A stretch of DNA of 29,776 nucleotides from Candidatus Poribacteria bacterium (GTDB taxonomy: Bacteria > Poribacteria > DTPJ01 > WJIO01), in assembly GCA_014730235.1 (NCBI GenBank), contig WJIO01000186.1, positions 1 through 29,776 of the forward strand, read 5' to 3'. Shown piece by piece: positions 1 to 29,776 of the stretch. Each line of letters opens with the position of its first letter. Positions within the stretch are counted from its first letter, which is position 1. The notes beneath the pieces were generated by a model. That model was not told the origin of the DNA. It did no database searches and saw nothing but the letters and a program-made list of their open reading frames with translations. The translations under genes and the position numbers were made by a program.

Positions 1-340
1 ATACTGTATATGTTGATGGTATATAATCACTAAAATGTGAAAGAACCCATGTATTTTCTACTTGGAAAGAAAATGCCTGTAAAGTAAATGAGGACATAAG
101 AAAAGCGAACGCGATAAAAAAAATTAAAAAAAGAGGGTTCTTTCTATAATTAAATAAAAAAATGCTTCCTGATATTAACGCGGTAATATAAAAAACTTGA
201 ATAGGATAATTTATAGAAATTAATGGAAAAATTAATACTCCCAATAATAGCAAAACTAATAGAATTGGATAATTAACTAAACGTTGATTTCCTTTAAACC
301 AATACCTCATATACTCAGCAAAATTATTATTATACCACAT
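1..340 (-). CDS. Partial ORF for a polytopic membrane protein, candidate Wzy/EpsG-like polysaccharide polymerase. Only the N-terminus is in the window; the ORF runs off the left edge.
   Basis: I translated the reverse complement of 1-340 by hand: 113 codons with no stop, starting at ATG (rc of 338-340), with a second in-frame ATG at rc of 308-310. The sequence is MWYNNNFAEYMRYWFKGNQRLVNYPILLVLLLLGVLIFPLISINYPIQVFYITALISGSIFLFNYRKNPLFLIFFIAFAFLMSSFTLQAFSFQVENTWVLSHFSDYIPSTYTV. It is very hydrophobic and aromatic-rich, like Wzy/EpsG. The ORF is absent from the supplied track because it is edge-truncated. An open frame this long is unlikely by chance in AT-rich DNA. It overlaps the wzx 3' end by 11 nt. 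Confidence 0.4.
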   Translation of the reverse strand, partial: MWYNNNFAEYMRYWFKGNQRLVNYPILLVLLLLGVLIFPLISINYPIQVFYITALISGSIFLFNYRKNPLFLIFFIAFAFLMSSFTLQAFSFQVENTWVLSHFSDYIPSTYTV

Positions 341-1799
341 TAAGAAATTTCCCACTTAACTTTGCCTTAACAATTTTTCGTAGACCGAGATCAAGACGGT
401 AAAGTATATATATATAAGCAATAGTTCCGATTCCAGCATTGATAATAACAACAAATACATTACTATAAATCCACACAAAAATTCCAGCAGGTAACAGCAA
501 AATAACCGAAAGTCCTATATACTTTAAAAGTAAGATGATACTCCAGGAAAAAGAAACATTATTATGACTAAACAATGAAAACAATAATATGATATATAGA
601 ACTCCATTTAAAATACCAAAACAAGCTAAGGCTGTTCGTGGTCCTCCTATTTTTGCTCCTAAAAAAAGACCAACCAATCGTGAGGAAACAAAGGCACATT
701 CCCATATAAGAATTTTTTTCTGACTCTGGCTTACTAAAAAAGAATGGGTAATGGGGGATACGATGAATTCAAATAGCATATATCCACTTAATATGCTTGT
801 GTAAACGCCTGCTTCAATCCATCTCTCACCGAAAATTCTGAATAATGCTGGAGCCAAAATACCTAAAGCAGCAATAGGAAAAACACCAATTTGGACTAAT
901 CGCTTGAATATGTTACTCATTATATCCGTCATATTCCCGGTTTCCCTGTAACTCTCAGCAGCAGCGGGAAGAAATACCTGGGCAACGGATTGGGCCATGA
1001 CCAATGTGGGAAGACCTATAAGTCTATAACCTAGAGAATAATAACCTACCACAGTAGTTGAATAAAATACACCAAGAATCATTGGCGGTAATTGACCGCG
1101 TATCGCATTAATTAATGCTGACCATGTATTATATATAGGAAATTTTTTATGAATTTTTGCCTGTAACCAAAGACCTGATAAAGTAATTCGGGATTTTCTA
1201 ATGTCATTGATTAATAATTTGCCCAGAATAAGTAAAATCATTACAAATGCGCATACCCAACCGACAACATATCCGACTATCAGACCAATTGATTGTGATC
1301 CAATCGTCAAACCAAATGCAGATGCAACAATCACAACTGAGAATGCCAAAGCAAATTCAGCCCAGGCTATAGAACCAAATCTATTTTTATATGAAACCCA
1401 GTATTTAAGCGCATTGTAAAAACCTATGGCAAAAGCCGCCAACGGTAAAAACCATAATAATATGTTTAACTCAGGAGCTTTATAGCGCAATGCGATGCTG
1501 GTTTTAACTAAGGGTATTATGATCAGGACAAGAATCGCAAAGACAAAAGCCAGTATAACACTTAAGACAAAGTTTTTACCGGCTTTTTCATCATTTTCCC
1601 CTAATGGTATAGATAAATCGTATCTGAAACAAGAAATCAAACCCAAAATAGCAGCGATTGAGACAAATATCTGACGAACACCAAAAACTTCTGGTGAGAA
1701 TAAACGCGTAAGTATTAAAGAACCAATGAGATTTATTACCTGGGCTCCTAATCTTCCGAAAACTAATTTTGTTATATTGGAACCCAGATTTTTACTCAT
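330..1799 (-). CDS. wzx: Wzx-type polysaccharide/O-unit flippase (MOP superfamily, polysaccharide biosynthesis protein family)
   Basis: 489 aa and hydrophobic throughout, with roughly 12-14 predicted helices. The N-terminus (MSKNLGSNITKLVFGRLGAQVINLIGSLILTRLF) is typical of the Wzx/RfbX family. The start overlaps the stop of the upstream aminotransferase as TAATG. Confidence 0.8.
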   Translation of the reverse strand: MSKNLGSNITKLVFGRLGAQVINLIGSLILTRLFSPEVFGVRQIFVSIAAILGLISCFRYDLSIPLGENDEKAGKNFVLSVILAFVFAILVLIIIPLVKTSIALRYKAPELNILLWFLPLAAFAIGFYNALKYWVSYKNRFGSIAWAEFALAFSVVIVASAFGLTIGSQSIGLIVGYVVGWVCAFVMILLILGKLLINDIRKSRITLSGLWLQAKIHKKFPIYNTWSALINAIRGQLPPMILGVFYSTTVVGYYSLGYRLIGLPTLVMAQSVAQVFLPAAAESYRETGNMTDIMSNIFKRLVQIGVFPIAALGILAPALFRIFGERWIEAGVYTSILSGYMLFEFIVSPITHSFLVSQSQKKILIWECAFVSSRLVGLFLGAKIGGPRTALACFGILNGVLYIILLFSLFSHNNVSFSWSIILLLKYIGLSVILLLPAGIFVWIYSNVFVVIINAGIGTIAYIYILYRLDLGLRKIVKAKLSGKFLNVV

Positions 1800-2905
1800 T
1801 ATTTAACAAGATAATCTTTTATTGCATTTACTATCTGTTCTTGTTGACTTTTGGTTACTTCAGAATATATTGGCAATGCCAGAACCTCATCTGCTGTCTT
1901 TTCCGAAACAGGAAGCTGACCCTTCTGATAACCTAACTCTTGATAACAATCCTGCAAATGCAAAGGGATGGGATAATATATCTGAGTGCTTATCTCATTT
2001 TTATTAAGATATTCTTTTAGGTTGTCTCTGTCTTTAACACCGACGACATACTGGTGATAAATATGGTAATTATATTCATGACAGAAAGGAGTAACCACAT
2101 CTGCTAAATCTGTCAACAGGGAATTATATAGATCGGCATTTTTTCTCCTGGATTCATTCCACTGGTCAATATATTTTAGCTTTGCCAGAAGAACGGCAGC
2201 CTGGATAGCGTCAAGACGACTGTTAAGACCTACTACAGAATGATTATATTTAATTTTGCTACCATGAACCCTCAGCATCCTTACTTTTTTTTCCAGTTCT
2301 TTATTATTAGTCAATACCATACCACCATCACCATATCCACCCAGGTTTTTTGTGGGGAAAAAGCTTAAGCAACCAAGATGTCCTATGGAACCAGCCATTC
2401 TGCCTTTATATTTAGCTCCGATTGCCTGGGCAGCATCCTCGATCACGTATAAATTATTTTTTTCGGCAATTTCCATTATCGGATCCATATCAGCGCATTG
2501 ACCGTATAGATGAACCGGAATTATGGCTTTTGTTTTCTCTGTAATCTTATCTGCTATTAGCTGAGGATTGATATTGTATGTCTTTGGATCTATATCTACA
2601 AAAACAGGTTTTGCCCCTAAACGTGAAATAGAACCGGCTGTGGCAAAAAATGTAAATGGAGTTGTTATAACTTCATCCCCATGACCAATATCCAGAGCCA
2701 TCAGGGATAATAATAAAGCATCTGTTCCTGATGCAACCCCAATCCCATGTTTTATTTGGCAGTAATCAGCTATCCGCTCTTCCAATTCTCCCACTTTTGG
2801 CCCCAGAACGAAATATTGGCTTTCAACTACTTCGGAAATAGCCTGATCAATTTCTTCTTTTATACTTTTGTATTGTTTTACCAGGTCAATAAAGGGTACT
2901 GACAT
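1799..2905 (-). CDS. DegT/DnrJ/EryC1/StrS-family PLP-dependent sugar aminotransferase
   Basis: 368 aa. It begins with the family-typical ...PFIDLVKQYKSIKEEIDQAISEVVESQYFVLGPKVGELEERIA... Glycine-rich PLP-binding segments (GVASGTDALLL, DAAQAIGAKYKGRMAGSIGHLGCLSFFPTKNLGGYGDGG) match nucleotide-sugar 3-/4-aminotransferases. Confidence 0.85.
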   Translation of the reverse strand: MSVPFIDLVKQYKSIKEEIDQAISEVVESQYFVLGPKVGELEERIADYCQIKHGIGVASGTDALLLSLMALDIGHGDEVITTPFTFFATAGSISRLGAKPVFVDIDPKTYNINPQLIADKITEKTKAIIPVHLYGQCADMDPIMEIAEKNNLYVIEDAAQAIGAKYKGRMAGSIGHLGCLSFFPTKNLGGYGDGGMVLTNNKELEKKVRMLRVHGSKIKYNHSVVGLNSRLDAIQAAVLLAKLKYIDQWNESRRKNADLYNSLLTDLADVVTPFCHEYNYHIYHQYVVGVKDRDNLKEYLNKNEISTQIYYPIPLHLQDCYQELGYQKGQLPVSEKTADEVLALPIYSEVTKSQQEQIVNAIKDYLVK

Positions 2906-2936
2906 GTAATAACCTCTTAATCAAAATTATTATATA

Positions 2937-3536
2937 CTAATCTATACGTTTAACGTGAGAATCTTTCTTTTCATATTTTTTCTTACAATTATGACATTCA
3001 GCAAATCCATCATCATCAACAGGATTTCCATGACTAAAAATTAGCTTTTCACCACATTCACACATCCAACCGGCTATACGGGTTGCGTTACCATAAACAA
3101 GGGCGTAATCGGGAACATCTTTAGTCACCACAGCTCCTGCACCAACGAAGGCGTATCTTCCAACATTATGGCCACATATTACGGTAGCATTAGCTCCGAT
3201 TGTTGCACCTTCCCTGATGAGTGTTGGGCTGTATTCATCTATGTCCCTGCGTATTTCTGCCCGGGGATTAATTACATTGGTAAAAACCATAGAAGGACCG
3301 CAAAACACGTTATCCTCTATAGTTACCATGTCATAAACTGACACGTTGTTCTGAATTCTTACATTATTGCCTATTTTCGCTTTTCCACTGATAAATACAT
3401 TCTGTCCCAAGACGCAATTTTCACCAATTTGTGCATTACTCATGACATGGCAAAAATGCCATATTTTTGTGCCTTTGCCAATATTTGCGCCTTCATCAAC
3501 TATGGCAGAATCATGAATGAAATATTCGCCGCTCAA
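2937..3536 (-). CDS. Left-handed beta-helix (hexapeptide-repeat) sugar N-acetyltransferase (QdtC/WxcM/PglD-like) with a C-terminal CxC...CxxC zinc-ribbon-like tail
   Basis: 199 aa. Hexapeptide repeats are visible: [52 protein letters not shown]. The C-terminus reads [28 protein letters not shown]. The gene sits next to the DegT aminotransferase, as in N-acetyl-amino-sugar pathways. Confidence 0.8.
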
Positions 3537-3570
3537 TATATACCTCCATCACAGATAAGAGATTTTCAAA

Positions 3571-4173
3571 CTATAAATAACCAAGAGATTTTAACCTTTG
3601 TTTAATTTTTTCTTCCTCTTCAGAATCATAAGCAAGAGATTCTGAAGCTGGGGGAATAAGTCCTGCCAATTCCAAATATCTTATGATTTTCTCGGCACTT
3701 TCTTCTACATTTTCTTTATCTGTGTCCACTATAATTGTCGGATTTTCTGGTTCTTCATACGGGTCTGATATACCAGTGAAGTTTTTTATTTCACCAGACA
3801 AGGCTTTTTTATACATACCCTTTACATCCCTCTCAATACATACTTCCACTGGACATCTTACAAAGACCTCAATGAAATTATCAATCCCGACTTTAATTTG
3901 TTCACGAACTTCACGATATGGGGAGACAAAAGCAGCAATAACAGCCACGCCATTTCTGGAAAGCAGTTTAGCTATGAATCCCATACGACTTATGTGGGTA
4001 TCCCTGTCTTTCTTACTGAATCCTAAGTCCTTGCTTAAGTGAGTCCGAACTTCATCACCATCCAGAGATTCCACGTTAAGGCCTCTGTTCCTTAGTTCTT
4101 TTTCAATTATTTCCGCAATAGTGGTCTTTCCTGAGCACGGAAGACCAGTAAACCATAGAGTAAATCCTGACAT
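3571..4173 (-). CDS. cysC: Adenylyl-sulfate (APS) kinase
   Basis: 200 aa. The P-loop is FTGLPCSGKTTIAEIIE. The motif LDGDEVRTHLSKDLGFSKKDRDTHISRMGFIAKLLSRNGV is characteristic of CysC. Confidence 0.9.
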   Translation of the reverse strand: MSGFTLWFTGLPCSGKTTIAEIIEKELRNRGLNVESLDGDEVRTHLSKDLGFSKKDRDTHISRMGFIAKLLSRNGVAVIAAFVSPYREVREQIKVGIDNFIEVFVRCPVEVCIERDVKGMYKKALSGEIKNFTGISDPYEEPENPTIIVDTDKENVEESAEKIIRYLELAGLIPPASESLAYDSEEEEKIKQRLKSLGYL

Positions 4174-4196
4174 AGTTATATCTCCAGTTGTTGTTA

Positions 4197-5594
4197 TTAA
4201 AAATCAATAACCTTTCCCTGCATATCATCAGGTATAGATATATTCATCAATTTCAAAATTGTAGGAGCGCAGTCCATAACATGGATATCAGTAATTTTAC
4301 CACTTACTTTGCTATTTGGTACGCTCATTATAAACATGCCGTATTGAGCGTGGTTGGCATCATCCGGACCTGTATCGTTTTCAAAGGTATGTATGGTTTT
4401 TAACCCCACACTACCAACCGAACGCCATGAAAGATCGCCAAAATATATTATAAGATCTGGCGGGATACCTTTACAGACTTTATATATATCCTGAGGTTTA
4501 AATACTTTCGTTCCTATGGGATTACCTTTGTCATCTCCCAGGTCTTTGAGCTTTTCTGTCAATTCATCCCTGATTTTTTCATAGTCCATCTGAGGAACAA
4601 TTCCCCTGGGTTCCCTATCTTTTACATTGAGAAAAACTCGGGCGTAATAGCCACCTTCACCCCATGCACGAGTGTTTTCCCAATCAATATTTTCACTAGC
4701 TAGACGGGTTACCTCATCAGGATATTCCTTTAATTTCAGATAACCTTCCTGGATCATCCATTCGTTTATACATATTCCGCCATCCATAGGCTTTACTCCA
4801 TGATCCGATACTACTATAACCGCGGTATCTTCTCCGGCAGTTTCAATGAGGTCACCAGCAATTTCATCGAGATATTCATAGTATTCTCTGGCTATGTCCT
4901 TATATTTTGTGGGTATATAATCCCTGTGGTTTTCGTCAATAAAGCGCCAGAGTCCATGATGAAGCCTATCAGGTCCCATCTCTACCATCATAAAGAAATC
5001 CCAATCACTTGTTGTCATAAGGTGTTTCGCGACTTTATGGCGTTTTTCTGTCATCTCGAATATTTCATTAACGATCTGAGCTTTGTCGTCAGTTCTGAAA
5101 TTTTCTACATCCAGCATATATCCATCAGCTATCCGTTCCACTTCCTGTTTTAATTCCGGAGGATATGTATATTCGCTTTCGGTGCTGGGAGTCAGGAAAG
5201 ATGTTACCATACATCCATTAAGGGGTTTTGGTGGGTAAGTTTGGGGAACTCCGATAATAATGGAGTTTTTGTCGTGTTTTGAAAGAATATCCCAAACTGT
5301 GTTTTCTTTTACCATAGTTGAGTTGGCGATGGACATTCCATCATATGAGTGATCAGGTCTATTTCTAAAACCATAGAAACCTAGAGTTCCGGGATCTTTG
5401 CTGGTCATCATAGACATCCATGCCGGGCATGTAATAGCGGGTATAGTGCTTTCGATTTCTCCATAAATTCCATTATCCATAAGCTTCTTCATATTTGGCA
5501 TATCATCGAGATATTTGTCAAAAACCAATTGAGGCGCGCCACAGTCCCAACCTATTACCAGAACTTTCTTTATTTTCTTTCTTCTTTTAAACAT
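4197..5594 (-). CDS. Alkaline-phosphatase-superfamily protein, type I phosphodiesterase / nucleotide pyrophosphatase-like, soluble. It sits between sat and cysC.
   Basis: 465 aa. The N-terminal core VLVIGWDCGAPQLV...TIPAITCPAWMSMMTS resembles the metal-binding and nucleophile region of the NPP/AlkP fold, and VVSDHG is the conserved DHG metal ligand. The start overlaps the sat stop as TAATG. No TM segment is present. Confidence 0.6.
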   Translation of the reverse strand: MFKRRKKIKKVLVIGWDCGAPQLVFDKYLDDMPNMKKLMDNGIYGEIESTIPAITCPAWMSMMTSKDPGTLGFYGFRNRPDHSYDGMSIANSTMVKENTVWDILSKHDKNSIIIGVPQTYPPKPLNGCMVTSFLTPSTESEYTYPPELKQEVERIADGYMLDVENFRTDDKAQIVNEIFEMTEKRHKVAKHLMTTSDWDFFMMVEMGPDRLHHGLWRFIDENHRDYIPTKYKDIAREYYEYLDEIAGDLIETAGEDTAVIVVSDHGVKPMDGGICINEWMIQEGYLKLKEYPDEVTRLASENIDWENTRAWGEGGYYARVFLNVKDREPRGIVPQMDYEKIRDELTEKLKDLGDDKGNPIGTKVFKPQDIYKVCKGIPPDLIIYFGDLSWRSVGSVGLKTIHTFENDTGPDDANHAQYGMFIMSVPNSKVSGKITDIHVMDCAPTILKLMNISIPDDMQGKVIDF

Positions 5595-6757
5595 TAAGCT
5601 ACCCCTCGGCTTGCCTTCATTAATATCTGAGCAACTTCAGGACGTGTAAATTCTTCCGGTAAGTCTTTACCTTCTGACAGCATTCCCCGTACTTTTGTTC
5701 CACTCAGAAAAACATGTGATTCTTTTCCATGAGGGCAGGTTTTCCCTGTAGCCATGCCGTCACATTCCTTACAGTAGAAGGCGTGTTCAAATTTTAGCGG
5801 TATAATACCTATTTCTTCAGGCTTAAACTCATCAAAAATTTTCTGTGCATCGTAAGTGCCATAATAATTAGCCACACCAGCATGATCTCTACCTACGATA
5901 AAGTGTGTGCATCCGTAATTTTTTCTTGCTATGGCATGGAGGATTGCCTCTTTTGGACCTGCGTATCTCATAGCTGCGGGAAATACCGACATTACTGTGC
6001 GGTTTTTGGGATAATATTTTTCCAGTATTATCCTGTAACATTCTATGCGTACATCGGCAGGAATATCATCTTTTTTTGTTGCCCCTACCAGGGGATGAAG
6101 CAAAAGACCATCCACAGTTTCCAGAGCGCATTTCTGGATATATTCATGAGCCCGGTGTATTGGATTGCGCGTCTGAAAAGCCACAACACTGCTCCAGCCT
6201 TTATAATGGAAAAGAAGCCTTGTTTCCTTTGGGTCAAGCAGCACGCCCTCTATCTCACCATGATCCGGACGGTTAATCATTACGACATTACCGGCCAAAA
6301 GCACATCACCCTTCTCATATAAAGCTGCAACTCCGGGATGGGCAATATCTGTCGTTCCATAAACGACTTGCGCTTCTTTTTCCCTGTCATAATCGTATTT
6401 CTCATCCAGATATAAGACACCCATCACCTCTCCATTTTGGTCACAAAGTGCTACATCGTTATCCAGGGCATATTTACTTGCATCGTCTTTACTTACAGCC
6501 AGAGTTATTGGGATAGTCCAAGGACAGCCGCTTGCCAGTCGGTTATTTTCAAGTACGCTATTATAATCTTTTTGACCCATAAAGCCTTCAAGAGGACTGA
6601 AAGCTCCTATGGAGATCATCTCCAGATCTGAGATTTCCCTCTTATTTAATGTAACTTTTTCCATACCCGGAATCCGTTCAATTAGATAATCCCGAACAGG
6701 CCCTTCACCAATACTGTTGATTAGCTTGCCGCCGTGCGGATCGATCAAATGCTTCAT
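5594..6757 (-). CDS. sat: Sulfate adenylyltransferase (ATP sulfurylase)
   Basis: 387 aa. It contains the diagnostic QTRNPIHRAHE and GRDHAG motifs and an N-terminal PUA-like domain. Confidence 0.9.
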   Translation of the reverse strand: MKHLIDPHGGKLINSIGEGPVRDYLIERIPGMEKVTLNKREISDLEMISIGAFSPLEGFMGQKDYNSVLENNRLASGCPWTIPITLAVSKDDASKYALDNDVALCDQNGEVMGVLYLDEKYDYDREKEAQVVYGTTDIAHPGVAALYEKGDVLLAGNVVMINRPDHGEIEGVLLDPKETRLLFHYKGWSSVVAFQTRNPIHRAHEYIQKCALETVDGLLLHPLVGATKKDDIPADVRIECYRIILEKYYPKNRTVMSVFPAAMRYAGPKEAILHAIARKNYGCTHFIVGRDHAGVANYYGTYDAQKIFDEFKPEEIGIIPLKFEHAFYCKECDGMATGKTCPHGKESHVFLSGTKVRGMLSEGKDLPEEFTRPEVAQILMKASRGVA

Positions 6758-6760
6758 CTA

Positions 6761-8656
6761 TTACCCCTTATGTTTTATACGAGTAAAATTTAAGACAGTG
6801 CCAATAACATTACTTCCGGAATTTTCTAATATCCCCTGGGTATCGTTTACATATTCTCTGTTAGTGGTATCTGCCTTTATCACAAGGATAGTAGCATCAA
6901 CTTTTGAGCCAATAGCTGCTGGGATAGCAGACGATGCCAGAGATTGGGAATCAAAAATTACTATATCGAAATTATTTGTTATATCTTCTAATATGCGATC
7001 AAAATGGGAAGATGAAAAATATGAAGAATTAGTATTGTATTCACTTCTACCTGATGTCATAACGCTTAATCCATCTGTTTCTGTTAAAGTAATTGCATCA
7101 TCCCAATCTGAATTTCCCTCCAGAATATCAAATAATCCCTGTTTCTGGTCTAATTCCATAATCCTGTCTACATCCGGTGTTTTATTATCAGAATCAATCA
7201 GTAATACCTTAAGATCTGACAAAGCAAAGCACAATGCCAGATTTGCAGAAACTGAGGTTTTACCTTCACCGTCCAGAGAACTTGTGACAAGTAAAGTTAA
7301 ACCTTTTGACTTATTCTTTAATATTTCAATTTTTGCCGTTGTTTCTAAATATAGCATATCATAGGAGTTTTTGTAAAGATCATTGAGCTTTCCGGGGGGT
7401 ATTTTATTGATAATTGTTTCTTTTATTTCATGGTGGTTTCTTAGCCTGGGGATAACTCCCAGAACAGGCAGATTCAAAGATTCAGCTAGTGATTTTGGGT
7501 CATGAATTGTTTTATCTGTAAATATTTTAAAGAAGGCAAGAGTTAATCCTAAAAATCCACCGGCCAGAATACTTGCGGCAAATATTATTTTTCTTTTAGG
7601 TTTGCTGGGATATAAAGGTTCTGCCGCTTCTTCTATGATCTCAGTGGTGTTTCGCTGCATTATATGTTGGGCCTTTAACTCTTCGTGCTTTGTTACAAGA
7701 AGACTGTAAACCTGTTGATTAAAAACCACCTCAGCCGCCAATTCAGTCAGACCAAATTGCTTATTATATTTCTCAAAGGCCTTTTCCTCTTCTTCTTTAA
7801 GCCTTTCTCTGGTTTCCTTCAATTGGGCTTTTAAATTTACGACTTTTGGATCACTAGGAGGGTAACTTTTTTTTAACACATCCAGTTCTATTTCCAATTC
7901 CATTACAGCCGATCTGAGCTTTGCAATGGTCTGGGGTACTTCCGGAATCATAAACTTAGAACTATCGCCGCCTATTTGATTTCCCGCACCTATTAATAAA
8001 GGACTAAAAGCAGTTGGGATACCCTCACCTGTTTCATTTTGGTACAGCCGGTTTCTTGAATCTACCAGTTCACCCTTTACTTCCTTAAGTTTATTTTCCA
8101 TTTGTGTGATTAATTCATTCCAGGCTTTTTGTTGAGATTTATTGGCAAAATCTATATACTCAATGGCAACCTGGTCTGTAATTTCTTTTGCTTCCTTGGG
8201 TGTATCCCCTGCCGCTGATATATCTATTAAATTTGTCCTTCCTCTTTGTCTAACTTCAAGGTTTTCCTGAAATTTATTTATAATCATCCGCATGTCCATA
8301 TCGGTGTTTTTTGGCTTCTTATCCAGCCCGAGCTCCTTTATTACCTTTTCTGATATAGTTCTGCTTTTGATTATTTCCACTTCTGTGGTAACATCCCCGG
8401 CCTGTCCGATAGGTAAAAACGCCCCAAGGGCAGCAGCCAACCCACCTCCGGATTGTGTTGGAATCTTTATGACCGCTTTGGATGTATATTGTCTTGGTGT
8501 AACCAGGAGAAATATCAGGGTTGCACTTACAACAATCCCAAAAGGTATAATGATTAACCACTTTCTCCTTAACAATTCGTTCCAATATTCACTTAATCGG
8601 ATTTCCTTTTCTCCAGTATATTCAGGCATTTGACCTGATGGAGATGGTGATTTCAT
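6761..8656 (-). CDS. wzc: Wzc/ExoP-like polysaccharide co-polymerase: an N-terminal Wzz chain-length domain fused to a C-terminal BY-kinase/CapB-like P-loop ATPase. It lacks the C-terminal tyrosine cluster.
   Basis: 631 aa. It has an N-terminal TM segment, a long coiled-coil periplasmic region, then a second TM segment. Walker A is LLVTSSLDGEGKTSVSANLA and Walker A' is VLLIDSD. The C-terminus ...VLNFTRIKHKG has no Tyr-rich tail. Confidence 0.8.
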   Translation of the reverse strand: MKSPSPSGQMPEYTGEKEIRLSEYWNELLRRKWLIIIPFGIVVSATLIFLLVTPRQYTSKAVIKIPTQSGGGLAAALGAFLPIGQAGDVTTEVEIIKSRTISEKVIKELGLDKKPKNTDMDMRMIINKFQENLEVRQRGRTNLIDISAAGDTPKEAKEITDQVAIEYIDFANKSQQKAWNELITQMENKLKEVKGELVDSRNRLYQNETGEGIPTAFSPLLIGAGNQIGGDSSKFMIPEVPQTIAKLRSAVMELEIELDVLKKSYPPSDPKVVNLKAQLKETRERLKEEEEKAFEKYNKQFGLTELAAEVVFNQQVYSLLVTKHEELKAQHIMQRNTTEIIEEAAEPLYPSKPKRKIIFAASILAGGFLGLTLAFFKIFTDKTIHDPKSLAESLNLPVLGVIPRLRNHHEIKETIINKIPPGKLNDLYKNSYDMLYLETTAKIEILKNKSKGLTLLVTSSLDGEGKTSVSANLALCFALSDLKVLLIDSDNKTPDVDRIMELDQKQGLFDILEGNSDWDDAITLTETDGLSVMTSGRSEYNTNSSYFSSSHFDRILEDITNNFDIVIFDSQSLASSAIPAAIGSKVDATILVIKADTTNREYVNDTQGILENSGSNVIGTVLNFTRIKHKG

Positions 8657-8743
8657 TATAATATACTCTCCGGAAGATTAGCTTGCAGGATTAACCGGGG
8701 TATGTCAATACTTCCATAACAAAAGGACGGAAATTTAAAATAT

Positions 8744-8974
8744 TTAACCTTGCTCTTCCTGGAGCGAGGTTTTTGAGTTAGAAAGTTTTTCAACATACCA
8801 CTCTTCAAAATCTTTCTTGCGTATTATGTAGCTACCTTCTATTTTAACCGCAGGTAGTTTCCCCTCTCTACACCAACGTTGTATGGTTGCAAGATTTTTT
8901 TTGAGAGCTTGGGCCAATTGTTTTGTTGTAAGAAATTCATCCTCAAATACAGGTGGGTTCACCATAACCTCCAT
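8744..8974 (-). CDS. Small HTH DNA-binding protein (excisionase/HTH_17-like) upstream of the polysaccharide operon
   Basis: 76 aa. The segment LTTKQLAQALKKNLATIQRWCREGKLPAVKIEGSYIIRKKDFEEWY matches the excisionase-family HTH. It lies 87 bp upstream of wzc on the same strand. Confidence 0.55.
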   Translation of the reverse strand: MEVMVNPPVFEDEFLTTKQLAQALKKNLATIQRWCREGKLPAVKIEGSYIIRKKDFEEWYVEKLSNSKTSLQEEQG

Positions 8975-9127
8975 CTCAGTATCTGTTGAATCTAATCAGG
9001 TGTTATGTGTCAAAAAACGTCGCAAATAATAAGTTATTTCAACCCACAAAAGTATACATAAGTTTATGCCTCATGTCAATGATATATTTAACTTACATAA
9101 ATTTTTTATTATCCGGGATATTTAAAA

Positions 9128-9919
9128 TTAAAGCTCCTCTAAATTTCTGATTATATAATTCGGTCTTATACCTGTCTTCTCTATATCTTTTTCAGTGCTC
9201 ATTCCTGTAAGAACCAAAGCCGAATCCATACCAAAATCTATAGCACCTTTAATATCAGTTGTAAGCATATCCCCAACCATCAAGATCTTAGATTTTACCA
9301 TATTCATTCTTTCCATTGCCATAACATACATTTCCGGATAAGGTTTACCCATAAGCAGTGCCTCGGTACTGCTGGCTGATTCGATGAAGGCTATTATGGA
9401 ACCAGTACCGGCTTCGATTTCACCGTTTTCTACTGGTCTGGCAAAATCTGGATTTGTGCCTATAAAGGTTGCACCATAAGTAGCGATAGCATTAGCGGCT
9501 CTGCTTCCCATTTCCCAGTTAAATTTCTTATAAAATCCCACAACGACATAATCGGCTTCCCTGTGATATTTAATATCCAGTACCTTCATACCAATTTCCC
9601 GGATAAGCTGTTTGACTGATTCTTCAGATATACAAAACACCTTATTTTTTTCAGGTTTAATTTTTAACTGTTTCTTCAGATAATTTGCAGCAACATTTCC
9701 CGCTGTGATTATGTCGGTTTCATTGACAGTTTCAACCCCAATACGAAGCAGAATAGATTGATACTCTCCGGGTAATTTTGCCGAGTTATTGGTTATAAAC
9801 ATGGTTTTTCGGCCTTCGGACTTCAGTTTATTTATTATTTTAATGGCAGATTCTATAGGTTTATCCCCCCTGTATACCACCCCATCCATATCAAATATAT
9901 AGCCTTCATATGATTTCAT
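9128..9919 (-). CDS. HAD-superfamily subfamily IIA hydrolase (NagD/sugar-phosphatase-like). The start is re-assigned to an internal ATG.
   Basis: Motif I is IFDMDGVVYRG, and the layout is HAD-IIA. The track start at 9964 is a GTG inside a 15-bp tandem duplication. The ATG at 9917-9919 is preceded by GGAGGAAAT, a strong SD, and gives the family-typical MKSYEGYIFDMDG N-terminus. Confidence 0.75.
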   Translation of the reverse strand: MKSYEGYIFDMDGVVYRGDKPIESAIKIINKLKSEGRKTMFITNNSAKLPGEYQSILLRIGVETVNETDIITAGNVAANYLKKQLKIKPEKNKVFCISEESVKQLIREIGMKVLDIKYHREADYVVVGFYKKFNWEMGSRAANAIATYGATFIGTNPDFARPVENGEIEAGTGSIIAFIESASSTEALLMGKPYPEMYVMAMERMNMVKSKILMVGDMLTTDIKGAIDFGMDSALVLTGMSTEKDIEKTGIRPNYIIRNLEEL

Positions 9920-9945
9920 ACCGTAATTTCCTCCAGCCTTTTTCT

Positions 9946-9975
9946 TCACCTGTATTGATTTCACCTGTATTGATT
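9946..9975. repeat. Exact 15-bp tandem duplication (TCACCTGTATTGATT x2) in the HAD 5' leader
   Basis: Direct reading shows identical units at 9946-9960 and 9961-9975. Confidence 0.9.
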
Positions 9976-10088
9976 TATATCCCTAATCTATACTGATCAG
10001 GATATTATAATAAGATACTTAAAGTCAAGTTATTTTCCCTGAAGGTGATCGTTGAAAGGGGAATATATGCTTACTTTTTTCCATTATC

Positions 10089-10248
10089 GTAATTGTTAAA
10101 AAATAGATGGCTCTTCCGGGTTCAGTGTGTTAAAGATAAGAAACTTCTTTATGCTGTCATTCCTGCTTTCGCAGGAATAACAAATTCTGTAGTTAAGCAT
10201 AGAATAAAGCGATTGTTATAAACATAAATTACATTTTTTAACGATTAC
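10089..10248. repeat. ~160-bp intergenic element with terminal inverted repeats (GTAATTGTTAAAAAAT / ATTTTTTAACGATTAC) centred on an ATTCCT-N8-AGGAAT palindrome. It is MITE-like or a regulatory module. Copy 1 of 2.
   Basis: The arms at 10089-10104 and 10233-10248 are 15/16 reverse-complementary. The palindrome at 10159-10178 (ATTCCTGCTTTCGCAGGAAT) is equidistant from both arms, about 64 bp each. A related element is at 26221-26432. Confidence 0.6.
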
Positions 10249-10396
10249 ATTATCAGACTTAACTCTGAAGAAACAAATTTTTTCGTTATATCTCGTTAAA
10301 ATTTTCATTCATTTGGTCAAAAAAAGTAAGCTATATTTAATGCTTATTCGTTATGATTACAAATGAAAACTACATGAATAAAAGGCTTGAAAAGCA

Positions 10397-10425
10397 TTGA
10401 CAAAAACCATGCCAGATGCTATACT
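10397..10425 (+). promoter_or_regulatory. Consensus sigma70 promoter for the LolA-like gene
   Basis: The -35 is TTGACA (10397-10402), the spacer is 17 bp, and the -10 is TATACT (10420-10425). An AGGAGA SD follows at 10442-10447, with the ATG at 10453. Confidence 0.6.
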
Positions 10426-10452
10426 CGTTTTTAGAGATATAAGGAGATAATT

Positions 10453-11154
10453 ATGAAAACAATTCATTTAGAGATAATTGGAATTATTTGTATCTGTTTG
10501 GTATTTTTTATAATAAATACAGCTACTGCTGCGAGTGTTAAAGAGATAGTCCAAGGGTTCAGGGAAAAATATAAAGAGACCAAAAATTTCAACGCAGAAT
10601 TTACTGAAACTACTGTCATTGCAGGACAAAGGCGCGTTTCAAAGGGATTTGTCAACTTTCAGAAACCTAACTTACTTCGGAAAGATACAAGAGATCCCAA
10701 TAACATGGACAAAACCATACAATTGATCGTCTCTGATGGTGGGACAATATGGGCTTATACACCTATGATTAAACAAGTTACAAAACAAGAGCTAACACAG
10801 AACTCAGATATGGCGGAACTTATGCCTGGGTTTGGTCACTCTCTGGAAAATATTGAAGATAACTATAATATAAAATTTGTTGAAGATAAAGAAGCAGAAA
10901 AACAGGAGATTCACGCTATTGAATTGAAGCCAAAGCTGGACGGCGGCGCGAAAGCATCTTTTGATTACATGCAGGTCTGGATAAGGGATAAAGACCTGAT
11001 TCCCGTTCAGTTTATGTATGAAGATAAAAAGAATCAAATGGTATTTGTCCTTTCGTTTAAAGACATCAAGATAAATCAGAAGTTGGATGAATCTACTTTT
11101 AAATTTGATTTACCTGATGGTGTTCAGGTGATCTCTGTGCCTAAACGGCAATAG
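10453..11154 (+). CDS. LolA-like outer-membrane lipoprotein carrier / lipoprotein-sorting family protein
   Basis: 233 aa with a signal peptide (MKTIHLEIIGIICICLVFFIINTATAAS). The LolA-like core is QGFREKYKETKNFNAEFTETTVIAGQRRVSKGFVNFQKPNLLRKDT. Confidence 0.7.
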   Translation: MKTIHLEIIGIICICLVFFIINTATAASVKEIVQGFREKYKETKNFNAEFTETTVIAGQRRVSKGFVNFQKPNLLRKDTRDPNNMDKTIQLIVSDGGTIWAYTPMIKQVTKQELTQNSDMAELMPGFGHSLENIEDNYNIKFVEDKEAEKQEIHAIELKPKLDGGAKASFDYMQVWIRDKDLIPVQFMYEDKKNQMVFVLSFKDIKINQKLDESTFKFDLPDGVQVISVPKRQ

Positions 11155-11167
11155 GTGGTATTATTCT

Positions 11168-11557
11168 ATGGCGTCAATAGGTGAACAACTTAAAGCGGCA
11201 CGTATGGCTAAAGAAAAATCACTGGACGAAGTATCAAACGATACTAAGATAAGCAAAAAGTACCTTGAAGCTCTGGAAGCTGATGATTATAATGTTTTTC
11301 CCGCTCCCATATATGCAAAAGGCTCTTTAAAGGCTTATGCAAATTATGTTGCTCTGGATTACGAAGCTTTGGATCGTGAGTATAAAAAACTTACGGGTTT
11401 AAGTAAACTTGCCAGCGGCGATAGTAATGACAGCGTTGAAAATAAGGCTGAAACGAAATCTTCCAACAATTCTAGTAAAATTATTATACCTATCGCTACT
11501 ATTGTTCTTATTATCGTTGTTGCGGCAATATATTATTATTTCTTTTATGGAAAGTAG
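11168..11557 (+). CDS. RodZ-like protein: a cytoskeleton-associated HTH (HTH_25) N-terminal domain plus a C-terminal TM anchor
   Basis: 129 aa. It begins GEQLKAARMAKEKSLDEVSNDTKISKKYLEALE...YAKGSLKAYANYV. The C-terminal hydrophobic helix is IIIPIATIVLIIVVAAIYYYFF. Its position upstream of pgsA-cinA matches the Bacillus ymfM(rodZ)-pgsA-cinA synteny. Confidence 0.65.
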   Translation: MASIGEQLKAARMAKEKSLDEVSNDTKISKKYLEALEADDYNVFPAPIYAKGSLKAYANYVALDYEALDREYKKLTGLSKLASGDSNDSVENKAETKSSNNSSKIIIPIATIVLIIVVAAIYYYFFYGK

Positions 11558-11644
11558 TTTAAAATATATTTTGTCCATTGAATCCCATTAATATCCCTAT
11601 TAAACCCGAAAGAAATAGAATTCATTTATTGGAGTATCTTTGCC

Positions 11645-12973
11645 TTGAATAAAAAAGTAGGTATTATAAGTCTTGGATGTAATAAAAATCTGGTTGATAC
11701 AGAGGTTATGCTGGGTTTATTAAGGGAAGAAGGATATGAAATTACCCCGGATGAAAATGTAGCTGATATTCTCATAATAAACACCTGTGCATTTATTGAT
11801 ACAGCCAGGGATGAATCAATGGAAGTTATTCATAATCTTATTGATTCTAATGGTAAAGGTGAACGTAAAATCATAGTAACCGGCTGTCTTGCCCAACGAT
11901 ATGGTGAAGAACTTGCAGAAGAATTAAAAGGTGATATACATGCCCTGGTAGGTGTTGGTAATTTCCAGAATATAGTGGATGTATGCAAATATATTCTGAA
12001 GAGCGATAAAACCATCATTCAAATATCTCCTACTCCCGCCTATATATATGACCACAGTGTTCCAAGACTGAGAACAACTCCGCCACATCTGGCTTATGTG
12101 AAAATATCGGAGGGCTGTAATAACCGATGCTCTTATTGTATTATTCCGCAATTACGCGGACCGTATCGCAGCAGGAGTATTGATTCTATACTGGCAGAAG
12201 TTGCTGTATTGTCAGAATTCGGAGTTAAAGAGATAAATCTCATCGGACAGGATACTACATGTTATGGTCGAGATTTGAATGATGGAAGTAATTTAGTAGT
12301 TTTGCTGAAGGAATTGGTTAATGTTCCTAAAACTCACTGGATCAGATTTATGTATGGCCATCCAAATCATATAGACGACGAACTCCTGGAATTGGTTGCA
12401 AAAGAAGAAAAAATCTGCTCTTATATAGATATACCTATTCAGCATATCCACGATGATATACTAAAAAGAATGGCAAGAAGAACAACACAAAAGCAGATAT
12501 TTCAATTGATAGATAAAATTCGGAATACTATACCGTATGTAACTTTAAGAACTTCCCTAATTGTAGGCTTTCCCGGTGAAAATGATGTTCACTTCAAAGC
12601 TTTAATAGATTTTGTTGAGCAGGCCCAATTCGATCATCTGGGTGTATTTGCCTATTCAAGGGAAAAGAATACAAAAGCTTATGATCTTGATGAGCAAGTT
12701 CCAGAATCAATAAAGCAGGAACGCCTTAGTCAGATAGCCAGTTTGCACCAAAGTATAGCAGATAAAAAGCGCAGAGCATTAATAGGCAGGAGAACAAAGG
12801 TGATTGTGGATGATATACTACCTCAGGCAAAAGGTAGAACTCAAGGTCAGGCTCCTGAAGTTGATGATATAACCTATATTACCAAAAGCGATAGTTGCGA
12901 ACCTGGTGATATAGTGGATATAGAAATAATAGACACTTATGAAATCTATGATTTAATTGGAAGATTAATATAA
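11645..12973 (+). CDS. rimO: Ribosomal protein S12 methylthiotransferase RimO (radical-SAM MiaB family)
   Basis: 442 aa. It has the MTTase N-domain (VGIISLGCNKNLVDTE), a radical-SAM CxxxCxxC (EGCNNRCSYC), and a TRAM C-terminus. A TTG start is preceded by GGAG. Confidence 0.85.
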   Translation: MNKKVGIISLGCNKNLVDTEVMLGLLREEGYEITPDENVADILIINTCAFIDTARDESMEVIHNLIDSNGKGERKIIVTGCLAQRYGEELAEELKGDIHALVGVGNFQNIVDVCKYILKSDKTIIQISPTPAYIYDHSVPRLRTTPPHLAYVKISEGCNNRCSYCIIPQLRGPYRSRSIDSILAEVAVLSEFGVKEINLIGQDTTCYGRDLNDGSNLVVLLKELVNVPKTHWIRFMYGHPNHIDDELLELVAKEEKICSYIDIPIQHIHDDILKRMARRTTQKQIFQLIDKIRNTIPYVTLRTSLIVGFPGENDVHFKALIDFVEQAQFDHLGVFAYSREKNTKAYDLDEQVPESIKQERLSQIASLHQSIADKKRRALIGRRTKVIVDDILPQAKGRTQGQAPEVDDITYITKSDSCEPGDIVDIEIIDTYEIYDLIGRLI

Positions 12974-13572
12974 TGAAAATACGAACAATACCAAATTATC
13001 TTACTATATTCAGAATGTTTTTAACCCCTGTTTTCATATTATTATATCAATATGTAGGTGCTTTCTTCAGCTTACTGGCCTTTTCTGTTGCAGCTATAAC
13101 GGATATGTTGGATGGAAAAATAGCTCGAAAGACTGGTATGATTACGGATTTTGGAAAATTCATGGATCCTCTGGCTGATAAGCTCCTGGTAGGCGCTGCC
13201 TTAATTGCGTTTCTCAGCCTTGGACCGAAACTTATCACCACATGGATGGTTTTGATTATCATGATCCGGGAAGTTACTATTACTATTCTACGCACTATTG
13301 CAGCGCGAAAAGGAAATGTAATAGCAGCAACGCGACTTGGTAAATATAAGGCATCATCCCAGATGTATTCCATTGTTATCGCCCTTTTGCTTTTAAGTAT
13401 TCATGACCTAAGAAATAGATTTTTTGCCGATAGATGGCATTTTTTAACCAAGATTCATGATCATAATGGCCCTATATATTATCTTATGTTTATTCCTGTG
13501 GTTCTTACTTTAATATCAGGTTTAGAATTTATTTATATTAACCGTAAGGTAATCAAGGAGATAGTGGTTTAA
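12973..13572 (+). CDS. pgsA: CDP-diacylglycerol--glycerol-3-phosphate 3-phosphatidyltransferase
   Basis: 199 aa. The CDP-alcohol phosphatidyltransferase motif is DMLDGKIARKTGMITDFGKFMDPLADKL. It is TAATG-coupled to rimO. Confidence 0.85.
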   Translation: MKIRTIPNYLTIFRMFLTPVFILLYQYVGAFFSLLAFSVAAITDMLDGKIARKTGMITDFGKFMDPLADKLLVGAALIAFLSLGPKLITTWMVLIIMIREVTITILRTIAARKGNVIAATRLGKYKASSQMYSIVIALLLLSIHDLRNRFFADRWHFLTKIHDHNGPIYYLMFIPVVLTLISGLEFIYINRKVIKEIVV

Positions 13573-13632
13573 TCTATATATTACTCACTTAAGGAAATGT
13601 GGGAATAATTTGAAAGTCTTCTAAGCATTGCT

Positions 13633-13652
13633 ATTCCTAACTTCATAGGAAT
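13633..13652. promoter_or_regulatory. ATTCCT-N8-AGGAAT palindrome (site B) with AGGAATAACA 3' extension, identical in half-sites and spacing to site A
   Basis: The sequence is ATTCCTAACTTCATAGGAAT. It lies about 200 bp upstream of cinA. Confidence 0.45.
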
Positions 13653-13850
13653 AACAGTATATAGAAATCTCTTGTGATTACCAAAATTAATTCTGAATAT
13701 CCAAAAAATTTTGAAGAAAATTTGTTGATCAAAACCTCACAAAATCACTTATAAAAGCAGAATTTAGAAAGCCTTTTCTTAAAATTCCCTTTAGTTACTA
13801 TACTTTCACAGTTTTAAAACTATTTATAATGTAATTCAGGAAAAGATTAA

Positions 13851-15092
13851 ATGCGCGGTGAACTTATTTTTGTAGGAACTGAGTTGCTCCTAGGGCAGAT
13901 AGTAAATACCAACGCCGCATATCTTGGTGAAAATCTGGCCAGGTTGGGCGTTGATCTTTATTACAGTAGTGTTATCGGGGATAATCTGGAACGTATTAAG
14001 AATACTACACAGACAGCTTTAAGCAGATCTGAATTGGTTATAATTACCGGCGGATTGGGACCGACATTTGACGATATAACCCGAGAGGGCATCGCTACGG
14101 CCATAAACCGAGAGCTTGTATATGATCCTGAGGTTATGGCCCAGATAGAAGCCCATTTTAACCGGGTTAAATATAATATACTCCCTATGCACCGACGACA
14201 GGCCTATGTATTTAAAACCGGTTGTCAGGTTGTTCCAAATCCTGTTGGTTCTGCCCCTGGACTTATAATCGAAGTAGATGGCAAGTGGATTATTGCTATG
14301 CCAGGAGTTCCCAGGGAAATGGAGCGGATGTGCAACGATACCATATTTCCCTGGATAACGAAAAGGGCCGGCAAGGGAATTATCAAATCAAGGGTGCTTA
14401 AAGTATGTGGAATGGGTGAATCCACAGTGGCCGATGCACTGAATGAAATAGTAGAACCCCTGACAAATCCCACTATTGCATTTTTAGCCCGACCTAACGA
14501 AGTATCCGTAAGAATAACGGCCAAAGCTAACGATAGCGATGAAGCAGACAGGATGATAGCTGTTGTCGCCGATCAGATAAGAACTAAGCTGGAGGATAAT
14601 GTTTTTAGTGAAGACAACCAGACAATGGAAGAGGTTATCGGATGCCTGCTGGTTAAAAATTTAGAAACCCTCGCCATTGCAGAATCCTGTACCGGCGGTT
14701 TAGTTTCTGACCGAATAACTGACATATCCGGTAGTTCCAGATACTTTCAGGGTTCTGTAATAGCTTATAGCAACAATGTAAAGTCTCAGCTTCTTAATGT
14801 TTCAGAAAGCGATCTAGAACAATACGGTGCAGTAAGTTCAACAGTTGCTTTACAGATGGCTAAGGGTGTCAGGAAACTATTGAATACAGATTACGGTCTG
14901 GGAATAACGGGTATTGCAGGACCGACTGGCGAAACTCCTGACAAACCTGTGGGTCTTGTATATATTGCTGTTGCATCAGATAAAAGGAATAATGCAAGGG
15001 AATTCAGGTTTCTTGGTGAGAGAACAACTATAAAGCGCAGGGCATCTCAGATGGCCCTGGATATGCTGAGAAGAGAACTGCTGATTAAGTGA
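13851..15092 (+). CDS. cinA: CinA-family protein (competence/damage-inducible; NMN amidohydrolase PncC-type C-terminal domain)
   Basis: 413 aa. The MoCF-type N-domain MRGELIFVGTELLLGQIVNTNAAYLG plus the CinA C-domain. Confidence 0.9.
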   Translation: MRGELIFVGTELLLGQIVNTNAAYLGENLARLGVDLYYSSVIGDNLERIKNTTQTALSRSELVIITGGLGPTFDDITREGIATAINRELVYDPEVMAQIEAHFNRVKYNILPMHRRQAYVFKTGCQVVPNPVGSAPGLIIEVDGKWIIAMPGVPREMERMCNDTIFPWITKRAGKGIIKSRVLKVCGMGESTVADALNEIVEPLTNPTIAFLARPNEVSVRITAKANDSDEADRMIAVVADQIRTKLEDNVFSEDNQTMEEVIGCLLVKNLETLAIAESCTGGLVSDRITDISGSSRYFQGSVIAYSNNVKSQLLNVSESDLEQYGAVSSTVALQMAKGVRKLLNTDYGLGITGIAGPTGETPDKPVGLVYIAVASDKRNNAREFRFLGERTTIKRRASQMALDMLRRELLIK

Positions 15093-15105
15093 AAAGGATT
15101 GTAAT

Positions 15106-16461
15106 ATGCTATTGATTGGATGTCTTACTGTGTTTGTAAGTTCTATGACGGGCAGTATATCGGATGAAAACATATTTGAATTGGGCATGTGTACCCACTT
15201 CAGTCAGGGAAAAGGGATCGTTGAATCAAATATTTACAGCATGAAAATGGCCGGAATTAGCTCTATCCGGGATGAATCCACATGGAAAGATGTGGAAAGG
15301 ACAAAAGACGTTCTTGAAATATCCGAGAGGATTGATAGATATATTGACCATGCCAATAAAGAGGGCATTGGGGTTATGATGATCCTTGATTATTCCAACC
15401 CTTTTTATGATGATGGTGACAGGCCAAAATCTCCAGAAGCTGTGGAAGGTTTTTGTCGATATTCAGAACATATAGTTAAACATTTTGGGGATAAAATCAA
15501 ATGGTATGAAATCTGGAATGAATGGGATATTCCCATTGGACTTCCACCAAAGCACCAGGAAAAGAACGGTGAACGAAACAGGGGTAAAGCGGAGGATTAT
15601 TTTAACCTTTTAAAAGCTGTATATCCAAGAATCAAGTCTGCCAATCCCGATGCAATAGTTCTGGGCGGATGTCCCACACCCGGAGCCGTCAGAAACGGAT
15701 GGCTTGAAAAGATTATGAAGTTGGGTGCAGTGGATTACTGCGATGCCATATCCATCCATACATATAACTACAGCGCAAAGGGCTTTGACAGGACGCCGGA
15801 AGCGTGGCAGGCATGGATGCTGGAAGTTCAGGCCATGCTACGTAAATATAATAACGATAATGATCCTGATTTTTACGTTACTGAAATGGGCTGGCCGACT
15901 CATGTGGACGAGAGGGGAACATCACCTGAGCTTTCCGCGTCATATTTGGCAAGACTTTATCTCCTGGCCCGGACAATGCCATCTTTTGAGGGCTTATGGT
16001 GGTATGATTTCCAGGATGATGGCTGGAAAGCTGAATATAACGAAAACAACTTTGGAATCATACGTCCTGATTTGACTCCCAAACCGGCTTATTATGTAAC
16101 ATGGGATATATCAGAACTGGTTAAACATGGTGAATATCTAGGCAGAATGAAGACTTCCGACGAGAATCTCTGGTTGCTGCAATTCAAGCTTGATGGTGAT
16201 AATATATGGGCTGTATGGTCAGGGGACGACCAGGAGCGACAGGTTATTTTTGAGACTAAAGATACGGGGATAGATCTGTCGGTTTTGCAAACAGGCCATA
16301 AGCATATGGATATGAAATGGGGCCACAGGGATTGGGTAGATAATAGAGGTCAGCCTTTGATGAAATCCCGGATGTCACTAACTGTTGGACATCGACCTTA
16401 TATTCTGAAAGGTGGATTGGGTAATATATCTGTAGTAGATATTATCCCGCGACCGAGATGA
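15106..16461 (+). CDS. Clan GH-A (TIM-barrel) glycoside hydrolase, GH5/GH39-like, with an N-terminal signal-like segment
   Basis: 451 aa. Strand-4 acid/base motif is WYEIWNEWD, and the strand-7 nucleophile context is YVTEMGWPT. The N-terminus is MLLIGCLTVFVSS. The family cannot be fixed by eye. Confidence 0.55.
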   Translation: MLLIGCLTVFVSSMTGSISDENIFELGMCTHFSQGKGIVESNIYSMKMAGISSIRDESTWKDVERTKDVLEISERIDRYIDHANKEGIGVMMILDYSNPFYDDGDRPKSPEAVEGFCRYSEHIVKHFGDKIKWYEIWNEWDIPIGLPPKHQEKNGERNRGKAEDYFNLLKAVYPRIKSANPDAIVLGGCPTPGAVRNGWLEKIMKLGAVDYCDAISIHTYNYSAKGFDRTPEAWQAWMLEVQAMLRKYNNDNDPDFYVTEMGWPTHVDERGTSPELSASYLARLYLLARTMPSFEGLWWYDFQDDGWKAEYNENNFGIIRPDLTPKPAYYVTWDISELVKHGEYLGRMKTSDENLWLLQFKLDGDNIWAVWSGDDQERQVIFETKDTGIDLSVLQTGHKHMDMKWGHRDWVDNRGQPLMKSRMSLTVGHRPYILKGGLGNISVVDIIPRPR

Positions 16462-17042
16462 AAAATAAGAAAAAAGAAACTATTAGAACATTTATTGCTA
16501 TAAAACTCCCAGAAAATATTCACAAGGTACTAAAACAACTTCAGGATGAGCTAAAAGAATCTATGCCTGATGTCAGATGGACTAAGTATGGAAATATTCA
16601 TTTGACACTTAAGTTTCTAGGTGATACCCCTGTTTCACAGGTGGATTTTATCGATGAGAAACTCAGGGAAATATCTGGTAAATTTTCATCTTTTAATATG
16701 ATTCTTGAAGGTGTTGGGGCCTTTCCAAATTCCCGTAAACCAAGAATAATATGGGCCGGGATAAATACAACGGATGAAACACTGGAAAATCTTGCAAAGC
16801 AAATAGAAAAAGAAATGGATAAGATAGGATTTCCAAAGGAAAAACGGAAATTCAAGCCGCACCTGACTATCGGCAGGATCAGAAAACTGAATAATCCAAC
16901 TGTAATGTCTAAAGTACTGGAAAATATTCAAATAAGGAAAATTGGTGAATTTACTGTTGAATCGGTTAGTTTTATTGAGAGTCAGCTTGATCCCGGTGGT
17001 TCTATATATACTACTTTATGTGATGCACCACTAAGCATTTAA
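16458..17042 (+). CDS. thpR: RNA 2',3'-cyclic phosphodiesterase (2H family, LigT/ThpR)
   Basis: 194 aa. The two H-x-T-x motifs are HLTLKFLG and HLTIGRI. It has an ATGA overlap with the GH gene. Confidence 0.85.
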   Translation: MKNKKKETIRTFIAIKLPENIHKVLKQLQDELKESMPDVRWTKYGNIHLTLKFLGDTPVSQVDFIDEKLREISGKFSSFNMILEGVGAFPNSRKPRIIWAGINTTDETLENLAKQIEKEMDKIGFPKEKRKFKPHLTIGRIRKLNNPTVMSKVLENIQIRKIGEFTVESVSFIESQLDPGGSIYTTLCDAPLSI

Positions 17043-17047
17043 AAGAT

Positions 17048-17081
17048 AACGGGGTTTTGAGTTTAACTCAAAACCCCGTTA
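17048..17081. terminator. Bidirectional intrinsic terminator between convergent thpR (+) and the cdc48-like gene (-)
   Basis: AACGGGGTTTTGAG-TTTA-ACTCAAAACCCCGTT: a perfect 13-14 bp stem with A/T-rich flanks on both sides. Confidence 0.8.
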
Positions 17082-17106
17082 ATCCACGCTTATTATACTA
17101 TCTTCC

Positions 17107-19245
17107 TTATCTCTCTATGGCTTTCATTGCAGCCTGGAAGTGTTCCATATTAATCTTTATCTGTGTATAATCTTTCTCCTGTTCATCTTTGCTTTTCTGG
17201 ATAAATTCCCGGATGGCTATCATTGCCGCCCGTCTGCATACAAATTCTATATCAGCACCTACCCGGTCATCTGTCATTTTAGCCAACTCATCATAATTAA
17301 TGTCATCAGCCAGTGGTTTTTCCCTTGTATGAACTTTGAATATCTCCAAACGGGTTTTTTCGTCAGGTTTTGGCATCTCCATAACCAGATCGAGACGTCC
17401 AGGTCTTAAGAGGGCTTCATCAATGAGATCACGACGGTTAGTGGCTGCAAGCACCACAACACCCCGAAGTTCCTCGATGCCGTCCATCTCAGTTAAAAGC
17501 TGGCTTATTACACGTTCTGAGACATGGGAATCGGATGCTCCGGAACGCGGTGGAGCGATGGCGTCCAGTTCATCCAGAAATAATACGCAGGGGCTGGATT
17601 GTCTTGCTTTCTGGAAAACCTCTCTTATTCCTTTTTCAGATTCGCCGACCCACTTTGAGATTAACTCAGGTCCTTTGATTGATATGAAATTTGCTTGACT
17701 CTCGGTGGCAACTGCCTTGGCCAGCAGTGTTTTTCCTGTTCCCGGCGCGCCGTGAATTAAAACACCTTTTGTTGGTGATATGTTGGCATATTTGAATGCA
17801 TCCGCGTATTTCATAGGCCATTCGACAGCTTCCTGGAGTTCCTGCTTGATCTCCTCAAGGCCACCCACATCCTCCCAATGCACATTGGGTACTTCGGTAA
17901 ATACTTCCCTGATGCCCGATGGTTCTATTTCGTTGAGGGCATCCATGAAATTATCCATGGTAACGTTAAGATCATTCAGAATTTCATAAGGGATGGAATC
18001 TATATCAAAATCTATTTTAGGGATAATTGTTCTAAGGGCTGTCATAGCTGCTTCCCGACTTAAAGCCTCTAAATCTGCTCCTGTATAACCATGAGTTATC
18101 TCAGCCATTTTATCCAGGTCAATATCATCAAACAAAGGCATTCCACGTGTGTGAATTTCCAGGATTTGTAATCTAGCCGGGGCATCGGGTATACCAATAA
18201 CGATCTCCCGGTCAAAGCGTCCTGGGCGGCGCAGGGCTGGATCAATCATGTTAGGTAGATTTGTTGCTCCAACTACTACAATCTGTCCCCGGTCTTTCAG
18301 ACCGTCCAGAAGGGCCAAAAGCTGTGCTACAACGCGTTTTTCTACATCTCCTACTACTTTTTCCCGCTTTGGAGCTATGGAATCTATTTCATCCAGAAAT
18401 ATAATGCTGGGTGCTTTTTGCTTTGCCTGTTCAAATATTTCCCTTAGCTGTCTTTCACTCTCACCATAAAACTTATGTATTACCTCTGGGCCACTTATAG
18501 AAAAGAAAGCTGCATCAGTTTCGTTAGCCACAGCCCGGGCTAGCAGTGTTTTACCACATCCGGGAGGTCCATGAAGCAAAACACCCTTGGGCGGCTCAAT
18601 CCCTAATTTCTGGAACAACTGGGGATGCCTTAAAGGTAATTCTATCATCTCCCGAACTCTTTGTATGGCTTTATCCAAACCACCAATGTCTTCATATGCA
18701 ATACCAGCTTTATTTTGTCCTCCTTCTCTTTGACCTTCTATATTAATTCTTGTATCAGGATGAATAAGGACTATATCATCAGGGGATGTTTTTGACACAA
18801 TAAATTCCTGGAACCTGGAACCAAAGAGGGTGGCTCTGACTACATCACCGGATACTACAGGTAAATCATTAAGTAGTTTGCCCACATATTTTGTGTCCCG
18901 TTGTTGTGAAAAACGGGTTTTCCCGGAAGCCTGAGTGAGATATATTAGCTTTGCTGGTTGGGCTGAAACTGGAGACAGTTTGACCTTTTCACCGATTCCT
19001 GTATCGGCATTACGACGGGTAAGGCCGTCAATCTGAATGATTTCTTTACCTCGATCATCAGGATACGCAGGCATTACCTTAGCGACTGTCATTCGTTTAC
19101 CCCGAATACTGATAATATCCCCTACAGAAACGTCAAGTTTTTTCATATCTTCGGGATCCATCCGGGCAAGACCTTTACCTGCATCCCGATTTAATCCTTC
19201 TGATACTTTAAGATTAATCGTATTTGGCTCTGTTCCTGCACCCAT
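17107..19245 (-). CDS. Cdc48/VAT/p97-type double-ring AAA+ ATPase (N-domain + D1 + D2), last gene of the gvp-linked operon
   Basis: 712 aa. The Cdc48-N domain is [41 protein letters not shown]1 Walker A is [20 protein letters not shown] with DEID Walker B. D2 Walker A is [20 protein letters not shown] with DELD Walker B. Both SRH regions are present. It is TAAATG-coupled to the upstream 189-aa ORF. The SD is AGGAG. Confidence 0.9.
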
Positions 19246-19815
19246 TTAATGATTCTCCTTTAGATTTTTTACCGATTTATAGATCTTGATGTCGTCAACC
19301 AATTTATCAGTCACTTTATGAAGAGCTCCCATAAACAAAAGGCCAGTTTCACCATCCTTCAGAGTCGAGTCAATCCTACAGGCTATATATTCATCCCGGC
19401 GTTTCATCAGATCGTCGTATTTGTTTGTTGAACCAACTACTCCCATGTTCTTAAGTCTTTCCCTTTCCTCTAGCAGTAGCTCTGATGCTTCTGTTCCAAC
19501 TATTGATGCTCCTTTTTGGATTAACTCCAGCAGTAGCTTATAATTTCTGTTGCCATCTTCTGCAAGGGCCTGGACTATTTTAAGTTCCTGATTACATACA
19601 GGTAGACTGTCCTGATAGATTTTTGCTTTTTTGTAATTAATAGGTAAATTGAGCAGTGTATTCCTGATTTCTGTCCAGAAATTTTCAACAGCCTTTATAT
19701 GTTCTTCCCATTTAGATTCACCATATCTAGCTGTGTATTGTTTTCTGGCTTCGGATAAATGGTTTCCCAGGTCTTCAGGTGTATGAACAATAGGTATATA
19801 AAGCAATTCTCGCAT
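19246..19815 (-). CDS. Hypothetical 189-aa protein between the last gvpF/L and cdc48-like. It is translationally coupled on both sides, with no family recognised.
   Basis: The start is 2 nt after the gvpF/L stop and is preceded by GGAG. The stop abuts the cdc48 ATG. The protein is predicted alpha-helical and soluble (MRELLYIPIVHTPEDLGNHLSEARKQYTARYGESKWEEHIKAVENFWTEI...). Confidence 0.5.
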   Translation of the reverse strand: MRELLYIPIVHTPEDLGNHLSEARKQYTARYGESKWEEHIKAVENFWTEIRNTLLNLPINYKKAKIYQDSLPVCNQELKIVQALAEDGNRNYKLLLELIQKGASIVGTEASELLLEERERLKNMGVVGSTNKYDDLMKRRDEYIACRIDSTLKDGETGLLFMGALHKVTDKLVDDIKIYKSVKNLKENH

Positions 19816-19817
19816 TT

Positions 19818-20537
19818 TTACTCCAAGCCTTTCCAGAGATTTATATTTGCAAAAGTATAAGGAGGCCAGGGGCCTGAATAAAGCAAACGCAGGTCTGGAT
19901 TATTATTCCTGAACTGCTGGTAAGAGTATTTAAAGGATTCCAATTGATCCTGTTCGATCAGATAGCATATATTCCTGATAAGCATCCTTTTTATAATTTT
20001 AACGCTGGAGATAACTTCAGAACTATGGGGAATAAGGATTTTATCCAGCTTCTGTTTCAAATCTCCCGATATATCCTTTAATTTTTTTATATTGTCGTGT
20101 TTACGTTTTTTATTCATCAGGTAATTCATGCCATTTTGAATTTTTACTTCTTTATTATCTCTGGATTTTATATCTATGTTTTTAATATCAAATAAAATCT
20201 TTATACTGATTTCTGCTTTACCCTCAAGTTTTGACAGGTATTCATTCAGTATTTTCATATTTTCTTTTAAAAATATTATTATATCCTCAATATCCGGGAA
20301 AAAGGTGGCAAAGCGACATGGTATTATAGATTGAGATTGCTTAAAAATAATATCCACAACTTTCTGATGATTAATAACGTTGGTATTGTTAGCATCCAAA
20401 CTGCGAGAATCAATTTCACTAAAGAAAACCGATATATCACCCAAAGTTACAATTCGGATTCTTGAGTTGCAAATACCCGTAGATAGATCTTTTGGCATTA
20501 TTGTATTATTTTTGGTTAAACAATAAACATATTTCAA
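19818..20537 (-). CDS. gvpF: GvpL/GvpF-family gas vesicle protein (paralogue 4)
   Basis: 239 aa. N-terminus is MKYVYCLTKNN. The C-terminal family signature is LLYSGPWPPYTFANINL. Confidence 0.8.
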   Translation of the reverse strand: MKYVYCLTKNNTIMPKDLSTGICNSRIRIVTLGDISVFFSEIDSRSLDANNTNVINHQKVVDIIFKQSQSIIPCRFATFFPDIEDIIIFLKENMKILNEYLSKLEGKAEISIKILFDIKNIDIKSRDNKEVKIQNGMNYLMNKKRKHDNIKKLKDISGDLKQKLDKILIPHSSEVISSVKIIKRMLIRNICYLIEQDQLESFKYSYQQFRNNNPDLRLLYSGPWPPYTFANINLWKGLE

Positions 20538-20542
20538 GATTT

Positions 20543-21379
20543 TTATTCTTCTTTAAAAACATTGAATTCAGGACAGAAATTATAACACGGCCAAGGACCA
20601 CTTAACTCGAATAATATAAGGCTTGGTTTATGTCTAAGGGCAAGTTTATCCAAGTTTTTTTTGAAATTATCAAAAGATTTCTTATCAATCAAAAAAGCAG
20701 AATTAAGTATCATATCCATATTTTTTCCCGTTGCATTTCTGCCAAGAAGTTTATTTCTACATCCTGCTATGCACCAGGATGATATAGTCTTATATATTGA
20801 ATTAGAAAGATTTTTCAGGTAATTGGTGCGGAATTTGCTGATTAAGCTCTCCCGCTTTTTTTTCAATAGATATGCTTTGCCCGGTGGCATATGGGCAATA
20901 CGTTTATCCAGATCCACAATTTCTTTGCTTGATTTAGCTATTTCCTCTGAACCAGCGTCATTTTCAGCATATACCTTTATTCCCCATTCCTCTTTTCCAT
21001 CAACAACGTCAAAATAATCATTAAATTCCTTGAATCCCTTAACCAGTATATCAATGATTTTCTTGCTATCAGAATAGATAGTGCCAAAACGCATAGGGAT
21101 AATACTGTGATTCTCCATTGCTGTTCTTATTATTTTTTCATGGGTTCTTACTCTTGGAGTTAACCACTCAATGTTCTGAAGGGATTTTTCCAGTGCGTCT
21201 TCGTTATATTTATCTCTGGAAACTGAACTTACCAGAGCACCGAGGTTTTGGTGAGATAAAAAAAAGGTTTTATTTTGCCTATCTATTCCTGGATTTGATT
21301 CTATATCCGGTATACCCCTGAAAATACAATAAAGGTAAAAATTATTATTCTGGTCTAATCCTGATTCTTCTGCTTCCAC
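20543..21379 (-). CDS. gvpL: GvpL/GvpF-family gas vesicle protein (paralogue 3)
   Basis: 278 aa. Contains FYLYCIFRG and the C-terminal ELSGPWPCYNFCPE signature. Confidence 0.8.
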   Translation of the reverse strand: MEAEESGLDQNNNFYLYCIFRGIPDIESNPGIDRQNKTFFLSHQNLGALVSSVSRDKYNEDALEKSLQNIEWLTPRVRTHEKIIRTAMENHSIIPMRFGTIYSDSKKIIDILVKGFKEFNDYFDVVDGKEEWGIKVYAENDAGSEEIAKSSKEIVDLDKRIAHMPPGKAYLLKKKRESLISKFRTNYLKNLSNSIYKTISSWCIAGCRNKLLGRNATGKNMDMILNSAFLIDKKSFDNFKKNLDKLALRHKPSLILFELSGPWPCYNFCPEFNVFKEE

Positions 21380-21888
21380 AATTTAATCTCCACTATACCA
21401 TTTCTGTTTGAGTATTTAGTTTTTTCTTCATCAACAGGAGCGGAAAGTAGTATTTCCTTGTAATATTTTCGCTCTTTTTTTTCACCTGATAGTATAAGTA
21501 TATCTCCTTTAATTTCGTATTTTATTTCAGTTTCTGATACTCCAGGCATTTCAGCGATTACCAGTATATAATCACCTTCATCAAAAATATCCACCATAGG
21601 TTCCCGAATTTCATCAACTATCGGTCCTTGTTTTTTTTCTTTAACATTACCAAATTGTTGAACAGTAGCTTTTCCACCAGTTCCAAATTTCACAGAAACG
21701 CCGTATACGGCTTTCAAGTCTTTATCATCACCGATTACCCCTTCTTTTTTTATACTTTCGGATTTTTCGGCTAATTCACTTGCCAGATCGATCAGGGAAC
21801 CAAGACCTTTAAACAAACCTCCTAATCCTATATCAATATTTATGTTGCCTTTGACGTTATCCTTTTTATCATCTTTACCCATTACCAA
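21355..21888 (-). CDS. gvpH: Hsp20/alpha-crystallin-domain protein (GvpH-like)
   Basis: 177 aa. The ACD-like core is VDIFDEGDYILVIAEMPGVSETEIKYEIKGDILILSGEKK...NGIVEIKLWK. The N-terminal region is glycine/lysine-rich. It overlaps the downstream gvpF/L by 25 nt. The SD is GGAGG. Confidence 0.7.
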   Translation of the reverse strand: MVMGKDDKKDNVKGNINIDIGLGGLFKGLGSLIDLASELAEKSESIKKEGVIGDDKDLKAVYGVSVKFGTGGKATVQQFGNVKEKKQGPIVDEIREPMVDIFDEGDYILVIAEMPGVSETEIKYEIKGDILILSGEKKERKYYKEILLSAPVDEEKTKYSNRNGIVEIKLWKQKNQD

Positions 21889-21931
21889 TAACCTCCATCT
21901 TCAGTTTTACTGAATTATATATAATAATAGC

Positions 21932-21950
21932 GCCCCGCATATAGCGGGGC
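21932..21950 (-). terminator. GC-rich hairpin followed by a U/A-rich tract on the minus-strand transcript, between gvpJ and gvpH. Candidate terminator or attenuator.
   Basis: GCCCCGC-ATATA-GCGGGGC, a 7-bp all-GC stem. Downstream on the minus strand is GCUAUUAUUAUAUAUAAUU, which also holds a TATAAT -10-like element for gvpH. Confidence 0.4.
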
Positions 21951-22008
21951 TTAAGCACGCGTTACACAATTTTTAGGAGAGAGACATGCAAAGCGTGCTG
22001 ACGATTGC

Positions 22009-22347
22009 TTAACTGGTTTTTTCTAATTCAGATATACGTTTTTTAAGAGCTTCTATTTCAGCTTCTTTATCTTCAAGTTGGTGTGCTTTTACTTCTTGTT
22101 CCAACCTTTGTTTGCGTTCCGCCATAGCACTTAAAAACGGATTACCTTCCCACCAATCTATACCCATCTCTTTGGCCCTTTCCACTGATGCCAGAAGCAA
22201 TCTAATATTGATTGTCAAAAGCTCAACTTCCAGAAGCTTAATACGGATATCGCCAGCAATAACAACGCCCTTATCCAATACTCTCTCAAGGATTTCCACC
22301 AGGTTATTTGCGTTGGTGGAATGAACAATTTGTTCTTGGTGTCCCAC
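22009..22347 (-). CDS. gvpJ: GvpJ (GvpA-family gas vesicle protein with extended coiled-coil C-terminus)
   Basis: 112 aa. The core LVEILERVLDKGVVIAGDIRIKLLEVELLTINIRLLLASVERAKEMGIDWW matches the GvpA/J/M fold. Confidence 0.85.
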   Translation of the reverse strand: MGHQEQIVHSTNANNLVEILERVLDKGVVIAGDIRIKLLEVELLTINIRLLLASVERAKEMGIDWWEGNPFLSAMAERKQRLEQEVKAHQLEDKEAEIEALKKRISELEKTS

Positions 22348-22361
22348 AGACCCATTCCCCT

Positions 22362-22691
22362 CTAATCAAGTAAATTTCCTAAAGGTCCTAAATCAATGTT
22401 TAGCTCTTCTATTTCAAAATATTCTTTCAACTCAATAATTTTTTCCTCTAACTTCATAAGAGTAGTACCGAGTCGCTCAATTTCTTCATCAGTTAGAGTT
22501 CCGCCTTCTATTCTTCTAATAGCCTGTTTTTCCAGCAACTGCCTGATAAGCTCTACCAGAGCCAGAACCAACTTTACAAGTCCTTGTTCTACTCCCTCTG
22601 GATCTACCTTCACCTTTGTAGGCTTTTTAACTGGTTCAAGGTTATTCGCAAAATCATCCAGGAATTTTGATGTTATCTCAGGTCGATTCAC
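22362..22691 (-). CDS. gvpK: GvpK gas vesicle protein
   Basis: 109 aa. LVKLVLALVELIRQLLEKQAIRRIEGGTLTDEEIERLGTTLMKLEEKIIELKEYF matches the conserved GvpK core. Confidence 0.85.
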   Translation of the reverse strand: MNRPEITSKFLDDFANNLEPVKKPTKVKVDPEGVEQGLVKLVLALVELIRQLLEKQAIRRIEGGTLTDEEIERLGTTLMKLEEKIIELKEYFEIEELNIDLGPLGNLLD

Positions 22692-22911
22692 TGATTATTT
22701 CCTCATCCATTGCTTCAATAAGTGTTTCAACAGAACTTACCAGAACACTCAGACCTATATACAGAAGTTCCACACCAGCGACAGATATGCAAATTTCTCC
22801 AGTTAATACAGCCCCTTTATTTAATACGCGATCCAGAAGTTCACACAAAGAAATCCTTTGTTCCAATGATATATCATCATTATCATCTGGAAATTCATTA
22901 ATGATGTCCAT
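22678..22911 (-). CDS. gvpM: GvpA-family minor paralogue (GvpM/GvpS-like)
   Basis: 77 aa. The GvpA-like core is LCELLDRVLNKGAVLTGEICISVAGVELLYIGLSVLVSSVETL. The N-terminus is acidic. Confidence 0.75.
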   Translation of the reverse strand: MDIINEFPDDNDDISLEQRISLCELLDRVLNKGAVLTGEICISVAGVELLYIGLSVLVSSVETLIEAMDEEIISEST

Positions 22912-22930
22912 ATATTACCTCAAGCTTTAA

Positions 22931-23242
22931 TTACTCAACAATTTCCTCAAGATCCATTCTTTTACGCATGCTGCGGCGTTCATAATTAATAACATCACCA
23001 TCTTCGTCAAGTTCAACTTCGTATATACCCAATACATCCAGTGTATCAGGTATTGCTTTTCTCTCTATAAATTCAATGGTGATATTCCAACCATCTTCAG
23101 TTCTTGATGCTCCAACCACACTTGAAAGCTCCAATCCTATTAGCATTTGGAGTTGTTCAACAGCGTTGTTTATTGCATCCTTCAGTTTTAGACGAACCGT
23201 TTTATTCTCATGTAAGGTATTTATTTCTTCAATCTCAGCCAT
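22931..23242 (-). CDS. gvpO: GvpO-like gas vesicle synthesis protein
   Basis: 103 aa. Size, position and the ...LSSVVGASRTEDGWNITIEFIERKAIPDTLDVLGIYEVELDEDGDVINYER pattern resemble GvpO (PF05800). The call rests on recall, not a search. Confidence 0.55.
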   Translation of the reverse strand: MAEIEEINTLHENKTVRLKLKDAINNAVEQLQMLIGLELSSVVGASRTEDGWNITIEFIERKAIPDTLDVLGIYEVELDEDGDVINYERRSMRKRMDLEEIVE

Positions 23243-23296
23243 AAATTTCTCCTTGATGATTGTGTTATTTGGACATAGAATATTTTTATTATATCA

Positions 23297-23920
23297 TTAA
23301 TCCGATGACAGATCAATTAACTCCAGTTCTAATTTTTTTCTACCAAAAACCAATGCTTCTTTTACGGTAGGCATGAGTAAATCAATATTTCTACCATTGT
23401 TTTTTTTCATGGCTGATCCTGTATCACATGCAAAAAAGTACCTGTTAATTTCCGGAGCATACAGGACAGAACCATATGGAATAACACCGGGATCAACAGC
23501 AGCAACACCCATACCTGCCGGAATGAGGTTAGATGTCAATCCATCGTTAAATGGAACGCAGCTATCTTTGGGATCATAGGCAGTAACATTAAAATAACCT
23601 AAAGATTTCCGTTTTCCCTTTTTGGATAAAGTAGATATAGCTGCACGATATGCCTTTATTTCACCTTTAAGGAGTGATGATTTTATAGCGTATTCATTTA
23701 TCATCTCTTTTAGTCTTGTATGTTCCTGAGTCATTTGTGTTTGGTAATCATGGCTAACCCGCATGTATGTAAACAGGCATGATAATCCCATTGCGGTAAA
23801 AATAGCAAATGACAATACACCAAAGTAGACAAACAATTTAGCACCTTGTTTCTTAAATATATCTTTTATAAGAGAATAAGCCCTACCTGTATAAGAAGAA
23901 TTACAGGCTAACGTTTCCAT
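23297..23920 (-). CDS. Membrane-anchored 3D-domain protein (MltA/YorM-like double-psi beta-barrel, probable peptidoglycan-binding or lytic domain) embedded in the gvp operon
   Basis: 207 aa. One N-terminal TM segment (LFVYFGVLSFAIFTAMGLSCLF) and a coiled linker precede the 3D domain TAYDPKDSCVPFNDGLTSN...GVAAVDPGVIPYGSVLY...FACDTGSAMKKNNGRNIDLLMPT, which carries the conserved Asp residues. Confidence 0.6.
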   Translation of the reverse strand: METLACNSSYTGRAYSLIKDIFKKQGAKLFVYFGVLSFAIFTAMGLSCLFTYMRVSHDYQTQMTQEHTRLKEMINEYAIKSSLLKGEIKAYRAAISTLSKKGKRKSLGYFNVTAYDPKDSCVPFNDGLTSNLIPAGMGVAAVDPGVIPYGSVLYAPEINRYFFACDTGSAMKKNNGRNIDLLMPTVKEALVFGRKKLELELIDLSSD

Positions 23921-23924
23921 CGCC

Positions 23925-24161
23925 TTAACCTCCGCCTTTTTGAGCAGCTATCTCTTCCAAAATATCCACAAGCTCTTCTTCTTTTTCTTCAAATTCCTCT
24001 TCGCTGATTTCACCTTTTTCCAATTGTAAATAAAGATTTCTTAAATCTTCTCTTATCTTATCTTCATTAAAAAGCTCTTCTTTTGCCATTTCGTCAATTT
24101 TCTTAGCTATAAATACCGGTAATTTTATTGGTGCCAGTAAAATATTATCAAGAATACCCAT
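23925..24161 (-). CDS. gvpG: GvpG gas vesicle protein
   Basis: 78 aa. MGILDNILLAPIKLPVFIAKKIDEMAKEELFNEDKIREDLRNLYLQLEKGEISEEEFEEKEEEL matches the GvpG pattern (MFLLDDLL...A...ELYD...I...L..L...E.GEISE.E). Confidence 0.7.
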   Translation of the reverse strand: MGILDNILLAPIKLPVFIAKKIDEMAKEELFNEDKIREDLRNLYLQLEKGEISEEEFEEKEEELVDILEEIAAQKGGG

Positions 24162-24166
24162 GACTA

Positions 24167-24952
24167 CTACCTTTCGAGATGCAATTCCAGTCTGTCAACA
24201 AAACTGAATGGAGGCCAGGGACCGTCAAGTTTGAGGGAATACTCATTTCCCATATTTTCGCCTAGTCTATCAATGGCCTTTTCCAGATCAGAACGCATGT
24301 CTTTTTCAATTAGCAAAGTTGCATTAGTTATTGTTGAATCATTGTTTATTTCTTCAACCCGGGCTTCTCCCGGAGGAAGATGGGTTAAAATATCATTGGT
24401 TATCTGTTCTCTGGTTTTTTCCATTCTCTTGTGGAAATAAGTACCAAAATCAATAATTTCCTTACGTCCCAGGGATTTACCCTCGCCCATGTATTTATCC
24501 CGAATGGATCTGAGTTTATCATCCCTGTCAATGAAATACTTAAACACATCATCAACATTCCATTCAACCTTTAATCCCATTTCAACTTTGTTCTTAAGTC
24601 TTTCAAGCTCCTGTCGAATAGTTTGGTAACTTTTACGCAGAGCAATATTAACCTCACCTGCATCTCTAGCTATCTGACCGAATCTGGCAGGAATTGTGGT
24701 AAAAAGCTCTGATGCCTTGCGTATCACTTCATGGTATGGAGCCAGATTTTTCCTGAGAAGTTTAATGGAATCAACACGAGGATAATCACTTACCAGAGCA
24801 CCAATATCTTCATAATGAATGCTATGGACAACTTTATTATCCAGACCTATAGGACCGAAGTTACTTTCCTGATCTGAAAGAATAACAGCGTAAAACAATT
24901 TTCCATAATGGGAGCTTCCGTTATTTACTTTTCTTGTAACTCGCTTTCTCAT
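24167..24952 (-). CDS. gvpF: GvpL/GvpF-family gas vesicle protein (paralogue 2)
   Basis: 261 aa. The C-terminal signature is [13 protein letters not shown]. It has a 4-nt ATGA overlap with the upstream gene. Confidence 0.8.
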
Positions 24953-25986
24953 CGGATCAATAACCTCTCTGCAATAAAAACTTTTTCAACTTCATCTCTT
25001 GAGAACGAAAAAACAGCATTTTTTCCATCTTCAAGAGAACTGCTATAACTATGACAATATGACTCTAAAATTTTATAGGCTTCGTCTATTTCTTTAAAAA
25101 GCTTATATGATTCCTTGTCTCCATCCGTTTTGTCAGGATGGTATTTCAACGCAAGTCTTCGATAGGATGCCTTAATATCATCCAGATGTGCTTTTTCCGG
25201 GAGTTCCAGCCTTCTACGGGCTTTATCAATTAATTCATAATTGCCTTTTTTGAATTCAAGTGGTGCAAAACTATAGGGAGGAATTGGGCCAATATATTTA
25301 AAACTGAGGTAAGATTCATTTTCATTACCAAGTTCCTCCATAGCCTTATCGAATTCTGCTTCATCCTGTCTATTGATGAGATAGCTCCTGTTAAAAATAA
25401 TTGAGTCATCGGCTGATCTACCTTCTGATGAATCAATAGATACATTGGATAATTTGTCGTGAATAGAATCAATAATCTGGCGTTTTAGTTTTTCTGCTGA
25501 CTGGAACAGTAGTTTACCAAGCTGAATTTTATCATTAATGTCAATAGATTTCACAGCCTCTTTAAGCCAGTTTTCATCTTTACTTATATTCTGTAAAACT
25601 GTATCCAGATCCCAGAAAAGCTGAACTGCAAATTCAGCTTTATTGCGAAGGTTATTCAGTGCCCATTTAATATGTATGTAGGAATTGGCCATGAATTCCT
25701 CAACCTGTTCTTCCTGATCCACCATAATTCCAAATCTAAGCGGGAGTATAGTGAGGTTTTGGAATATATTTATATTTATCTGTTGGTAAGATGCAAGAAG
25801 GACTTTAAGTTCAGCTTCATGCATTCCGGGCTGTTCAGCAATAGCAGGATCTATTTTTCTGGTGATAGTTGTAAGATCTTTATAATTTATGCTATGTATC
25901 GTCTCAGGAATGGAAATATATTCATTTTCAAATTTGGTAGTTTCAACGATACAATGAAGCAAGAATGTATTTAATTTTTCTGTCAT
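24949..25986 (-). CDS. GvpL/GvpF-family protein fused to a C-terminal DnaJ J-domain (paralogue 1)
   Basis: 345 aa. The GvpF/L core ends at the signature [16 protein letters not shown] canonical J-domain follows: [59 protein letters not shown], with the HPD tripeptide present. Confidence 0.8.
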
Positions 25987-26132
25987 AATAGGTTAACCTT
26001 TCCAGCAAATTTACAGATCAGTATTTAATTGTAAACTACTATAATTATATATAAAAGGGTGTGACATACTTACGTCACTTTAGTCCTGGTATTTTGTATT
26101 TTGAAATTTAGTCGGGTAAATACAAAAGATTC

Positions 26133-26153
26133 GGGCACGAAAATTTCGTGCCC
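26133..26153. other. Strong perfect hairpin (GGGCACGAAA-A-TTTCGTGCCC) in the gvp internal intergenic region. Possible minus-strand terminator for the gvpC-N-orf107-orf94 unit, or a protein-binding site.
   Basis: Seen directly. On the minus strand it is followed by GAAUCUUUUGUAUUU. Confidence 0.35.
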
Positions 26154-26220
26154 ATTAAAAATGATTGCTTTTGTTAACCTATTTTGTTATGAAATCGCTA
26201 AAAATAAAGATATGTTTACT

Positions 26221-26432
26221 GTAATCGTTAAAAAATGAAAAATGTATTTAGAAAATACTTTTATGATGATGGTAAATTACAAAATTTGTCATTCCTGCGA
26301 AACTCTTATTCCTTTTTACTCAAGCCTTTTCAAAAAGCTTGAAGCAGGAGTCCAGAAAAAACTTATCCAGAAAGACCGGATTCCTGCTTTTGCAGGATGA
26401 CATCATGAATGATATTCATTTCTAACGATTAC
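26221..26432. repeat. ~212-bp element, copy 2 of the TIR-bounded element. It has outer inverted arms GTAATCGTTAAAAAATG / TAACGATTAC and inner inverted arms GTCATTCCTGC / GCAGGATGAC, and includes an ATTCCT-N8-AGGAT palindrome (26380-26399).
   Basis: The outer arms at 26221-26237 and 26423-26432 are 10/10 reverse-complementary, extended to about 19/23. The inner arms are at 26288-26298 and 26392-26401. The left arm plus the GTCATTCCTGC spacing (about 55 bp) parallels copy 1 at 10089-10166. Confidence 0.6.
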
Positions 26433-26434
26433 TG

Positions 26435-26719
26435 TTACTGTTTTAAGATTATTAGTTTTCTATTCCCAATTGTATTTGTAAACCTGACATTTACAACATC
26501 ATTGGGTTTTAGATCCATAAATGACAGCAAGTTATCTGGAATAACAAGTCTATTTGATGAATCCAAACGGGCTAATCCTCTTATAATACCTATAGACCTT
26601 GAAATATTACCATTCAGTTTATGATGACGATTATTAAAACACCTTATATACCTGAAATGTTTTATTTTGCCCGATGTTTTTATATTTCGTCTTGTTTTAA
26701 GTTTAATAATATTTCGCAT
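26435..26719 (-). CDS. Small protein with a C-terminal AbrB/MazE/SpoVT-like swapped-hairpin DNA-binding domain. The start codon is uncertain.
   Basis: The C-terminal 50 aa SIGIIRGLARLDSSNRLVIPDNLLSFMDLKPNDVVNVRFTNTIGNRKLIILKQ aligns by eye to the AbrB N-domain (GIVRKVDELGRVVIPIELRRTLGIAEKDALEIYVDDEKIILKK). The basic N-terminal 40 aa may be a mis-called extension. There are 3 nt between the upstream ORF stop and its start. Confidence 0.45.
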   Translation of the reverse strand: MRNIIKLKTRRNIKTSGKIKHFRYIRCFNNRHHKLNGNISRSIGIIRGLARLDSSNRLVIPDNLLSFMDLKPNDVVNVRFTNTIGNRKLIILKQ

Positions 26720-26722
26720 AGC

Positions 26723-27046
26723 TTAATATTTTAAAATAACCTCAGCCTTTTTTTCTGATTCATTATCTTTTGCGTTTTGATTTTGTTTATTTATTTTTTC
26801 TCGAACGCCCAGTCTCTCCATAAGTTCATTTTCTTCCTCATCAATTTCTTCCAGGCGTTTTGAGATCCTGTCTATTCTTTTTTCCCAGTTATTTTTTTCC
26901 TTGTTTAGTCTCTGTCTTTCACGACCAAGACCAGCCAGTTCGTTGTAAATATCATATTCATCATAGTGATTCCGCATCCGCAAAGCAGTTTTAATGCGTT
27001 TTGTGGTATTAGGAATATCTCTTATTCCTCTTATTCTTCTTTCCAT
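26723..27046 (-). CDS. Hypothetical 107-aa charged coiled-coil protein downstream of gvpN
   Basis: The ORF has operon context only. Its sequence is MERRIRGIRDIPNTTKRIKTALRMRNHYDEYDIYNELAGLGRERQRLNKEKNNWEKRIDRISKRLEEIDEEENELMERLG... I recognise no family. Confidence 0.4.
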   Translation of the reverse strand: MERRIRGIRDIPNTTKRIKTALRMRNHYDEYDIYNELAGLGRERQRLNKEKNNWEKRIDRISKRLEEIDEEENELMERLGVREKINKQNQNAKDNESEKKAEVILKY

Positions 27047-27171
27047 AACTATCTTCGGCGATTAATTATCCCTGAATTCTTTGAAATCCTGGGTAGGAAT
27101 AGCCGTCATCCCCCTTTCAAGAATATAATGAGTATTTTTGATAAAATGTCGAAGCCTTAAACTACCGGGAA

Positions 27172-28053
27172 TTATCCAATTATATTTTCAATTGCTTTCT
27201 TTACCTGACCACTGGTATCTGAACCTTTACATATAACATCCAGACATGTTTCAATGAAAACCCTATCATCAGTTTTCACTTTGACTTCCTGCTTATTAAC
27301 AATATCGGCAATCATGATTGATGCTCTGATAGTGGGGTCAAAACTTATATCCTGGTTTTCCCTTATATGCCTGACAAGTTCCACTATTTTATTTGATTCT
27401 TTTTCAGGCATACCTGATTTTGCCGATGTAATAGCAGCTTCAGTTTGGGCATCATAACATCCCAGGTTAATGGTAATCATTCTATCCAGTAAAGCGCTCT
27501 GAGGAGTATAAACCCCCGCATATTCATCAGGATTACTGGTGAATATAGCCCGGAATTCCGAATGAATATTGATGTAACTTTCACCGTATCTGCTTTCCGG
27601 TAATACCAGGAGTCTTTCTTCCAAAGCCGACAAAAGAACATTGTTAGCTTCTGCCCTAGAACGGGAAAATTCATCATAAACGAGTGTATATCCATTTTTG
27701 CATGCTGTGGTTAGTCTTTGATCAACCCAGACATTGGATACATTTTCCTCAGTTTTTACAACAGAATGAACAAAGTTGTCCACCAGACGTTTTGAAACAA
27801 TACCCTTATCATTACCCAGTAGATCTGAAGAACCAAATTCTTCATCGCCATATATAATCATCACCGGGCGACCAATTACACCAGCCAGGTGCATAGCTAA
27901 AGTGGTTTTACCCGTCCCTGCAGGGCCGCTAAGATGGACAGGGTAACCAGCTTTTAGATATGCCAAACAGCGCCGACATATACTCTTTATTAACGGAGTA
28001 ACAACGAAATCCTTTCCCGGTTCAAGACGAAGAACAGTCGCCTGTTGTGCCAT
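27172..28053 (-). CDS. gvpN: GvpN (MoxR/CbbQ/NirQ-type AAA+ ATPase of gas vesicle clusters)
   Basis: 293 aa. Walker A is VHLSGPAGTGKTTLAMHLAG and Walker B is LVYDEFSRS. It follows the gvpC-like gene. Confidence 0.9.
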   Translation of the reverse strand: MAQQATVLRLEPGKDFVVTPLIKSICRRCLAYLKAGYPVHLSGPAGTGKTTLAMHLAGVIGRPVMIIYGDEEFGSSDLLGNDKGIVSKRLVDNFVHSVVKTEENVSNVWVDQRLTTACKNGYTLVYDEFSRSRAEANNVLLSALEERLLVLPESRYGESYINIHSEFRAIFTSNPDEYAGVYTPQSALLDRMITINLGCYDAQTEAAITSAKSGMPEKESNKIVELVRHIRENQDISFDPTIRASIMIADIVNKQEVKVKTDDRVFIETCLDVICKGSDTSGQVKKAIENIIG

Positions 28054-28081
28054 ATTAATTCCCCTCGAATATTATTTCTGA

Positions 28082-29242
28082 TTAACTCTTTGGATAATAA
28101 AGATTATCAATTTTTTCGACTTTATTTTCATCAACTAAAGGTTTTATAACAGATATAAGGCCTCTCCAATCAACACCCATTTCATTTCCAATATCAACCA
28201 GCTTAATGCCTTCAGGATGTTTACCAATCATTTCCAGAACCTGATCTTCTGTGGAAATATTTTCTTCCTCTTCTTTTTCAGGTGAAGCTTCTTCAGAAGT
28301 CGGTTCTTCGACTTCATCCTGCGGGGTTTCAGGAGAAGGTTCCTCATCCTCATATTCTTCCTCTTCCGATTCAGTTTTTGAAGGTGGTTCTTCAACTTCA
28401 TCATCTTCGGAGGAATCTTCCTGATCTAAAGCCTCTTCGATAACGGTAGTTGTTTCCGTCGTTTCTACCACAGAGGAAAACAATTCTATCCATATATCCC
28501 TTGCTTCTTTTCTGTCAGAAGCTATGCTATTTAGCATTTCATTTATGGCTTTGCTTCGGGCTTCTTCATCAGCAGAAACCTTTTCTCTCAGATTCTTGGA
28601 CATTTCCTGAATATCAGATCTGACACCTTTCATGAATGAATCAACCTCATCTATGAGGCTTTTGGCAGCTTCTTTTCGGGCTTTCTCATCTGAGGCCATC
28701 TTTTCCTGTAAGGCCCTGGATGTCTCTGCCATTTCCGATTTCATATCATCCATAAAGGATTTTACCTCATCCCTGAGCTGATTAACTGCATCGCTTCTTT
28801 GTTTTCTATCGGAAGCAATTTTTTCTTCCAGGGATTTGGACATTTGCTGTAGATCTGATTTTATACTTTCTTTGAAGTTTTTAACTTCGTCCATCAACTG
28901 TTTTGTTGCCTCACTTCGGGCAGCTTTATCGCTGGCCATTTTATCCTGAAGTTCTTTTGACATATCCTGAAGGTCATTTCTGACTTCATCCAGGAATACC
29001 TTAACGTTATCCATAAGCTCTTTTGAAGCCTTCATACGACTTGCTTTATCTTCGGATATCTTATCAGCCAGAGCTTTGGACATATCCTGACGCTCTAATT
29101 GGAAACGTTCTATGAGGTTATGAGTATCAGATTTCATCTCACTGACTTTGACGTGACGATCCTCGGTGGAGGCCCTACGGTTTTCAGCAGATGCTTTTAT
29201 ATCCTCTACCAGATTCCGCATTCCATTACTCAATTCACCCAT
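28082..29242 (-). CDS. gvpC: GvpC-like repetitive gas-vesicle surface (scaffold) protein candidate: about 6 tandem 40-41-aa amphipathic repeats, an acidic E/D/S/P-rich linker and a ~55-aa C-terminal globular tail
   Basis: 386 aa. Repeats such as DMSKELQDKMASDKAARSEATKQLMDEVKNFKESIKSDLQ, QMSKSLEEKIASDRKQRSDAVNQLRDEVKSFMDDMKSEMAE and TSRALQEKMASDEKARKEAAKSLIDEVDSFMKGVRSDIQE have the same period. Its position between gvpA and gvpN matches the canonical gvpA-gvpC-gvpN order. Confidence 0.6.
   Translation of the reverse strand: MGELSNGMRNLVEDIKASAENRRASTEDRHVKVSEMKSDTHNLIERFQLERQDMSKALADKISEDKASRMKASKELMDNVKVFLDEVRNDLQDMSKELQDKMASDKAARSEATKQLMDEVKNFKESIKSDLQQMSKSLEEKIASDRKQRSDAVNQLRDEVKSFMDDMKSEMAETSRALQEKMASDEKARKEAAKSLIDEVDSFMKGVRSDIQEMSKNLREKVSADEEARSKAINEMLNSIASDRKEARDIWIELFSSVVETTETTTVIEEALDQEDSSEDDEVEEPPSKTESEEEEYEDEEPSPETPQDEVEEPTSEEASPEKEEEENISTEDQVLEMIGKHPEGIKLVDIGNEMGVDWRGLISVIKPLVDENKVEKIDNLYYPKS
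28460..29215. repeat. Intragenic tandem DNA repeats of ~120-123 bp encoding the 40-41-aa GvpC-like repeats
   Basis: Periodicity is seen at the protein level, and at the DNA level as recurring ...GACATnTCCTG...TTTnAnnTCATC... blocks. Confidence 0.65.
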
Positions 29243-29392
29243 GAAAGCAACCTCCTATTATAAAATATTATAAAAAAACACATATTCAGAAAATTATTTA
29301 AAAGGCCAATTATTTATCCGAATATATAGTCAAATTTTAATTTATTAAACCGTTTTAGCTGATTGCTGAATCAGCTTAATGCTTTACTATTA

Positions 29393-29413
29393 AAAATCCC
29401 TCGTTTCGGGATA
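29393..29413 (-). terminator. Weak hairpin plus U-tract ~80 nt downstream of gvpA on the minus-strand transcript. Candidate attenuator between gvpA and gvpC-like.
   Basis: On the minus strand: AUCCC-GAAACGA-GGGAU followed by UUUUUAAU. A second 7-bp hairpin CTTCCGG...CCGGAAG lies just upstream, at 29421-29447 on the plus strand. Confidence 0.3.
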
Positions 29414-29490
29414 TTTGATCTTCCGGATGAAGTCATCACCCGGAAGAATCAAAGGGATCTGACGAATCAGAAGTTTTTTGGTAGGATTAT

Positions 29491-29709
29491 TTATGCAGGA
29501 ACAGCGGCGGTAGCGGTTAGACCAACGGCTTCTGCATATTTCAGGTATGTGTCAACTGAGGCAACTACGACGCGAGCTTCAACAGCCAGTATTTCGATAC
29601 CGACCAATGATACTCTTGCCCAAGCATCTACCACAATACCTTTGTCAAGAATGCGATCTACAACTTCTGCCAAACTACTTGAATCCATTGTCTTCTGTAC
29701 TGAAGCCAT
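29491..29709 (-). CDS. gvpA: GvpA, major gas vesicle structural protein
   Basis: 72 aa. [52 protein letters not shown] is near-identical to the canonical GvpA core. A perfect SD GGAGG (rc of 29719-29723) lies 9 nt upstream of the ATG. Confidence 0.95.
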
Positions 29710-29776
29710 TAGTAAATACCTCCTTCTAAAGGTTAAACAAAAAATATATTAACATAATTGTTTCATAATATGTTAG

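What the first reader, a model, noticed from the sequence alone, without database searches (positions are those of the whole stretch)
3571..6757. PAPS-synthesis pair (sat, cysC) embedded in an EPS/O-unit operon, with a coupled AlkP-superfamily protein and no recognisable sulfotransferase
The wzc, sat, alkP-like, cysC, acetyltransferase, aminotransferase and wzx genes are all coupled, with overlaps or gaps of 34 nt or less. The locus therefore supplies activated sulfate (APS/PAPS) for modifying a secreted N-acetyl-amino-sugar polymer. No Sulfotransfer_1/3 or NodH/Stf-type enzyme is visible in the window. The only uncharacterised enzyme is a soluble NPP/AlkP-fold protein, TAATG-coupled to sat. 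AlkP-fold enzymes work through covalent phospho- or sulfo-Ser/Thr/FGly intermediates. So this protein is a candidate non-canonical APS/PAPS-utilising sulfo-transferase or a PAP(S)-processing enzyme. Alternatively the sulfotransferase lies beyond the left edge.
Basis: partly seen in the sequence, partly recalled or inferred. Interest (0 to 1): 0.6.

Follow-up and report, generated by a model that had tools for sequence, protein, structure and literature searches.

The report
Third enzyme of sulfate-activation cassette
An uncharacterised alkaline-phosphatase-type enzyme sits between the two genes that make activated sulfate in this polysaccharide locus, and the same trio recurs across more than a dozen bacterial phyla and as fused proteins, so it is a conserved, unstudied part of sulfate activation whose chemistry is not yet known.

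Summary
On the minus strand, wzc, sat, an AlkP/NPP-type gene (4197-5594), cysC, a hexapeptide acetyltransferase, a DegT aminotransferase and wzx are tightly coupled, and no window ORF matches a sulfotransferase family.

The window is the whole contig, so nothing lies to the left of position 1.

The AlkP-like protein is not a local oddity.
- Orthologues are 51-74% identical and occur in at least 13 phyla.
- In 41 of 86 loci they sit next to cysC and/or sat, in the order sat>alkP>cysC.
- They evolve about as slowly as Sat and CysC.
- They are fused to Sat (more than 120 protein clusters in Anaerolineae) and to CysC.
- A sister subfamily is fused to Sat, a pyruvate-kinase barrel, CysC and a PHP phosphatase. 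The largest case is a 1680-aa five-domain protein.

The active site is NPP-like, with a Thr nucleophile and two-metal ligands. It is not a formylglycine sulfatase.

Function is unresolved. My leading reading (about 0.4) is removal of the pyrophosphate released by Sat.

The parts
6761..8656 (-). Wzc-like polysaccharide co-polymerase / tyrosine autokinase. It is the first visible gene of the EPS operon segment.
   Evidence: Pfam Wzz, GNVR and AAA_31; NCBIfam TIGR01007 at 122 bits against a cutoff of 108. The same Wzc>Sat>AlkP>CysC order occurs in L087, L090 and L091.
5594..6757 (-). Sat, the homo-oligomeric-type ATP sulfurylase (sulfate + ATP -> APS + PPi).
   Evidence: PF14306 + PF01747; NF003166 at 561 bits against a cutoff of 387. 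Its stop overlaps the alkP start as TAATG.
4197..5594 (-). AlkP1: a cytoplasmic NPP-clade alkaline-phosphatase-superfamily enzyme (465 aa). Predicted nucleophile is Thr55. Metal ligands are D17, D209/H213, D264/H265 and H415. Family signature residues are R77-N78-R79, R210 and N414.
3571..4173 (-). CysC, the APS kinase (APS + ATP -> PAPS + ADP).
   Evidence: PF01583 at 3e-61; NF002059 at 248.7 bits against a cutoff of 244. It lies 23 nt after alkP and has its own ribosome-binding site.
2937..3536 (-). Hexapeptide-repeat sugar N-acetyltransferase (WbpD/NeuD-like).
   Evidence: Pfam Hexapep; best NCBIfam hit is TIGR03570 NeuD/PglB/VioB, below its cutoff. The same gene follows the cassette in L088 and L089.
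1799..2905 (-). DegT/DnrJ/EryC1-type nucleotide-sugar aminotransferase.
   Evidence: PF01041 at 8.8e-131. It is syntenic in L088 and L089.
330..1799 (-). Wzx-type (MOP) flippase.
   Evidence: Pfam Polysacc_synt_3 and Polysacc_synt.
2..340 (-). 5' part of a very hydrophobic ORF that runs off the contig end. It is possibly a Wzy-like polymerase, and it shows the locus continues beyond the window.
   Evidence: Read directly from the sequence. No Pfam match for the 113-aa fragment. The assignment is an inference.

Best explanation
ORF 4197-5594 encodes the third component of a conserved Sat-type sulfate-activation cassette (sat-alkP-cysC). In this Poribacteria contig the cassette sits inside a Wzx/Wzy-type exopolysaccharide locus, where it supplies PAPS for a sulfated polymer built from N-acetylated amino sugars.

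The protein is a soluble NPP-clade enzyme of the alkaline phosphatase superfamily. It has a two-metal site and a Thr55 nucleophile, surrounded by invariant Arg and Asn residues (R77-N78-R79, R210, N414).

The most likely mechanism is as follows:
- Thr55 attacks a phosphoanhydride by-product, forms a phospho-Thr intermediate, and water releases phosphate.
- The substrate is most probably the pyrophosphate released by Sat.
- Removing it pulls the very unfavourable APS-forming step forward, while CysC traps APS as PAPS.
- In this role it would do what inorganic pyrophosphatase does when fused to ATP sulfurylase in stramenopiles and haptophytes, and what the CysN GTPase does in cysDNC cassettes.

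Shown here: gene coupling, cassette conservation, the fusions, fold, and conservation of active-site residues.

Inferred: the substrate (PPi), the hydrolytic outcome, and sulfation of the EPS.
For: Cassette:
- Of 86 loci from at least 13 phyla, 35 have cysC (32 of them downstream) and 30 have sat (28 upstream) within 2.5 kb on the same strand. 24 have both.
- The genes around the cassette differ between lineages, so it behaves as a self-contained unit.

Fusions to PPi-releasing enzymes:
- Sat-AlkP1 is one uninterrupted ORF of 861-863 aa in 7 Chloroflexota genomes.
- All 120 best protein clusters retrieved with that ORF are full-length fusions, 64-96% identical.
- The sister subfamily is fused to Sat independently (P0395; P0298 and P0391 as AlkP-PK-Sat).
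- It is also fused to a sugar-phosphate-type NTP_transferase domain (P0299, P0397), a family whose characterised members release PPi.
- One relative is fused to a PF01507 domain, the PAPS reductase / CysD family (P0403).

The five-domain protein:
- P0394 has the order AlkP-PK-Sat-CysC-PHP.
- PK would recycle ADP, and PHP is pAp-phosphatase-like (best NCBIfam hit for the related stand-alone PHP proteins is NF041577).
- PPi is then the one by-product with no other handler.

Conservation:
- Mean identity between the same genome pairs is 57% for AlkP1, 61% for Sat and 63% for CysC.
- 75 residues are invariant across all contexts.
- This fits an invariant small substrate.

Precedent: ATPS-pyrophosphatase fusions in stramenopiles and haptophytes, explained there as pulling the ATPS equilibrium (PMC2275785).

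Fold and site:
- Thr55 aligns with the nucleophile position of a sulfatase motif.
Against: - No assay exists, and no dedicated pyrophosphatase is known in this clade.
- AlkP1 also occurs without sat or cysC nearby, inside glycan operons. Examples are the Verrucomicrobia order GT2-AlkP1-GHMP kinase-AlkP2-acetyltransferase-GT4 and the Isosphaeraceae order epimerase-AlkP1-GT. A close sister type is fused to a GT2 glycosyltransferase (P0292).
- No canonical sulfotransferase was found near the gene in about 90 loci, including six EPS or glycan loci with Pfam-annotated genes. The PAPS consumer is therefore unaccounted for.
- About 130 residues beyond the NPP core, including an insert at about 270-400, are highly conserved and rich in invariant aromatic and Arg residues. 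That would be more than PPi needs and would suit a nucleotide ligand (my reading).
- The CysC-AlkP1 fusion (P0253) is not specifically predicted by a PPi role.
- A local pyrophosphatase does not by itself overcome a high bulk PPi concentration (thermodynamic argument from general knowledge).
Confidence: 0.4

Rival explanations
1. Non-canonical sulfotransferase. Thr55 attacks the sulfuryl group of PAPS (or APS) and forms a covalent sulfo-Thr enzyme. The sulfate is then passed to a conserved acceptor, for example a nucleotide sugar or a lipid-linked first sugar. This would parallel the ping-pong phospho-alcohol transfer of EptA/MCR-1 and LtaS in the same superfamily.
For: - No canonical sulfotransferase is seen in the window.
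- None is seen in the syntenic EPS loci L087-L091.
- None is seen in the 25-kb glycan locus around the five-domain protein, which carries two AlkP genes.
- None recurs near the gene in 84 loci.
- By contrast, Chloroflexus has a sulfotransferase directly next to its Sat/CysC gene (PMC3150298).
- AlkP1 is embedded in glycan operons even where sat and cysC are elsewhere.
- A sister type is fused to GT2.
- pAp-phosphatase-like PHP genes or domains sit in the same operon or polypeptide, which implies PAPS is consumed locally.
- Thr55 sits where sulfatases carry formylglycine.
Against: - 57% mean identity across phyla and identical active-site residues in every context argue against lineage-specific glycan acceptors.
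- Stand-alone cassettes have no glycan genes nearby.
- Fusion to Sat rather than to the PAPS-producing CysC is the dominant architecture.
- Relatives are fused to NTP_transferase and PF01507 domains.
- No natural sulfotransferase with a two-metal Thr site is known (general knowledge).
- The search for nearby sulfotransferases was incomplete: singleton Pfam hits were not all listed, and the motif regex was crude.
Confidence: 0.2
2. pAp (or PAPS) 3'-phosphatase. This would be a non-homologous replacement for CysQ. It removes the toxic 3',5'-ADP left after PAPS is used.
For: - Adjacency to cysC is the commonest link (35 of 86 loci).
- A CysC-AlkP1 fusion exists.
- High conservation and scattered genomic contexts fit a housekeeping nucleotide phosphatase.
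- Cationic residues next to the metal ligands (R77, R79, R210) fit a monoester dianion (inference).
- The structural neighbours PhoK and PafA are monoesterases.
- cysQ is often clustered with PAPS-synthesis genes (general knowledge).
Against: - In Desulfobacterota loci and in the five-domain fusion, a PHP protein or domain whose best match is 3',5'-nucleoside bisphosphate phosphatase is already present beside the AlkP.
- pAp is not a product of Sat, the commonest fusion partner.
- Relatives are fused to NTP_transferase and PK, which has no link to pAp.
Confidence: 0.12
3. Nucleotide-recycling phosphotransferase rather than a hydrolase. For example, the phospho-Thr formed from PPi is passed to AMP, giving ADP + Pi, and the ADP feeds the pyruvate-kinase domain. 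Adenine nucleotides and PPi would then be recycled within one sulfation machine.
For: - The AlkP-PK barrel pair recurs on its own (P0352, P0396, P0393).
- The same pair sits N-terminal to Sat (P0298, P0391), and to Sat-CysC-PHP in P0394.
- With PHP giving AMP and PK needing ADP, a step from AMP to ADP is the only gap in a closed cycle (inference).
- The superfamily includes phosphomutases and transferases that work through phospho-Ser/Thr (one search lists iPGM and phosphopentomutase among the structural neighbours).
Against: - The PK fusions involve the sister subfamily (36-40% identical, lacking the R-N-R and N414 signature), not AlkP1 itself.
- The reading is purely inferential.
- Adenylate kinase is ubiquitous.
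Confidence: 0.1
4. Ordinary nucleotide pyrophosphatase/phosphodiesterase with no specific role in sulfur metabolism, lying in the operon by chance.
For: - The Pfam family and the closest folds are NPPs.
- About half of the loci show no sat or cysC within 2.5 kb.
Against: - Translational coupling in the window.
- Order-conserved adjacency in at least 13 phyla.
- At least three independent kinds of fusion to Sat, and one to CysC.
Confidence: 0.03

Closest known systems
ATP sulfurylase-inorganic pyrophosphatase fusions of stramenopiles and haptophytes (Patron et al. 2008, PMC2275785)
   Same: ATP sulfurylase is physically joined to a phosphohydrolase. The stated rationale there is pulling the unfavourable APS-forming equilibrium. 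APS kinase belongs to the same module.
   Different: The partner there is a classical soluble pyrophosphatase. Here it is an unrelated NPP-clade alkaline-phosphatase-superfamily enzyme of unknown activity. This system is bacterial, usually an operon rather than a fusion, and often accompanied by a second AlkP paralogue.
cysD-cysN-cysC (with or without cysQ) PAPS cassettes inside sulfated-polysaccharide loci, e.g. Vibrio sp. KMM 8419 (PMC11641403)
   Same: A dedicated second copy of the PAPS-synthesis genes is embedded in a capsule/EPS locus. It has three components: an activating enzyme, a driving-force or helper protein, and APS kinase.
   Different: Those loci use the heterodimeric CysDN GTPase-coupled sulfurylase and carry recognisable sulfotransferase genes. 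This one uses Sat plus the AlkP-like protein and shows no recognisable sulfotransferase.
Nucleotide pyrophosphatase/phosphodiesterases (Xanthomonas NPP, ENPP1-7) and the related monoesterases PhoK and PafA
   Different: Only 11-16% identity. The protein is cytoplasmic rather than secreted. It has about 130 conserved residues beyond the core and its own invariant R-N-R / D-R / N-H signature. No substrate is known.
Alkaline-phosphatase-superfamily group transferases that decorate glycans (EptA/MCR-1, LtaS/LtaP)
   Different: Those enzymes are membrane-anchored and periplasmic, use lipid donors and belong to the sulfatase-like branch. AlkP1 is soluble, cytoplasmic and in the NPP branch.
Chloroflexus aurantiacus Caur_2113 (Sat/CysC) with the adjacent sulfotransferase Caur_2114 (PMC3150298)
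   Same: PAPS-synthesis genes kept for sulfation rather than assimilation.
   Different: A canonical sulfotransferase is the direct neighbour there. Here the direct neighbour is the AlkP-like enzyme.

Membership tests
Alkaline phosphatase superfamily, NPP / Phosphodiest branch (PF01663) | Significant match to the family profile, above the curated cutoff | tested here: met
   PF01663 at 159.5 bits against a cutoff of 23, covering profile positions 1-342.
Alkaline phosphatase superfamily, NPP / Phosphodiest branch (PF01663) | NPP-type core fold | tested here: met
Alkaline phosphatase superfamily, NPP / Phosphodiest branch (PF01663) | Two-metal ligand set (Asp; Asp/His; Asp/His; His), a Thr/Ser nucleophile and an Asn contact | tested here: met
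   D17, T55, N78, D209, H213, D264, H265 and H415 are invariant in 77 sequences (the window protein and 76 orthologues). T55 aligns to the nucleophile position of an arylsulfatase motif. The assignment of roles is by motif, not by coordinates.
Alkaline phosphatase superfamily, NPP / Phosphodiest branch (PF01663) | Nucleotide pyrophosphatase/phosphodiesterase activity | not testable with these tools
   Needs an enzyme assay.
Formylglycine (S1) sulfatases (PF00884) | C/S-x-P-x-R formylglycine motif and a profile match above the cutoff | tested here: not met
Canonical PAPS-dependent sulfotransferases (Sulfotransfer_1-5, Stf0, NodH type) | P-loop-like 5'-PSB and 3'-PB motifs on the sulfotransferase fold | tested here: not met
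   No such Pfam family matches the protein, and the fold is NPP. If it does transfer sulfate, it does so as a different kind of enzyme.
Inorganic pyrophosphatases (family I, family II DHH, membrane H+-PPase) | Homology to one of the known pyrophosphatase folds | tested here: not met
   Only PF01663, PF00884 and SGSH_C are matched. The claim is therefore 'may work like a pyrophosphatase', not 'is a member'.
pAp phosphatases (CysQ/IMPase family, NrnA/DHH, PHP-type) | Homology to one of these folds | tested here: not met
   No such Pfam or NCBIfam match. PHP-type candidates occur as separate neighbours or domains.
sat-alkP-cysC cassette (defined here) | An AlkP1 orthologue (R77-N78-R79, R210, N414 signature) directly between, and co-oriented with, Sat-type ATP sulfurylase and APS kinase | tested here: met
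   Window gene order and junctions. The signature is present. The same order occurs in 24 other loci that have both partners.
Wzx/Wzy-dependent EPS / O-unit locus | Wzc/Wzz, a Wzx flippase, a Wzy polymerase, an initiating transferase and glycosyltransferases | tested here: inconclusive
   Wzc-like and Wzx are present. Wzy is only suspected, from a truncated hydrophobic ORF. No glycosyltransferase or initiating transferase lies within the contig. Syntenic relatives add Wza, GT1, Wzi and a 2-epimerase.

The most novel reading that the evidence does not exclude
AlkP1 (and/or its paralogues) is a new class of sulfotransferase. It would be an alkaline-phosphatase-fold, two-metal enzyme that takes the sulfuryl group of PAPS or APS onto Thr55 and passes it to a conserved glycan precursor. 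That would explain why PAPS-synthesis cassettes in many phyla, including a five-domain AlkP-PK-Sat-CysC-PHP 'sulfation machine', have no recognisable sulfotransferase nearby.
Probability: 0.2. Interest if true: 0.9.

Novelty: new variant of a known kind. Interest (0 to 1): 0.7.

Why it matters
Sulfate activation (ATP sulfurylase, then APS kinase) is textbook biochemistry, usually described as a two-enzyme pathway helped by a generic pyrophosphatase.

A third, dedicated enzyme has gone unnoticed. It is highly conserved, co-operonic in at least 13 bacterial phyla, and repeatedly fused to Sat, CysC, a pyruvate-kinase barrel and a PHP phosphatase. Current annotation hides it as 'phosphodiesterase', or inside proteins labelled 'sulfate adenylyltransferase'.

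Whatever it does, it changes how PAPS supply should be read in these groups:
- Planctomycetota (including anammox bacteria)
- Chloroflexota
- Verrucomicrobiota
- Desulfobacterota
- Poribacteria and others

What each outcome would give:
- If it removes PPi or recycles nucleotides, nature has built the same enzyme set that chemists assemble for in-vitro PAPS regeneration. Compact fusion proteins would then be available for enzymatic sulfation.
- If it is a sulfotransferase, it is a new enzyme class. It would make sulfated bacterial polysaccharides predictable from genomes that now appear to lack sulfotransferases.

Tried and rejected
- Source contig. Exact look-up of two window proteins found nothing. 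The homologue search then showed that the window is the whole contig, so the region to the left of position 1 cannot be inspected. I used the syntenic contigs of the closest relatives instead.
- Sequence search against solved structures. The single protein gave nothing, and the family profile gave only marginal hits.
- Literature. Six searches on COG3379, the AlkP superfamily with sulfotransferase/PAPS/Sat, nucleotide pyrophosphatase with sat/cysC, and non-canonical sulfotransferases (for the fusions) found no description of this cassette. The library is partial, so absence is not proof.
- Link to dissimilatory sulfate reduction. I checked whether Desulfobacterota neighbours were AprAB/Qmo. 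They are type II secretion / pilus genes. Rejected.
- Sulfotransferases near the gene. A 5'-PSB-loop regex over 1081 ORFs and a Pfam scan of 148 neighbour ORFs found none recurring. The regex is crude and the Pfam summary lists only 25 families, so single occurrences cannot be excluded.
- Unknown neighbours as cryptic sulfotransferases. None is one.
- AF2 model of the Sat-AlkP1 fusion, to look for a fixed interface. The model was poor (pTM 0.57, Sat domain pLDDT below 50) and is uninformative.
- The AlphaFold-database fold library was not available.
- A phosphomutase role, or a GmhB/KdsC/CobC-like phosphatase role suggested by GHMP kinase, KdsA or CobS neighbours. I judged these neighbours to be lineage-specific synteny and did not pursue them.

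Full report
**1. Observation**

The window's minus strand carries a tightly packed gene run. Pfam and NCBIfam identify these genes:
- 6761-8656: Wzc-like co-polymerase/tyrosine kinase.
- 5594-6757: Sat (NF003166, 561 bits against a cutoff of 387).
- 4197-5594: a PF01663 'Phosphodiest' protein (2.2e-46). Its Sulfatase PF00884 match is only 21.7 bits, below the cutoff of 25, and it has no NCBIfam model.
- 3571-4173: CysC.
- 2937-3536: hexapeptide acetyltransferase.
- 1799-2905: DegT aminotransferase.
- 330-1799: Wzx-type flippase.

- The sat stop and the alkP start overlap as TAATG, behind a GAGGGG ribosome-binding site.
- cysC follows alkP after 23 nt, with a GGAGA site.
- The other gaps are 3, 34 and 31 nt, plus one 1-nt overlap.

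A very hydrophobic ORF starts at 340 or 310 and runs off the left end, so the locus continues.

None of the 34 window ORFs scanned matches a sulfotransferase family. For seven of them this holds even at E<=1.

The best database hit is 100% identical and sits on a contig of exactly 29,776 bp from a Candidatus Poribacteria MAG. The window is therefore the whole contig, and 'left of position 1' cannot be inspected.

**2. The AlkP-like protein itself**

It has no signal peptide. The first beta-strand, with the metal-ligand Asp17, begins at residue 10.

An AlphaFold model built on 26 homologues is confident (pLDDT 92.8, pTM 0.92). Its structural neighbours are:

| Neighbour | Score |
|---|---|
| Foldseek best hits | 11-15% identity, TM about 0.55-0.60 |

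No solved structure is close by sequence.

Across 77 sequences (the window protein and 76 orthologues from all genomic contexts), 75 residues are invariant. They include:
- the classical ligand and nucleophile set D17, T55, D209, H213, D264, H265 and H415;
- Asn78, in the motif position where NPPs carry their phosphoryl-contacting Asn (my reading of the motif, from general knowledge);
- a family-specific set next to those residues: R77 and R79, R210 and N414.

A profile alignment places the I-T-x-P-A-W segment on the I-C-A-P-S-R formylglycine motif of an arylsulfatase. Thr55 therefore occupies the nucleophile position, but the sulfatase motif is absent.

The protein belongs to the Phosphodiest/NPP branch, not the sulfatase branch.

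**3. The gene is part of a conserved cassette**

Homologues are very numerous:
- 8000 of 8000 scored candidates were significant.
- 3383 cluster representatives at 50% identity scored E<=1e-30 in a search of 1.84 billion representatives.

They are also unusually conserved, at 51-74% identity to the window protein. They occur in Poribacteria, Latescibacterota, Schekmanbacteria, Chloroflexota, Planctomycetota (anammox genera and Isosphaeraceae), Verrucomicrobiota, Desulfobacterota, Acidobacteriota, Nitrospinota, Marinimicrobia, Actinomycetota (Gaiellales), Armatimonadota and Binatota.

In 86 non-duplicate loci:
- cysC lies within 2.5 kb on the same strand in 35, and is downstream in 32 of them;
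- sat lies within 2.5 kb on the same strand in 30, and is upstream in 28 of them;
- 24 loci have both, and 41 have at least one;
- typical gaps are tens of bases.

The genes around the trio differ from lineage to lineage, so the trio behaves as a unit.

For the same pairs of genomes, mean identity is 61% for Sat, 63% for CysC and 57% for the AlkP protein.

A 25-33% identical paralogue ('AlkP2') often follows cysC. It keeps the metal ligands and has a Ser or Thr nucleophile, but it lacks the R-N-R and N414 signature.

In several Desulfobacterota a PHP-domain protein follows. Its best NCBIfam match is 3',5'-nucleoside bisphosphate phosphatase, at 211-221 bits, below the cutoff of 400.

**4. Fusions**

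Fusions of the AlkP1 type:
- In seven Chloroflexota genomes, Sat and AlkP1 are one uninterrupted ORF of 861-863 aa with a linker of about 20 residues.
- A search with that ORF returned only full-length Sat-AlkP fusions among the best 120 clusters. They are 64-96% identical and 790-897 aa long. Those that carry a source name are labelled 'sulfate adenylyltransferase' or 'ATP sulfurylase'.
- P0253 is a CysC-AlkP1 fusion with the full AlkP1 signature.

Fusions of a sister subfamily, 36-40% identical to AlkP1:
- to Sat (P0395);
- to a pyruvate-kinase barrel (P0352, P0396, P0393);
- to PK plus Sat (P0298, P0391; about 1150 aa);
- to an NTP_transferase domain (P0299, P0397);
- to an HD domain (P0398).

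Other fusions of AlkP-type domains:
- a more distant relative (28% identical to AlkP1) is fused to a PF01507 PAPS-reductase/CysD-family domain (P0403);
- a closer 'R-H-R' variant is fused to a GT2 glycosyltransferase (P0292).

The most striking case is P0394, 1680 aa, found on three contigs from two data sources. Its domain order is AlkP (5-464), PK (469-787), Sat (832-1209), CysC (1224-1391), PHP (1397-1653). It lies in a glycan locus with NeuB, a CMP-sugar synthetase, glycosyltransferases and Wzx. Another AlkP gene follows it directly. No Pfam sulfotransferase occurs in the 25 kb shown.

**5. The EPS context and the missing sulfotransferase**

The closest relatives of the window protein (69-74% identical) sit in the same kind of locus:
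- Wza-Wzc-Sat-AlkP-CysC-GHMP kinase-MurB-like (L087).
- Epimerase ... Wzx-GT1-Sat-AlkP-CysC-GFO oxidoreductase-hexapeptide transferase-DegT-2-epimerase (L088).
- The same order continuing to GHMP kinase, Wzi, MurB-like and an FGE-family gene (L089).
- Wzc-Sat-AlkP-CysC (L090, L091).

The GFO/DegT/hexapeptide trio is the usual route to di-N-acetylated amino sugars (general knowledge). None of these Pfam-annotated loci has a sulfotransferase family hit. One close relative (L085) carries the cassette outside any EPS locus.

As a contrast, Chloroflexus aurantiacus has a canonical sulfotransferase directly beside its Sat/CysC gene (PMC3150298). Sulfated-capsule loci of Vibrio carry cysDNC together with sulfotransferase genes (PMC11641403).

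**6. How it most likely works**

What is shown is that the enzyme is tied to Sat and CysC. Its chemistry is inferred.

I rank a phosphoanhydride by-product hydrolase first, with the PPi released by Sat as substrate (about 0.4). The reasons are:
- Sat is the dominant fusion partner.
- Relatives are fused to another nucleotidyltransferase-family domain, whose characterised members release PPi.
- In the five-domain protein ADP has PK and pAp has PHP, which leaves PPi as the one by-product with no handler.
- The protein is as conserved as Sat and CysC in every context, which suits an invariant small substrate.
- Eukaryotic algae independently fused ATP sulfurylase to a pyrophosphatase for this purpose (PMC2275785).

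Against this reading:
- The enzyme also sits in glycan operons without sat or cysC (Verrucomicrobia, Isosphaeraceae).
- A sister type is fused to GT2.
- About 130 residues beyond the NPP core are conserved, including invariant aromatic and Arg residues in an insert at about 270-400. That would be more than PPi needs.
- The PAPS consumer is nowhere to be seen.

The operon and the mega-fusion contain every recycling function, but no sulfotransferase other than, possibly, an AlkP.

A CysQ-like pAp phosphatase (about 0.12) is weakened by the co-occurring PHP proteins.

A PPi:AMP phosphotransferase that feeds PK (about 0.1) is an attractive way to close the nucleotide cycle. It rests only on domain order in the sister subfamily.

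Chance adjacency is essentially excluded.

**7. Comparison with what is known, and novelty**

By fold and motifs the protein is a member of the NPP branch of the alkaline phosphatase superfamily. It is not a member of the sulfatase, canonical sulfotransferase, pyrophosphatase or CysQ families, so any of those functions would be by analogy only.

I found no description of a sat-alkP-cysC cassette or of these fusions in the searchable literature. That library is incomplete.

I classify the finding as a new variant of a known kind: a PAPS-synthesis cassette with an uncharacterised, conserved third enzyme. There is a 0.2 chance that it hides a categorically new sulfotransferase class.

Interest is 0.7. 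The finding is specific, widespread and directly testable with a handful of assays.

Noticed in passing
window 17107-29242 (minus strand): A large gas-vesicle gene cluster in this Poribacteria contig. It has four GvpL/GvpF paralogues (one with a DnaJ domain), GvpA-type, GvpK and GvpO genes, an Hsp20/GvpH-like gene, an AAA_5 GvpN-like ATPase and a CDC48-type double AAA ATPase. Gas vesicles suggest a planktonic rather than sponge-bound lifestyle.
   Followed up: partly
L092 10001-15043 (protein P0394); the next gene is at 15048-16529: A 1680-aa five-domain protein with the order AlkP-pyruvate kinase barrel-Sat-CysC-PHP, found on three contigs. It lies inside a NeuB/CMP-sugar/glycosyltransferase/Wzx locus and is followed by a second, divergent AlkP gene. 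No Pfam sulfotransferase occurs within 25 kb.
   Followed up: partly
proteins P0352, P0396, P0393, P0298, P0391, P0299, P0397, P0403, P0398, P0292, P0383: AlkP-type domains related to AlkP1 occur in other fusions: with a pyruvate-kinase barrel alone, with PK + Sat, with an NTP_transferase, with a PF01507 (PAPS reductase/CysD family) domain, with an HD domain, with a GT2 glycosyltransferase and with a SAM methyltransferase.
   Followed up: partly
L004 8849-11440 (also L009, L010, L011, L012, L014, L031): The Sat-AlkP1 fusion ORF is split or partly uncalled in the gene calls shown for one record. For L004 the listed genes include only a 479-aa 'phosphodiesterase' from an internal Met, with no gene over the sat part. 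Elsewhere the 860-aa protein is named only 'sulfate adenylyltransferase'. Annotation therefore hides the AlkP domain.
   Followed up: yes
alignment A1, columns about 497-518 (P0046, P0075, P0079, P0119): Some orthologues (anammox bacteria and others) carry a C-terminal acidic tail that ends in a conserved R-L-E-A-L-G-Y-[ILV]-(E) motif. The window protein lacks it. It may be a docking peptide.
   Followed up: no
L027, L029, L030, L037, L044, L048, L055, L077 (around 5600-10300): In other Poribacteria the orthologue (52-56% identical) is not next to sat or cysC. It sits in a conserved run of GNAT/FemAB-like, PF00884 sulfatase-like, (PhyH dioxygenase), AlkP1, then an S58 peptidase on the opposite strand, often with DegT nearby. 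The role of this second context is unexplained.
   Followed up: partly
L043, L047, L058, L059, L061, L068 (around 8000-14000); L071, L081, L082: A GHMP kinase whose best match is heptose-7-phosphate kinase HddA (below its cutoff) is a recurrent neighbour. In Verrucomicrobia it sits directly after AlkP1, followed by a 571-aa AlkP2, an acetyltransferase, a GT4, HlyD and OEP. In Ktedonobacteria it sits beyond cysC and sat, with a SIS-domain gene.
   Followed up: partly
L090 7621-8335; L085 8986-9942: Small mobile or defence-type genes are inserted inside the cassette in relatives. A HEPN / nucleotidyltransferase pair lies between wzc and sat, and a TIR-like (CAP12/Pycsar-type) 318-aa gene lies between sat and alkP.
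   Followed up: no
window 15106-16461 (+): A 451-aa ORF between cinA and a LigT-like 2'-5' RNA ligase gene has no Pfam match (best E 0.03).
   Followed up: partly
L089 11740-12822: An FGE-sulfatase family (formylglycine-generating-enzyme-like) gene lies at the end of the syntenic EPS locus of a close relative, although no Cys-type sulfatase motif is present in AlkP1.
   Followed up: no

Follow-up and report, generated by a model that had tools for sequence, protein, structure and literature searches.

Bacterial MITEs are exemplified by the Correia elements of Neisseria, the pneumococcal RUP elements, and the MITEs of cyanobacteria such as Microcystis and Anabaena. In Neisseria, intergenic mosaics are also formed by repeat modules that are bounded by dRS3 hairpins. 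MITEs in the genomes of gas-vesicle-forming cyanobacteria are reported in two papers (PMC2779907, PMC3542288). No paper linking MITEs to Poribacteria was found in the literature searched. The NTS, a hairpin repeat of 28 nt with a defined orientation, is linked to Ssn nucleases (PMC11893778). The dRS3/NTS repeats of Neisseria and the Ssn-related motifs (SRM) are the targets of GIY-YIG single-strand nucleases, and both the GTC head of the NTS and the C that follows its palindrome are critical for Ssn cleavage and binding (PMC11893778). Among larger elements, the inverted repeats of the IS66 family begin with GTAA, and insertion makes 8-bp duplications; ISDge4 has the TIR GTAACTGCTCAGCA and the direct repeat CCTCGATG (PMC12898284).

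The window analyzed here is the whole 29,776-nt stretch of DNA from a Poribacteria MAG. Two of its intergenic regions, copy 1 at 10089-10248 (160 bp) and copy 2 at 26221-26432 (212 bp), are bounded by inverted arms of the form GTAAT(T/C)GTTAAAAAAT, the fourth of which is degenerate. We suggest that both regions are diverged copies of a MITE-like non-autonomous element that carries an NTS-like hairpin, and we give this reading a probability of about 0.55. The features are as follows.

10083-10088, no strand: ATTATC, the direct repeat on the left flank of copy 1; it abuts the arm, is identical to 10249-10254, and may be a target-site duplication
10089-10104, plus strand: left terminal inverted repeat of copy 1, GTAATTGTTAAAAAAT, from the motif search
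10105-10155, no strand: variable (B) half of copy 1, equal in length to the A half and unalignable to the other halves
10156-10181, no strand: central hairpin of copy 1, GTCATTCCTGC-TTTC-GCAGGAATAAC, compared with the NTS consensus of PMC11893778
10182-10232, minus strand: conserved (A) half of copy 1, homologous to 26237-26287
10233-10248, minus strand: right terminal inverted repeat of copy 1, the reverse complement of GTAATCGTTAAAAAAT, from the motif search
10249-10254, no strand: right flanking direct repeat of copy 1, ATTATC, abutting the arm
13630-13655, no strand: solo armless hairpin, GCTATTCCTAA-CTTC-ATAGGAATAAC, of the same type as the element hairpins
26213-26220, no strand: TGTTTACT, the repeat on the left flank of copy 2; it matches 26433-26439 with one indel and may be an imperfect target-site duplication
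26221-26236, plus strand: left terminal inverted repeat of copy 2, GTAATCGTTAAAAAAT, from the motif search
26237-26287, plus strand: conserved (A) half of copy 2, homologous to the A half of copy 1
26288-26355, plus strand: hairpin a of copy 2, GTCATTCCTGC-GAAA-[41 extra nt]-GCAGGAGTCCAG, from comparison with the NTS consensus
26376-26401, minus strand: hairpin b of copy 2, GTCATCCTGC-AAAA-GCAGGAATCCGG, convergent with hairpin a
26417-26432, minus strand: degenerate right terminal inverted repeat of copy 2, the reverse complement of GTAATCGTTAGAAATG, with three mismatches or one indel
26433-26439, no strand: right flanking repeat of copy 2, TGTTACT, overlapping the stop codon of a small conserved gene at 26435-26437

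All of the motifs that an earlier note had listed for the two regions were found where it had placed them in both. The arms are 16 bp long, and those of copy 1 are complementary at 15 of 16 positions. The right arm of copy 1 (10233-10248) had been described as the reverse complement of the left arm of copy 2 (26221-26236), and read in the same direction both are indeed GTAATCGTTAAAAAAT. In copy 2, the left arm is perfect but the right one has degenerated. The window contains exactly four occurrences of the 10-mer GTAATYGTTA, all of them at element ends. Although the two copies otherwise share about 75% identity, the arm 18-mer TGTAATCGTTAAAAAATG shows no difference between them. The symmetry ascribed to copy 1, with about 64 bp from the palindrome center to each arm, is borne out, the distance being 64.5 nt on each side. 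Measured from arm to hairpin, a distance of 78 nt is identical in three of the four half-elements, which gave no match in 100 shuffles. An arm-like 16-mer at 29753-29768, near the contig end, agrees at 12 of 16 positions by eye and was judged to be chance, as about 17 such sequences are expected in the window by our own estimate. The arms were also compared by eye with integron attC sites (wrong core-site order, no cassettes), Xer/dif sites (5-7 of 11 matches, unconvincing), LacI/cre-type operators (one good half-site only), and sigma-54 promoters (unconvincing), and these assignments were rejected.

The two copies are homologous and lie in opposite orientations, with about 75% identity over 87 nt. 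In the alignment, the right half of copy 1, reverse-complemented (10167-10252), is paired with the left half of copy 2 (26217-26302). The local alignment score between the copies is 72-75, compared with 22 ± 3 for the null, and the nhmmer E values for this homology are 2e-21 and 1.4e-20. The similarity ends where the arms end. The A halves share 32 of 54 positions in an ungapped comparison (P < 0.001), whereas the B halves show no significant mutual similarity (P = 0.16). This difference, which counts against the MITE reading, could reflect selection acting on one portion of the element. The A half is turned toward the 5' end of the following gene in each copy, at distances of 204 and 234 nt.

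Target-site duplications had been set as a check for the mobile-element reading, and flanking direct repeats were found at both copies. The repeat of copy 1 is exact over 6 bp; abutting repeats this long or longer, with the same spacing, have a null frequency of about 7e-4 in the window. The flanks of copy 2 match as TGTTTACT/TGTT-ACT, with one indel, at a null frequency of about 4e-3; taken alone, this repeat is suggestive of a target-site duplication. The two repeats are unequal in length, 6 bp for copy 1 and an imperfect 7-8 bp for copy 2. Since the copy 2 repeat contains the stop codon of the upstream gene, the end of that gene is unchanged with or without the element.

Copy 1 lies between the divergent HAD and lolA genes, upstream of the strongest promoter-like sites of both. 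Copy 2, which had been described as upstream of the main gvp operon, is actually inside the gvp cluster. It sits 2 nt past the stop codon of the small conserved gene, the last of the gvpA-gvpN transcription unit. Both a terminator-like hairpin (26132-26154) and gvpF/L-DnaJ are downstream of it. With 160 and 212 bp, the elements are well within the size range of MITEs (less than about 600 bp). Open reading frames within the elements are chance ones of at most 52 aa, and one of 71 aa merely starts in the right arm of copy 2. None of them is found in the protein collection, and none is annotated, the PGAP numbering leaving no gene there. No transposase gene was found in the 29,776-nt window. As single strands, copies 1 and 2 fold much more stably than shuffled sequences, with z = -3.05 and -6.10, respectively.

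The related gvp clusters keep the gene order gvpA-C-N-108aa-small gene-gvpF/L-DnaJ, with a gap at the gvp site of 72 nt (L031, L032) or 121 nt (L030), compared with 448 nt here. Relatives of the HAD gene do not share synteny and are thus uninformative on copy 1, so relatives of lolA were taken instead; the gap upstream of lolA is 48 nt (L033) or 177 nt (L034, L035), compared with 533 nt here. The element is absent from these relatives. Neither the arm motif GTAATYGTTARAAA nor any nhmmer or blastn match is present in L001, L002, or L029-L035. In L029, the closest gvp relative, the gvp site is occupied by a palindromic repeat unrelated to the element, with a 40-nt perfect inverted repeat and 74-nt tandem units, showing that this site tolerates insertions. 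Note that the relatives are distant, with amino-acid identities of at most 57% for GvpF/L-DnaJ, about 70% for HAD, and no more than 72% in any case, so that no empty site is alignable at the nucleotide level.

The arm-plus-hairpin pattern gave 23 single matches in the genome collection, which does not contain the source MAG; these are in unrelated taxa, and none is from Poribacteria. The sole hairpin bearer among the 23 (L025, Chloroflexota) has no second arm and a similarity of only 25-28 nt, and its arm was treated as chance. The strict pattern has two matches in the metagenome collection, both to the same very AT-rich, hairpin-free sequence, which were likewise put down to chance. The viral collection has one isolated match to the arm 18-mer, no perfect hairpin, and no match to the arm-plus-hairpin pattern. 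Thus, no further arm-plus-hairpin copy was found in the metagenome and viral collections.

What is the palindrome at the center of these elements? The ATTCCT-type palindrome reported for both regions is present, as ATTCCTGC-N4-GCAGGAAT, exactly at 10159-10178 and with two mismatches at 26380-26399; the earlier note had missed that it belongs to a widespread dRS3/NTS-like hairpin family. Judged from its sequence, the hairpin resembles the dRS3/NTS family without being an exact member. The element core is the hairpin GTCATTCCTGC-N4-GCAGGAAT, present once in copy 1 and as a convergent pair in copy 2, with GTCATTCCTGC itself at 10156-10166 and 26288-26298. The motif has three matches in the window at up to three mismatches, compared with 0.17 expected, and hairpins of this type number four in the 30-kb contig. 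The intergenic region around the solo hairpin (13630-13655) measures 278 nt, and its counterpart in a syntenic relative has 29 nt. We rejected the idea that this hairpin marks a third full copy, since the similarity beyond the hairpin is not significant, the local score of 29 being within the null range. The copy 1 hairpin is symmetrised, with 10 of 11 stem pairs, and reads GTCAT or GTTAT at its 5' end on either strand. The 41 extra nt of hairpin a in copy 2 include an inner hairpin, CAAGC...GCTTG, at 26321-26341. Both copy 2 hairpins have the GTC head and a C directly after the palindrome (GTC...GCAGGAGT-C-CAG and, on the minus strand, GTC...GCAGGAAT-C-CGG). The copy 1 hairpin has the GTC, but A or G follows its palindrome, the 3' C having been lost.

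Hairpins of this kind also recur elsewhere. The viral collection has 53 occurrences of the exact variant ATTCCTGC-N4-RCAGGAATGAC, distributed over 33 loci, with up to eight hairpins on one 44.9-kb contig and contig GC contents of 34 to 68%. These hairpins are often convergent doublets, in the same layout as copy 2, and their stems vary yet keep pairing. Together with the solo copy at 13630-13655, they would fit a mosaic of the REP/REPIN or NIME type, in which the dispersed unit would be the dRS3/NTS-like hairpin, single or as a convergent doublet, and the arms and the A half would be adjacent modules that were copied along. The spread of such a mosaic would be due to recombination or to an enzyme specific for the hairpin, such as a RAYT, an IS110-type recombinase, or a process linked to Ssn; no TIR transposase would take part, and the flanking repeats would be coincidental. 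However, the Neisseria layout is the reverse of the one here, where the inverted 16-mers occupy the ends and the hairpin the center, and arms were found at none of the 53 viral-collection hairpins. Two independent flanking repeats (about 7e-4 and 4e-3) are unexpected from recombinational spread. Furthermore, the window has no RAYT, IS110-type, or GIY-YIG gene; a crude regex motif scan, which is a weak test, also found no GIY-YIG gene near the hairpins of the 33 external loci. We regard a mosaic as unlikely rather than implausible.

An inverton would work differently. The segment between the two 16-bp arms would be turned around by a site-specific recombinase whose gene lies elsewhere, and with it a weak promoter directed outward from the A half, which would then face lolA or the gvpF operon; the result would be phase variation that would include buoyancy. 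The inverted repeats enclose 128-180 bp, a typical inverton size, and the copies are in opposite chromosomal orientation. In both of them, a weak promoter-like site points out of the A half toward the downstream gene (ATAACA-17-TAGAAT at 10177-10205 in copy 1, ATGACA-18-CATCAT at 26292-26263 in copy 2). However, these sites score 9/12, which is no better than chance, as 4.7-5.8 such sites are expected in these regions, and two terminator-like hairpins (26154-26132 and 26078-26061) lie between the copy 2 site and gvpF/L-DnaJ. Copy 2 has a degenerate right arm, invertons do not characteristically have flanking direct repeats, the element is not conserved in related gvp clusters, and the window contains no recombinase gene. 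The chance that these are invertons thus seems slim.

The earlier note had left open a shared cis-regulatory module as the alternative to a mobile element. The inverted 16-mers would then be paired operators through which one factor co-regulates the lolA/HAD and gvp genes. The DNA-binding proteins encoded nearby in the window, a small AbrB-like protein next to copy 2 and HTH_17 and HTH_25 proteins, would be candidates for that factor. The perfect conservation of the 18-mer TGTAATCGTTAAAAAATG and the identical arm-to-hairpin spacing in three half-elements fit this proposal, as do the similar distances (204 and 234 nt) at which the A half faces the next gene, although the orientation alone is a one-in-two coincidence. 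Against it, the arm motif is missing from all related gvp and lolA loci compared, despite their conserved gene order. Copy 2 is in a 3' UTR position rather than at a promoter, lying between a stop codon and a terminator-like hairpin, and copy 1 is outside the best promoter-like sites of both its neighbors. The homology spans 87 contiguous nt, which extends beyond binding sites, and flanking direct repeats are present. Of the two alternatives, the MITE is favored by the TIRs, the flanking repeats, the stop of homology at the arms, the noncoding content, and the shorter gaps in relatives, and we consider paired operators very improbable.

Least probable of all is a duplicated small RNA or 3'-UTR stabilizer/terminator module retained for its RNA fold: the 3' UTR position of copy 2, the terminator-like site within it (26381-26365, on the gvp sense strand), and the fold of its minus-strand RNA with the downstream terminator (z = -6.6) would suit such a module, but the elements have no Rfam match at gathering thresholds or even at E ≤ 1, copy 1, located between divergent promoters, has no terminator-like site within it or in its lolA-side flank, the inverted repeats of a DNA element are enough to account fully for the fold, and just two sequences are available for judging covariation.

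For the MITE-like element, we propose a layout of 16-bp TIRs (GTAATCGTTAAAAAAT), a conserved 54-nt half, the central hairpin GTCATTCCTGC-N4-GCAGGAAT, and a variable second half. A transposase whose gene lies elsewhere in the genome would have inserted each copy a single time, at an intergenic location where insertion is tolerated, duplicating 6-8 bp of the target. Copy 1 would have landed between the divergent HAD and lolA promoters, and copy 2 would have landed 2 nt past the stop of the last gene of the gvpA-gvpN unit, ahead of the terminator. Subsequently, copy 2 may have gained about 50 nt around the hairpin, which is now a convergent pair, and its right arm may have decayed. The structure of the elements, their mutual homology, their flanking repeats, and their absence from relatives are observed directly; the transposition itself and its cognate transposase are what we infer from them. 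Against this reading, only two copies are known, both within 29.8 kb, and no full-length IS with these ends is known. The present-day effect of the elements is probably small. The 3' end of the gvpA-operon mRNA is most likely where it would be felt, with strong secondary structure being added there.

In appearance, these are small mobile repeats of an ordinary kind rather than a switch controlling the gas vesicles. In annotation, both stretches should be marked as repeat/mobile-element DNA, and not as gas-vesicle regulatory sites, when the expression of the cluster is modelled or engineered. The hairpin is at the exact center of a TIR-bounded unit, which, if general, bears on how such hairpins spread. 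It is conceivable, though highly improbable in our view, that the element is a vehicle spreading Ssn-type (dRS3/NTS-like) hairpins, a TIR-bounded, duplication-making unit with an oriented nuclease-recognition hairpin or convergent pair as its invariant core. If so, it would provide a mechanism for the dispersal of hairpin repeats across genomes and phyla, and transposition would be tied to the control of recombination or transformation around loci such as the gas-vesicle cluster.

How do these elements compare with the known systems? Like REP, REPIN, and BIME sequences, they contain short intergenic palindromes that are single or in inverted doublets, but no GTAG-type head and no RAYT gene are seen here. 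REPINs are not known to have terminal inverted 16-mers about 56 nt from the hairpin, or target duplications. Like the NTS, the hairpin here is dispersed, multi-copy, oriented, and often in convergent pairs. Compared with the NTS, CGTCATTCCCGCGMAVGCGGGAATCYRG, the hairpin here, GTCATTCCTGC-N4-GCAGGAATCC(A/G)G, has one compensatory stem pair changed, from C-G to T-A. NTS repeats are not described inside TIR-bounded units, unlike the element hairpins, and the exact dRS3 definition, ATTCCC-N8-GGGAAT, does not fit the hairpin here. The published SRM pattern, HGTCWYN(0-2)YYVSBRHN(0-5)WNVSBRGN(0-2)RNCYNB (PMC11893778), has no match on either strand of the window, and the stem T of the hairpin falls on a V position of that pattern. 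dRS3/NTS-like hairpins, which were recently connected with site-specific single-strand nucleases, occur both in a Poribacteria MAG and on numerous viral-collection contigs in a form with a T-A stem pair, and the published pattern misses this variant.

The IS66 family is a lead only. The element starts with GTAAT and the flanking repeat of copy 2 is 7-8 bp, but the agreement is limited to the first four bases, the repeat of copy 1 is 6 bp, and no IS66 transposase is seen. In comparison with known MITE families, just two copies are seen here with no cognate IS, the TIR matches none of the families compared, and the flanking repeats differ between the copies (6 bp and 7-8 bp). An NTS-like hairpin core is not known to be a described feature of the Correia, RUP, or cyanobacterial MITE families. 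In other respects the two elements are like bacterial MITEs, which are intergenic, 100-250 bp long, and free of ORFs, have TIRs and short flanking target duplications, fold strongly as single strands, and exist as copies that diverge and decay.

A motif search of the window recovered all the motifs that the earlier note had listed for its two intergenic elements, copy 1 (10089–10248, 160 bp) and copy 2 (26221–26432, 212 bp), where it had placed them. The window has exactly four matches to the 10-mer GTAATYGTTA, all of them element ends, which form two inverted pairs; the fourth arm, on the right of copy 2 (26417–26432), is degenerate. The reverse-complemented right half of copy 1 (10167–10252) and the left half of copy 2 (26217–26302) share ~75% identity over an 87-nt alignment, with a local alignment score of 72–75, compared with 22 ± 3 in shuffles, and an nhmmer E of ~1e-21. 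Thus, the elements are homologous and oppositely oriented on the chromosome. Three of the four half-elements, and no shuffled sequence, matched the pattern arm-N-ATTCCTGC, each half-element with a spacing of exactly 78 nt. Conservation between the copies is limited to one half, from arm to hairpin (the A half; P < 0.001); similarity between the other (B) halves is not significant (P = 0.16). The homology stops where the arms end, and the extra length of copy 2 is mainly about 41–90 nt within or beside the hairpin. Both elements lack coding capacity and show strong single-strand folding. The copies are real and non-random.

Copy 1 is flanked by an exact direct repeat, ATTATC (10083–10088 and 10249–10254), and copy 2 by TGTTTACT and TGTTACT, which are one indel apart. 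Over all window positions, an abutting repeat of at least 6 bp at the same spacing has a null frequency of ~7e-4, and for copy 2 a 7–9-bp repeat with ≤1 edit has one of ~4e-3, both values being indicative only, since the tests were set up after the data had been seen. The stop codon of the small gene upstream (26435–26437) falls within the right-hand repeat of copy 2, and the end of this gene is unchanged if the element and one repeat copy are removed.

We suggest, with a probability of about 0.55, that these are two old, diverged copies of a non-autonomous, MITE-like element built around an NTS-like hairpin, because they have 16-bp terminal inverted repeats (TIRs), flanking duplications, no coding capacity, strong folding, homology ending at the arms, and no counterpart in relatives. 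They would have been transposed by a transposase acting in trans, and an ordinary small mobile repeat is the best reading. A metagenome-collection match to the element pattern, the sole return of one scan, was rejected as a chance match.

The central palindrome of the elements is GTCATTCCTGC-N4-GCAGGAAT, and the window has four such hairpins:

10156–10181, copy 1, single and symmetrised, GTCAT-type head on both strands, without the 3′ C
26288–26355, plus, copy 2, expanded loop, GTC head and 3′ C retained
26376–26401, minus, copy 2, convergent with the preceding one, GTC head and 3′ C retained
13630–13655, solo and arm-less, GCTATTCCTAA-CTTC-ATAGGAATAAC

We infer that the copy 1 hairpin is what a collapsed convergent doublet would leave. 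The gap holding the solo hairpin, from the CDP-alcohol phosphatidyltransferase gene to cinA, is 278 nt, compared with 29 nt in the syntenic lolA locus L033. A scan of the IMG/VR viral collection with ATTCCTGC-N4-RCAGGAATGAC gave 53 copies in 33 loci (L036–L068), where we estimate <1 by chance. This hairpin, also written (CT)GGATTCCTGC-N4-GCAGGAATGAC, occurs on contigs of 34 to 68% GC, with up to eight copies on one 44.9-kb contig (examples are L051 202–224, 6457–6479, and 9390–9412, and L038 8617–8685). Its flanks are constant (CTGG...GAC), and it is often in convergent doublets, in which the partner stem differs and the flanks are the same (GTCAT...ATCCAG). The main rival to the MITE-like reading is that hairpin modules spread as REP or NIME repeats do, the arms and flanking repeats being incidental; we regard this as unlikely.

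Pfam and NCBIfam matches gave the following gene map of the window, which is the whole 29,776-bp contig (GC 37.5%) and belongs to a 'Candidatus Poribacteria bacterium' MAG:

Minus strand, polysaccharide and sulfate-activation cluster
8744–8974, minus, HTH_17 excisionase-family gene
9128–9919, minus, HAD-IIA hydrolase (MBD3182379.1); true start is the ATG at 9919, with GGAGG ahead of it
10453–11154, plus, LolA-like (MBD3182380.1), first of a plus-strand run
Plus strand, run continued: RodZ-like HTH_25, MiaB-like enzyme, CDP-alcohol phosphatidyltransferase, CinA, unknown 451-aa protein, LigT
29491–29709, minus, gvpA, start of the gas-vesicle cluster
Minus strand, from gvpA: 386-aa repeat protein, GvpN, 107-aa protein, small conserved protein, then copy 2
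Minus strand, beyond copy 2: GvpF/L-DnaJ (MBD3182399.1), GvpF, GvpG, 3D-domain protein, GvpO, GvpA/J, GvpK, GvpJ
Minus strand, last part: Hsp20-like protein, two GvpF paralogues, 189-aa protein, CDC48-like AAA ATPase

This map contains no transposase, recombinase, or GIY-YIG gene. That the inverted pairs form an invertible switch is improbable. Copy 1 and the HTH_17 gene are 1.1 kb apart, and the relative L031 encodes a larger HTH_17 protein (7824–8567) immediately beyond the downstream end of its gvp cluster; no link of either to the elements was established. The 451-aa ORF (15106–16461, plus) has no Pfam or NCBIfam match, and since cinA is directly followed by ligT in L033, it appears to be a lineage-specific insertion. 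At 9945–9976, just before the HAD ribosome-binding site, TTCACCTGTATTGAT is perfectly repeated in tandem (2.1 copies).

No close relative is present in the collections searched; the best non-self matches are 72% identical for HAD, 57–60% for GvpF/L-DnaJ, and 60% for LolA. The conserved gvp order in relatives is gvpA, a C-like protein, gvpN, a 108–126-aa protein, a 59–65-aa protein, then gvpF/L-DnaJ, and the last gap varies:

L031 and L032, 72 nt
L030, 121 nt
L029, 484 nt
window contig, 448 nt

L029, the closest gvp relative, has an unrelated palindromic repeat rich in G5/C5 (5739–5928) occupying this gap, in which perfect inverted arms of 40 nt enclose two tandem units of 74 nt; therefore, the site tolerates such insertions. 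The gap upstream of lolA is 48 nt in L033, 177 nt in L034 and L035, and 533 nt in the window, with a different upstream neighbour in each relative, and the HAD relatives are not syntenic. Neither the arm motif nor anything like either element is in any related locus compared, which argues for lineage-specific insertions and against a conserved operator. Of the earlier note's two readings, the mobile one is favoured by the TIRs, flanking duplications, and lack of coding capacity; a shared operator seems quite improbable.

Other features of the gvp clusters may be recorded. Sigma-54-activator response regulators precede gvpA in L029 (1–1758) and L030 (1–2770), with a histidine kinase also in L030, which suggests that the gas-vesicle genes of this lineage are under sigma-54-dependent control; the window contains 67 nt of sequence upstream of gvpA. 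The 386-aa protein (28082–29242, minus), an unusual gvp component that is conserved in relatives and GvpC-like in position, has no family match; it combines repeats of ~33 residues with an acidic stretch and a C-terminal domain. The fusion of GvpF/L to a DnaJ J-domain (24949–25986, minus) is likewise unusual and conserved in relatives.

The small gene beside copy 2 is real. Over its C-terminal 54 residues, its product is 33% identical (E = 2e-11) to a 59-aa protein that a relative encodes at this position. Only these residues align with the 59–65-aa proteins that relatives have in this position, and the 94-aa ORF call (26435–26719, minus) is probably too long at the N-terminus. It matches no Pfam or NCBIfam model and, by eye, looks AbrB/SpoVT-like.

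Copy 1 lies between the divergent HAD and lolA genes, upstream of both a near-consensus promoter-like site for lolA (TTGACA-17-TATACT, 10397–10425) and the best HAD-side promoter candidate (10028–9999); this position is a neutral landing place. Copy 2 falls within the 3′ untranslated part of the gvpA–gvpN unit, ahead of a terminator-like hairpin (26154–26132), and itself has a terminator-like site on the sense strand (26381–26365). As RNA, the region has a very stable predicted fold (z = −6.6). Copy 2 may therefore influence 3′-end formation or stability of the gvpA–gvpN mRNA. That the elements are a structured RNA is very unlikely.

Two known systems offer comparisons. IS66-family ends begin GTAA and make 8-bp duplications (PMC12898284); the element TIR also begins GTAA, which is a lead only. 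The Neisseria dRS3 is ATTCCC-N8-GGGAAT, and NTS is a longer, oriented repeat, CGTCATTCCCGCGMAVGCGGGAATCYRG, in which GTC ahead of the palindrome is most important for cleavage and C behind it for binding; NTS-like 'Ssn-related motifs' (SRMs) occur across phyla, and their ssDNA form is bound and cut by small GIY-YIG nucleases (PMC11893778). A single compensatory change, a T-A stem pair in place of C-G, separates the window hairpins from NTS. None of the four is matched by the published SRM pattern, so they resemble the family while lying strictly outside its published definitions, and the T-A variant in the viral-collection loci likewise escapes that pattern. That NTS-like hairpins exist in this T-A form, and that the hairpin sits centrally between TIRs, may be worth following up.

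Follow-up and report, generated by a model that had tools for sequence, protein, structure and literature searches.

A 12.6-kb run of genes from an uncultured organism raises the question of why a gas-vesicle cluster should include a small heat-shock protein, a J-domain and a Cdc48-type unfoldase, and whether it thereby departs from known clusters. The genes lie in an NCBI MAG contig of 29,776 nt labelled Candidatus Poribacteria (29.8 kb; the window, meaning the whole stretch of DNA analysed). Judged by its sequence, the locus is a complete gas-vesicle gene cluster that belongs to a known type, and is not a new kind of system. Production of gas vesicles by the Candidatus Poribacteria host is predicted from its genes.

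Organization of the cluster

The features of the cluster are listed in Table 1. Profile searches bear out the original prediction of a gas-vesicle cluster, as well as all but a few of the gene calls within it, with most core families above curated cut-offs. All 18 ORFs (17107–29709) are found where they were predicted, co-directional on the minus strand and intact. The genes for GvpN, GvpF/L, GvpG, GvpK and the GvpJ/M-type paralogues share one strand within 12.6 kb and exceed Pfam or TIGR cut-offs, and the gvpO, gvpG, gvpK and gvpF assignments are each supported by their own family (PF05800, PF05120, PF05121 and PF06386). The IR-rich gap and the hairpins described earlier are real. Two transcription units are proposed. 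The first would comprise gvpA, the GvpC analogue with its 40-aa repeats, gvpN, the gvpV-like orf107 and the AbrB-like gene. The second would run from the GvpF/L–J-domain fusion (F/L::J) through F/L, gvpG, the 3D gene, gvpO, the gvpM-like gene, gvpK and the gvpJ-like gene to Hsp20 (GvpH), and then through two further F/L genes to orf189 (GvpY) and Cdc48 (GvpZ).

Table 1. Features of the gas-vesicle cluster, in the order in which they are met on the minus strand
Feature	Position	Strand	Evidence or description
gvpA, major shell protein, 72 aa	29491..29709	-	PF00741 55 bits; NF006874 GvpA 134.7 bits (cut-off 100)
Hairpin just 3′ of gvpA, possible attenuator	29396..29412	-	terminator-like site
GvpC analogue, 386 aa	28082..29242	-	five 40-aa amphipathic repeats, acidic linker, 55-aa C-terminal domain
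gvpN, AAA+ ATPase	27172..28053	-	TIGR02640 345 bits (cut-off 267)
orf107, putative GvpV-family small coiled-coil protein	26723..27046	-	directly after gvpN; ends ...ILKY
orf94, possible SpoVT/AbrB-type regulator	26435..26719	-	sub-threshold MazE_antitoxin matches of relatives
Inter-operon gap	25987..26434	-	three terminator-like hairpins and promoter-like sites
GvpF/L with C-terminal J-domain	24949..25986	-	PF06386 134.7 bits; PF00226 56.1 bits (cut-off 27.8); HPD at aa 283
GvpF/L paralogue 2	24167..24952	-	PF06386 149.7 bits
gvpG	23925..24161	-	PF05120 66 bits
Membrane-anchored 3D-domain protein	23297..23920	-	PF06725 39.9 bits (cut-off 23.8); TM at about aa 29–50 (hydropathy peak)
gvpO	22931..23242	-	PF05800 87.7 bits
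GvpA-family paralogue, GvpM/J-like, 77 aa	22678..22911	-	PF00741 61.8 bits
gvpK	22362..22691	-	PF05121 110.9 bits
GvpA-family paralogue, GvpJ-like, 112 aa	22009..22347	-	PF00741 56.7 bits
GC-rich hairpin between gvpJ-like gene and Hsp20	21932..21950	-	seven G-C pairs, weak T tail
Hsp20, GvpH equivalent	21355..21888	-	NF041800 E 2.6e-40; PF00011 below cut-off
GvpF/L paralogue 3	20543..21379	-	PF06386 179.7 bits
GvpF/L paralogue 4	19818..20537	-	PF06386 133.8 bits
orf189, short TraB/PrgY/GumN (Tiki/ChaN/EreA superfamily) protein, putative GvpY family	19246..19815	-	shared fold
Cdc48/VAT-type double-ring AAA+ unfoldase, putative GvpZ family	17107..19245	-	TIGR01243 969 bits (cut-off 803)
Strong intrinsic terminator closing the cluster	17047..17081	-	16-bp stem and T-rich tail, 26 nt past the Cdc48 stop codon

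Several assignments require adjustment. The protein following GvpA had been called GvpC-like. No match to a GvpC family was obtained for it in Pfam or other profile searches, and it is placed as an analogue only, because of its five repeats (aa 53–252, with BLOSUM autocorrelation peaks at lags of 40 and 80) and its location after gvpA. Its relatives lie directly 3′ of gvpA in loci L001, L008, L011, L044, L059, L060 and L075. Relatives of orf107 occur in L001, L008 and L062, and a terminal tyrosine is found on the small ORF that follows gvpN in 12 of 21 loci, compared with 74 of 3504 in the background. The true start of orf94 is probably internal. The AbrB-like label is not supported by any Pfam match of orf94 itself (PF04014 included); its relatives in L001 and L008 match below the MazE_antitoxin cut-off (23.4 and 18.7 bits against 24.7). 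The 3D-domain call, of the MltA/Rpf type, is correct. The nearest homologues of the protein occur in phage or otherwise unrelated surroundings, and its gene is a lineage-specific local insertion rather than a conserved part of gvp clusters. The flank had been read as rodZ-pgsA-cinA, of which pgsA-cinA is retained; the genes are rimO-pgsA-cinA. The description of this flank as Firmicute-like is unsupported, given the label of the MAG and the origin of the closest genome-derived cluster (L008) in an Omnitrophica genome. The source of the window is an uncultured low-GC lineage.

All four predicted GvpF/L paralogues match PF06386, at 134–180 bits. The J-domain fused to the first of these scores above threshold for PF00226 with its HPD motif intact. 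The fusion recurs in 12 of 80 genome loci and in L001, with HPD kept in all 14 of the fusions (14/14), and no description of it was found in the literature searched. Gvp clusters that combine Hsp20 with four or five paralogues of F/L have been on record since 2010 (PMC2963123).

The Hsp20, orf189 and Cdc48 genes

The final gene of the cluster encodes a protein with CDC48_N, CDC48_2 and two AAA domains. Walker A and B motifs are present in both rings (residues 226, 281, 499 and 554), as are aromatic pore loops (KFYGESE at 258 and KWVGESE at 531), which are conserved in 41/41 scorable gvp-linked Cdc48 sequences. The best match in the PDB is Thermoplasma VAT (5g4f, 745 bits). Docking to the 20S proteasome in the archaeal manner is mediated by a C-terminal HbYX motif; there is no such tail in the window protein (which ends ...AAMKAIER), nor in any bacterial gvp-linked copy examined.

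The adjoining orf189 has a fold of the TraB/Tiki/ChaN type. The TraB/PrgY/GumN proteins of the Tiki superfamily are characterized by paired GxxH motifs with a conserved glutamate and arginine, and the fold class includes esterases, proteases and heme binders. While orf189 itself scores 17 bits with PF01963, below the gathering threshold of 26.8, 20 of 29 relatives match the family at E ≤ 0.01 (best 2.8e-7). The invariant residues are the C-terminal G163-x-x-H166, E156, R140 and H11, the N-terminal motif having the histidine without the preceding glycine of the canonical GxxH. The Hsp20 gene had been called as gvpH, and its E value with NF041800 agrees with this, yet the protein narrowly misses both curated cut-offs (137.7 against 140 bits for NF041800, and 20.0 against 20.8 bits for PF00011).

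Matches to orf189 homologues came from 365 species genomes, and 80 of the loci were retrieved. Within 10 kb of orf189 in these loci there is a Cdc48 gene in 61, an Hsp20 gene in 62 and a core gvp gene in 54, and most of the loci lacking these neighbours are truncated contigs. The trio is kept in most of the 80 loci across many phyla, and is seen also in archaeal-looking contigs; gene order is shuffled, yet the linkage of the three genes to gvp is maintained. The metagenomic contigs L001–L007 have orf189 homologues inside gvp clusters, and a search begun from Cdc48 found the same cluster in Rhodoferax (L094 and L095). In the RefSeq annotation of Methylosinus sp. C49 the genes are given as gvpH, hypothetical protein and CDC48 family AAA ATPase. 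Hsp20, Cdc48 and orf189 are a widespread gas-vesicle module, to which two F/L genes are linked in the window. In the original view the chaperone and unfoldase genes are atypical, and are missing from the clusters so far described, those of Serratia and haloarchaea among them. This linkage does not support that view; moreover GvpH, which is Hsp20-like, is a named gas-vesicle component in both (PMC9501494, PMC4982088).

The module can probably be followed by name into the Serratia cluster, as judged from peptides of 6–7 residues encoded by published deletion primers together with gene location. The gvpZ primer encodes VRWEDV(G), and VRWEDVG occurs only in Cdc48 ORFs (9/7912 ORFs). LIHFPI-like primer peptides occur only in the N-termini of the orf189 family (55 ORFs), and the gvpV primer encodes ...LRIKY-stop. 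Since the peptides are family-specific within the ORF set compared, we infer that GvpZ belongs to the Cdc48 family, GvpY to that of orf189 and GvpV to that of orf107.

Function of the module

The cluster is probably an intact one of the widespread type, in which the GvpH-GvpZ-GvpY module and the other extra genes would provide organelle-specific quality control for shell proteins of the GvpA family; such a role is the likeliest function of the module. The clients would be the very hydrophobic, aggregation-prone GvpA, GvpJ and GvpM proteins. GvpA aggregation, which assembly factors relieve, is proteotoxic (PMC12848028); GvpF binds GvpA, and GvpH is reported to stop GvpM aggregating (PMC9501494). 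A GvpA-binding F/L scaffold carrying a J-domain could pass clients to the host Hsp70 (DnaK), while unassembled subunits would be held by the small heat-shock protein. The VAT-like Cdc48 hexamer, without a proteasome-docking tail, would thread and unfold mis-assembled or aggregated Gvp proteins, with the TraB/Tiki-fold GvpY-like protein as its hydrolase or adaptor partner. That Cdc48 acts upon Gvp proteins rather than upon regulators is putative. An auxiliary rather than an essential role is expected for the module, which should raise yield and lower toxicity. Deletions of gvpH, gvpY and gvpZ leave vesicles in Serratia, yet reduce or abolish the signal in Escherichia coli (PMC10344784). The published null phenotype may be incomplete, as the Serratia gvpZ deletion primers would leave the D2 ring in frame.

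Cdc48-family enzymes are segregases that extract subunits from stable assemblies. The Cdc48 protein, with orf189, might therefore act mainly in dismantling, pulling GvpA from collapsed or unwanted vesicles to recycle the very stable shell or lower buoyancy, with no part in quality control during assembly. The intact pore loops of both rings and the pairing with a hydrolase-fold protein are in keeping with this, as is the fact that Serratia still forms vesicles when these genes are lost (PMC4982088, PMC10344784). In E. coli, however, the lower vesicle signal on loss of gvpZ or gvpY indicates a positive role in formation (PMC10344784). The module also shares an operon with assembly factors, and a role mainly in dismantling seems unlikely. 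A regulatory role, in which a transcription factor of the cluster would be removed or remodelled by Cdc48, alone or along with orf189, in the way that haloarchaeal GvpD lowers GvpE, is suggested by the sigma54 activator lying between orf189 and Hsp20-Cdc48 in 58/80 loci (GvrB/GvrC-type two-component regulators are found in 40/80), and by the use of the NTPase GvpD for post-translational control in haloarchaeal clusters (PMC9501494). It is nonetheless improbable. Both the window and L089 have orf189 and Cdc48 without a sigma54 activator or kinase; in the 29.8-kb window there is no homologue of GvrA, GvrB or GvrC anywhere, and no match to or excess of sigma54 promoters. The constant partner is instead Hsp20, a holdase for aggregation-prone clients, and in Serratia the part of regulator falls to GvrA, GvrB and GvrC, not to GvpZ (PMC4982088).

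Several organisms bearing gvp genes make no vesicles in culture (PMC9501494, PMC10344784), and the three genes could be general stress genes that merely adjoin a silent or relic cluster. This is very improbable in view of the linkage kept across many phyla and archaeal-looking contigs despite shuffled gene order, the tight spacing (−25 to +5 nt from Hsp20 to Cdc48) with a single terminator after Cdc48, and the conserved catalytic motifs of the 18 intact ORFs. In a bolder reading, speculative and rather unlikely, GvpZ and GvpY would be an unfoldase-hydrolase pair, so far unrecognised in bacteria and archaea, that serves a single organelle and, with GvpH and the Hsp70-recruiting F/L::J protein, extracts, unfolds and clears or recycles amyloid-like GvpA. 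If this were true, GvpZ, GvpY, GvpH and F/L::J would make up a proteostasis network specific to that organelle, and a prokaryotic Cdc48 would have a partner that is independent of the proteasome.

Work is under way to engineer gas vesicles as acoustic reporter genes. Aggregation and toxicity of GvpA limit their expression in heterologous hosts (PMC12848028), and most native gvp clusters fail in E. coli (PMC10344784). The chaperone genes of this known cluster type are not known to have been the subject of a mechanistic study. Three genes of 'unknown function' in the best-performing cluster, that of Serratia, now gain putative families: GvpZ as a VAT-like Cdc48 unfoldase, GvpY as a TraB/Tiki-fold protein and GvpV as a conserved small GvpN partner with a C-terminal tyrosine. 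Together with the F/L::J fusions that many clusters carry, these assignments lead to testable hypotheses on how shell proteins are kept assembly-competent, and suggest parts worth adding in cluster transplants. The window itself is one further example of the type, from an uncultured low-GC lineage.

Comparison with known systems

Class III J-domain proteins are client-specific Hsp70 co-chaperones. The F/L::J protein resembles them in joining a J-domain with intact HPD to a client-binding module, which differs in being a GvpF/L domain. The Cdc48 protein shares with VAT of Thermoplasma acidophilum (5g4f) the N domain, D1 and D2 rings, Walker motifs and aromatic pore loops of both rings (KYYGQSE and KWVGESE in VAT), while differing in the lack of HbYX and in being encoded inside a bacterial gas-vesicle operon. 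Compared with the TraB/PrgY/GumN-Tiki-ChaN-EreA-RRSP superfamily, orf189 is much shorter (about 190 aa), lacks the canonical glycine of the N-terminal motif and shows a specific linkage to gvp, Hsp20 and Cdc48 genes. Like haloarchaeal GvpH and the gvp-associated Hsp20 of Chlorobi, Bacteroidetes and Geobacter (PMC2963123), the window Hsp20 is a small heat-shock-type protein among gvp accessory genes; its coupling is with Cdc48 and orf189, not with GvpI or ArsA, and ArsA and Cdc48 are present together in one locus (L095).

The gene set is close to that of the well-studied cluster of Serratia sp. (PMC4982088), and the two have in common GvpA, a GvpC-type protein, GvpN, the putative GvpV (orf107), F/L paralogues, GvpG, GvpK, GvpA2/A3-type paralogues, GvpH (Hsp20), two adjacent F/L genes, and the probable GvpY (orf189 family) and GvpZ (Cdc48 family). 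The window lacks GvrA, GvrB, GvrC and a sigma54 promoter match, and GvpW and GvpX were not detected in it; it adds GvpO, a J-domain on one F/L protein, an AbrB-like gene and the 3D-domain gene, and its orf189 and Cdc48 genes adjoin each other at the end of the cluster. What is particular to the window is the J-domain on one F/L protein (a fusion recurrent in genomes), the absence of GvrABC and the presence of the AbrB-like gene.

Gene content and organization of the cluster

The gvp cluster extends over 12.6 kb (17107–29709) and comprises 18 ORFs, all lying in one direction on the minus strand. ORF families were assigned by profile searches against Pfam and NCBIfam, and the features are itemized in the table. 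Nearly all the gvp genes named in the original prediction were borne out in these searches. The first of the four F/L proteins carries a DnaJ domain at its C-terminus, with the HPD motif located at residue 283.

Features of the gvp cluster, in order of transcription where coordinates are given
Feature	Coordinates	Strand	Basis or remark
GvpA	29491–29709	(−)	NF006874, 134.7 bits
386-aa repeat protein, C-terminal domain	28082–28250	(−)	
GvpN	27172–28053	(−)	TIGR02640, 345 bits
orf107, candidate GvpV family	26723–27046	(−)	
orf94, candidate AbrB-like	26435–26719	(−)	
Hairpin-rich gap	25987–26434		448 bp
GvpL_GvpF with J-domain (F/L::J)	24949–25986	(−)	Pfam
GvpL_GvpF	24167–24952	(−)	Pfam
3D-domain protein	23297–23920	(−)	
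Hsp20	21355–21888	(−)	E 2.6e-40 vs archaeal Hsp20; slightly below both curated cut-offs
GvpL_GvpF	20543–21379	(−)	Pfam
GvpL_GvpF	19818–20537	(−)	Pfam
orf189, candidate GvpY family	19246–19815	(−)	
Cdc48 family ATPase	17107–19245	(−)	TIGR01243, 969 bits
Terminator	17081–17047	(−)	16-bp stem, 3′ of Cdc48
GvpG, GvpO, GvpK		(−)	Pfam/NCBIfam
Two further GvpA-family paralogues		(−)	77 aa and 112 aa

The 386-aa protein encoded after gvpA had been called GvpC-like. No homology to GvpC was found in the Pfam and NCBIfam searches, and what stands of the call is position and architecture, by which the protein is a GvpC analogue. It is built from five 40-aa repeats, visible at the protein level only and not detected by TRF on the DNA, followed by an acidic linker and a 55-aa C-terminal domain. 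This domain is compact, follows a linker that is ~49% acidic, and matches no Pfam family. A separate globular domain likewise forms the end of haloarchaeal GvpC. For orf94, proposed to be AbrB-like, the profile searches gave no family match; its relatives score slightly below the threshold of the MazE/AbrB model.

The 3D-domain protein has a membrane helix at its N-terminus. Its closest homologues (53–60% identity; L090, L093 and L091) either lie between genes for phage terminase and portal proteins or occupy unrelated chromosomal neighbourhoods, so it was rejected as a conserved gvp component. The gene is absent from the nearest gvp clusters, those of metagenomic contig L001 and comparison locus L008, and is treated as a probable local insertion. 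The insertion, between gvpG and gvpO, looks like a wall hydrolase gene of the phage type. Distant TM-3D proteins are found at the end of the gvp clusters in two other loci, L011 and L012.

The genes from Hsp20 to Cdc48 overlap or are spaced by ≤5 nt, and the stop codon of orf189 directly abuts the start codon of Cdc48. The gap following orf94, described in the original prediction as rich in inverted repeats, contains three terminator-like hairpins together with several promoter-like sites. Further hairpins lie directly after gvpA and, as anticipated, after the gvpJ-like gene. The cluster may be read as two transcription units, one running from gvpA to orf94 and the other from the F/L::J fusion to Cdc48. 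A sigma54 promoter scan of the window gave matches that were not in excess over chance. The flanks (1–9000 and 11645–17042) encode polysaccharide-export and sugar-modification functions (MOP flippase, PseC-like aminotransferase, Wzc-like tyrosine kinase), sulfate adenylyltransferase, and rimO–pgsA–cinA followed by a 194-aa ORF. Nothing in either region is specifically Firmicute-like, the character formerly ascribed to a rodZ–pgsA–cinA synteny beside the cluster.

Conservation of the orf189–Hsp20–Cdc48 module

An exact-sequence look-up of orf189 gave no match, whereas by homology the window is a 29,776-bp contig of a MAG at NCBI that bears the label Candidatus Poribacteria. On metagenomic contigs the orf189 homologues are located within gvp clusters. 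The gene order of L001 is that of the window, F/L::J fusion included, and in L007 Cdc48 adjoins orf189. L004 and L005 are archaeal-looking (LSM, Alba, PadR), and have Hsp20–orf189 as well as gvpA, gvpN, gvpO and Cdc48. These two contigs also carry DUF2080, and an IS66 transposase separates Hsp20–orf189 from gvpA…gvpN–gvpO–Cdc48. An archaeal origin of the Cdc48 module is a conjecture.

A pattern scan covering a single genome from each GTDB species gave 365 orf189 relatives; the best 80 of these loci were fetched and their six-frame ORFs searched with the window proteins. Among these best 80, Cdc48 is found within 10 kb of orf189 in 61, Hsp20 in 62 and core gvp genes in 54, and most of the loci lacking the linkage are cut off directly after orf189. 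The original view of the accessory set as atypical is not supported; the genes form a conserved module. The phyla represented include Desulfobacterota, Planctomycetota, Verrucomicrobiota, Acidobacteriota, Zixibacteria, Omnitrophica and Bathyarchaeia, and one locus (L077) is from Desulforhopalus vacuolatus DSM 9700, which is gas-vacuolate and in culture. The commonest order is orf189, NtrC-type sigma54 activator, Hsp20, Cdc48, F/L, F/L, PAS histidine kinase, receiver. The reverse approach, starting from Cdc48, led to the same cluster in a Rhodoferax MAG (L094) and another contig (L095), and in the RefSeq annotation of a Methylosinus sp. C49 plasmid the genes at the end of the gvp cluster are gvpH, one for a hypothetical protein and one for a ‘CDC48 family AAA ATPase’. 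In a set of 1.84 billion proteins, 915 representatives belong to the orf189 family at E ≤ 1e-10.

A lone orf189 homologue is encoded on plasmid pOA238_160 of Octadecabacter arcticus 238 (L088, 14974–15591), between IS5 and IS6 transposases and with no gvp gene within 15 kb; the species is known for gas vesicles. In L095 a two-domain ArsA-type ATPase (19286–21235) is encoded in the same gvp cluster as the Cdc48/Hsp20 module, so that ArsA and Cdc48 add-ons are not mutually exclusive.

Clusters that combine Hsp20 with four or five F/L paralogues were described in 2010 (PMC2963123), and that of the window is a further member of a known, widespread type. No paper in the searched literature ties CDC48, unfoldase, J-domain, DnaJ or AAA ATPase to gvp clusters; matches to CDC48 in the gas-vesicle literature concerned haloarchaeal transcriptomics or an affinity-purification contaminant.

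The module proteins and their possible function

The closest solved structure to the window Cdc48 is Thermoplasma VAT (5g4f, 745 bits). Walker A and B motifs are present in each of its two rings, with pore loops KFYGESE in D1 and KWVGESE in D2, and the D1/D2 pore loops are kept in 41/41 scorable gvp-linked homologues. The HbYX proteasome-docking C-terminus is absent from every bacterial gvp-linked copy checked. The Cdc48 of L004/L005 is the sole copy with a Tyr-containing tail (…KPYG), and two gvp-linked ORFs are longer, at 898 aa (L067) and 794 aa (L017) compared with ~710. HPD is retained in all 14 F/L::J fusion ORFs, which come from 12 of the 80 genome loci and two metagenomic contigs. Against PDB sequences the orf189 profile gave chance matches only, leaving the fold search alone as informative.

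GvpF binds GvpA, and GvpH prevents aggregation of GvpM (PMC9501494). The proteotoxic aggregation of GvpA is relieved when assembly factors are expressed beforehand (PMC12848028). We propose that the F/L::J fusion would act as a client-specific Hsp70 co-chaperone and Hsp20 as a holdase, while Cdc48/GvpZ would unfold or extract mis-assembled GvpA-family proteins, with the TraB-fold GvpY as its putative hydrolase or adaptor. The main rival to this quality-control role assigns the unfoldase to the disassembly and recycling of vesicles. Both a regulatory role of the module and a chance neighbourhood of module and gvp genes are less likely. What the analysis establishes is the gene identities, operon packing and conserved linkage.

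Relationship to the Serratia cluster

The Serratia cluster is laid out in the commonest orf189–sigma54 activator–Hsp20–Cdc48–F/L–F/L–kinase–receiver order. Its GvpV, GvpY and GvpZ are of ‘unknown function’ in published papers (for GvpZ, in the main texts and the Hurt supplements). Peptides read from the Serratia in-frame-deletion primers (Tashiro supplement; PMC4982088 Table S3) were tested against 7,912 six-frame ORFs of the collected loci. Primer gvpZ_3F gives V-R-W-E-D-V-(G), the reverse complement of gvpY_5R gives L-I-H-F-P-I, and gvpV_3F gives L-R-I-K-Y and then a stop. VRWEDVG occurs in nine of the 7,912 ORFs, all nine being gvp-linked Cdc48 homologues, and the window Cdc48 has VHWEDVGG at the start of D2. 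L[IVFL][HY][IFV]PI occurs in 55 ORFs, every one of the orf189 family, and is N-terminal in the copies listed. The small ORF directly after gvpN has a C-terminal Tyr in 12/21 loci, compared with 74/3,504 background ORFs (~2%), and orf107 of the window ends …VILKY. This suggests a GvpV family defined by its C-terminal Tyr. A small coiled-coil protein with a conserved hydrophobic-x-Tyr end is encoded directly 3′ of gvpN in the window, L001, L008, L013, L017 and L019, and also in L049, L062, L063, L069, L080 and L081.

From the primer peptides and the post-gvpN C-terminal Tyr we infer, by an indirect but coherent route, that GvpZ is probably of the Cdc48 family, GvpY of the orf189 family and GvpV of the orf107 family. 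A protein search with gammaproteobacterial gvp-linked Cdc48 returned close MAG relatives only, and no Serratia entry. On these assignments the published Serratia phenotypes would apply. In Serratia gvpH, gvpY and gvpZ are dispensable for vesicles to form; in E. coli their deletion reduces or abolishes the signal (PMC10344784). The growth of bicones into cylinders needs GvpV, as it needs GvpN (PMC4982088). The gvpZ deletion primers join codon 4 to VRWEDVGG (PMC4982088 supplementary Table S3). If GvpZ is a two-ring Cdc48 the whole D2 ring would be retained, and the published gvpZ mutant may therefore not be a true null.

The window differs from the Serratia-type cluster in lacking the GvrABC regulators (the sigma54 activator GvrA and two-component GvrB and GvrC), which 58/80 and 40/80 loci have. 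The absence of GvrABC, the J-domain fusion, the AbrB-like gene, GvpO and the 3D-gene insertion are the particular features of the window. What is gained by the comparison is a set of probable family assignments for three genes of ‘unknown function’ in the Serratia and bARGSer cluster, together with a testable hypothesis of proteostasis.

Follow-up and report, generated by a model that had tools for sequence, protein, structure and literature searches.

Gas vesicles are built from a protein lattice that ranks among the most stable and aggregation-prone ones known. To our knowledge, GvpN and ArsA are the only ATPases discussed so far for the assembly or disassembly of Gvp proteins. The window analyzed here, a stretch of 29,776 nucleotides from a Candidatus Poribacteria bacterium (contig WJIO01000186.1), raises the question of why genes for a double-ring AAA+ ATPase of the Cdc48/VAT type and for a 189-residue protein, hereafter T189, stand at the end of a gas vesicle (gvp) gene cluster. 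An earlier note, made from the sequence alone, proposed that the two proteins are functionally tied to gas vesicles and that T189 serves as a substrate adaptor. Dozens of distantly related bacteria and archaea also carry the pair alongside their gvp genes, which makes it very probable that the two proteins are dedicated, hitherto undescribed helpers of gas vesicles.

Gene organization of the gvp cluster

The two open reading frames are present as described, and the junctions on which their proposed coupling was based have been read directly in the sequence. At the first junction (...GGAGTAAAAATGCGA), the stop codon TAA of gvpF/L is followed by 2 nt and then by the ATG of T189. At the second one (...AAGGAGAATCATTAAATGGGT), the TAA stop of T189 abuts the ATG of Cdc48 to form the coupled TAAATG, and the Cdc48 ATG is preceded at a distance of 9 nt by the Shine-Dalgarno sequence AAGGAG. 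The pair is real but incomplete as a unit, in that an Hsp20 gene and two specific GvpF/L paralogues travel along with it. These five genes form a tight block in the order Hsp20, GvpF/L, GvpF/L, T189 and Cdc48, in which neighboring genes overlap or are separated by 5 nt or less, and a full gvp cluster lies upstream of the block on the same strand. The features of the locus are as follows.

17047-17081, minus strand: intrinsic terminator at the end of the block, with a 16-bp stem and then TCTTTTAAAT (folding)
17107-19245, minus strand: Cdc48/VAT-type double-ring AAA+ ATPase, 712 residues (Pfam, TIGR01243, VAT 5g4f, C-terminus, clade)
19246-19815, minus strand: T189, 189 residues, unnamed family, predicted minimal TIKI/TraB/EreA/ChaN-like alpha/beta fold, putative regulated hydrolase
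19818-20537, minus strand: GvpF/L paralogue 'd', member of the recurring module (Pfam GvpL_GvpF, E 1.4e-38)
20543-21379, minus strand: GvpF/L paralogue 'c', member of the recurring module (Pfam GvpL_GvpF, E 1.3e-52)
21355-21888, minus strand: Hsp20/alpha-crystallin small heat-shock protein, first gene of the five-gene block (Pfam HSP20, E 7.4e-4)
21932-21950, minus strand: GC-rich hairpin GCCCCGC-TATAT-GCGGGGC, then AT-rich TATATAAT, in the 120-nt gap between gvpJ and Hsp20
22009-29709, minus strand: remaining gvp cluster overall (Pfam)
24167-24952, minus strand: GvpF/L (Pfam)
24949-25986, minus strand: GvpF/L-J-domain fusion (Pfam)
27172-28053, minus strand: gvpN, MoxR/AAA_5-type (Pfam)
28082-29242, minus strand: GvpC-like repeat protein (Pfam)
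29491-29709, minus strand: gvpA (Pfam)

The remaining cluster reads gvpA, GvpC-like gene, gvpN, two small unknowns, GvpF/L-J-domain fusion, GvpF/L, gvpG, 3D-domain protein, gvpO, gvpJ-type, gvpK and gvpJ-type, so that the window contains four GvpF/L genes, one of them fused to a J-domain, and two gvpJ-type genes. Pfam confirms that the locus encodes two distinct AAA+ machines, GvpN of the MoxR/AAA_5 type and a second one of the Cdc48 type. The Hsp20 protein scores 137.7 bits against the NCBIfam model 'archaeal Hsp20', whose cut-off is 140, and its translation probably begins at the ATG at 21882, which is preceded by GGAGG.

Cdc48 and T189 had been described as the last two genes of a gvp operon. 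This is firm for the tightly packed five-gene block and only presumptive for the whole cluster as one operon. Because the gvp cluster has several gaps, including the one of 120 nt between gvpJ and Hsp20, the firm claim is narrowed to the block. When folded as minus-strand RNA, the terminator reaches a dG of -32.1 kcal/mol (z = -7.1), and none of 200 shuffled sequences folds as well. A strong hairpin therefore closes the block, but the bidirectional action ascribed to it is only half borne out, because the T-rich tail TCTTTTAAAT serves the minus-strand (Cdc48) transcript alone. The hairpin at 21932-21950, which matches such elements at the consensus level only, is possibly an attenuator or a boundary plus an internal promoter, and the genes from Hsp20 to Cdc48 would then make up a sub-operon. 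A sigma-70 promoter scan gave 46 sites as compared with 42.8 +/- 6.5 in shuffled sequence. Because there is no excess over shuffled sequence, the scan is uninformative on internal promoters.

Cdc48 as a putative translocase

The N-domain and the two complete AAA modules attributed to the 712-residue protein are borne out by Pfam and by intact Walker A and B motifs. CDC48_N covers residues 12-94 (E 1.5e-27) and CDC48_2 residues 116-171 (E 6.4e-10), and there are two PF00004 stretches (7.4e-93) and two AAA_lid_3 stretches. Consistently, the protein scores 968.8 bits against the NCBIfam model TIGR01243 'CDC48 family AAA ATPase', well above the cut-off of 802.65. Walker A and Walker B are GPPGCGKT and DEID (FLDEID) in D1 and GAPGTGKT and DELD (FLDELD) in D2. 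The best solved relative is VAT of Thermoplasma (5g4f, E 6.9e-223). In the alignment with VAT, the D1 pore loop is aromatic (KFYGES, as compared with KYYGQS in VAT) and the D2 pore loop SKWVGESE (KWVGES) is identical to that of VAT. With its Walker motifs intact and its pore loops VAT-like, the protein looks like an active translocase.

The HbYX proteasome-docking tail is absent from the Cdc48 of the window, which ends with ...MKAIER. The penultimate Tyr is missing in nearly all gvp-linked homologues, and the unlinked homologues L095-L098 end with ..SYLG. No 20S proteasomes are known from bacteria of these phyla. Because there is neither an HbYX tail nor a known 20S proteasome in these bacteria, the motor would work alone or with another partner. 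A defence-system reading of the module was also considered and rejected: PADLOC gives Cdc48 generic AAA-domain similarity only (IetA, TRIP13) and T189 and Hsp20 none.

Conservation of the association with gvp genes

A scan of GTDB species genomes seeded by T189 gave 213 matching stretches, of which the best 80 loci were kept, and 41 of these 80 have at least 5 kb of flanking sequence on both sides. Among these 41 well-flanked loci from the best 80 of 213, gvp genes are found at 36, Cdc48 at 32 and Hsp20 at 37, and the 30 bacterial loci among them give 28, 26 and 29, respectively; five of the 41 have no gvp gene within 10 kb. The bacterial hosts belong to Zixibacteria, Planctomycetota, Acidobacteriota, Chloroflexota, Nitrospinota, Myxococcota, Binatia and Alphaproteobacteria (Bradyrhizobium, Methylovirgula, Rhodopila), and further hosts are Methanoperedens, Methanolobus and Hadarchaeota. 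In the opposite direction, eight Cdc48 homologues with 62-75% identity, selected solely on the length of their contigs, all lie inside gvp clusters, each with a T189 gene directly adjoining in either order. Every sampled Cdc48 member at 62-79% identity is gvp-linked, and the metagenome relatives are gvp-linked at 78, 57 and 56% identity and not so at 55% or below. The co-occurrence proposed as a test of the functional tie is thus strongly positive in both directions and supports this tie; Cdc48 orthologues standing uniformly away from gvp genes were not seen among the sampled genomes.

T189 is the constant partner of the gvp-linked Cdc48, and its position is variable. The two genes are directly adjacent in 22 of 47 pairs, 11 for each gene order, and at the archaeal loci L004 and L040 they occupy separate places within one gvp region. 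The set of Hsp20, Cdc48, two GvpF/L paralogues and T189 recurs in permuted orders. Most related loci have an Hsp20 gene immediately upstream of Cdc48, the GvpF/L c-d pair adjoins Cdc48 in other phyla, and orthologues of 'c' adjoin it in Acidobacteriota, Planctomycetota, Nitrospinota and other loci. The same clusters carry further chaperone parts, namely GvpF/L-J-domain fusions, Hsp70 and a second Hsp20, which suggests that Gvp solubility is a recurrent need.

Such an arrangement could also arise if a generic stress or protein-quality-control cassette, consisting of a small heat-shock protein and a stand-alone AAA+ disaggregase like sHsp20-ClpG, were hitch-hiking on mobile gvp islands and had no substrate specific to gas vesicles. 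The gvp clusters are often borne on plasmids or islands, as on a Methylocella plasmid. Furthermore, one T189-Hsp20-Cdc48 trio (L020) has no gvp gene within about 10 kb, and two Hsp20-Cdc48 pairs (L090, L091) have none in view. With no gvp genes visible beside these few trios and pairs, the range of substrates may be more general. However, the unlinked pairs lack T189 and fall outside the gvp-linked clade. In an unbootstrapped neighbor-joining tree with few unlinked outgroups, nearly all gvp-linked Cdc48 proteins, including that of the window, belong to this one clade. Passive hitch-hiking would be expected to decay, but the link to gvp genes holds for all eight close Cdc48 homologues sampled and for 36 of the 41 counted T189 loci, in over 15 phyla and despite extensive shuffling of gene order, and the two GvpF/L paralogues are interleaved within the module. 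The Cdc48 phylogeny also tracks that of GvpN (r 0.785), and the hitch-hiking cassette is therefore very unlikely. The distance matrices of Cdc48, T189, Hsp20 and GvpN are all correlated (r 0.59-0.83). Because all genes of the cluster co-vary, this mirror-tree result shows co-inheritance with the gvp cluster and does not discriminate a specific contact between T189 and Cdc48.

T189 as a likely regulated hydrolase

T189 represents a new protein family. At E <= 0.001 it comprises 1341 representatives of 50%-identity clusters, all of them unannotated or 'hypothetical'; the RefSeq names of the Methylocella orthologues are 'hypothetical protein' for T189 and 'AAA family ATPase' for Cdc48. T189 matches none of the Gvp families of Pfam and NCBIfam and no NCBIfam model at all. 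The T189 of the window scores 17.0 bits against Pfam TraB_PrgY_gumN (PF01963), below the gathering threshold of 26.8. Of 33 family members, 23 match PF01963 below the threshold, the best of them with E 2.8e-7, and other Pfam families gave no match. A search of PDB sequences with the T189 profile gave chance-level matches only, and Foldseek with the T189 model found nothing significant in the PDB. The predicted structure is an alpha/beta fold with a parallel beta-sheet core, as is common to ChaN, EreA/Bcr135, HopBA1, RRSP and PMT, and the fold is accordingly predicted to be of the TIKI/TraB/EreA/ChaN type.

Across 276 members, the invariant polar residues are H11, Q68-D69, N91, E109, E117, R140-D141 and G163xxH166. 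H11 is placed after predicted strand 1, Q68-D69 after strand 2 and G163-x-x-H166 after strand 5, a placement that may correspond to that of the 2His/2Glu active sites of TIKI proteins, with their GxxH motifs at the ends of the core strands (PMC6254334). Occasionally, T189 is fused to a response-regulator receiver (REC) domain, and in P0162 the C-terminus of GvpF/L is fused to T189. Because of the invariant His, Asp/Glu and Arg residues and the occasional response-regulator fusions, T189 is likely to be a regulated hydrolase. A T189 copy of Octadecabacter arcticus, seen in a plasmid search, is an orphan between IS elements and is uninformative on context.

The earlier note regarded T189 as a candidate adaptor. 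In that case it would have no catalytic role and, as an adaptor or regulator, would bind to the N-domain of Cdc48 and hand over GvpA, like the UBX- and SHP-type cofactors of p97. However, all 276 T189 sequences invariantly retain two His, three acidic residues and one Arg, whereas PMT, a non-catalytic member of the TIKI fold, has lost the His/Glu set (PMC6254334). In addition, REC-T189 fusions are built as is typical of enzymatic output domains under regulation, and several archaeal gvp clusters (Methanosarcina, Methanothrix) contain T189 with no Cdc48 within 10 kb. The predicted fold, the invariant polar residues and the REC fusions thus favor a regulated enzyme, and a purely adaptor-like T189 seems unlikely, although the two roles are not mutually exclusive.

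Proposed role in gas vesicle proteostasis

The five genes are probably, by a modest preponderance, a conserved and mobile gas vesicle proteostasis module composed of an Hsp20 holdase, a hexameric Cdc48/VAT unfoldase, the putative hydrolase T189 and two GvpF/L proteins. The identities of the genes, their tight packing in the window and the conservation of the association across phyla are shown; we infer that shell proteins of gas vesicles serve as substrates, that T189 is catalytic and that it contacts Cdc48. The GvpF/L paralogues and Hsp20 would bind hydrophobic, aggregation-prone shell proteins of the GvpA/J/M type, present as off-pathway aggregates, stalled assembly intermediates or collapsed shells. 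The Cdc48 ring would engage these proteins, thread them through its aromatic pore loops and extract and unfold them using ATP. T189 would act with the ATPase as a substrate-processing enzyme, and its specific cut or hydrolysis may either create an initiation site or dispose of the extracted chain. In at least some lineages T189 may be under two-component control. The net effect would be either quality control of assembly or active dismantling. All four gvp systems studied by experiment, those of Halobacterium, Anabaena, Bacillus megaterium and Serratia, make gas vesicles without such a module, as judged from the conserved gene set (PMC9501494), and the module is therefore accessory rather than essential.

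The signs of regulation also allow a different role, in which the target of Cdc48 and T189 is a regulator or GvpC, the protein that strengthens the vesicle from outside. Its removal or cleavage would adjust the formation of vesicles or their collapse pressure to signals. An analogue would be GvpD of haloarchaea, which reduces GvpE levels. Besides the response-regulator-T189 fusions, response regulators, histidine kinases or sigma-54 activators adjoin the module at many loci (L001, L007, L110, L112, L115, L116, L118), and HTH-Hsp20 fusions lie directly upstream of Cdc48 in L111 and L112. RRSP and other proteases of the TIKI family process their targets at specific sites (PMC6254334). However, none of the regulators accompanies the module consistently, the cluster of the window has no two-component gene, and the constant companions Hsp20 and GvpF/L are chaperone-like and bind shell proteins instead of being transcription factors. 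Such a regulatory device is very unlikely.

A bolder version of the proteostasis module is that Cdc48 and T189 form a proteasome-independent, ATP-dependent machine that dismantles gas vesicles or collapsed shells on command. T189 would nick or degrade GvpA or GvpC, Cdc48 would pull subunits out of the amyloid-like lattice, and two-component phosphorylation would be the switch, as the REC-T189 fusions suggest. We regard this version as speculative and rather unlikely. If true, it would be the first active mechanism that removes gas vesicles and would give the large bacterial Cdc48 clade its first defined cellular function.

Novelty and significance

Full-text literature searches found no paper that describes a Cdc48 or TraB-like gene in gvp clusters. 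The single mention of Cdc48 found in the gas vesicle literature concerns a non-specific Ni-NTA contaminant. Through the linkage to gvp genes, a large clade of bacterial Cdc48 homologues gains a functional context for the first time. Well over a dozen phyla have the module in their gvp clusters, and it offers clonable candidates for the upkeep of GvpA competence and for vesicle disassembly. Heterologous expression of gas vesicles, which serve as ultrasound reporters, brings proteotoxic stress in E. coli according to one report (PMC12848028). A putative natural chaperone/unfoldase module specific for Gvp proteins is an obvious candidate for co-expression.

Comparison with known systems

The gvp-linked Cdc48 shares the N-domain, the two AAA rings, the aromatic D1 loop and the identical D2 loop with VAT/Cdc48 of Thermoplasma. 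In contrast to the archaeal VAT/Cdc48-20S system, the Cdc48 of the window is bacterial, lies in a gvp cluster and has no HbYX tail, and the gvp-linked proteins are paired with a TIKI-fold protein and Hsp20 instead of a proteasome. They also form a clade separate from the unlinked Cdc48 proteins sampled.

Small heat-shock proteins and AAA+ proteins are known to cooperate as bi-chaperones, such as IbpA/B with ClpB-DnaK and sHsp20 with the stand-alone disaggregase ClpG/ClpK of mobile heat-resistance loci. The gvp module resembles them in that the gene for an sHsp holdase lies directly beside that for a hexameric AAA+ threading motor and in that the unit is mobile and island-borne; some gvp clusters add Hsp70 and a J-domain. 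However, the motor is of the Cdc48 type and not of the Clp/Hsp100 type, and the module, which is part of an organelle-specific cluster, also comprises GvpF/L paralogues and a TIKI-fold protein.

Eukaryotic p97/Cdc48 has substrate-processing cofactors such as PNGase and Otu1/YOD1. The likeness is one of concept, a small hydrolase, putative in the case of T189, acting on a substrate held or threaded by Cdc48, whereas these cofactors have no sequence or fold relationship to T189 and there is no ubiquitin system here. Within the TIKI/TraB/PrgY/GumN-EreA-ChaN superfamily, which includes the Wnt protease Tiki, the Ras endopeptidase RRSP and erythromycin esterases, T189 (~190 residues) is far smaller than the described members. 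It further differs from them as a cytoplasmic, putative enzyme in a fixed genomic partnership with the Cdc48 ATPase and gvp genes.

ArsA and Hsp20 are already known from gvp clusters. Castillo and Saier (2010; PMC2963123) described an ArsA-type ATPase and Hsp20 in those of Bacteroidota/Chlorobi, Geobacter, cyanobacteria and Acidobacteria, a precedent for the recruitment of accessory ATPases and Hsp20, and mentioned neither Cdc48 nor the T189 family. Both ArsA and the Cdc48 module are present in L111, L114 and L116. ArsA is a dimeric, non-threading protein with a deviant Walker A and differs in ATPase class from Cdc48. GvpN is likewise an ATPase of gvp clusters, and it has been proposed to drive a step in the growth of vesicles (PMC9501494). 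However, GvpN, which all gvp clusters have, contains a single AAA_5 domain and neither an N-domain nor a translocating double ring. The gvp-linked Cdc48 comes in addition to it, as an accessory motor with a different mechanism.

Organization of the gvp cluster

The window is a 29.8-kb contig from a metagenome-assembled genome of Candidatus Poribacteria. Pfam annotation reveals a complete gvp cluster that spans 29709 to 17107 on the minus strand and contains the following genes in this order.

minus strand, gvpA, first in the cluster
28082-29242, minus strand, GvpC-like repeat protein
minus strand, gvpN of the AAA_5 type
26723-27046 and 26435-26719, minus strand, two small unknown ORFs of 107 and 94 aa, between gvpN and the GvpF/L–J-domain gene
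24949-25986, minus strand, GvpF/L with a J-domain fusion (Pfam)
minus strand, second GvpF/L
minus strand, gvpG, a 3D-domain protein (23297-23920) and gvpO
minus strand, a GvpJ-type gene, gvpK and another GvpJ-type gene
minus strand, Hsp20, followed by two more GvpF/L genes (GvpF/L-c and GvpF/L-d)
19246-19815, minus strand, orf189 (NCBI GF312_08855, 'hypothetical protein'), a member of the T189 family
17107-19245, minus strand, 712-aa Cdc48/VAT-type ATPase, last gene of the cluster

The ORFs, domains and junctions confirm the observation of the earlier note that Cdc48 and orf189 lie at the end of the gvp genes. The TAA stop codon of orf189 directly abuts the ATG of Cdc48 (TAAATG), with AAGGAG 9 nt upstream, and the ATG of orf189 lies 2 nt past the stop codon of the last gvpF/L gene, both as proposed. 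The hairpin at 17047-17081 has a 16-bp stem with a dG of -32.1 kcal/mol and a z-score of -7.1. Because of its stem strength and a T-rich tail on the minus-strand transcript, it should terminate the Cdc48 transcript well; since this tail is present on the minus-strand transcript only, the proposed bidirectional function has support in one direction. The proposed operon is narrowed to a tightly packed unit of Hsp20, two GvpF/L genes, orf189 and Cdc48. A 120-nt gap (21889-22008), in which a GC-rich hairpin (21932-21950) is accompanied by an AT-rich stretch, lies between gvpJ and Hsp20, and the unit may be co-transcribed with the upstream gvp genes.

The protein in the GvpC position consists of 386 aa. 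A repeat of about 40 residues (SK.L..K...D...R......L.DEV..F......D.Q.M) occurs in it about five times in tandem, and it also has a linker that is very acidic and rich in Glu, Asp and Pro, and a globular C-terminal end. It matches no Pfam family, and its homologues occupy the same position in the related loci L001, L008 and L109. The position of the 107- and 94-aa ORFs after gvpN is conserved in the same three loci, and the 107-aa ORF is also found in L014 and L115. The 3D-domain protein in the middle of the cluster (23297-23920, minus strand) combines an N-terminal hydrophobic segment with a 3D (MltA/RlpA-like) domain; comparable 3D or DPBB genes exist in clusters of Zixibacteria, Ignavibacteria and another Poribacteria member (ends of L010, L011 and L015; L110 7922-8482). 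Outside the cluster, the window carries unrelated genes for polysaccharides and sulfate activation, along with genes for LolA, LigT and a radical-SAM enzyme of the MiaB-like type. A 451-aa ORF (15106-16461, plus strand) with no Pfam or NCBIfam match overlaps translationally with the LigT-like 2'-5' RNA ligase gene (16458-17042), which is convergent with Cdc48.

The Cdc48-type ATPase

The 712-aa protein contains CDC48_N, CDC48_2, two AAA modules and two lids in Pfam, in agreement with its earlier identification as Cdc48-type, and scores 968.8 bits on NCBIfam TIGR01243 (cut-off 802.65). Its closest solved structure is that of the Thermoplasma unfoldase VAT (5g4f, E 6.9e-223). In the alignment with 5g4f, the D1 pore loop is KFYGES in Cdc48 as compared with KYYGQS in VAT, and the D2 pore loop SKWVGESE is identical. 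The motor is VAT-like, is predicted to be of the threading type and has its motifs intact. At the sequence level, the ATPase shows all features expected of the CDC48/VAT family. The gvp-linked Cdc48 clade lacks an HbYX tail, whereas the unlinked Cdc48 proteins of L095-L098 terminate in ..SYLG. HbYX marks partnership with the proteasome and not membership in the CDC48/VAT family.

T189 resembles the TIKI/TraB/EreA superfamily

T189 of the window has no NCBIfam match and scores 17 bits against the Pfam family TraB_PrgY_gumN, below the threshold of 26.8 bits. However, 23 of 33 family members give the same sub-threshold match to TraB_PrgY_gumN and match no other family. An AlphaFold model built with 33 homologues is confident (pLDDT 91.5). 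A Foldseek search of this model against the PDB gives nothing significant, which limits confidence in the fold assignment to moderate. The family comprises 1341 representatives of 50%-identity clusters (E up to 0.001). Among 276 members, the invariant residues are almost all polar (H11, Q68-D69, N91, E109, E117, R140-D141 and G163-x-x-H166) and fall just past predicted beta-strands. ChaN, HopBA1 and PMT are listed among the TIKI superfamily structures in the paper on RRSP, and the active members of the superfamily use a 2His/2Glu site (PMC6254334). T189 is like this superfamily in fold and motifs, although it stays below the Pfam threshold, and is probably a divergent member of it.

In the family members P0170 and P0203, T189 is preceded by a fused response-regulator receiver domain, and a single ORF joins the C-terminus of GvpF/L to T189 in P0162. 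In the locus of P0170 (L119 1430-2446), a PAS-domain protein comes next on the contig. The 189-aa protein had been proposed to be a substrate adaptor, and a pure adaptor is one of the alternatives. The fold, the invariant polar residues and the fusions favor replacing this label by TIKI/TraB-fold putative hydrolase: as judged from sequence and model, T189 looks less like a passive adaptor than like a small putative hydrolase that is sometimes phospho-regulated and has ties to GvpF/L. T189 may also dock on Cdc48.

Linkage of the module to gas-vesicle genes

Co-occurrence of Cdc48 and T189 with gvp genes is seen from both starting proteins. A T189-seeded scan of one genome per GTDB species yielded 213 stretches encoding a relative, of which the best 80 loci were kept and annotated by phmmer with the window's own proteins as queries. 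Among those of the best 80 of 213 whose flanks reach 5 kb or more in each direction, gvp genes are present in 36/41, Cdc48 in 32/41 and Hsp20 in 37/41; the corresponding values for bacteria alone are 28/30, 26/30 and 29/30. The bacterial hosts include Zixibacteria, Planctomycetota, Acidobacteriota, Nitrospinota, Myxococcota, Binatia, KSB1, Aerophobetes and Alphaproteobacteria (including the cultured Bradyrhizobium sp. SZCCHNS2002, L048), and the archaeal hosts Methanoperedens, Methanolobus, Methanosarcina, Methanothrix and Hadarchaeota.

The Cdc48-seeded sample consists of eight homologues with 62-75% identity, chosen solely by the size of the surrounding contig. A gvp cluster surrounds Cdc48 in all eight; the share of this clade that is gvp-linked therefore has a one-sided 95% lower bound of about 0.69. 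In 8/8 loci, Cdc48 has a T189 homologue as its immediate unnamed neighbor, upstream in two and downstream in six. Five downstream neighbors (L110-L114) were identified as T189 by hmmsearch (E 3e-52 to 3e-69) and the remaining ones through phmmer annotation. Close metagenome relatives of Cdc48 at 78, 57 and 56% identity are also linked to gvp and T189, whereas those examined at 55% identity or less show no such linkage. In a neighbor-joining tree, which is unbootstrapped and has few outgroups, nearly all linked Cdc48 proteins, both bacterial and from Methanoperedens and Methanolobus, form one clade, and the unlinked ones fall outside it along with three archaeal linked ones. Over 39 loci, the distance matrices for Cdc48, T189, Hsp20 and GvpN correlate with one another (r 0.59-0.83), which shows that the module has been inherited or transferred along with the gvp genes.

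The two-gene unit of Cdc48 and orf189 described in the earlier note turns out to be part of a larger one: both are members, but the recurring unit has five genes, Hsp20, Cdc48, GvpF/L-c, GvpF/L-d and T189, in permuted order.

Gene orders of the module (H20, Hsp20; CDC, Cdc48; Fc and Fd, counterparts of the window paralogues GvpF/L-c and -d)
H20-Fc-Fd-T189-CDC: window and L001
T189-H20-CDC-Fc-Fd: Acidobacteriota, Planctomycetota, Nitrospinia and other loci
H20-CDC-Fc-Fd-T189: L032
H20-T189-CDC: Alphaproteobacteria
H20-CDC-T189: Chloroflexota and Coprothermobacterota
CDC-T189, beside a divergently oriented gvp cluster: Methanoperedens

Cdc48 and T189 are directly adjacent in 22 of 47 pairs, 11 in each order. 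In the archaeal loci L004 and L040, they lie apart within one gvp region (Hsp20-T189; GvpN-x-GvpO-Cdc48). The module could alternatively be a generic stress cassette that hitch-hikes on gvp clusters. The persistence of the linkage despite heavy gene shuffling argues for function and not accident, and these genomic comparisons strongly support a functional tie of Cdc48 and T189 to gas vesicles.

A few loci depart from this arrangement. L090 (182-3100) and L091 (4669-7620) encode Hsp20-Cdc48 pairs with neither T189 nor gvp genes in view. Their Cdc48 proteins fall outside the gvp-linked clade, and such pairs may represent a generic ancestor of the module. Plasmid pOA238_160 of Octadecabacter arcticus 238, a gas-vacuolate sea-ice bacterium, carries an orphan T189 homologue (L117, 11974-12591) with IS5, IS6 and IS66 transposases on both sides and no gvp gene within 12 kb. 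In the cultured methanotroph Methylocella tundrae T4 (L118 12590-14799, plasmid 2, NZ_LR536451.1), the gvp cluster ends with Hsp20, T189 and Cdc48. The annotation splits this Cdc48 into three ORFs in a row, of which two are named 'hypothetical' and one 'AAA family ATPase', and the gene is probably disrupted. The RefSeq names of these orthologues are 'hypothetical protein' for T189 and 'AAA family ATPase' for Cdc48.

Chaperones and other ATPases in related clusters

The small heat shock protein adjoins the Cdc48 motor, and two GvpF/L paralogues lie within the same block. Sister clusters also contain J-domain fusions, Hsp70, ArsA and HTH-Hsp20 fusions. The window GvpF/L at 24949-25986 has a C-terminal J-domain (Pfam DnaJ, E 4.1e-15), and this fusion is kept in many related clusters (L001, L109, L110, L112, L113, L115 and L116). 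Hsp70 is encoded in L111, L113, L114 and L116. The J-domain fusion together with Hsp70 suggests that Hsp70 is recruited to gas-vesicle assembly. In Chloroflexota-type clusters, an HTH_3 DNA-binding domain is located N-terminally on the Hsp20 directly upstream of Cdc48 (L111 9306-9995, L112 9261-9971), and this fusion could possibly be an aggregate-sensing transcription factor. Two-domain ArsA-type ATPases occur within Cdc48-module gvp clusters (L111 1892-3904, L114 2273-4321, L116 6970-8970), so that the number of distinct ATPases in some clusters reaches three or four (GvpN, ArsA, Hsp70 and Cdc48).

Possible mechanism and comparison with known systems

In the absence of chaperones, the extremely hydrophobic proteins GvpA, GvpJ and GvpM aggregate, and GvpA is bound by GvpF (PMC9501494). 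The gvp cluster appears to carry a dedicated Cdc48-type proteostasis module, for which we infer the following mechanism. Hsp20 and GvpF/L would bind and keep shell proteins or tag material that is misassembled or has collapsed, Cdc48 would then pull out and unfold the shell proteins, and T189 would process the substrate. The outcome would be either assembly quality control or active dismantling. Alternatively, the module would serve regulation, with either a regulator or GvpC as its target.

That gvp clusters can contain Hsp20 and accessory ATPases (ArsA) is known from earlier work (PMC2963123). We found no description in the literature of a Cdc48 or TraB-like gene in gvp clusters. By the conserved gene set given in PMC9501494, all four gvp systems that have been studied by experiment are without a Cdc48 module, which would explain why the module has been overlooked so far. 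Functionally, the five-gene block is like the sHsp/AAA+ disaggregase pairs.

Follow-up and report, generated by a model that had tools for sequence, protein, structure and literature searches.

The gas-vesicle cluster and the 3D gene

The window, that is, the whole stretch of 29,776 nucleotides analysed here, carries a gas-vesicle (gvp) gene cluster on its minus strand. Within this cluster we identified an ORF of 207 codons plus stop, with an ATG start, which encodes a protein with a 3D domain (Table 1). Its position was read directly: the gene shares its strand with gvpG and gvpO and, as the first-pass annotation had stated, lies between them, separated by gaps of 4 nt (23921-23924) and 54 nt (23243-23296), respectively. 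The neighbouring minus-strand genes were recognised as gas-vesicle genes by Pfam. The encoded protein is 100% identical to MBD3182396.1, a GenBank entry from a MAG named [quoted passage not shown]. For the RimO gene of this contig, the closest relatives that carry a name come from MAGs labelled Candidatus Poribacteria bacterium. The contig also carries a LolA gene (10453-11154), from which the host envelope appears to be diderm.

The 3D ORF is a genuine gene and not a chance reading frame, because a GGAGG motif precedes its ATG, about 60 homologues exist, and dN/dS values of 0.12-0.27 were obtained. In a terminator scan of the minus strand, hairpin-plus-T sites were detected only at 26154-26061 and 21950-21932, flanking the block from the GvpF/L-DnaJ fusion to the second gvpJ-like gene. 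The scan found no terminator-like site within the unit, from about 26060 to 21950 on the minus strand. The lack of an internal terminator and the short gaps make it plausible that the 3D gene is co-transcribed with its gvp neighbours, and we infer a single transcription unit. A promoter-like site just ahead of gvpO (23316-23288) was also considered and rejected, as it is not conserved when the intergenic regions from five other clusters are aligned. Conservation in the aligned gvp-cluster intergenic regions is confined to the Shine-Dalgarno sequence and the start codon.

Table 1. Genes of the cluster and features of the 3D gene and its product (res, residues of the encoded protein).
Feature	Coordinates	Strand	Basis or remark
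gvpA	29491..29709	-	
Repeat protein at the GvpC position	28082..29242	-	
gvpN	27172..28053	-	
Two small ORFs	between gvpN and the GvpF/L-DnaJ fusion	-	
Putative transcription unit, GvpF/L-DnaJ to second gvpJ-like gene	21932..26078	-	Pfam hits and terminator scan; terminator-like hairpins at 26078-26061 and 21950-21932 mark its ends
GvpF/L-DnaJ fusion	24949..25986	-	
gvpF/L	24167..24952	-	
gvpG, directly upstream of the 3D gene	23925..24161	-	PF05120, 66.4 bits
Shine-Dalgarno GGAGG	23929..23933	-	Read from sequence; 8 nt before the ATG of the 3D gene, within the final gvpG codons
Whole ORF, membrane-anchored 3D-domain (MltA/YuiC-type) protein	23297..23920	-	ORF list and Pfam
Short N-terminal tail, res 1-28, predicted cytoplasmic	23837..23920	-	Charge count; family consensus METLPTRIFSLLEEIF
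Single TM helix (signal anchor), res 29-53	23762..23836	-	Kyte-Doolittle; AF2 helix pLDDT 87-94
Predicted continuous alpha-helical stalk, res 54-101	23618..23761	-	AF2/DSSP helix 8-101
Double-psi beta-barrel 3D domain, putative lytic transglycosylase, res 102-207	23300..23617	-	
T113 codon	23582..23584	-	Invariant T-A-Y motif at barrel start; candidate equivalent of YuiC T91
D143 codon	23492..23494	-	Aligned with YuiC D129 / MltA D261; Asn in P0039 (phage copy) and P0054
D166 codon	23423..23425	-	Aligned with YuiC D151 / MltA D297; invariant
D180 codon	23381..23383	-	Aligned with catalytic Asp YuiC D162 / MltA D308; invariant
gvpO, directly downstream of the 3D gene	22931..23242	-	PF05800, 87.7 bits
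GvpA/J-type (gvpJ-like) gene, first	22678..22911	-	
gvpK	22362..22691	-	
GvpA/J-type (gvpJ-like) gene, second	22009..22347	-	
Hsp20-like gene, two further GvpF/L genes and a 189-aa ORF	beyond the second gvpJ-like gene	-	
CDC48-type AAA ATPase	17107..19245	-	

Domain assignment, fold and putative active site

The assignment of a 3D domain on first reading was borne out by the Pfam 3D model (PF06725), which matched residues 140-198 over profile positions 3-67 of 72 (39.9 bits, E 4.8e-10), above its gathering cut-off of 23.8. This was the sole Pfam match of the protein, whereas its neighbours match Gvp models. No Gvp family model matched it in Pfam, and NCBIfam gave only cell-wall-binding or Sps families: the C-terminal 3D regions of Bacillus Ent cell-wall-binding proteins and of SpsC were matched locally, below threshold. 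Against the SpsC/YuiC equivalog model (NF058633), the protein scored 26.9 bits, far below the cut-off of 280, and the match was limited to residues 141-202.

A profile built from 36 homologues retrieved B. subtilis YuiC from the PDB (E 4e-6). In the HMMER alignment, YuiC D129, D151 and D162 (= MltA D261, D297 and D308) fall on D143, D166 and D180, with an Asp spacing of 22 and 11 as in YuiC; the three conserved aspartates of the MltA/3D-type catalytic machinery are present. Alignments of 25 and 36 homologues showed D166, D180 and T113 to be invariant and D143 to be conserved in at least 90% of the sequences. In YuiC, D162 (MltA D308) is the catalytic carboxylate, D151 (MltA D297) is a ligand of the -2 sugar, T91 orients the catalytic Asp, and a 1,6-anhydro product has been shown (PMC4499186).

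The AlphaFold (AF2) model has a mean pLDDT of 76.6 and consists of a long helix (residues 8-101) followed by a beta-barrel (103-203), in which the loop of residues 119-132 falls below a pLDDT of 50. The modelled barrel has the double-psi beta-barrel fold and is superposable on MltA and YuiC. Its best structural matches are MltA enzymes, and the N-domains of CDC48/NSF are among the weaker fold matches. A Foldseek search with the whole chain recovered the same families with weak scores.

In E. coli MltA (PDB 2AE0, 2PI8), a lipoprotein of the outer membrane with about 365 aa, the barrel is interrupted by a second domain. By comparison, the window protein is shorter (207 aa), lacks such an insertion and carries an N-terminal helix of the inner-membrane type; over the aligned part, the two proteins are 17% identical. 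It lies outside the range of MltA proper, which is an outer-membrane lipoprotein of about 330-400 aa with the inserted domain. Its length, together with the lack of both an inserted domain and a lipoprotein signal, indicates an MltA-like fold rather than an MltA orthologue. The protein is the minimal YuiC/Sps-like form of this fold and differs from MltA lipoproteins with their two domains; the MltA-like reading in the first-pass annotation holds in this narrower sense.

The similarity to the YuiC/SpsC-group proteins of Firmicutes (PDB 4WJT, 4WLI, 4WLK; PMC4499186) extends over only ~60-90 residues. For YuiC, cleavage of a signal peptide is predicted, and its extensions are short; the window protein, in contrast, has an uncleaved-looking anchor, a 28-residue N-terminal tail and a stalk of ~48 residues. 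The hosts differ as well: YuiC comes from a Firmicute and has no linkage to gas-vesicle genes, whereas the window derives from an apparently diderm, uncultivated lineage.

Predicted membrane topology

The single N-terminal TM segment described on first reading is present. The best 19-residue Kyte-Doolittle window covers residues 29-47 (mean 1.93) and can be extended to about residue 53, and no comparable segment occurs elsewhere in the protein. Charges counted over 15 residues on each flank were +4/-1 before the TM segment and +1/-1 after it, and a similar bias was observed in most of 20 relatives. In three relatives (P0055, P0056 and L095), a bactofilin domain (90.8 bits) stands N-terminal to the TM-stalk-3D module; in other relatives, 130-190 residues of soluble sequence are added at the N-terminus. 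Bactofilin is a cytoplasmic polymer-forming domain. The flank charges and the bactofilin fusions favour a bitopic N-in/C-out topology, with the barrel predicted to lie in the periplasm, as expected from the earlier proposal that the 3D domain lies outside the cytoplasmic membrane.

At 1.5 A per residue, the predicted stalk of ~48 residues would span ~70 A if straight. The TM helix is unusually conserved: G34, G45 and F50-T51-Y52 are conserved in 90% or more of the family, and T51 is invariant. This pattern hints at a specific intramembrane contact.

Two other kinds of N-terminus were considered. A cleaved signal peptide was rejected, as the n-region comprises 28 residues and the hydrophobic stretch ~25, with no small-x-small motif after it. 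A releasable anchor of the SAR type, considered since phage copies of the protein exist, is disfavoured by the strong hydrophobicity of the helix (Kyte-Doolittle 1.9-2.4).

With its sequence, modelled fold and predicted topology taken together, the protein is very probably an extracytoplasmic peptidoglycan lytic transglycosylase of the MltA/YuiC type, with putative activity.

Recurrence in gas-vesicle clusters of relatives

We observed the gene order gvpF/L-gvpG-3D-gvpO-gvpJ-gvpK in the metagenomic loci L006, L007, L008/L009 and L106, and the order 3D-gvpO-gvpJ-gvpK on a cut contig (L101). In a further locus, L092, a family member lies within the gvp cluster but after gvpO. The intergenic gaps of L092 are unusually long and a transposase-like ORF is located nearby, so that rearrangement or mis-assembly is possible; a second independent recruitment is another possibility.

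The gvp-linked 3D proteins share 57-60% identity with the window's protein over the full length (L101, 72% over 87 C-terminal residues), and the neighbours diverge alike (GvpG 59-64%, GvpO 53-57%). The dN/dS values of gvp-linked copies were 0.27 (L008 vs L106), 0.16 and 0.12, from the only pairs with dS still estimable. Across the clusters, the gap to gvpG ranges from an overlap to 60 nt.

Conservation in the gvp loci of relatives, which the first-pass annotation had named as a point to check, was confirmed in part: six further distinct clusters contain the gene, but L113 and L114 do not. L113 is no more distant from the window's cluster than those with a 3D gene are (GvpF/L 74%, GvpG 62%, GvpO 61%, GvpK 73%), yet no 3D gene was found within the 11 kb covered, and its gvpG and gvpO are 11 nt apart. 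In L114, a distant CDC48-type cluster, the 3D gene is absent and gvpG and gvpO are adjacent. The gene is thus not present in every closely related cluster, as a core component should be. The adjacency of gvpG and gvpO in L113 and L114 marks it as an accessory gene inserted at an ancestral gvpG-gvpO junction, not as a core gvp gene. The gvp association is recurrent, lineage-restricted and dispensable in a sister cluster.

Distribution of the family outside gas-vesicle clusters

The family is small: 14 cluster representatives (50% identity, out of 1.84 billion) reached E 1e-30, whereas the generic 3D domain gave 7,433 matches at E 0.001 in the same search. The ~60 close homologues found by database search (45-68% identity) are all metagenomic. 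About two thirds of the members whose surroundings can be read lie away from gvp genes. Four of these (L002, L003, L091 and L096) form a syntenic chromosomal set adjoining an aminotransferase and an AP endonuclease, and other chromosomal contexts were found in L090/L098, L093/L094, L110 and L112. On two viral contigs, L001 and L005 (= IMG/VR UViG_3300009034_000171), the copy lies between the terminase large subunit and a T4-type portal; these phage copies are full-length, with 53-57% identity.

A single-protein search of genome contigs yielded no relative. When the alignment was used for this search, the pattern was generic, ordinary Firmicute 3D-domain genes predominated among the matches, and none of the 80 loci listed was a close relative. 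PHROGs and INPHARED contained only generic 3D-domain matches, from Firmicute phages, with 36-47% identity over 30-56% of the protein.

In an NJ tree, the gvp-linked copies group together (bootstrap 111/200), but one member of this group, P0014, lies on short contigs without neighbouring gvp genes. Given this bootstrap value and the presence of P0014, we do not claim the gvp-linked copies as a robust separate paralogue clade. The phage copies nest inside a bacterial chromosomal group and not at its base. Only six positions distinguish the gvp-linked from the other copies. Four of these lie in the stalk, and the active site contains none of them. The search for distinguishing residues thus gave no evidence for functional divergence of the gvp-linked copies.

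Proposed role and alternative explanations

The wall-enzyme identity is solid; any role in gas-vesicle biology is inferred. We propose that the protein is an inner-membrane-anchored lytic transglycosylase that would be co-expressed with gas-vesicle assembly genes and would remodel the sacculus, an overall reading for which we see evenly balanced chances. Its cytoplasmic tail, TM helix and helical stalk would lead to a periplasmic, minimal MltA-type ("3D", YuiC/Sps-like) double-psi beta-barrel, which the stalk would hold roughly as far from the inner membrane as the sacculus lies. If it acts as YuiC and MltA do, the barrel would cleave peptidoglycan glycan strands, with D180 as the acid/base, and leave 1,6-anhydro-muropeptide ends. 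The 3D gene would be translated from a polycistronic message shared with gvpF/L, gvpG, gvpO, gvpJ and gvpK, so that the enzyme would be made during gas-vesicle assembly. Most economically, the sacculus might then be loosened or remodelled as rigid gas-filled structures occupy cell volume, or the remodelling might accompany entry into the physiological state in which vesicles are produced. YuiC-type proteins have been tied to stationary-phase survival (PMC4499186).

A role tied to gas-vesicle formation is a tentative proposal, which we hold with somewhat less than even confidence. Gas vesicles are cytoplasmic and work in many bacteria without such a gene. Other points against this role are the clusters L113 and L114 without the gene, the location of most members outside gvp clusters and the lack of an active-site signature.

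Specialised lytic transglycosylases are known from the gene clusters of cellular machines, namely FlgJ (flagella), VirB1 (type IV secretion) and EtgA (type III secretion). Flagella and secretion systems, which cross the wall, provide familiar examples of wall-cleaving enzymes encoded together with large structures. The present locus is alike in that a wall-cleaving enzyme is encoded among the genes of a single large structure, with which it is presumably expressed together. However, FlgJ, VirB1 and EtgA have lysozyme-like or SLT folds and open the wall for envelope-crossing structures, whereas the window protein has an MltA-type barrel. Since gas vesicles stay cytoplasmic, the envelope-crossing rationale is inapplicable here.

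The main rival explanation is that the gene is a passenger: it would encode an ordinary lineage-specific peptidoglycan-remodelling enzyme, would have entered the gvpG-gvpO junction a single time and would have stayed there through operon inertia, its product acting on the wall like the chromosomal paralogues, with no vesicle-specific role. We consider this possible but doubtful. The family members outside gvp clusters, which are the majority, have the same architecture and active site, and the family has been mobile enough to reach phage contigs. Moreover, L113 and L114 show that the gvpG-gvpO junction is viable without the 3D gene, and no gvp-specific signature was found beyond the six mostly stalk-located positions. 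What argues against a mere passenger is that the gene has remained intact and in the same place, under purifying selection (dN/dS values as above), in lineages whose synonymous sites are saturated, and that its gaps to gvpG have stayed tight. The member elsewhere in the L092 cluster would also suggest repeated association, unless it is an assembly artefact.

A phage-derived lysis function and a non-enzymatic role are minor rivals. According to the former, a phage would have supplied a membrane-tethered muralytic enzyme that causes autolysis or weakens the wall, so that buoyant cells release vesicles or cell contents, for example. The full-length homologues between terminase and portal on the two viral contigs point in this direction. 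So do the matches of the 3D domain to PHROG families holding phage cell-wall enzymes, and the occurrence of 3D domains, by fold match, in the baseplate hub-hydrolase of diffocin. However, host-to-phage capture is the easier reading of the nested position of the phage copies. No holin or other lysis genes adjoin the 3D gene among the ORFs and Pfam matches of the window, and a constitutively lytic protein would be costly in an organelle-assembly operon. We regard a lysis function as very unlikely.

Scarcely probable is a structural or assembly factor with its barrel in the cytoplasm or its helix on the hydrophobic gas-vesicle wall: double-psi barrels also form the protein-binding N-domains of CDC48/NSF, and the cluster encodes a CDC48-type ATPase, but the residues for glycan cleavage are all conserved, which likewise disfavours the moonlighting structural role suggested on first reading, the same architecture occurs at many loci without gvp genes, the bactofilin fusions put the N-terminus and not the barrel in the cytoplasm, the charge bias favours this orientation, and MltA enzymes rather than CDC48 N-domains are the best structural matches.

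Within the preferred reading of a wall-remodelling enzyme, a more specific form can be drawn from the bactofilin fusions. Bactofilin-associated peptidoglycan hydrolases exist, and in the bactofilin-TM-3D fusions (42-44% identity to the window protein) a cytoplasmic structure positions a wall enzyme; the window protein has its 28-residue tail where the fusions have the bactofilin domain. By analogy, the conserved tail and TM helix might attach to a Gvp protein or to the surface of the vesicle and act as a transmembrane coupler, directing peptidoglycan cleavage to sites of vesicle assembly or of vesicle pressure on the envelope. We consider this form unlikely. If it held, sacculus remodelling steered by a cytoplasmic protein organelle would be seen for the first time, and the protein would be an accessory factor perhaps relevant to heterologous gas-vesicle expression.

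Gas vesicles have been regarded as protein organelles that assemble by themselves and are purely cytoplasmic. Of gas-vesicle biology, the accessory genes of gvp clusters are the least understood part, and they limit the transfer of these clusters to other hosts, as acoustic reporter genes for instance. In the literature we found no published link of gas-vesicle genes with 3D-domain/MltA enzymes or peptidoglycan, including in Poribacteria, the matches being unrelated passages; nor did we find a description of the tail-TM-stalk-barrel architecture in a gvp context. We thus found no report of a link between this cytoplasmic flotation organelle and the cell wall. The purifying selection on a catalytically intact enzyme in several diverged clusters suggests that at least one lineage may couple wall remodelling to vesicle production. 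Cell volume, shape, turgor and stationary-phase physiology are possible reasons for such coupling. If it is real, the cell envelope would join what gas-vesicle formation must negotiate, and a simple accessory gene open to testing would be gained. Should the gene instead be a passenger, the annotation would still be useful, as it turns a "hypothetical protein" into a member of a defined subfamily with a cytoplasmic tail, a TM helix, a helical stalk and a minimal MltA barrel. This subfamily is also seen fused to bactofilin and on phage contigs.

Homologues of the 3D Protein in Fusions and on Viral Contigs

In the homologues P0055 and P0056 and on contig L095, the TM-stalk-3D module seen in the window protein is preceded on its N-terminal side by a fused bactofilin domain (90.8 bits). 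Such a fusion would combine a wall enzyme and its cytoskeletal tether in a single polypeptide. Additionally, two related viral contigs, L001 and L005, whose terminases share 79% identity, encode full-length tail-TM-stalk-3D homologues with 53–57% identity to the window protein. In both, the homologue is flanked by the large-terminase gene on one side and the gene for a T4-like portal on the other, and multiple Mom-like genes adjoin. The first of the three conserved aspartates (D143 in the window protein) is replaced by Asn in one of the two viral copies.

Position of the 3D Gene in Other gvp Clusters

In the rearranged gvp cluster of L092, gvpO is flanked by long gaps and the 3D gene, which shows chromosomal-type likeness, is positioned after gvpO. 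The Hsp20-like gene of this cluster carries an HTH segment fused at its N-terminal end. The equally related sister cluster L113 has no 3D gene in the 11 kb covered, and 11 nt alone separates its gvpG from gvpO. Several PAS/GAF histidine kinases and response regulators were found downstream of the L113 cluster.

Other Components of the Window Cluster

The fusion of GvpF/L to DnaJ is common to the window and the metagenomic clusters L006, L007, L008, L092, and L106. The CDC48-type ATPase, which is present alongside the usual GvpN and not instead of it, is kept in L006 (75%) and in the distant cluster L114 (56%). A Pfam search of the 107-, 94-, and 189-aa ORFs gave no match; all three are retained in related gvp clusters at 33–55% identity. 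The closest named relative of the window GvpO is from Methanoregula (41%).

The protein in the GvpC position contains five 40-residue repeats (residues 31–230), followed C-terminally by an acidic linker and then a small globular part. Its autocorrelation peaked at lag 40, far exceeding every other lag, and TRF detected no repeat in the DNA of the gene. Identity to the L006 and L008 homologues is just 35–38%.

Coordinates of the features in the window and in related contigs
Feature	Sequence	Position	Strand
Polysaccharide/sulfation block, upstream of gvp region	Window	330..8656	-
CDC48-type double-AAA ATPase (CDC48_N, CDC48_2, 2x AAA), end of gvp cluster	Window	17107..19245	-
189-aa cluster ORF, without Pfam match	Window	19246..19815	-
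GvpF/L paralogue with C-terminal DnaJ J-domain (56.1 bits)	Window	24949..25986	-
94-aa cluster ORF, without Pfam match	Window	26435..26719	-
107-aa cluster ORF, without Pfam match	Window	26723..27046	-
386-aa repeat protein, GvpC position, gvpA/gvpN interval	Window	28082..29242	-
Rearranged gvp cluster	L092	2439-7756	
Transposase-like HTH ORF, after second gvpJ	L092	6176-6703	-
Sister gvp cluster with adjacent gvpG and gvpO	L113	766-1280	
Bactofilin-TM-stalk-3D fusion	L095	about 2306-3499	
Viral 3D homologue	L001	10001-10606	
Viral 3D homologue	L005 (= L103, IMG/VR UViG_3300009034_000171)	10001-10606	

Genomic Surroundings and Composition

The polysaccharide/sulfation block encodes a Wzz-type tyrosine kinase, ATP sulfurylase, APS kinase, and a phosphodiesterase/sulfatase-like protein, together with a hexapeptide acyltransferase, a DegT aminotransferase, and a flippase. 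The G+C content of the window is 37.5%, compared with 45–51% in all related gvp contigs, and the window organism is thus a compositional outlier among the carriers of this cluster type.

Follow-up and report, generated by a model that had tools for sequence, protein, structure and literature searches.

Gene content of the locus and its relatives

The window analyzed here is one contig (29,776 bp) from a "Candidatus Poribacteria bacterium" MAG. Two small genes, orfX (orf107) and orfY (orf94), lie in it between gvpN and a gene for GvpF/L fused to a DnaJ J-domain. The features of this region are as follows.

27172-28053, minus strand: gvpN, AAA+ ATPase (TIGR02640, E = 2e-103, and synteny in related loci)
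26723-27046, minus strand: orf107 (orfX), 107 aa, annotated at NCBI as hypothetical protein GF312_08915
26720-26722, minus strand: 3 nt separating the TAA stop of orfX from the orf94 ATG, read directly from the sequence
26435-26719, minus strand: orf94 (orfY), where the NCBI annotation has no gene
26591-26719, minus strand: N-terminal extension of orf94, residues 1 to 43, absent from the homologues (alignments A3/A8)
26435-26590, minus strand: predicted swapped-hairpin domain of orfY, AbrB/SpoVT type, orf94 residues 44 to 94 plus the stop codon, GIIRGLARLDSSNRLVIPDNLLSFMDLKPNDVVNVRFTNTIGNRKLIILKQ
25987-26434, minus strand: structured spacer (447 nt) in which inverted repeats are nested and three hairpins resemble terminators
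26381-26365, 26154-26132 (the strongest), and 26078-26061, minus strand: the terminator-like hairpins, from a terminator scan
24949-25986, minus strand: gvpF/L fused to a DnaJ J-domain (PF06386, E = 7e-39; PF00226, E = 4e-15; synteny)

The coordinates agree with an earlier note on this DNA, which placed the two ORFs 3 nt apart after gvpN; orf107 lies downstream of gvpN across a gap of 125 nt. Related loci were obtained from Omnitrophota, Aerophobetes, and unnamed lineages. orfY was present in all 27 loci fetched, and 24 of these have recognizable gvp neighbors; L018, L019, and L015 are the loci without either flanking gene. In the 24 loci, wherever the contig reaches, the gene order is gvpN, orfX, an optional zinc-ribbon gene, orfY, and gvpF/L::DnaJ, the last being the usual downstream neighbor of orfY. 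As in the window, gvpN is directly upstream of orfX in all related loci with sequence at this position. The zinc-ribbon gene found between orfX and orfY in some relatives is of the DnaJ type, and the cluster has other chaperone-like members, namely, an Hsp20-like protein and a Cdc48-type ATPase. The homologues of orfX and orfY are named "hypothetical" in public annotation.

Hidden Markov models (HMMs) of orfX (16 homologues) and orfY (19 homologues) were both built without the window. The orfX HMM matched orf107 end to end (101 bits, E = 7e-31), and the orfY HMM matched residues 44 to 94 of orf94 (47.9 bits, E = 1.8e-14) among the 442 six-frame ORFs of the window, the next best of which scored 3 bits. 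The identity of orf107 to the other orfX members is 24% to 43%, and orf94 is the most divergent member of its family (29% to 41% identity to the others). dN/dS ratios of 0.11 to 0.23, where dS is >0.6, point to purifying selection on orfY among the homologues. The HMM scores and the synteny bear out the view that both ORFs are genuine gvp-linked genes. As judged from homology and gene order, neither is a chance ORF, and orf107 and orf94 represent, on this contig, a conserved module of two genes located between gvpN and gvpF/L::DnaJ; by the same comparisons, the gas-vesicle cluster type carrying this module occurs in Poribacteria, Omnitrophota, Aerophobetes, and unnamed metagenomic lineages. 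A plus-strand ORF (26409-26624) overlaps orf94, and the family signal sits on the minus-strand ORF.

No relatives were found in genome contigs scanned with GvpN and with orfX alignment A1, tblastn of plasmids with orfX and orfY gave zero matches, and a word-indexed homologue search with orf94 returned nothing. Two giant repeat proteins, the only matches of orf94 in a HMMER scan of 1.84 billion representatives, were dismissed as spurious, a 27-residue motif having been matched repeatedly. The homologues were not reached in that library because 29% to 41% identity over 50 residues is too weak for significance there.

The long-helix protein orfX

The AlphaFold2 (AF2) model of orf107 is a single long helix (residues 12 to 106; mean pLDDT, 87), in line with the coiled coil described earlier. 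The N-terminal segment is basic and contains a KGLxxIP-type motif, which reads RGIRDIP in the window, and the conserved C-terminal end of orfX, RE(V/M)x(V/I/L)(K/R)Y, reads AEVILKY in orf107. Searches of Pfam and NCBIfam with orf107/orfX gave no family and only coiled-coil noise. orfX is described here as a long-helix protein of ~105 aa outside any described family. The earlier suggestion that orf107 is a regulator was not upheld: DNA-binding features are absent, and the gene is always found directly after gvpN. Given this constant position, orfX is more plausibly a GvpN-linked assembly factor than a regulator.

In Serratia, gvpV comes after gvpN, and mutants in either gene are arrested at the stage of small bicones; GvpV homologues have been reported from only five proteobacteria (PMC4982088). 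The gvpV gene of Serratia sp. ATCC 39006 is small and lies between gvpN and gvpF1, directly downstream of the former, and orfX resembles it in position. No orfY-like gene has been described beside GvpV.

The orfY family and its AbrB-type fold

The orfY homologues are 55 to 65 aa long and consist of the domain only, and the pI of every member is between 9.8 and 11.9. In a search of the PDB with the orfY profile, all 14 matches with E values of ≤1 were swapped-hairpin proteins, the best being PhS018 (6.7e-6) and AbrB (9e-4), followed by Abh, MraZ, SpoVT, and Sulfolobus AbrB. PF04014 was matched by eight of nine members (best E = 1.4e-4), and the AbrB family model TIGR01439 was matched by four of nine (best E = 7.5e-8). 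With hhalign, orf94 residues 51 to 93 aligned with AbrB residues 9 to 47 at 93.7% probability for AbrB-N, against only 8.7% for Escherichia coli MazE. The proposed AbrB likeness of the orf94 C terminus thus holds at the level of the profile and the family but not for orf94 alone, which falls below every curated family threshold and has no match to PF04014. With Pfam MraZ, orf94 alone gave an E value of 0.22 (cutoff, 23 bits; family best, 0.027), and phmmer against the PDB gave Mycoplasma MraZ chains with best-domain i-Evalues of ~0.016 to 0.02. The motif L.L..N.L.IP lacks specificity when taken alone, as the same phmmer search also gave many plant LRR receptors. The single-sequence AF2 model of orf94 is poor (pLDDT, 59); at this low confidence, its elements (strands 43 to 52 and 57 to 60, helix 62 to 67, and strands 75 to 80 and 89 to 93) follow the strand-strand-helix-strand-strand order expected for the fold. 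Foldseek of this model against the PDB gave zero matches with E values of ≤0.001.

In the HMMER alignment, the arginine of the family LIR motif (R47 in orf94) falls at R8 of AbrB, and the K/R of the EG(K/R) motif (R57 in orf94) falls at R15; R8, R15, R23, and R24 are the conserved arginines through which AbrB binds DNA. The R23 and R24 positions hold arginine in about half of the orfY members and are L65 and S66 in orf94. In addition, orf94 has N56 in place of a nearly invariant loop glycine and VNV in place of the conserved VEL. The family has invariant residues of its own, a DS pair and the N in PxN.

orfY shares with AbrB, Abh, and SpoVT a domain of ~50 residues with the signature xDxxG(R/K)hxhPxxh(R)xxhxL...D.hEh...K.hhxK and, as the HMMER alignment places them, keeps the equivalents of AbrB R8 and R15. 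It differs from AbrB in having three residues inserted behind the first arginine and variable R23/R24 equivalents and in lacking a C-terminal multimerization or sensor domain. AbrB is ~94 aa long, and its C-terminal oligomerization domain makes tetramers, whereas the 94 aa of orf94 result from an N-terminal extension, a basic tail of ~40 residues that the window's orfY adds. Furthermore, AbrB is a transition-state regulator of Bacillus, whereas orfY is encoded in gas-vesicle clusters of non-Firmicutes. MraZ, which also belongs to this superfamily, is a small protein that binds DNA and represses an operon headed by its own gene. When orf94 alone is searched against the PDB, the best match is Mycoplasma MraZ, whose motif LDSANRILIPNNL resembles LDSSNRLVIPDNL, and the position of orfY just before gvpF/L recalls that of MraZ at an operon head. 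However, MraZ has two tandem domains (~150 aa) and assembles into rings on repeated boxes, whereas orfY has one copy, and MraZ is the first gene of the dcw cluster, whereas the context of orfY is a gvp cluster. The minimal proteins PhS018 (PDB 2glw) and those of the Sulfolobus Sso7c4 type resemble orfY in consisting of the barrel only; PhS018 differs in being a single chain with two hairpin halves, and these proteins are archaeal, with poorly defined functions and no gas-vesicle link. These profile comparisons place orfY in the AbrB/SpoVT (looped-hinge-helix, swapped-hairpin) superfamily, as a minimal, strongly basic protein with a single domain.

Individual orfY members have weak matches to PF04014 (named MazE_antitoxin), PrlF, and an NCBIfam model of MazE, which would fit a type II antitoxin of the MazE/VapB/PrlF type. 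It is nevertheless exceedingly improbable that orfY is such an antitoxin located in the cluster by chance: the low MazE probability given above contrasts with that for AbrB-N, orfY has no C-terminal toxin-binding extension, the linkage to gvp is strict across phyla, and there is no toxin gene, the neighbors in every locus being orfX, the zinc-ribbon protein, or gvpF/L. Gene context effectively refutes a toxin-antitoxin reading.

Translation start of orf94 and the adjacent spacer

The homologues begin ~6 residues before the domain, with an ATG and a strong, GGAGG-type ribosome-binding site. In orf94, there is no ATG, GTG, or TTG at this position, which is occupied by S40 (TCA), and the frame continues upstream through residues 1 to 43, which include 13 K/R and zero D/E (pI 12) and match the position of the orfX-orfY spacer of the homologues. 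This frame stays open in 1.3% of composition-matched shuffles, and the other two frames hold four to six stops. The orf94 ATG has no Shine-Dalgarno site at 5 to 12 nt, since the closest GAGG, 20 nt upstream, is too far away. The 3-nt spacer after the orfX stop suits translational coupling, and the start is probably the ATG just after this stop, which would give the protein a very basic tail of ~40 residues. The family start codon would then have been lost in the contig's orfY, and translation would be coupled from the ATG 3 nt past the orfX stop. The length of 94 aa described earlier is atypical, the first ~40 residues being a window-specific extension.

The same features could mean that orf94 is a decaying or untranslated copy of a gene that is real elsewhere: in addition to the start-codon and Shine-Dalgarno findings, orf94 is the most divergent member with the loop glycine and VEL substitutions, its local GC content is ~0.30, like that of the adjacent spacer, and it was not called by NCBI. 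We consider this very unlikely, however, as the 51-residue domain, free of stops and frameshifts, is intact and scores 48 bits, the upstream frame of ~40 codons is open in spite of the low frequency of this in shuffles, and an ATG 3 nt past the orfX stop is the classic geometry of coupling. Moreover, the orfX of the window is comparably divergent, suggesting that the distance of orf94 reflects the lineage and not decay.

Beside the orf94 stop, we located the nested inverted-repeat element reported earlier, with arms at 26218-26234 and 26419-26435 and inner palindromes between them. The spacer between orfY and gvpF/L, taken as 454 nt, has a z score of -8.5 for RNA folding, and the minus-strand terminator scan found three terminators, compared to 0.6 expected. 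Pieces of the inverted-repeat element recur in the intergenic region 10089-10251 of the same contig. In the relatives, the corresponding spacers are mostly 53 to 157 nt long and unrelated to that of the window, and Rfam gave zero matches on 25800-27300. The inverted repeats were considered as an operator for orfY and rejected as unsupported, as the element is lineage specific and has pieces elsewhere on the contig. Given its recurrence and its lack of conservation, the element looks like a REP/MITE-like insert with terminator-like hairpins and not like a dedicated binding site. The spacer is probably the end of a gvpA-C-N-X-Y transcription unit plus the REP/MITE-like insert. The palindrome at 26133-26153 was also considered as a sigma54 promoter and discarded: it has TTTC in place of the -12 GC, sigma54 matches are no more numerous than expected by chance, and the T-run after it on the minus strand is terminator-like.

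Possible roles in gas-vesicle formation

The regulators GvpD and GvpE of haloarchaea and GvrA, GvrB, and GvrC of Serratia have their genes inside the gvp cluster or next to it, as does orfY. In agreement with the earlier note, neither ORF resembles them: no GvpD P-loop, GvpE bZIP-like, sigma54 activator, histidine kinase, or receiver domains were found in orfX or orfY, in the window or in the relatives. A GvrABC-like set (histidine kinase, sigma54 activator, and CheY-like regulator) is encoded upstream of gvpA in relatives, and a sigma54-type -24/-12 element was identified upstream of gvpA in eight of the nine loci with coverage. No such element was found before orfY or gvpF/L, suggesting that the accessory unit needs other control. 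Next to GvpD/E and GvrA/B/C, orfY would represent a further and different kind of regulator. The literature searched contained no paper tying AbrB or SpoVT proteins to gvp clusters, in line with the earlier statement that an AbrB-type regulator in this setting would be new.

A regulatory role for orfY is what we infer from its fold family, and the protein probably binds DNA. We lean, with slightly better than even confidence, toward a two-gene module in which orfY is a DNA-binding tuner of gvp expression, orfX is a partner of GvpN, and the start of orf94 is coupled to orfX. An orfY dimer would form a swapped-hairpin barrel that binds DNA. As a small transcription factor, it would work in parallel with the sigma54/two-component control that relatives have at the gvpA promoter; its likeliest target would be the gvpF/L accessory-gene unit directly after orfY or its own unit. 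The coiled coil of orfX would work with the AAA+ ATPase GvpN in vesicle growth, as a positional analogue of Serratia GvpV.

orfY is placed among assembly and chaperone genes, and a non-DNA role is possible. It could be a protein-binding barrel that serves as an adaptor or co-chaperone in assembly with orfX, GvpN, and the J-domain GvpF/L. Its location inside a structural/accessory operon, directly before gvpF/L::DnaJ, would fit such a role, as would the chaperone-like neighbors (the J-domain fusion, the Hsp20-like protein, the Cdc48-type ATPase, and the DnaJ-type zinc ribbon) and the weak matches of four of nine members to UFD1_N1, a related protein-binding cradle-loop barrel. The AbrB R23/R24 equivalents are not conserved, and comparison of the spacers beside orfY across loci identified no common motif and no operator or other DNA target. 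We nevertheless regard an adaptor role as unlikely, since, to our knowledge, all the characterized swapped-hairpin proteins among the profile matches (AbrB, Abh, SpoVT, MraZ, and Sulfolobus AbrB) bind DNA through this domain, the family is uniformly very basic, and orfY is a bare domain without an extra partner surface. A more specific version, by analogy with the N-terminal cradle-loop barrels of Cdc48/VAT, is decidedly unlikely: orfX and orfY would form an assembly module in which the orfY barrel, as a protein or peptide adaptor, and the coiled-coil orfX link the AAA+ GvpN, which has no N-domain, and the J-domain GvpF/L to GvpA as vesicles grow.

Gas-vesicle clusters are being mined for use as acoustic reporter genes, and outside haloarchaea, cyanobacteria, Bacillus, and Serratia, little is known of their regulation or of the accessory genes. 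The AbrB-type fold is already well known, and what is gained here concerns context and annotation rather than mechanism: a two-gene module with gvpN and gvpF/L::DnaJ is now defined across several uncultivated phyla. If orfY is a DNA-binding factor, GvpD/E and GvrA/B/C would be joined by a third type of gvp regulator, one that offers a compact handle on accessory-gene expression. If orfX and orfY instead form an assembly module, the AbrB fold would have a new role in organelle building that does not involve DNA. Should orfX correspond to Serratia GvpV, the growth step served by GvpN and GvpV would reach well beyond the proteobacteria.

The gas-vesicle cluster and the two genes after gvpN

The window is a contig (29,776 bp) from a 'Candidatus Poribacteria bacterium' MAG. 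Its minus strand, from position 29709 down to 17107, is a gas-vesicle cluster with the following features.

Features of the gas-vesicle cluster
29491-29709, minus, gvpA
28082-29242, minus, GvpC-like repeat protein
27172-28053, minus, gvpN (TIGR02640, E=2e-103)
26723-27046, minus, orf107
26435-26719, minus, orf94
25987-26434, spacer between orf94 and gvpF/L::DnaJ, 447 nt
24949-25986, minus, gvpF/L fused to a DnaJ J-domain (gvpF/L::DnaJ)
24167-24952, minus, gvpF
23925-24161, minus, gvpG
23297-23920, minus, 3D-domain protein (PF06725)
22931-23242, minus, gvpO (PF05800)
22362-22691, minus, gvpK (PF05121)
22009-22347, minus, GvpA/J-like protein (PF00741)
21355-21888, minus, Hsp20-like protein (PF00011, E=7.4e-4, under the curated cut-off)
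20543-21379 and 19818-20537, minus, two more gvpF/L genes (PF06386)
19246-19815, minus, 189-aa protein without a Pfam match
17107-19245, minus, Cdc48-type double AAA+ ATPase

The last gene encodes a 712-aa Cdc48/VCP-type ATPase with a CDC48_N domain and two AAA domains, which together with the Hsp20-like protein, the 3D-domain protein, and GvpF/L::DnaJ makes this an unusually chaperone-rich gas-vesicle cluster. The C-terminal ~55 residues of the GvpC-like protein comprise an acidic linker and then a compact domain (VLEMIGKHPEGIKLVDIGNEMGVDWRGLISVIKPLVDENKVEKIDNLYYPKS), which is the best conserved part of the protein across loci (59% to 72% identity), has no Pfam match, and looks winged-helix-like by eye. 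In the gvpA-gvpC spacer (29243-29490, minus strand), a T-run comes directly after a hairpin (ATCCCGAAACGAGGGATTTTT), an arrangement reminiscent of an attenuating terminator behind gvpA.

As the earlier note described, orf107 and orf94 follow gvpN and are separated by 3 nt. The NCBI hypothetical protein GF312_08915 is orf107 (100% identity). A word-indexed homologue search returned no homologues of orf94, which is also absent from a collection of 15 billion proteins, indicating that NCBI did not annotate it. HMMER, run over all 1.84 billion representatives, matched orf94 to only two giant repeat proteins; both match a 27-residue motif many times and are spurious. That both are real genes was settled by synteny: on all contigs of eight close GvpN relatives (62% to 78% identity), gvpN and gvpF/L::DnaJ flank a gene of 104 to 126 aa followed by a small one (predicted length, 59 to 114 aa). 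These families are here designated orfX (orf107 in the window) and orfY (orf94). In two related loci (L007, 7108-7500; L009, 1987-2307), a gene of 106 to 130 aa encoding a DnaJ-type CXXCXGXG zinc ribbon, absent from the window, is located between orfX and orfY.

An orfY-seeded metagenome scan gave 17 further loci, and all those long enough share the same gene order, except L018. No gvpN, orfX, or gvpF/L was seen in L018 or L019, and L015 contains the downstream neighbour only. In L018 (1040-1555), a short contig that may represent a variant gene order, the sole recognisable neighbour is a GvpA/J-like gene 3' of orfY, not gvpF/L::DnaJ. Using HMMs built without the window sequences, orf107 matched orfX end to end (101 bits, E=7e-31), and residues 44 to 94 of orf94 matched orfY (47.9 bits, E=1.8e-14; the runner-up among 442 six-frame window ORFs scored 3 bits). 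The orfY homologues have a GGAGG-type ribosome-binding site before the ATG and dN/dS values of 0.11 to 0.23 wherever dS is >0.6; the homologues present in NCBI are named "hypothetical protein."

Fold and translation start of orfY

Taken alone, orf94 gave a subthreshold Pfam match to MraZ (E=0.22) and none to PF04014, and in a phmmer search of the PDB it matched Mycoplasma MraZ chains (best-domain i-Evalues, ~0.016 to 0.02) alongside motif-level matches to LRR receptors. With a profile of 20 orfY sequences, all 14 PDB sequences at E<=1 were swapped-hairpin proteins, led by PhS018 (6.7e-6) and AbrB (9e-4) and followed by Abh, MraZ, SpoVT, and Sulfolobus AbrB; a nine-sequence profile gave the same picture. 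PF04014 was matched by eight of nine orfY members (best E=1.4e-4), and TIGR01439, "AbrB family," by four (best E=7.5e-8). In hhalign, the 20-sequence profile aligned with the AbrB N-domain at 93.7% probability (orf94 residues 51 to 93 with AbrB 9 to 47) and with Escherichia coli MazE at only 8.7%; the first 39 residues of the AbrB sequence used match the AbrB chain of the PDB search. The expected strand-strand-helix-strand-strand order is seen in the AlphaFold2 model of orf94 (single-sequence, low confidence, pLDDT 59), for which Foldseek found no significant match.

In the HMMER alignment, a conserved R and a conserved K/R correspond to AbrB R8 and R15; equivalents of R23/R24 vary across the family (L65/S66 in orf94). 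All members are very basic (pI 9.8 to 11.9). No toxin partner, second domain, or tandem repeat was found for orfY, and assignments as a toxin-antitoxin antitoxin or as MraZ therefore fail. The AbrB-like domain proposed previously is supported at the family level, and the placement of orfY in the AbrB/SpoVT swapped-hairpin superfamily stands.

The orfY homologues are 55 to 65 aa long; the residue of orf94 aligned with their Met is S40, whose codon is TCA, and no ATG, GTG, or TTG is present there. An ATG at 26719, located 3 nt past the end of orfX, is the sole canonical start. The closest GAGG precedes it by 20 nt, whereas for most of the contig's genes a Shine-Dalgarno site is found 6 to 11 nt before the start. 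A noncanonical internal start is possible, as is loss of expression. The extension that begins at 26719 (residues 1 to 43) contains 13 K/R and no D/E, and its frame is open in just 1.3% of composition-matched shuffles, with four to six stops in the other two frames. Since 26719 is the only canonical start and such an extension is rarely open by chance, translation of orf94 by coupling from 26719 is favoured.

The inverted-repeat spacer and regulatory context

A repeat search confirmed the inverted repeats beside orf94. The RNA fold of the 454-nt spacer is far more stable than those of shuffled sequences (z=-8.5), and the minus strand of the spacer has three terminator-like hairpins versus 0.6 expected, the strongest at 26154-26132. 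TTTTTTAACGATTACA and a TCCTGC...GCAGGA hairpin are common to the spacer (25987-26434) and the intergenic region 10089-10251, suggesting a REP/MITE-like repeat family in the genome. The orfY-gvpF/L spacers of relatives are mostly short (53 to 157 nt) and unrelated. In L001 (7631-8114), this spacer holds tandem ~75-nt copies based on CCCCCTTAAAAAAGGGGG palindromes, an insert different from that of the window, and the site has thus expanded independently. No Rfam match was found in the spacer. Because its pieces recur at 10089-10251, relatives mostly have short and unrelated spacers, and Rfam gave no match, the spacer looks like an operon end plus a REP/MITE-like insert rather than a conserved orfY operator, and the idea of an inverted-repeat operator is not supported.

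Upstream of gvpA, relatives encode a histidine kinase, a sigma54-dependent response regulator, and a CheY-like regulator, a set resembling GvrABC. A sigma54-type -24/-12 promoter element ([T/A]GGCA[CT]-N5-TTGCT) lies 53 to 304 nt upstream of gvpA in eight of nine covered loci (L001, 4001-4016; L003, 4868; L005, 4329; L007, 3646; L008, 2745; L010, 2701; L021, 18; L025, 1304), and none precedes orfY or gvpF/L in the related loci. Only 67 nt upstream of gvpA are included in the window, so any such region would lie outside it.

The orfX family and the proposed roles of the pair

No Pfam or NCBIfam family matched orfX beyond coiled-coil noise. The AlphaFold2 model of orf107 is one long helix (residues 12 to 106, pLDDT 87), and the family has a conserved N-terminal KGLxxIP motif, a heptad-like core (NELAxLxxEKxRLxKExxxWQERI), and a C-terminal RE(V/M)x(V/I/L)(K/R)Y end. 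It is always directly 3' of gvpN, the position occupied in Serratia by gvpV, where gvpN and gvpV mutants are both arrested at small bicones (PMC4982088); orfX is thus a counterpart of gvpV in position. A review describes GvpV-Z no further than as proteins that are specific to bacteria and whose function is unknown. No paper linking this fold to gvp clusters turned up in literature searches on gas vesicles combined with AbrB or SpoVT.

The proposal that both ORFs are regulators is only partly supported: a regulatory role is a plausible inference for orfY and unlikely for orfX. With orfY, a well-known DNA-binding fold gains a new subfamily that is linked to gvp clusters and carries no annotation; its partner, orfX, is a new coiled-coil family.

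Follow-up and report, generated by a model that had tools for sequence, protein, structure and literature searches.

The gene that lies between gvpA and gvpN in a 29,776-nucleotide stretch of DNA from a Candidatus Poribacteria bacterium (contig WJIO01000186.1 of assembly GCA_014730235.1, referred to in its whole length as the window) probably encodes a GvpC-type protein of the gas-vesicle outer surface, a reading to which we give a probability of about 0.62. The protein, called X here, would define a third sequence class, 'wH-tailed GvpC', in which a helix of tandem repeats is followed by a disordered linker and a C-terminal winged-helix (wH) domain. What the analysis shows is the context of the gene, the architecture and predicted fold of its product, the arithmetic of the repeats and the distribution of the family. 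Among gas-vesicle proteins, GvpC alone tunes mechanical strength, and vesicles that lose it are weaker and buckle more. It also serves as the engineering handle for acoustic reporter genes and for vesicle surface display. To our knowledge, GvpC is represented in Pfam by two sequence classes only, the cyanobacterial (PF01304) and the haloarchaeal (PF05465), and many bacterial gvp clusters have been thought to be without it. An earlier note on this DNA had proposed a GvpC analogue; the context, the lack of a canonical GvpC, the repeat helix, the 33-residue base period and the overall layout all favor that proposal, but its claims of a novel repeat length, of DNA repeats prone to copy-number variation and of the acidic linker as a distinguishing trait have fallen away.

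The open reading frame proposed for X is real and has the position first ascribed to it (Table 1). Its product, from an ATG start, is 386 residues plus stop, with a mass of 44 kDa and a pI of 4.5. The order is gvpA - X - gvpN, with all three genes on the same strand and gvpN starting 28 nt past the stop of X. The 248-nt spacer between gvpA and X contains a terminator-like hairpin which, as a match to a sequence pattern, may reduce the transcription that passes from gvpA to X. The gvp cluster surrounding X is complete and includes gvpA, gvpN, four gvpF/L genes, gvpG, gvpO, two J/M-like genes, gvpK and a gene for an Hsp20/GvpH-like protein.

Table 1. Features of the X locus (positions in the window) and the parts of the predicted X protein.
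Feature	Position	Strand	Basis
Gene X, candidate GvpC-type protein	28082..29242	minus	ORF list; homologues; composition
Shine-Dalgarno AGGAGG	29251..29256	minus	read from sequence; 8 nt before X ATG
gvpA, shell protein	29491..29709	minus	PF00741, E 8e-15
gvpN, AAA+ ATPase	27172..28053	minus	PF07728, E 4e-18
Terminator-like hairpin + T-run (ATCCCGAAACGAGGGAT TTTTAATAG)	29388..29412	minus	consensus scan + sequence; pattern match
N-terminal helical 'head', residues 1-53 (MGELSNGMRNLVEDIKASAENRR...SEMKSDTHNLIERFQLERQD)	29084..29242	minus	conservation; recurrence in relatives
Five 40-aa amphipathic repeats, residues 54-253	28484..29083	minus	autocorrelation, register, AF2
Disordered acidic linker, residues 254-329	28256..28483	minus	pLDDT, composition
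C-terminal winged-helix (wH) domain, residues 330-386, H1-H2-H3-beta hairpin	28085..28255	minus	

Amphipathic helical repeats, as first described, dominate the protein; five are clear and a degenerate one precedes them, but the period is exactly 40 residues rather than the 40-41 given before. BLOSUM autocorrelation peaks at lags of 40, 80 and 120 (1.71, 1.52 and 1.16; none of 200 shuffles exceeded 0.18). The units (residues 54-93, 94-133, 134-173, 174-213 and 214-253) share the consensus MSK.L.eK.asD..aRs.A.k.L.DeVksF....rsd.qe, and the last of them is also degenerate, terminating in a helix-end motif, ASDRKEARDIW, that is invariant in the family (D243, W251). The head is better conserved than the repeats (majority-residue fraction 0.59 among 26 family members), and its motif recurs in most proteins with a wH tail. 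Across 210 residues the hydrophobic stripe stays in phase at 3.636 residues per turn (40 residues in 11 turns), with a moment of 1.09 versus a shuffle maximum of 0.57. The helicity anticipated earlier is borne out by AF2, which predicts a single continuous amphipathic helix from residue 2 to 254 at a pLDDT of about 90. All relatives tested keep to 3.62-3.68 residues per turn irrespective of repeat length, and the 40-residue unit of X corresponds to the 33-residue family unit plus a 7-residue insert.

At the DNA level, the proneness to copy-number variation ascribed to the tandem repeats of about 120 bp is not confirmed: Tandem Repeats Finder reports none in X, and the five 120-nt units have an in-register identity of 43-59%, with 10 nt as the longest exact common run, so that the DNA is too diverged for slippage. 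A comparison of repeat number among relatives, as the earlier note had advised, did find variation. Near-identical Omnitrophota proteins differ in length by one exact 59-residue unit, which indicates that repeat number is evolutionarily labile, as it is in GvpC.

The linker of X comprises 76 residues, including 28 Glu, 6 Asp, 7 Pro and 17 Ser/Thr (45% D+E, 3% K+R, pI 4.05, pLDDT below 50). Its acidity was thus correctly noted for X, but it neither sets X apart from haloarchaeal GvpC nor extends to the family: the linkers of relatives vary in length (25-80 residues) and in chemistry, with basic or Pro/Ala-rich cases, and the acidic linker was dropped as a family hallmark on that account. The tail had been called globular, and the prediction agrees (57 residues, H-H-H-E-E, pLDDT about 93); its winged-helix fold had gone unrecognized. 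It lacks Cys, contains one His, and is the best-conserved part of the family protein (majority fraction 0.76), with invariant positions G-I-x-L-x-x-I-G, G-V-x-W-R-x-L and Y-(Y)-P within the signature GI(K/R)LV(D/E)IGNELGVDWR...KIDNLYYPK. A Pfam scan of the X tail returned no family at E ≤ 10. The tails of relatives gave HTH_24, MarR and RPA_C matches below threshold, with no Pfam wH family reaching it, and a wH profile searched against PDB sequences matched proteasome and Piwi proteins, at chance level only. Unlike the winged helices of MarR/ArsR/Rrf2/IclR regulators, Zalpha and RPA32C, the domain in X is borne on a 250-residue repeat helix, occurs in gvp clusters and has a signature of its own.

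Homologues of X number 37 at full length (E 1e-79 to 1e-24), all of its relatives are annotated 'hypothetical', and the wH domain is carried by 405 representatives. The family is defined by the head motif, a repeat helix ending in ..D....(I/L)W, a variable linker and a C-terminal wH with GI(K/R)LV(D/E)IG / GVDWR / YYP, in a gene adjoining gvpA/gvpN; X displays all of these in alignments A1 and A2, and the metagenome-scan alignment A3 is too diverse for residue patterns. Family repeat periods are 33, 40 (=33+7), 51 (=33+18), 59, 73 and 92 residues, with the 33-residue base period in many members. A tblastn search of X against 72,556 plasmids gave no match, and the literature searches turned up no paper on gas vesicles that brings together GvpC and Polaribacter, or gvpN and a winged helix.

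The gene had been expected in the gvp loci of close relatives if it belongs to the vesicle system, and all related loci have it. Relatives adjoin gvpA and lie upstream of gvpN in 12/12 further loci with usable flanks, from Omnitrophota, Acidobacteriota, Aerophobetes, Bacteroidota (Polaribacter filamentus) and unclassified MAGs; the contigs of P0119, P0168, P0103 and P0151, all under 2.4 kb, were uninformative. In nine genome loci (Omnitrophica, five Acidobacteriota/Bryobacterales MAGs, Aerophobetes, an unclassified MAG and Polaribacter filamentus ATCC 700397) the relative sits directly upstream of gvpN and adjoins gvpA wherever a flank exists, and the same arrangement is found at L017, L018 and L019 of a more distant clade. 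The Polaribacter homologue has 424 residues (L009, 9998-11272). Altogether, the gvp context of the family is conserved in at least 13 loci of at least five phyla. Neither the window nor 11 of the loci (L001-L009, L017 and L018) contain an ORF that matches the cyanobacterial or the haloarchaeal GvpC profile, and each of these loci, like the window, holds a single wH domain. Outside gvp clusters the only case is P0094 (L020), a divergent triple-wH protein. Other genes of the clusters encode an AAA+ protein of CDC48 type, a GvpF/L fused to a J-domain and an Hsp20-like protein, and there are conserved ORFs of 107 and 189 residues.

Cyanobacterial GvpC resembles X in being encoded downstream of gvpA and in consisting of all-helical tandem repeats. 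The 33-residue period is exact both there and in many X-family members, and 51-residue (33+18) variants occur in both groups. X itself has a period of 40 rather than the 33 residues of the cyanobacterial protein (Anabaena flos-aquae; PF01304), and it possesses a linker and a globular tail that cyanobacterial GvpC lacks. In sequence, the two are not detectably alike. PF01304 (gathering score 21 bits; positive control Anabaena GvpC, E 1.1e-75, five repeats) did not match X or five relatives even at E ≤ 1, and an HMM of Anabaena-type 33-residue repeats searched against the X family stayed below 10 bits, as did the search in the other direction. The cyanobacterial GvpC profile is a narrow one, with at least seven close cyanobacterial matches to Anabaena GvpC among the matches listed. 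Alignment with hhalign of doubled repeat profiles, in any phase, reached E 0.86 against cyanobacterial GvpC (reversed control 0.39), the best register aligning LS...R in the two families. With the full family, hhalign produced a weak 15-column match (probability 9.7%) between LIERFQLERQDMSKA of the X family and the N-terminal LMAKIRQEHQSIAEK of cyanobacterial GvpC, each directly preceding the first repeat.

The conserved Leu, Phe and Arg on one helix face of cyanobacterial GvpC form its GvpA-binding face, and the 33-residue period spans four GvpA (PMC9994262). This L/F/R contact motif is partly mirrored in the X repeats (L1, R8), at a profile score of noise level. A one-sided conservation face like that of GvpC was considered for the X family and dropped, since one-faced conservation in the family 33-residue repeat is not significant (P 0.10, versus P 0.0015 for cyanobacterial GvpC repeats). 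On the shell side, the region of Anabaena GvpA helix alpha2 contacted by GvpC is V51-V61, with E52 and E59 (PMC9994262). The equivalent surface of the window gvpA product is V52-V62 of its helix alpha2. We take this helix to be conserved between the two proteins, with E52 represented by D53 and E59 kept as E60. The Anabaena GvpA sequence used in the comparison agrees with the residue numbering of PMC9994262.

The resemblance to haloarchaeal GvpC is closer in design. The order gvpA-gvpC-gvpN of haloarchaeal plasmids equals gvpA-X-gvpN of the window. In both proteins, helical repeats of 32-40 residues at the N terminus are followed by a long acidic linker, and the chain ends in a compact domain of about 55 residues whose fold is of a nucleic-acid-binding type. 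As the earlier note had recognized, the haloarchaeal protein is similar in size and overall acidity (382 residues in Halobacterium salinarum versus 386 in X) and ends in a zinc finger, its tail matching PF05443 at 28.3 bits. The repeats of X had been regarded as unlike those of described GvpCs in length, which does not hold, as haloarchaeal GvpC has repeats of 32-40 residues, followed by the extended linker and compact C-terminal domain (PMC9372576, PMC10903477). That C-terminal domain binds GvpN, GvpO, GvpF, GvpH, GvpI, GvpL and itself (PMC9372576; PMC10903477). The differences lie in the hosts, archaeal in one case and bacterial in the other, and in the tail, which is a Ros/MucR zinc finger (CxxC...HxxxH; PF05443) in haloarchaeal GvpC and a winged helix without a Cys/His motif in X. 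PF05465 is absent among the Pfam matches of X (control: H. salinarum GvpC, E 3.4e-74, seven repeats), and the X family, compared with haloarchaeal GvpC by hhalign, reached E 0.12 in an alignment of 12 columns. The repeat homology that the earlier note had hoped to find by profile comparison is therefore at noise level for both classes. It is important to emphasize that profile-profile comparison also misses the relation between the two accepted GvpC classes. Judged from its sequence, then, the layout of X is a copy of that of haloarchaeal GvpC, with a winged helix for the zinc finger, in a protein of unrelated sequence.

From this design we infer that X binds GvpA and strengthens the vesicle, and that its wH domain has a protein partner. 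The amphipathic helix of about 250 residues would run along the GvpA ribs, with the hydrophobic stripe and a conserved Arg of each repeat packed on GvpA helix alpha2, tying neighbouring GvpA subunits together and raising collapse pressure. A 40-residue repeat (about 60 Å) would extend across about five GvpA (5 x 12.1-12.7 Å), and the 33-residue repeat, in relatives as in cyanobacterial GvpC, across four. The model predicts a ratio of about one such protein to 25-35 GvpA. The disordered acidic linker would hold the winged-helix domain off the shell, where, by analogy with the zinc-finger domain of haloarchaeal GvpC, it may engage in protein-protein contacts; candidates are self-association, GvpN, GvpO, GvpF/L and other proteins of the cluster. 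GvpN is suggested by the conserved X-gvpN adjacency, together with the binding of haloarchaeal GvpN to the GvpC C-terminal domain (PMC9372576). Several features speak against a GvpC-type protein: sequence homology to either known class is not detectable, the family repeat has no significant one-faced conservation and mirrors the L/F/R motif only in part, an 11/3-type amphipathic helix is also typical of lipid-surface binders and some coiled coils (weak apolipoprotein A-I/A-IV matches appear), and winged helices are typically found in DNA-binding regulators. It is conceivable, but rather unlikely, that two unrelated GvpC-type proteins acquired nucleic-acid-binding tails independently and that the wH tail has a second job beyond shell binding, either as a nucleoid tether or in an assembly-coupled feedback in which free protein regulates gvp expression or recruits AAA+ proteins (GvpN, CDC48-like) for shell remodelling.

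The tail is also central to the idea that X organizes or tethers vesicles instead of stiffening them, either the helix or the wH tail being placed on the vesicle and the other end on further vesicles, the nucleoid or another cell structure, so as to control clustering or positioning. We consider this unlikely, though less so than the readings that follow. Tethers typically combine a long disordered spacer with a globular domain at the end, the wH is the part under strongest conservation, nucleic-acid-binding folds end both unrelated classes (Ros/MucR in Halobacterium, wH in the X family), and Zalpha domains rank among the top structural neighbours of the wH. Linker chemistry, on the other hand, varies among relatives, and the wH domains are mostly acidic or neutral: net charge is about -2 in X, and 39 members have a mean of -1.5 (range -4 to +6). 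This mean points to protein binding more than to DNA binding. The wH of Polaribacter is basic (+6). Tethering is, moreover, compatible with the rib-binding model and does not exclude it.

It is improbable that X is an assembly chaperone or scaffold whose helix keeps GvpA or the GvpJ/M-like proteins soluble, and whose wH hands them over to GvpN or another AAA+ protein, with no stable place in the vesicle. The tight coupling to gvpN (28 nt apart, and adjacent in 7 loci), the CDC48-like, J-domain-fused and Hsp20-like proteins encoded in the same clusters, and the many accessory Gvps bound by the haloarchaeal GvpC C-terminal domain (PMC9372576) are what such a chaperone might show; but the 33-residue base unit and the integer-like multiples of GvpA spacing fit an assembled lattice better than monomers, and the lability of repeat number also favors lattice binding. 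Less probable still is a transcriptional regulator of the gvp cluster, in which a coiled-coil dimer would carry C-terminal winged-helix DNA-binding domains. The HTH_24 and MarR matches of relatives point that way, but they stay below threshold, the wH domain is acidic, and 3.64 residues per turn is unlike a heptad coiled coil. Variable repeat number and a disordered linker of 25-80 residues are uncommon in regulators, and a strong ribosome-binding site and a place between the two most conserved structural and assembly genes suit an abundant structural protein.

When X and its relatives were scanned with Pfam and NCBIfam, no Gvp family matched, and the helical-repeat matches were all below threshold; among those in Pfam are Apolipoprotein, at E 7.7e-6, and ApoLp-III, at E 3.8e-4. 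A PDB profile search matched apolipoprotein A-IV and A-I (E 0.003-0.04). Exchangeable apolipoproteins (ApoA-I/A-IV, ApoLp-III) are likewise long amphipathic helices of 11/3-type periodicity that bind a surface along one helix face, and the similarity is attributed to this common periodicity. That X is an apolipoprotein- or phasin-like stress or lipid-surface protein present in the cluster by chance is highly improbable, as all scores are far below thresholds (26.2 bits against a curated 90 for PF01442), the protein is bacterial with a wH tail, and the gvp context is conserved; significant homology to such an unrelated family, which the earlier note had named as the outcome that would count against its proposal, was thus not found.

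If the wH-tailed proteins bind the shell as the GvpC-type reading proposes, GvpC-type reinforcement would reach Omnitrophota, Acidobacteriota, Aerophobetes, Poribacteria and Bacteroidota. Their repeats would then provide a natural series of 33, 40, 51 and 59 residues in which repeat length could be related to the GvpA lattice, and the modular linker with its folded domain would offer a site for display or recruitment. Polaribacter filamentus ATCC 700397 is a culturable host, which makes the family directly testable.

X, the product of the gene between gvpA and gvpN in the window, falls outside both known GvpC families and is best described as belonging to a third class, bacterial and widely distributed, whose tail is a winged helix. 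The earlier note had taken it for a GvpC analogue, which is the best-supported reading. The gene belongs to a complete gas-vesicle (gvp) cluster on the minus strand, at about 17.1 to 29.7 kb; AGGAGG stands 8 nt 5' of its ATG, and the 248-nt spacer from gvpA contains a terminator-like hairpin. The remainder of the window is bacterial (LolA, a Wzz-type chain-length determinant, sulfate activation and polysaccharide genes).

Features of the window, in cluster order from gvpA, and of related sequences
Feature	Sequence	Position	Strand	Remarks
gvpA	window	29491-29709	-	first
X	window	28082-29242	-	386 aa
gvpN	window	27172-28053	-	
107-aa ORF	window	26723-27046	-	no Pfam match; charged, helical
94-aa ORF	window	26435-26719	-	no Pfam match
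GvpF/L fused to C-terminal DnaJ J-domain	window	24949-25986	-	PF06386 + PF00226
second GvpF/L, then GvpG	window		-	
3D-domain protein	window	23297-23920	-	207 aa; PF06725; between gvpG and gvpO
GvpO, GvpA-like protein, GvpK, second GvpA-like protein	window		-	
Hsp20-like protein	window	21355-21888	-	best NCBIfam match 'archaeal Hsp20'
two further GvpF/L	window		-	
189-aa ORF	window	19246-19815	-	no family match
CDC48-like double AAA+ ATPase	window	17107-19245	-	CDC48 N-domains; last gene
451-aa ORF	window	15106-16461	+	between cinA and LigT-like 2'-5' RNA ligase; no Pfam/NCBIfam match
polysaccharide group	window	330-8656	-	Wzz/tyrosine-kinase-like chain-length determinant, flippase, DegT aminotransferase, hexapeptide acyltransferase
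sulfate-activation group	window	330-8656	-	ATP sulfurylase, APS kinase
run of N	L001 (Omnitrophica)	4860-4980		inside repeat array of X homologue
small Cys-rich protein	L001	7601-7993		
small Cys-rich protein	L009 (Polaribacter)	11357-11668		
small Cys-rich proteins	L019 (MAG)	10359-10712; 12496-12882		
extra helical ORF, ~200 aa	L009	9365-9955		no family match
extra helical ORF, ~200 aa	L019	8150-8785		no family match
P0094	L020	9001-10368		455 aa, three winged-helix copies
GvpC, H. salinarum	NC_001869	22804-23949		

Several neighbors of X recur elsewhere. The CDC48-like ATPase, 189-aa ORF and Hsp20-like trio, for which no gas-vesicle role was found in the gas-vesicle literature consulted, is repeated in L001, L002, L004, L007 and L008; L009 has both the ATPase and the Hsp20-like gene, and L005 and L006 have the ATPase. 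The GvpF/L-J-domain fusion, which suggests Hsp70 recruitment during vesicle assembly, is kept in L001 (345 aa there too), and its tblastn matches reach the J-domain region in L003, L004, L009 and L017. The 107-aa protein follows gvpN in L001, L002, L004, L006, L007 and L008. The 94-aa ORF, whose true start is probably downstream of the annotated one, resembles AbrB/MazE-type domains by eye in its C-terminal part, and the L019 ORF at the equivalent position has a faint MazE_antitoxin match. The 3D domain is known from cell-wall-binding and lytic-transglycosylase-type proteins; its protein here looks like a window-specific insertion, because tblastn of the related gvp loci turns up no counterpart. 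In several related clusters, genes for small Cys-rich proteins with repeats of the motif CxxC(x)G neighbor the X homologue or gvpN (the two L019 products have weak-to-unmarked matches to PF00684, DnaJ_CXXCXGXG; those of L001 and L009 were judged by eye), and none was identified in the window. The extra ORF between gvpA and the X homologue in L009 and L019 could be a second shell-associated protein. Away from the cluster, the adjoining surface-polysaccharide and sulfate-activation genes, with a type I phosphodiesterase in the same block, together suggest a sulfated exopolysaccharide.

The protein repeats of X are real, with a period of exactly 40 residues. BLOSUM62 autocorrelation peaks at lags 40, 80 and 120 (means 1.71, 1.52 and 1.16; maximum of 200 shuffles, 0.18), and residues 54-253 form five units of 25-53% pairwise identity; a degenerate one stands before them. 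Hydrophobic positions of the unit are confined to a 140-degree arc, and the hydrophobic moment over 210 residues peaks sharply (1.09; shuffles reach at most 0.57) at 99 degrees per residue, or 3.636 residues per turn, giving a stripe of 11 turns per 40 residues. AlphaFold2 with a 26-sequence alignment predicts a single unbroken helix for residues 2 to 254 (pLDDT about 90), disorder for 255 to 329 (below 50) and, at the C-terminus, a compact domain of H-H-H-E-E topology (about 93); Asp+Glu make up 45% of the linker and Lys+Arg 3%. The earlier description of amphipathic repeats, acidic linker and globular tail was thus largely confirmed, except for its claim that the DNA repeats make the gene prone to copy-number variation. 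For X this is unsupported: as DNA the repeats are old, with in-register identity of 43-59% between 120-nt units and a longest exact common run of 10 nt, and Tandem Repeats Finder reports none.

Among 5.8 billion clustered proteins, a search returned 37 homologues of X (E 1e-79 to 1e-24, 24-45% identity), all of metagenome or MAG origin, the named ones being 'hypothetical protein' except for a single JGI 'gas vesicle protein'. Their common plan opens with a conserved helical head at the N-terminus (MGxLSxAMxxLVxDIxSSAExR...), followed by a repeat helix that varies but has an invariant end (..D....(I/L)W), a linker that varies in both length and chemistry, and the winged helix. A one-genome-per-species scan gave nine loci with a homologue: Omnitrophica GWA2_41_15 (L001), nearest to the window (GvpA 88%, GvpN 70% and CDC48-like protein 78% identity, which makes Omnitrophota the probable source of the window), five Acidobacteriota/Bryobacterales MAGs, one Aerophobetes MAG, one unclassified MAG, and the cultured, gas-vacuolate Polaribacter filamentus ATCC 700397 (L009). 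The gvpA-X-gvpN placement noted in the window is seen in relatives as well: the homologue is upstream of gvpN in all nine loci, directly so in seven (a small Cys-rich ORF intervenes in Polaribacter, and the order in L003 is X-gvpA-gvpA-gvpN), and adjoins gvpA wherever the flank exists. Members of a more distant clade, with N-terminus MSNVDAMRRLKEDII..., are likewise flanked by gvpA and gvpN in L018, L019 and L017, the last with two paralogues in tandem. In the window and 11 of the related loci no ORF matched the cyanobacterial or haloarchaeal GvpC profiles, and there is one winged-helix domain per locus.

Repeat length differs among family members. The period is 40 aa in X and P0002, 33 aa in many others (P0005, P0008, P0009, P0017, P0019, P0020, P0023), and 51, 59, 73 (=33+40) or 92 aa in other members; alignment to the 33-aa profile makes the 40-aa unit a 33-aa unit with a 7-residue insert, and 51 is 33+18. 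The 33-residue period is that of cyanobacterial GvpC, for which PMC9994262 infers a span of four GvpA subunits (49.5 Å vs 4 x 12.1-12.7 Å); on this scale 40 residues (60 Å) would cover five. The helical region is about 115 to 340 residues long, and all members tested, whatever their repeat length or phylum, maintain the phase of the hydrophobic stripe, with 3.62-3.68 residues per turn. A helix lying on a surface requires such a constant phase, which counts toward a GvpC-like role. Repeat number is labile in the family: in an Omnitrophota 90%-identity cluster, one protein of 411 aa differs from the 352-aa members by a single exact duplication of 59 aa. The run of N lying exactly inside the repeat array of the Omnitrophica homologue is either an assembly gap caused by near-identical repeats or a masked stretch.

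Pfam models two classes of GvpC, PF01304 (cyanobacterial, 33-aa repeat) and PF05465 (haloarchaeal, 32-aa repeat), and both are absent from the Pfam matches of X; as positive controls, Anabaena GvpC matched PF01304 at E 1e-75 and H. salinarum GvpC matched PF05465 at E 3e-74. Profile comparison of the X-family repeats with cyanobacterial repeats gave noise (E 0.86; reversed control 0.39), as did that of the full-length family with haloarchaeal GvpC (E 0.12 over 12 columns). The accepted classes themselves fail to detect each other (E 0.97), so that "GvpC" is a functional and architectural class, not a single sequence family, and the failed tests exclude X from both families but not from GvpC-like working. 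The sole hint of sequence kinship is a 15-column match (probability only 9.7%) between LIERFQLERQDMSKA of X and the cyanobacterial N-terminal LMAKIRQEHQSIAEK, each directly before repeat 1 of its own protein. Cyanobacterial GvpC shares the 33-aa period with many X-family members, but its repeats are conserved on one face (P 0.0015), whereas the X-family 33-aa repeat gives P 0.10, not significant. Haloarchaeal GvpC resembles X in its 32-40-aa helical repeats, extended linker and compact C-terminal domain, a domain that self-associates and binds GvpN, GvpO, GvpF, H, I and L (PMC9372576, PMC10903477), and differs in its Ros/MucR zinc-finger tail. In H. salinarum this domain matches PF05443 at 28.3 bits (threshold 25.4), a score in a transcriptional-regulator family that makes the "zinc-finger" also a DNA-binding-type fold.

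As modeled, the tail of X has the winged-helix fold. Modeled alone (pLDDT 85, core above 90), the domain matches winged-helix domains in the PDB by Foldseek at TM 0.75-0.81, with IdeR, TtgV, MexR/MarR proteins and a viral Zalpha domain as neighbors. Pfam winged-helix families give no match to X and sub-threshold HTH_24, MarR and RPA_C matches to its relatives. It is the most conserved part of the family (signature GI(K/R)LV(D/E)IGNELGVDWR...KIDNLYYPK), and its profile found, among 1.84 billion proteins, 405 representatives at E<=1e-3, of which 132 reached E<=1e-10. The domain is C-terminal in all but a few of the matches listed and, in most sequences inspected, follows a helical region that is usually Arg-rich or repeat-bearing. 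It is not strictly limited to gvp clusters, because the divergent P0094 sits outside any gvp context; Tricorn-like and CHAT genes are its neighbors. P0151 (L016, 315 aa) has two N-terminal copies and a hydrophobic stretch, and P0175 one copy after a hydrophobic, probably membrane-spanning N-terminal region.

Position, repeat arithmetic, helical phase, labile repeat number, architecture and a GvpA docking site argue for GvpC-like working. Helix alpha2 of the window GvpA, which would serve as the candidate docking site, is conserved relative to V51-V61 of the Anabaena sequence (E52 replaced by D, E59 kept), a sequence that fits the residue numbers of PMC9994262. That X is a dedicated gas-vesicle protein of some kind is very probable, and that it reinforces the vesicle by binding to its ribs has a probability of about 0.6. 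Rival readings, in falling order of probability, make it a tether or organizer, an assembly chaperone, a regulator, or an apolipoprotein-like protein present in the cluster by chance. The predicted fold of the tail leaves room for a role linked to nucleic acids; the acidic to neutral charge of the domain (-2 in X; mean -1.5 over 39 members) argues against classical DNA binding. The last rival touches a homology that the earlier note had raised against its own proposal; weak Apolipoprotein matches do occur, explained by the 11/3 amphipathic helix that is a hallmark of such surface binders, and all are far below threshold.

On the reading of X as a GvpC analogue, nucleic-acid-binding folds on the tails of two unrelated GvpCs are convergent, and they may reflect a second function: nucleoid tethering, feedback coupled to assembly, or recruitment of an AAA+ machine.
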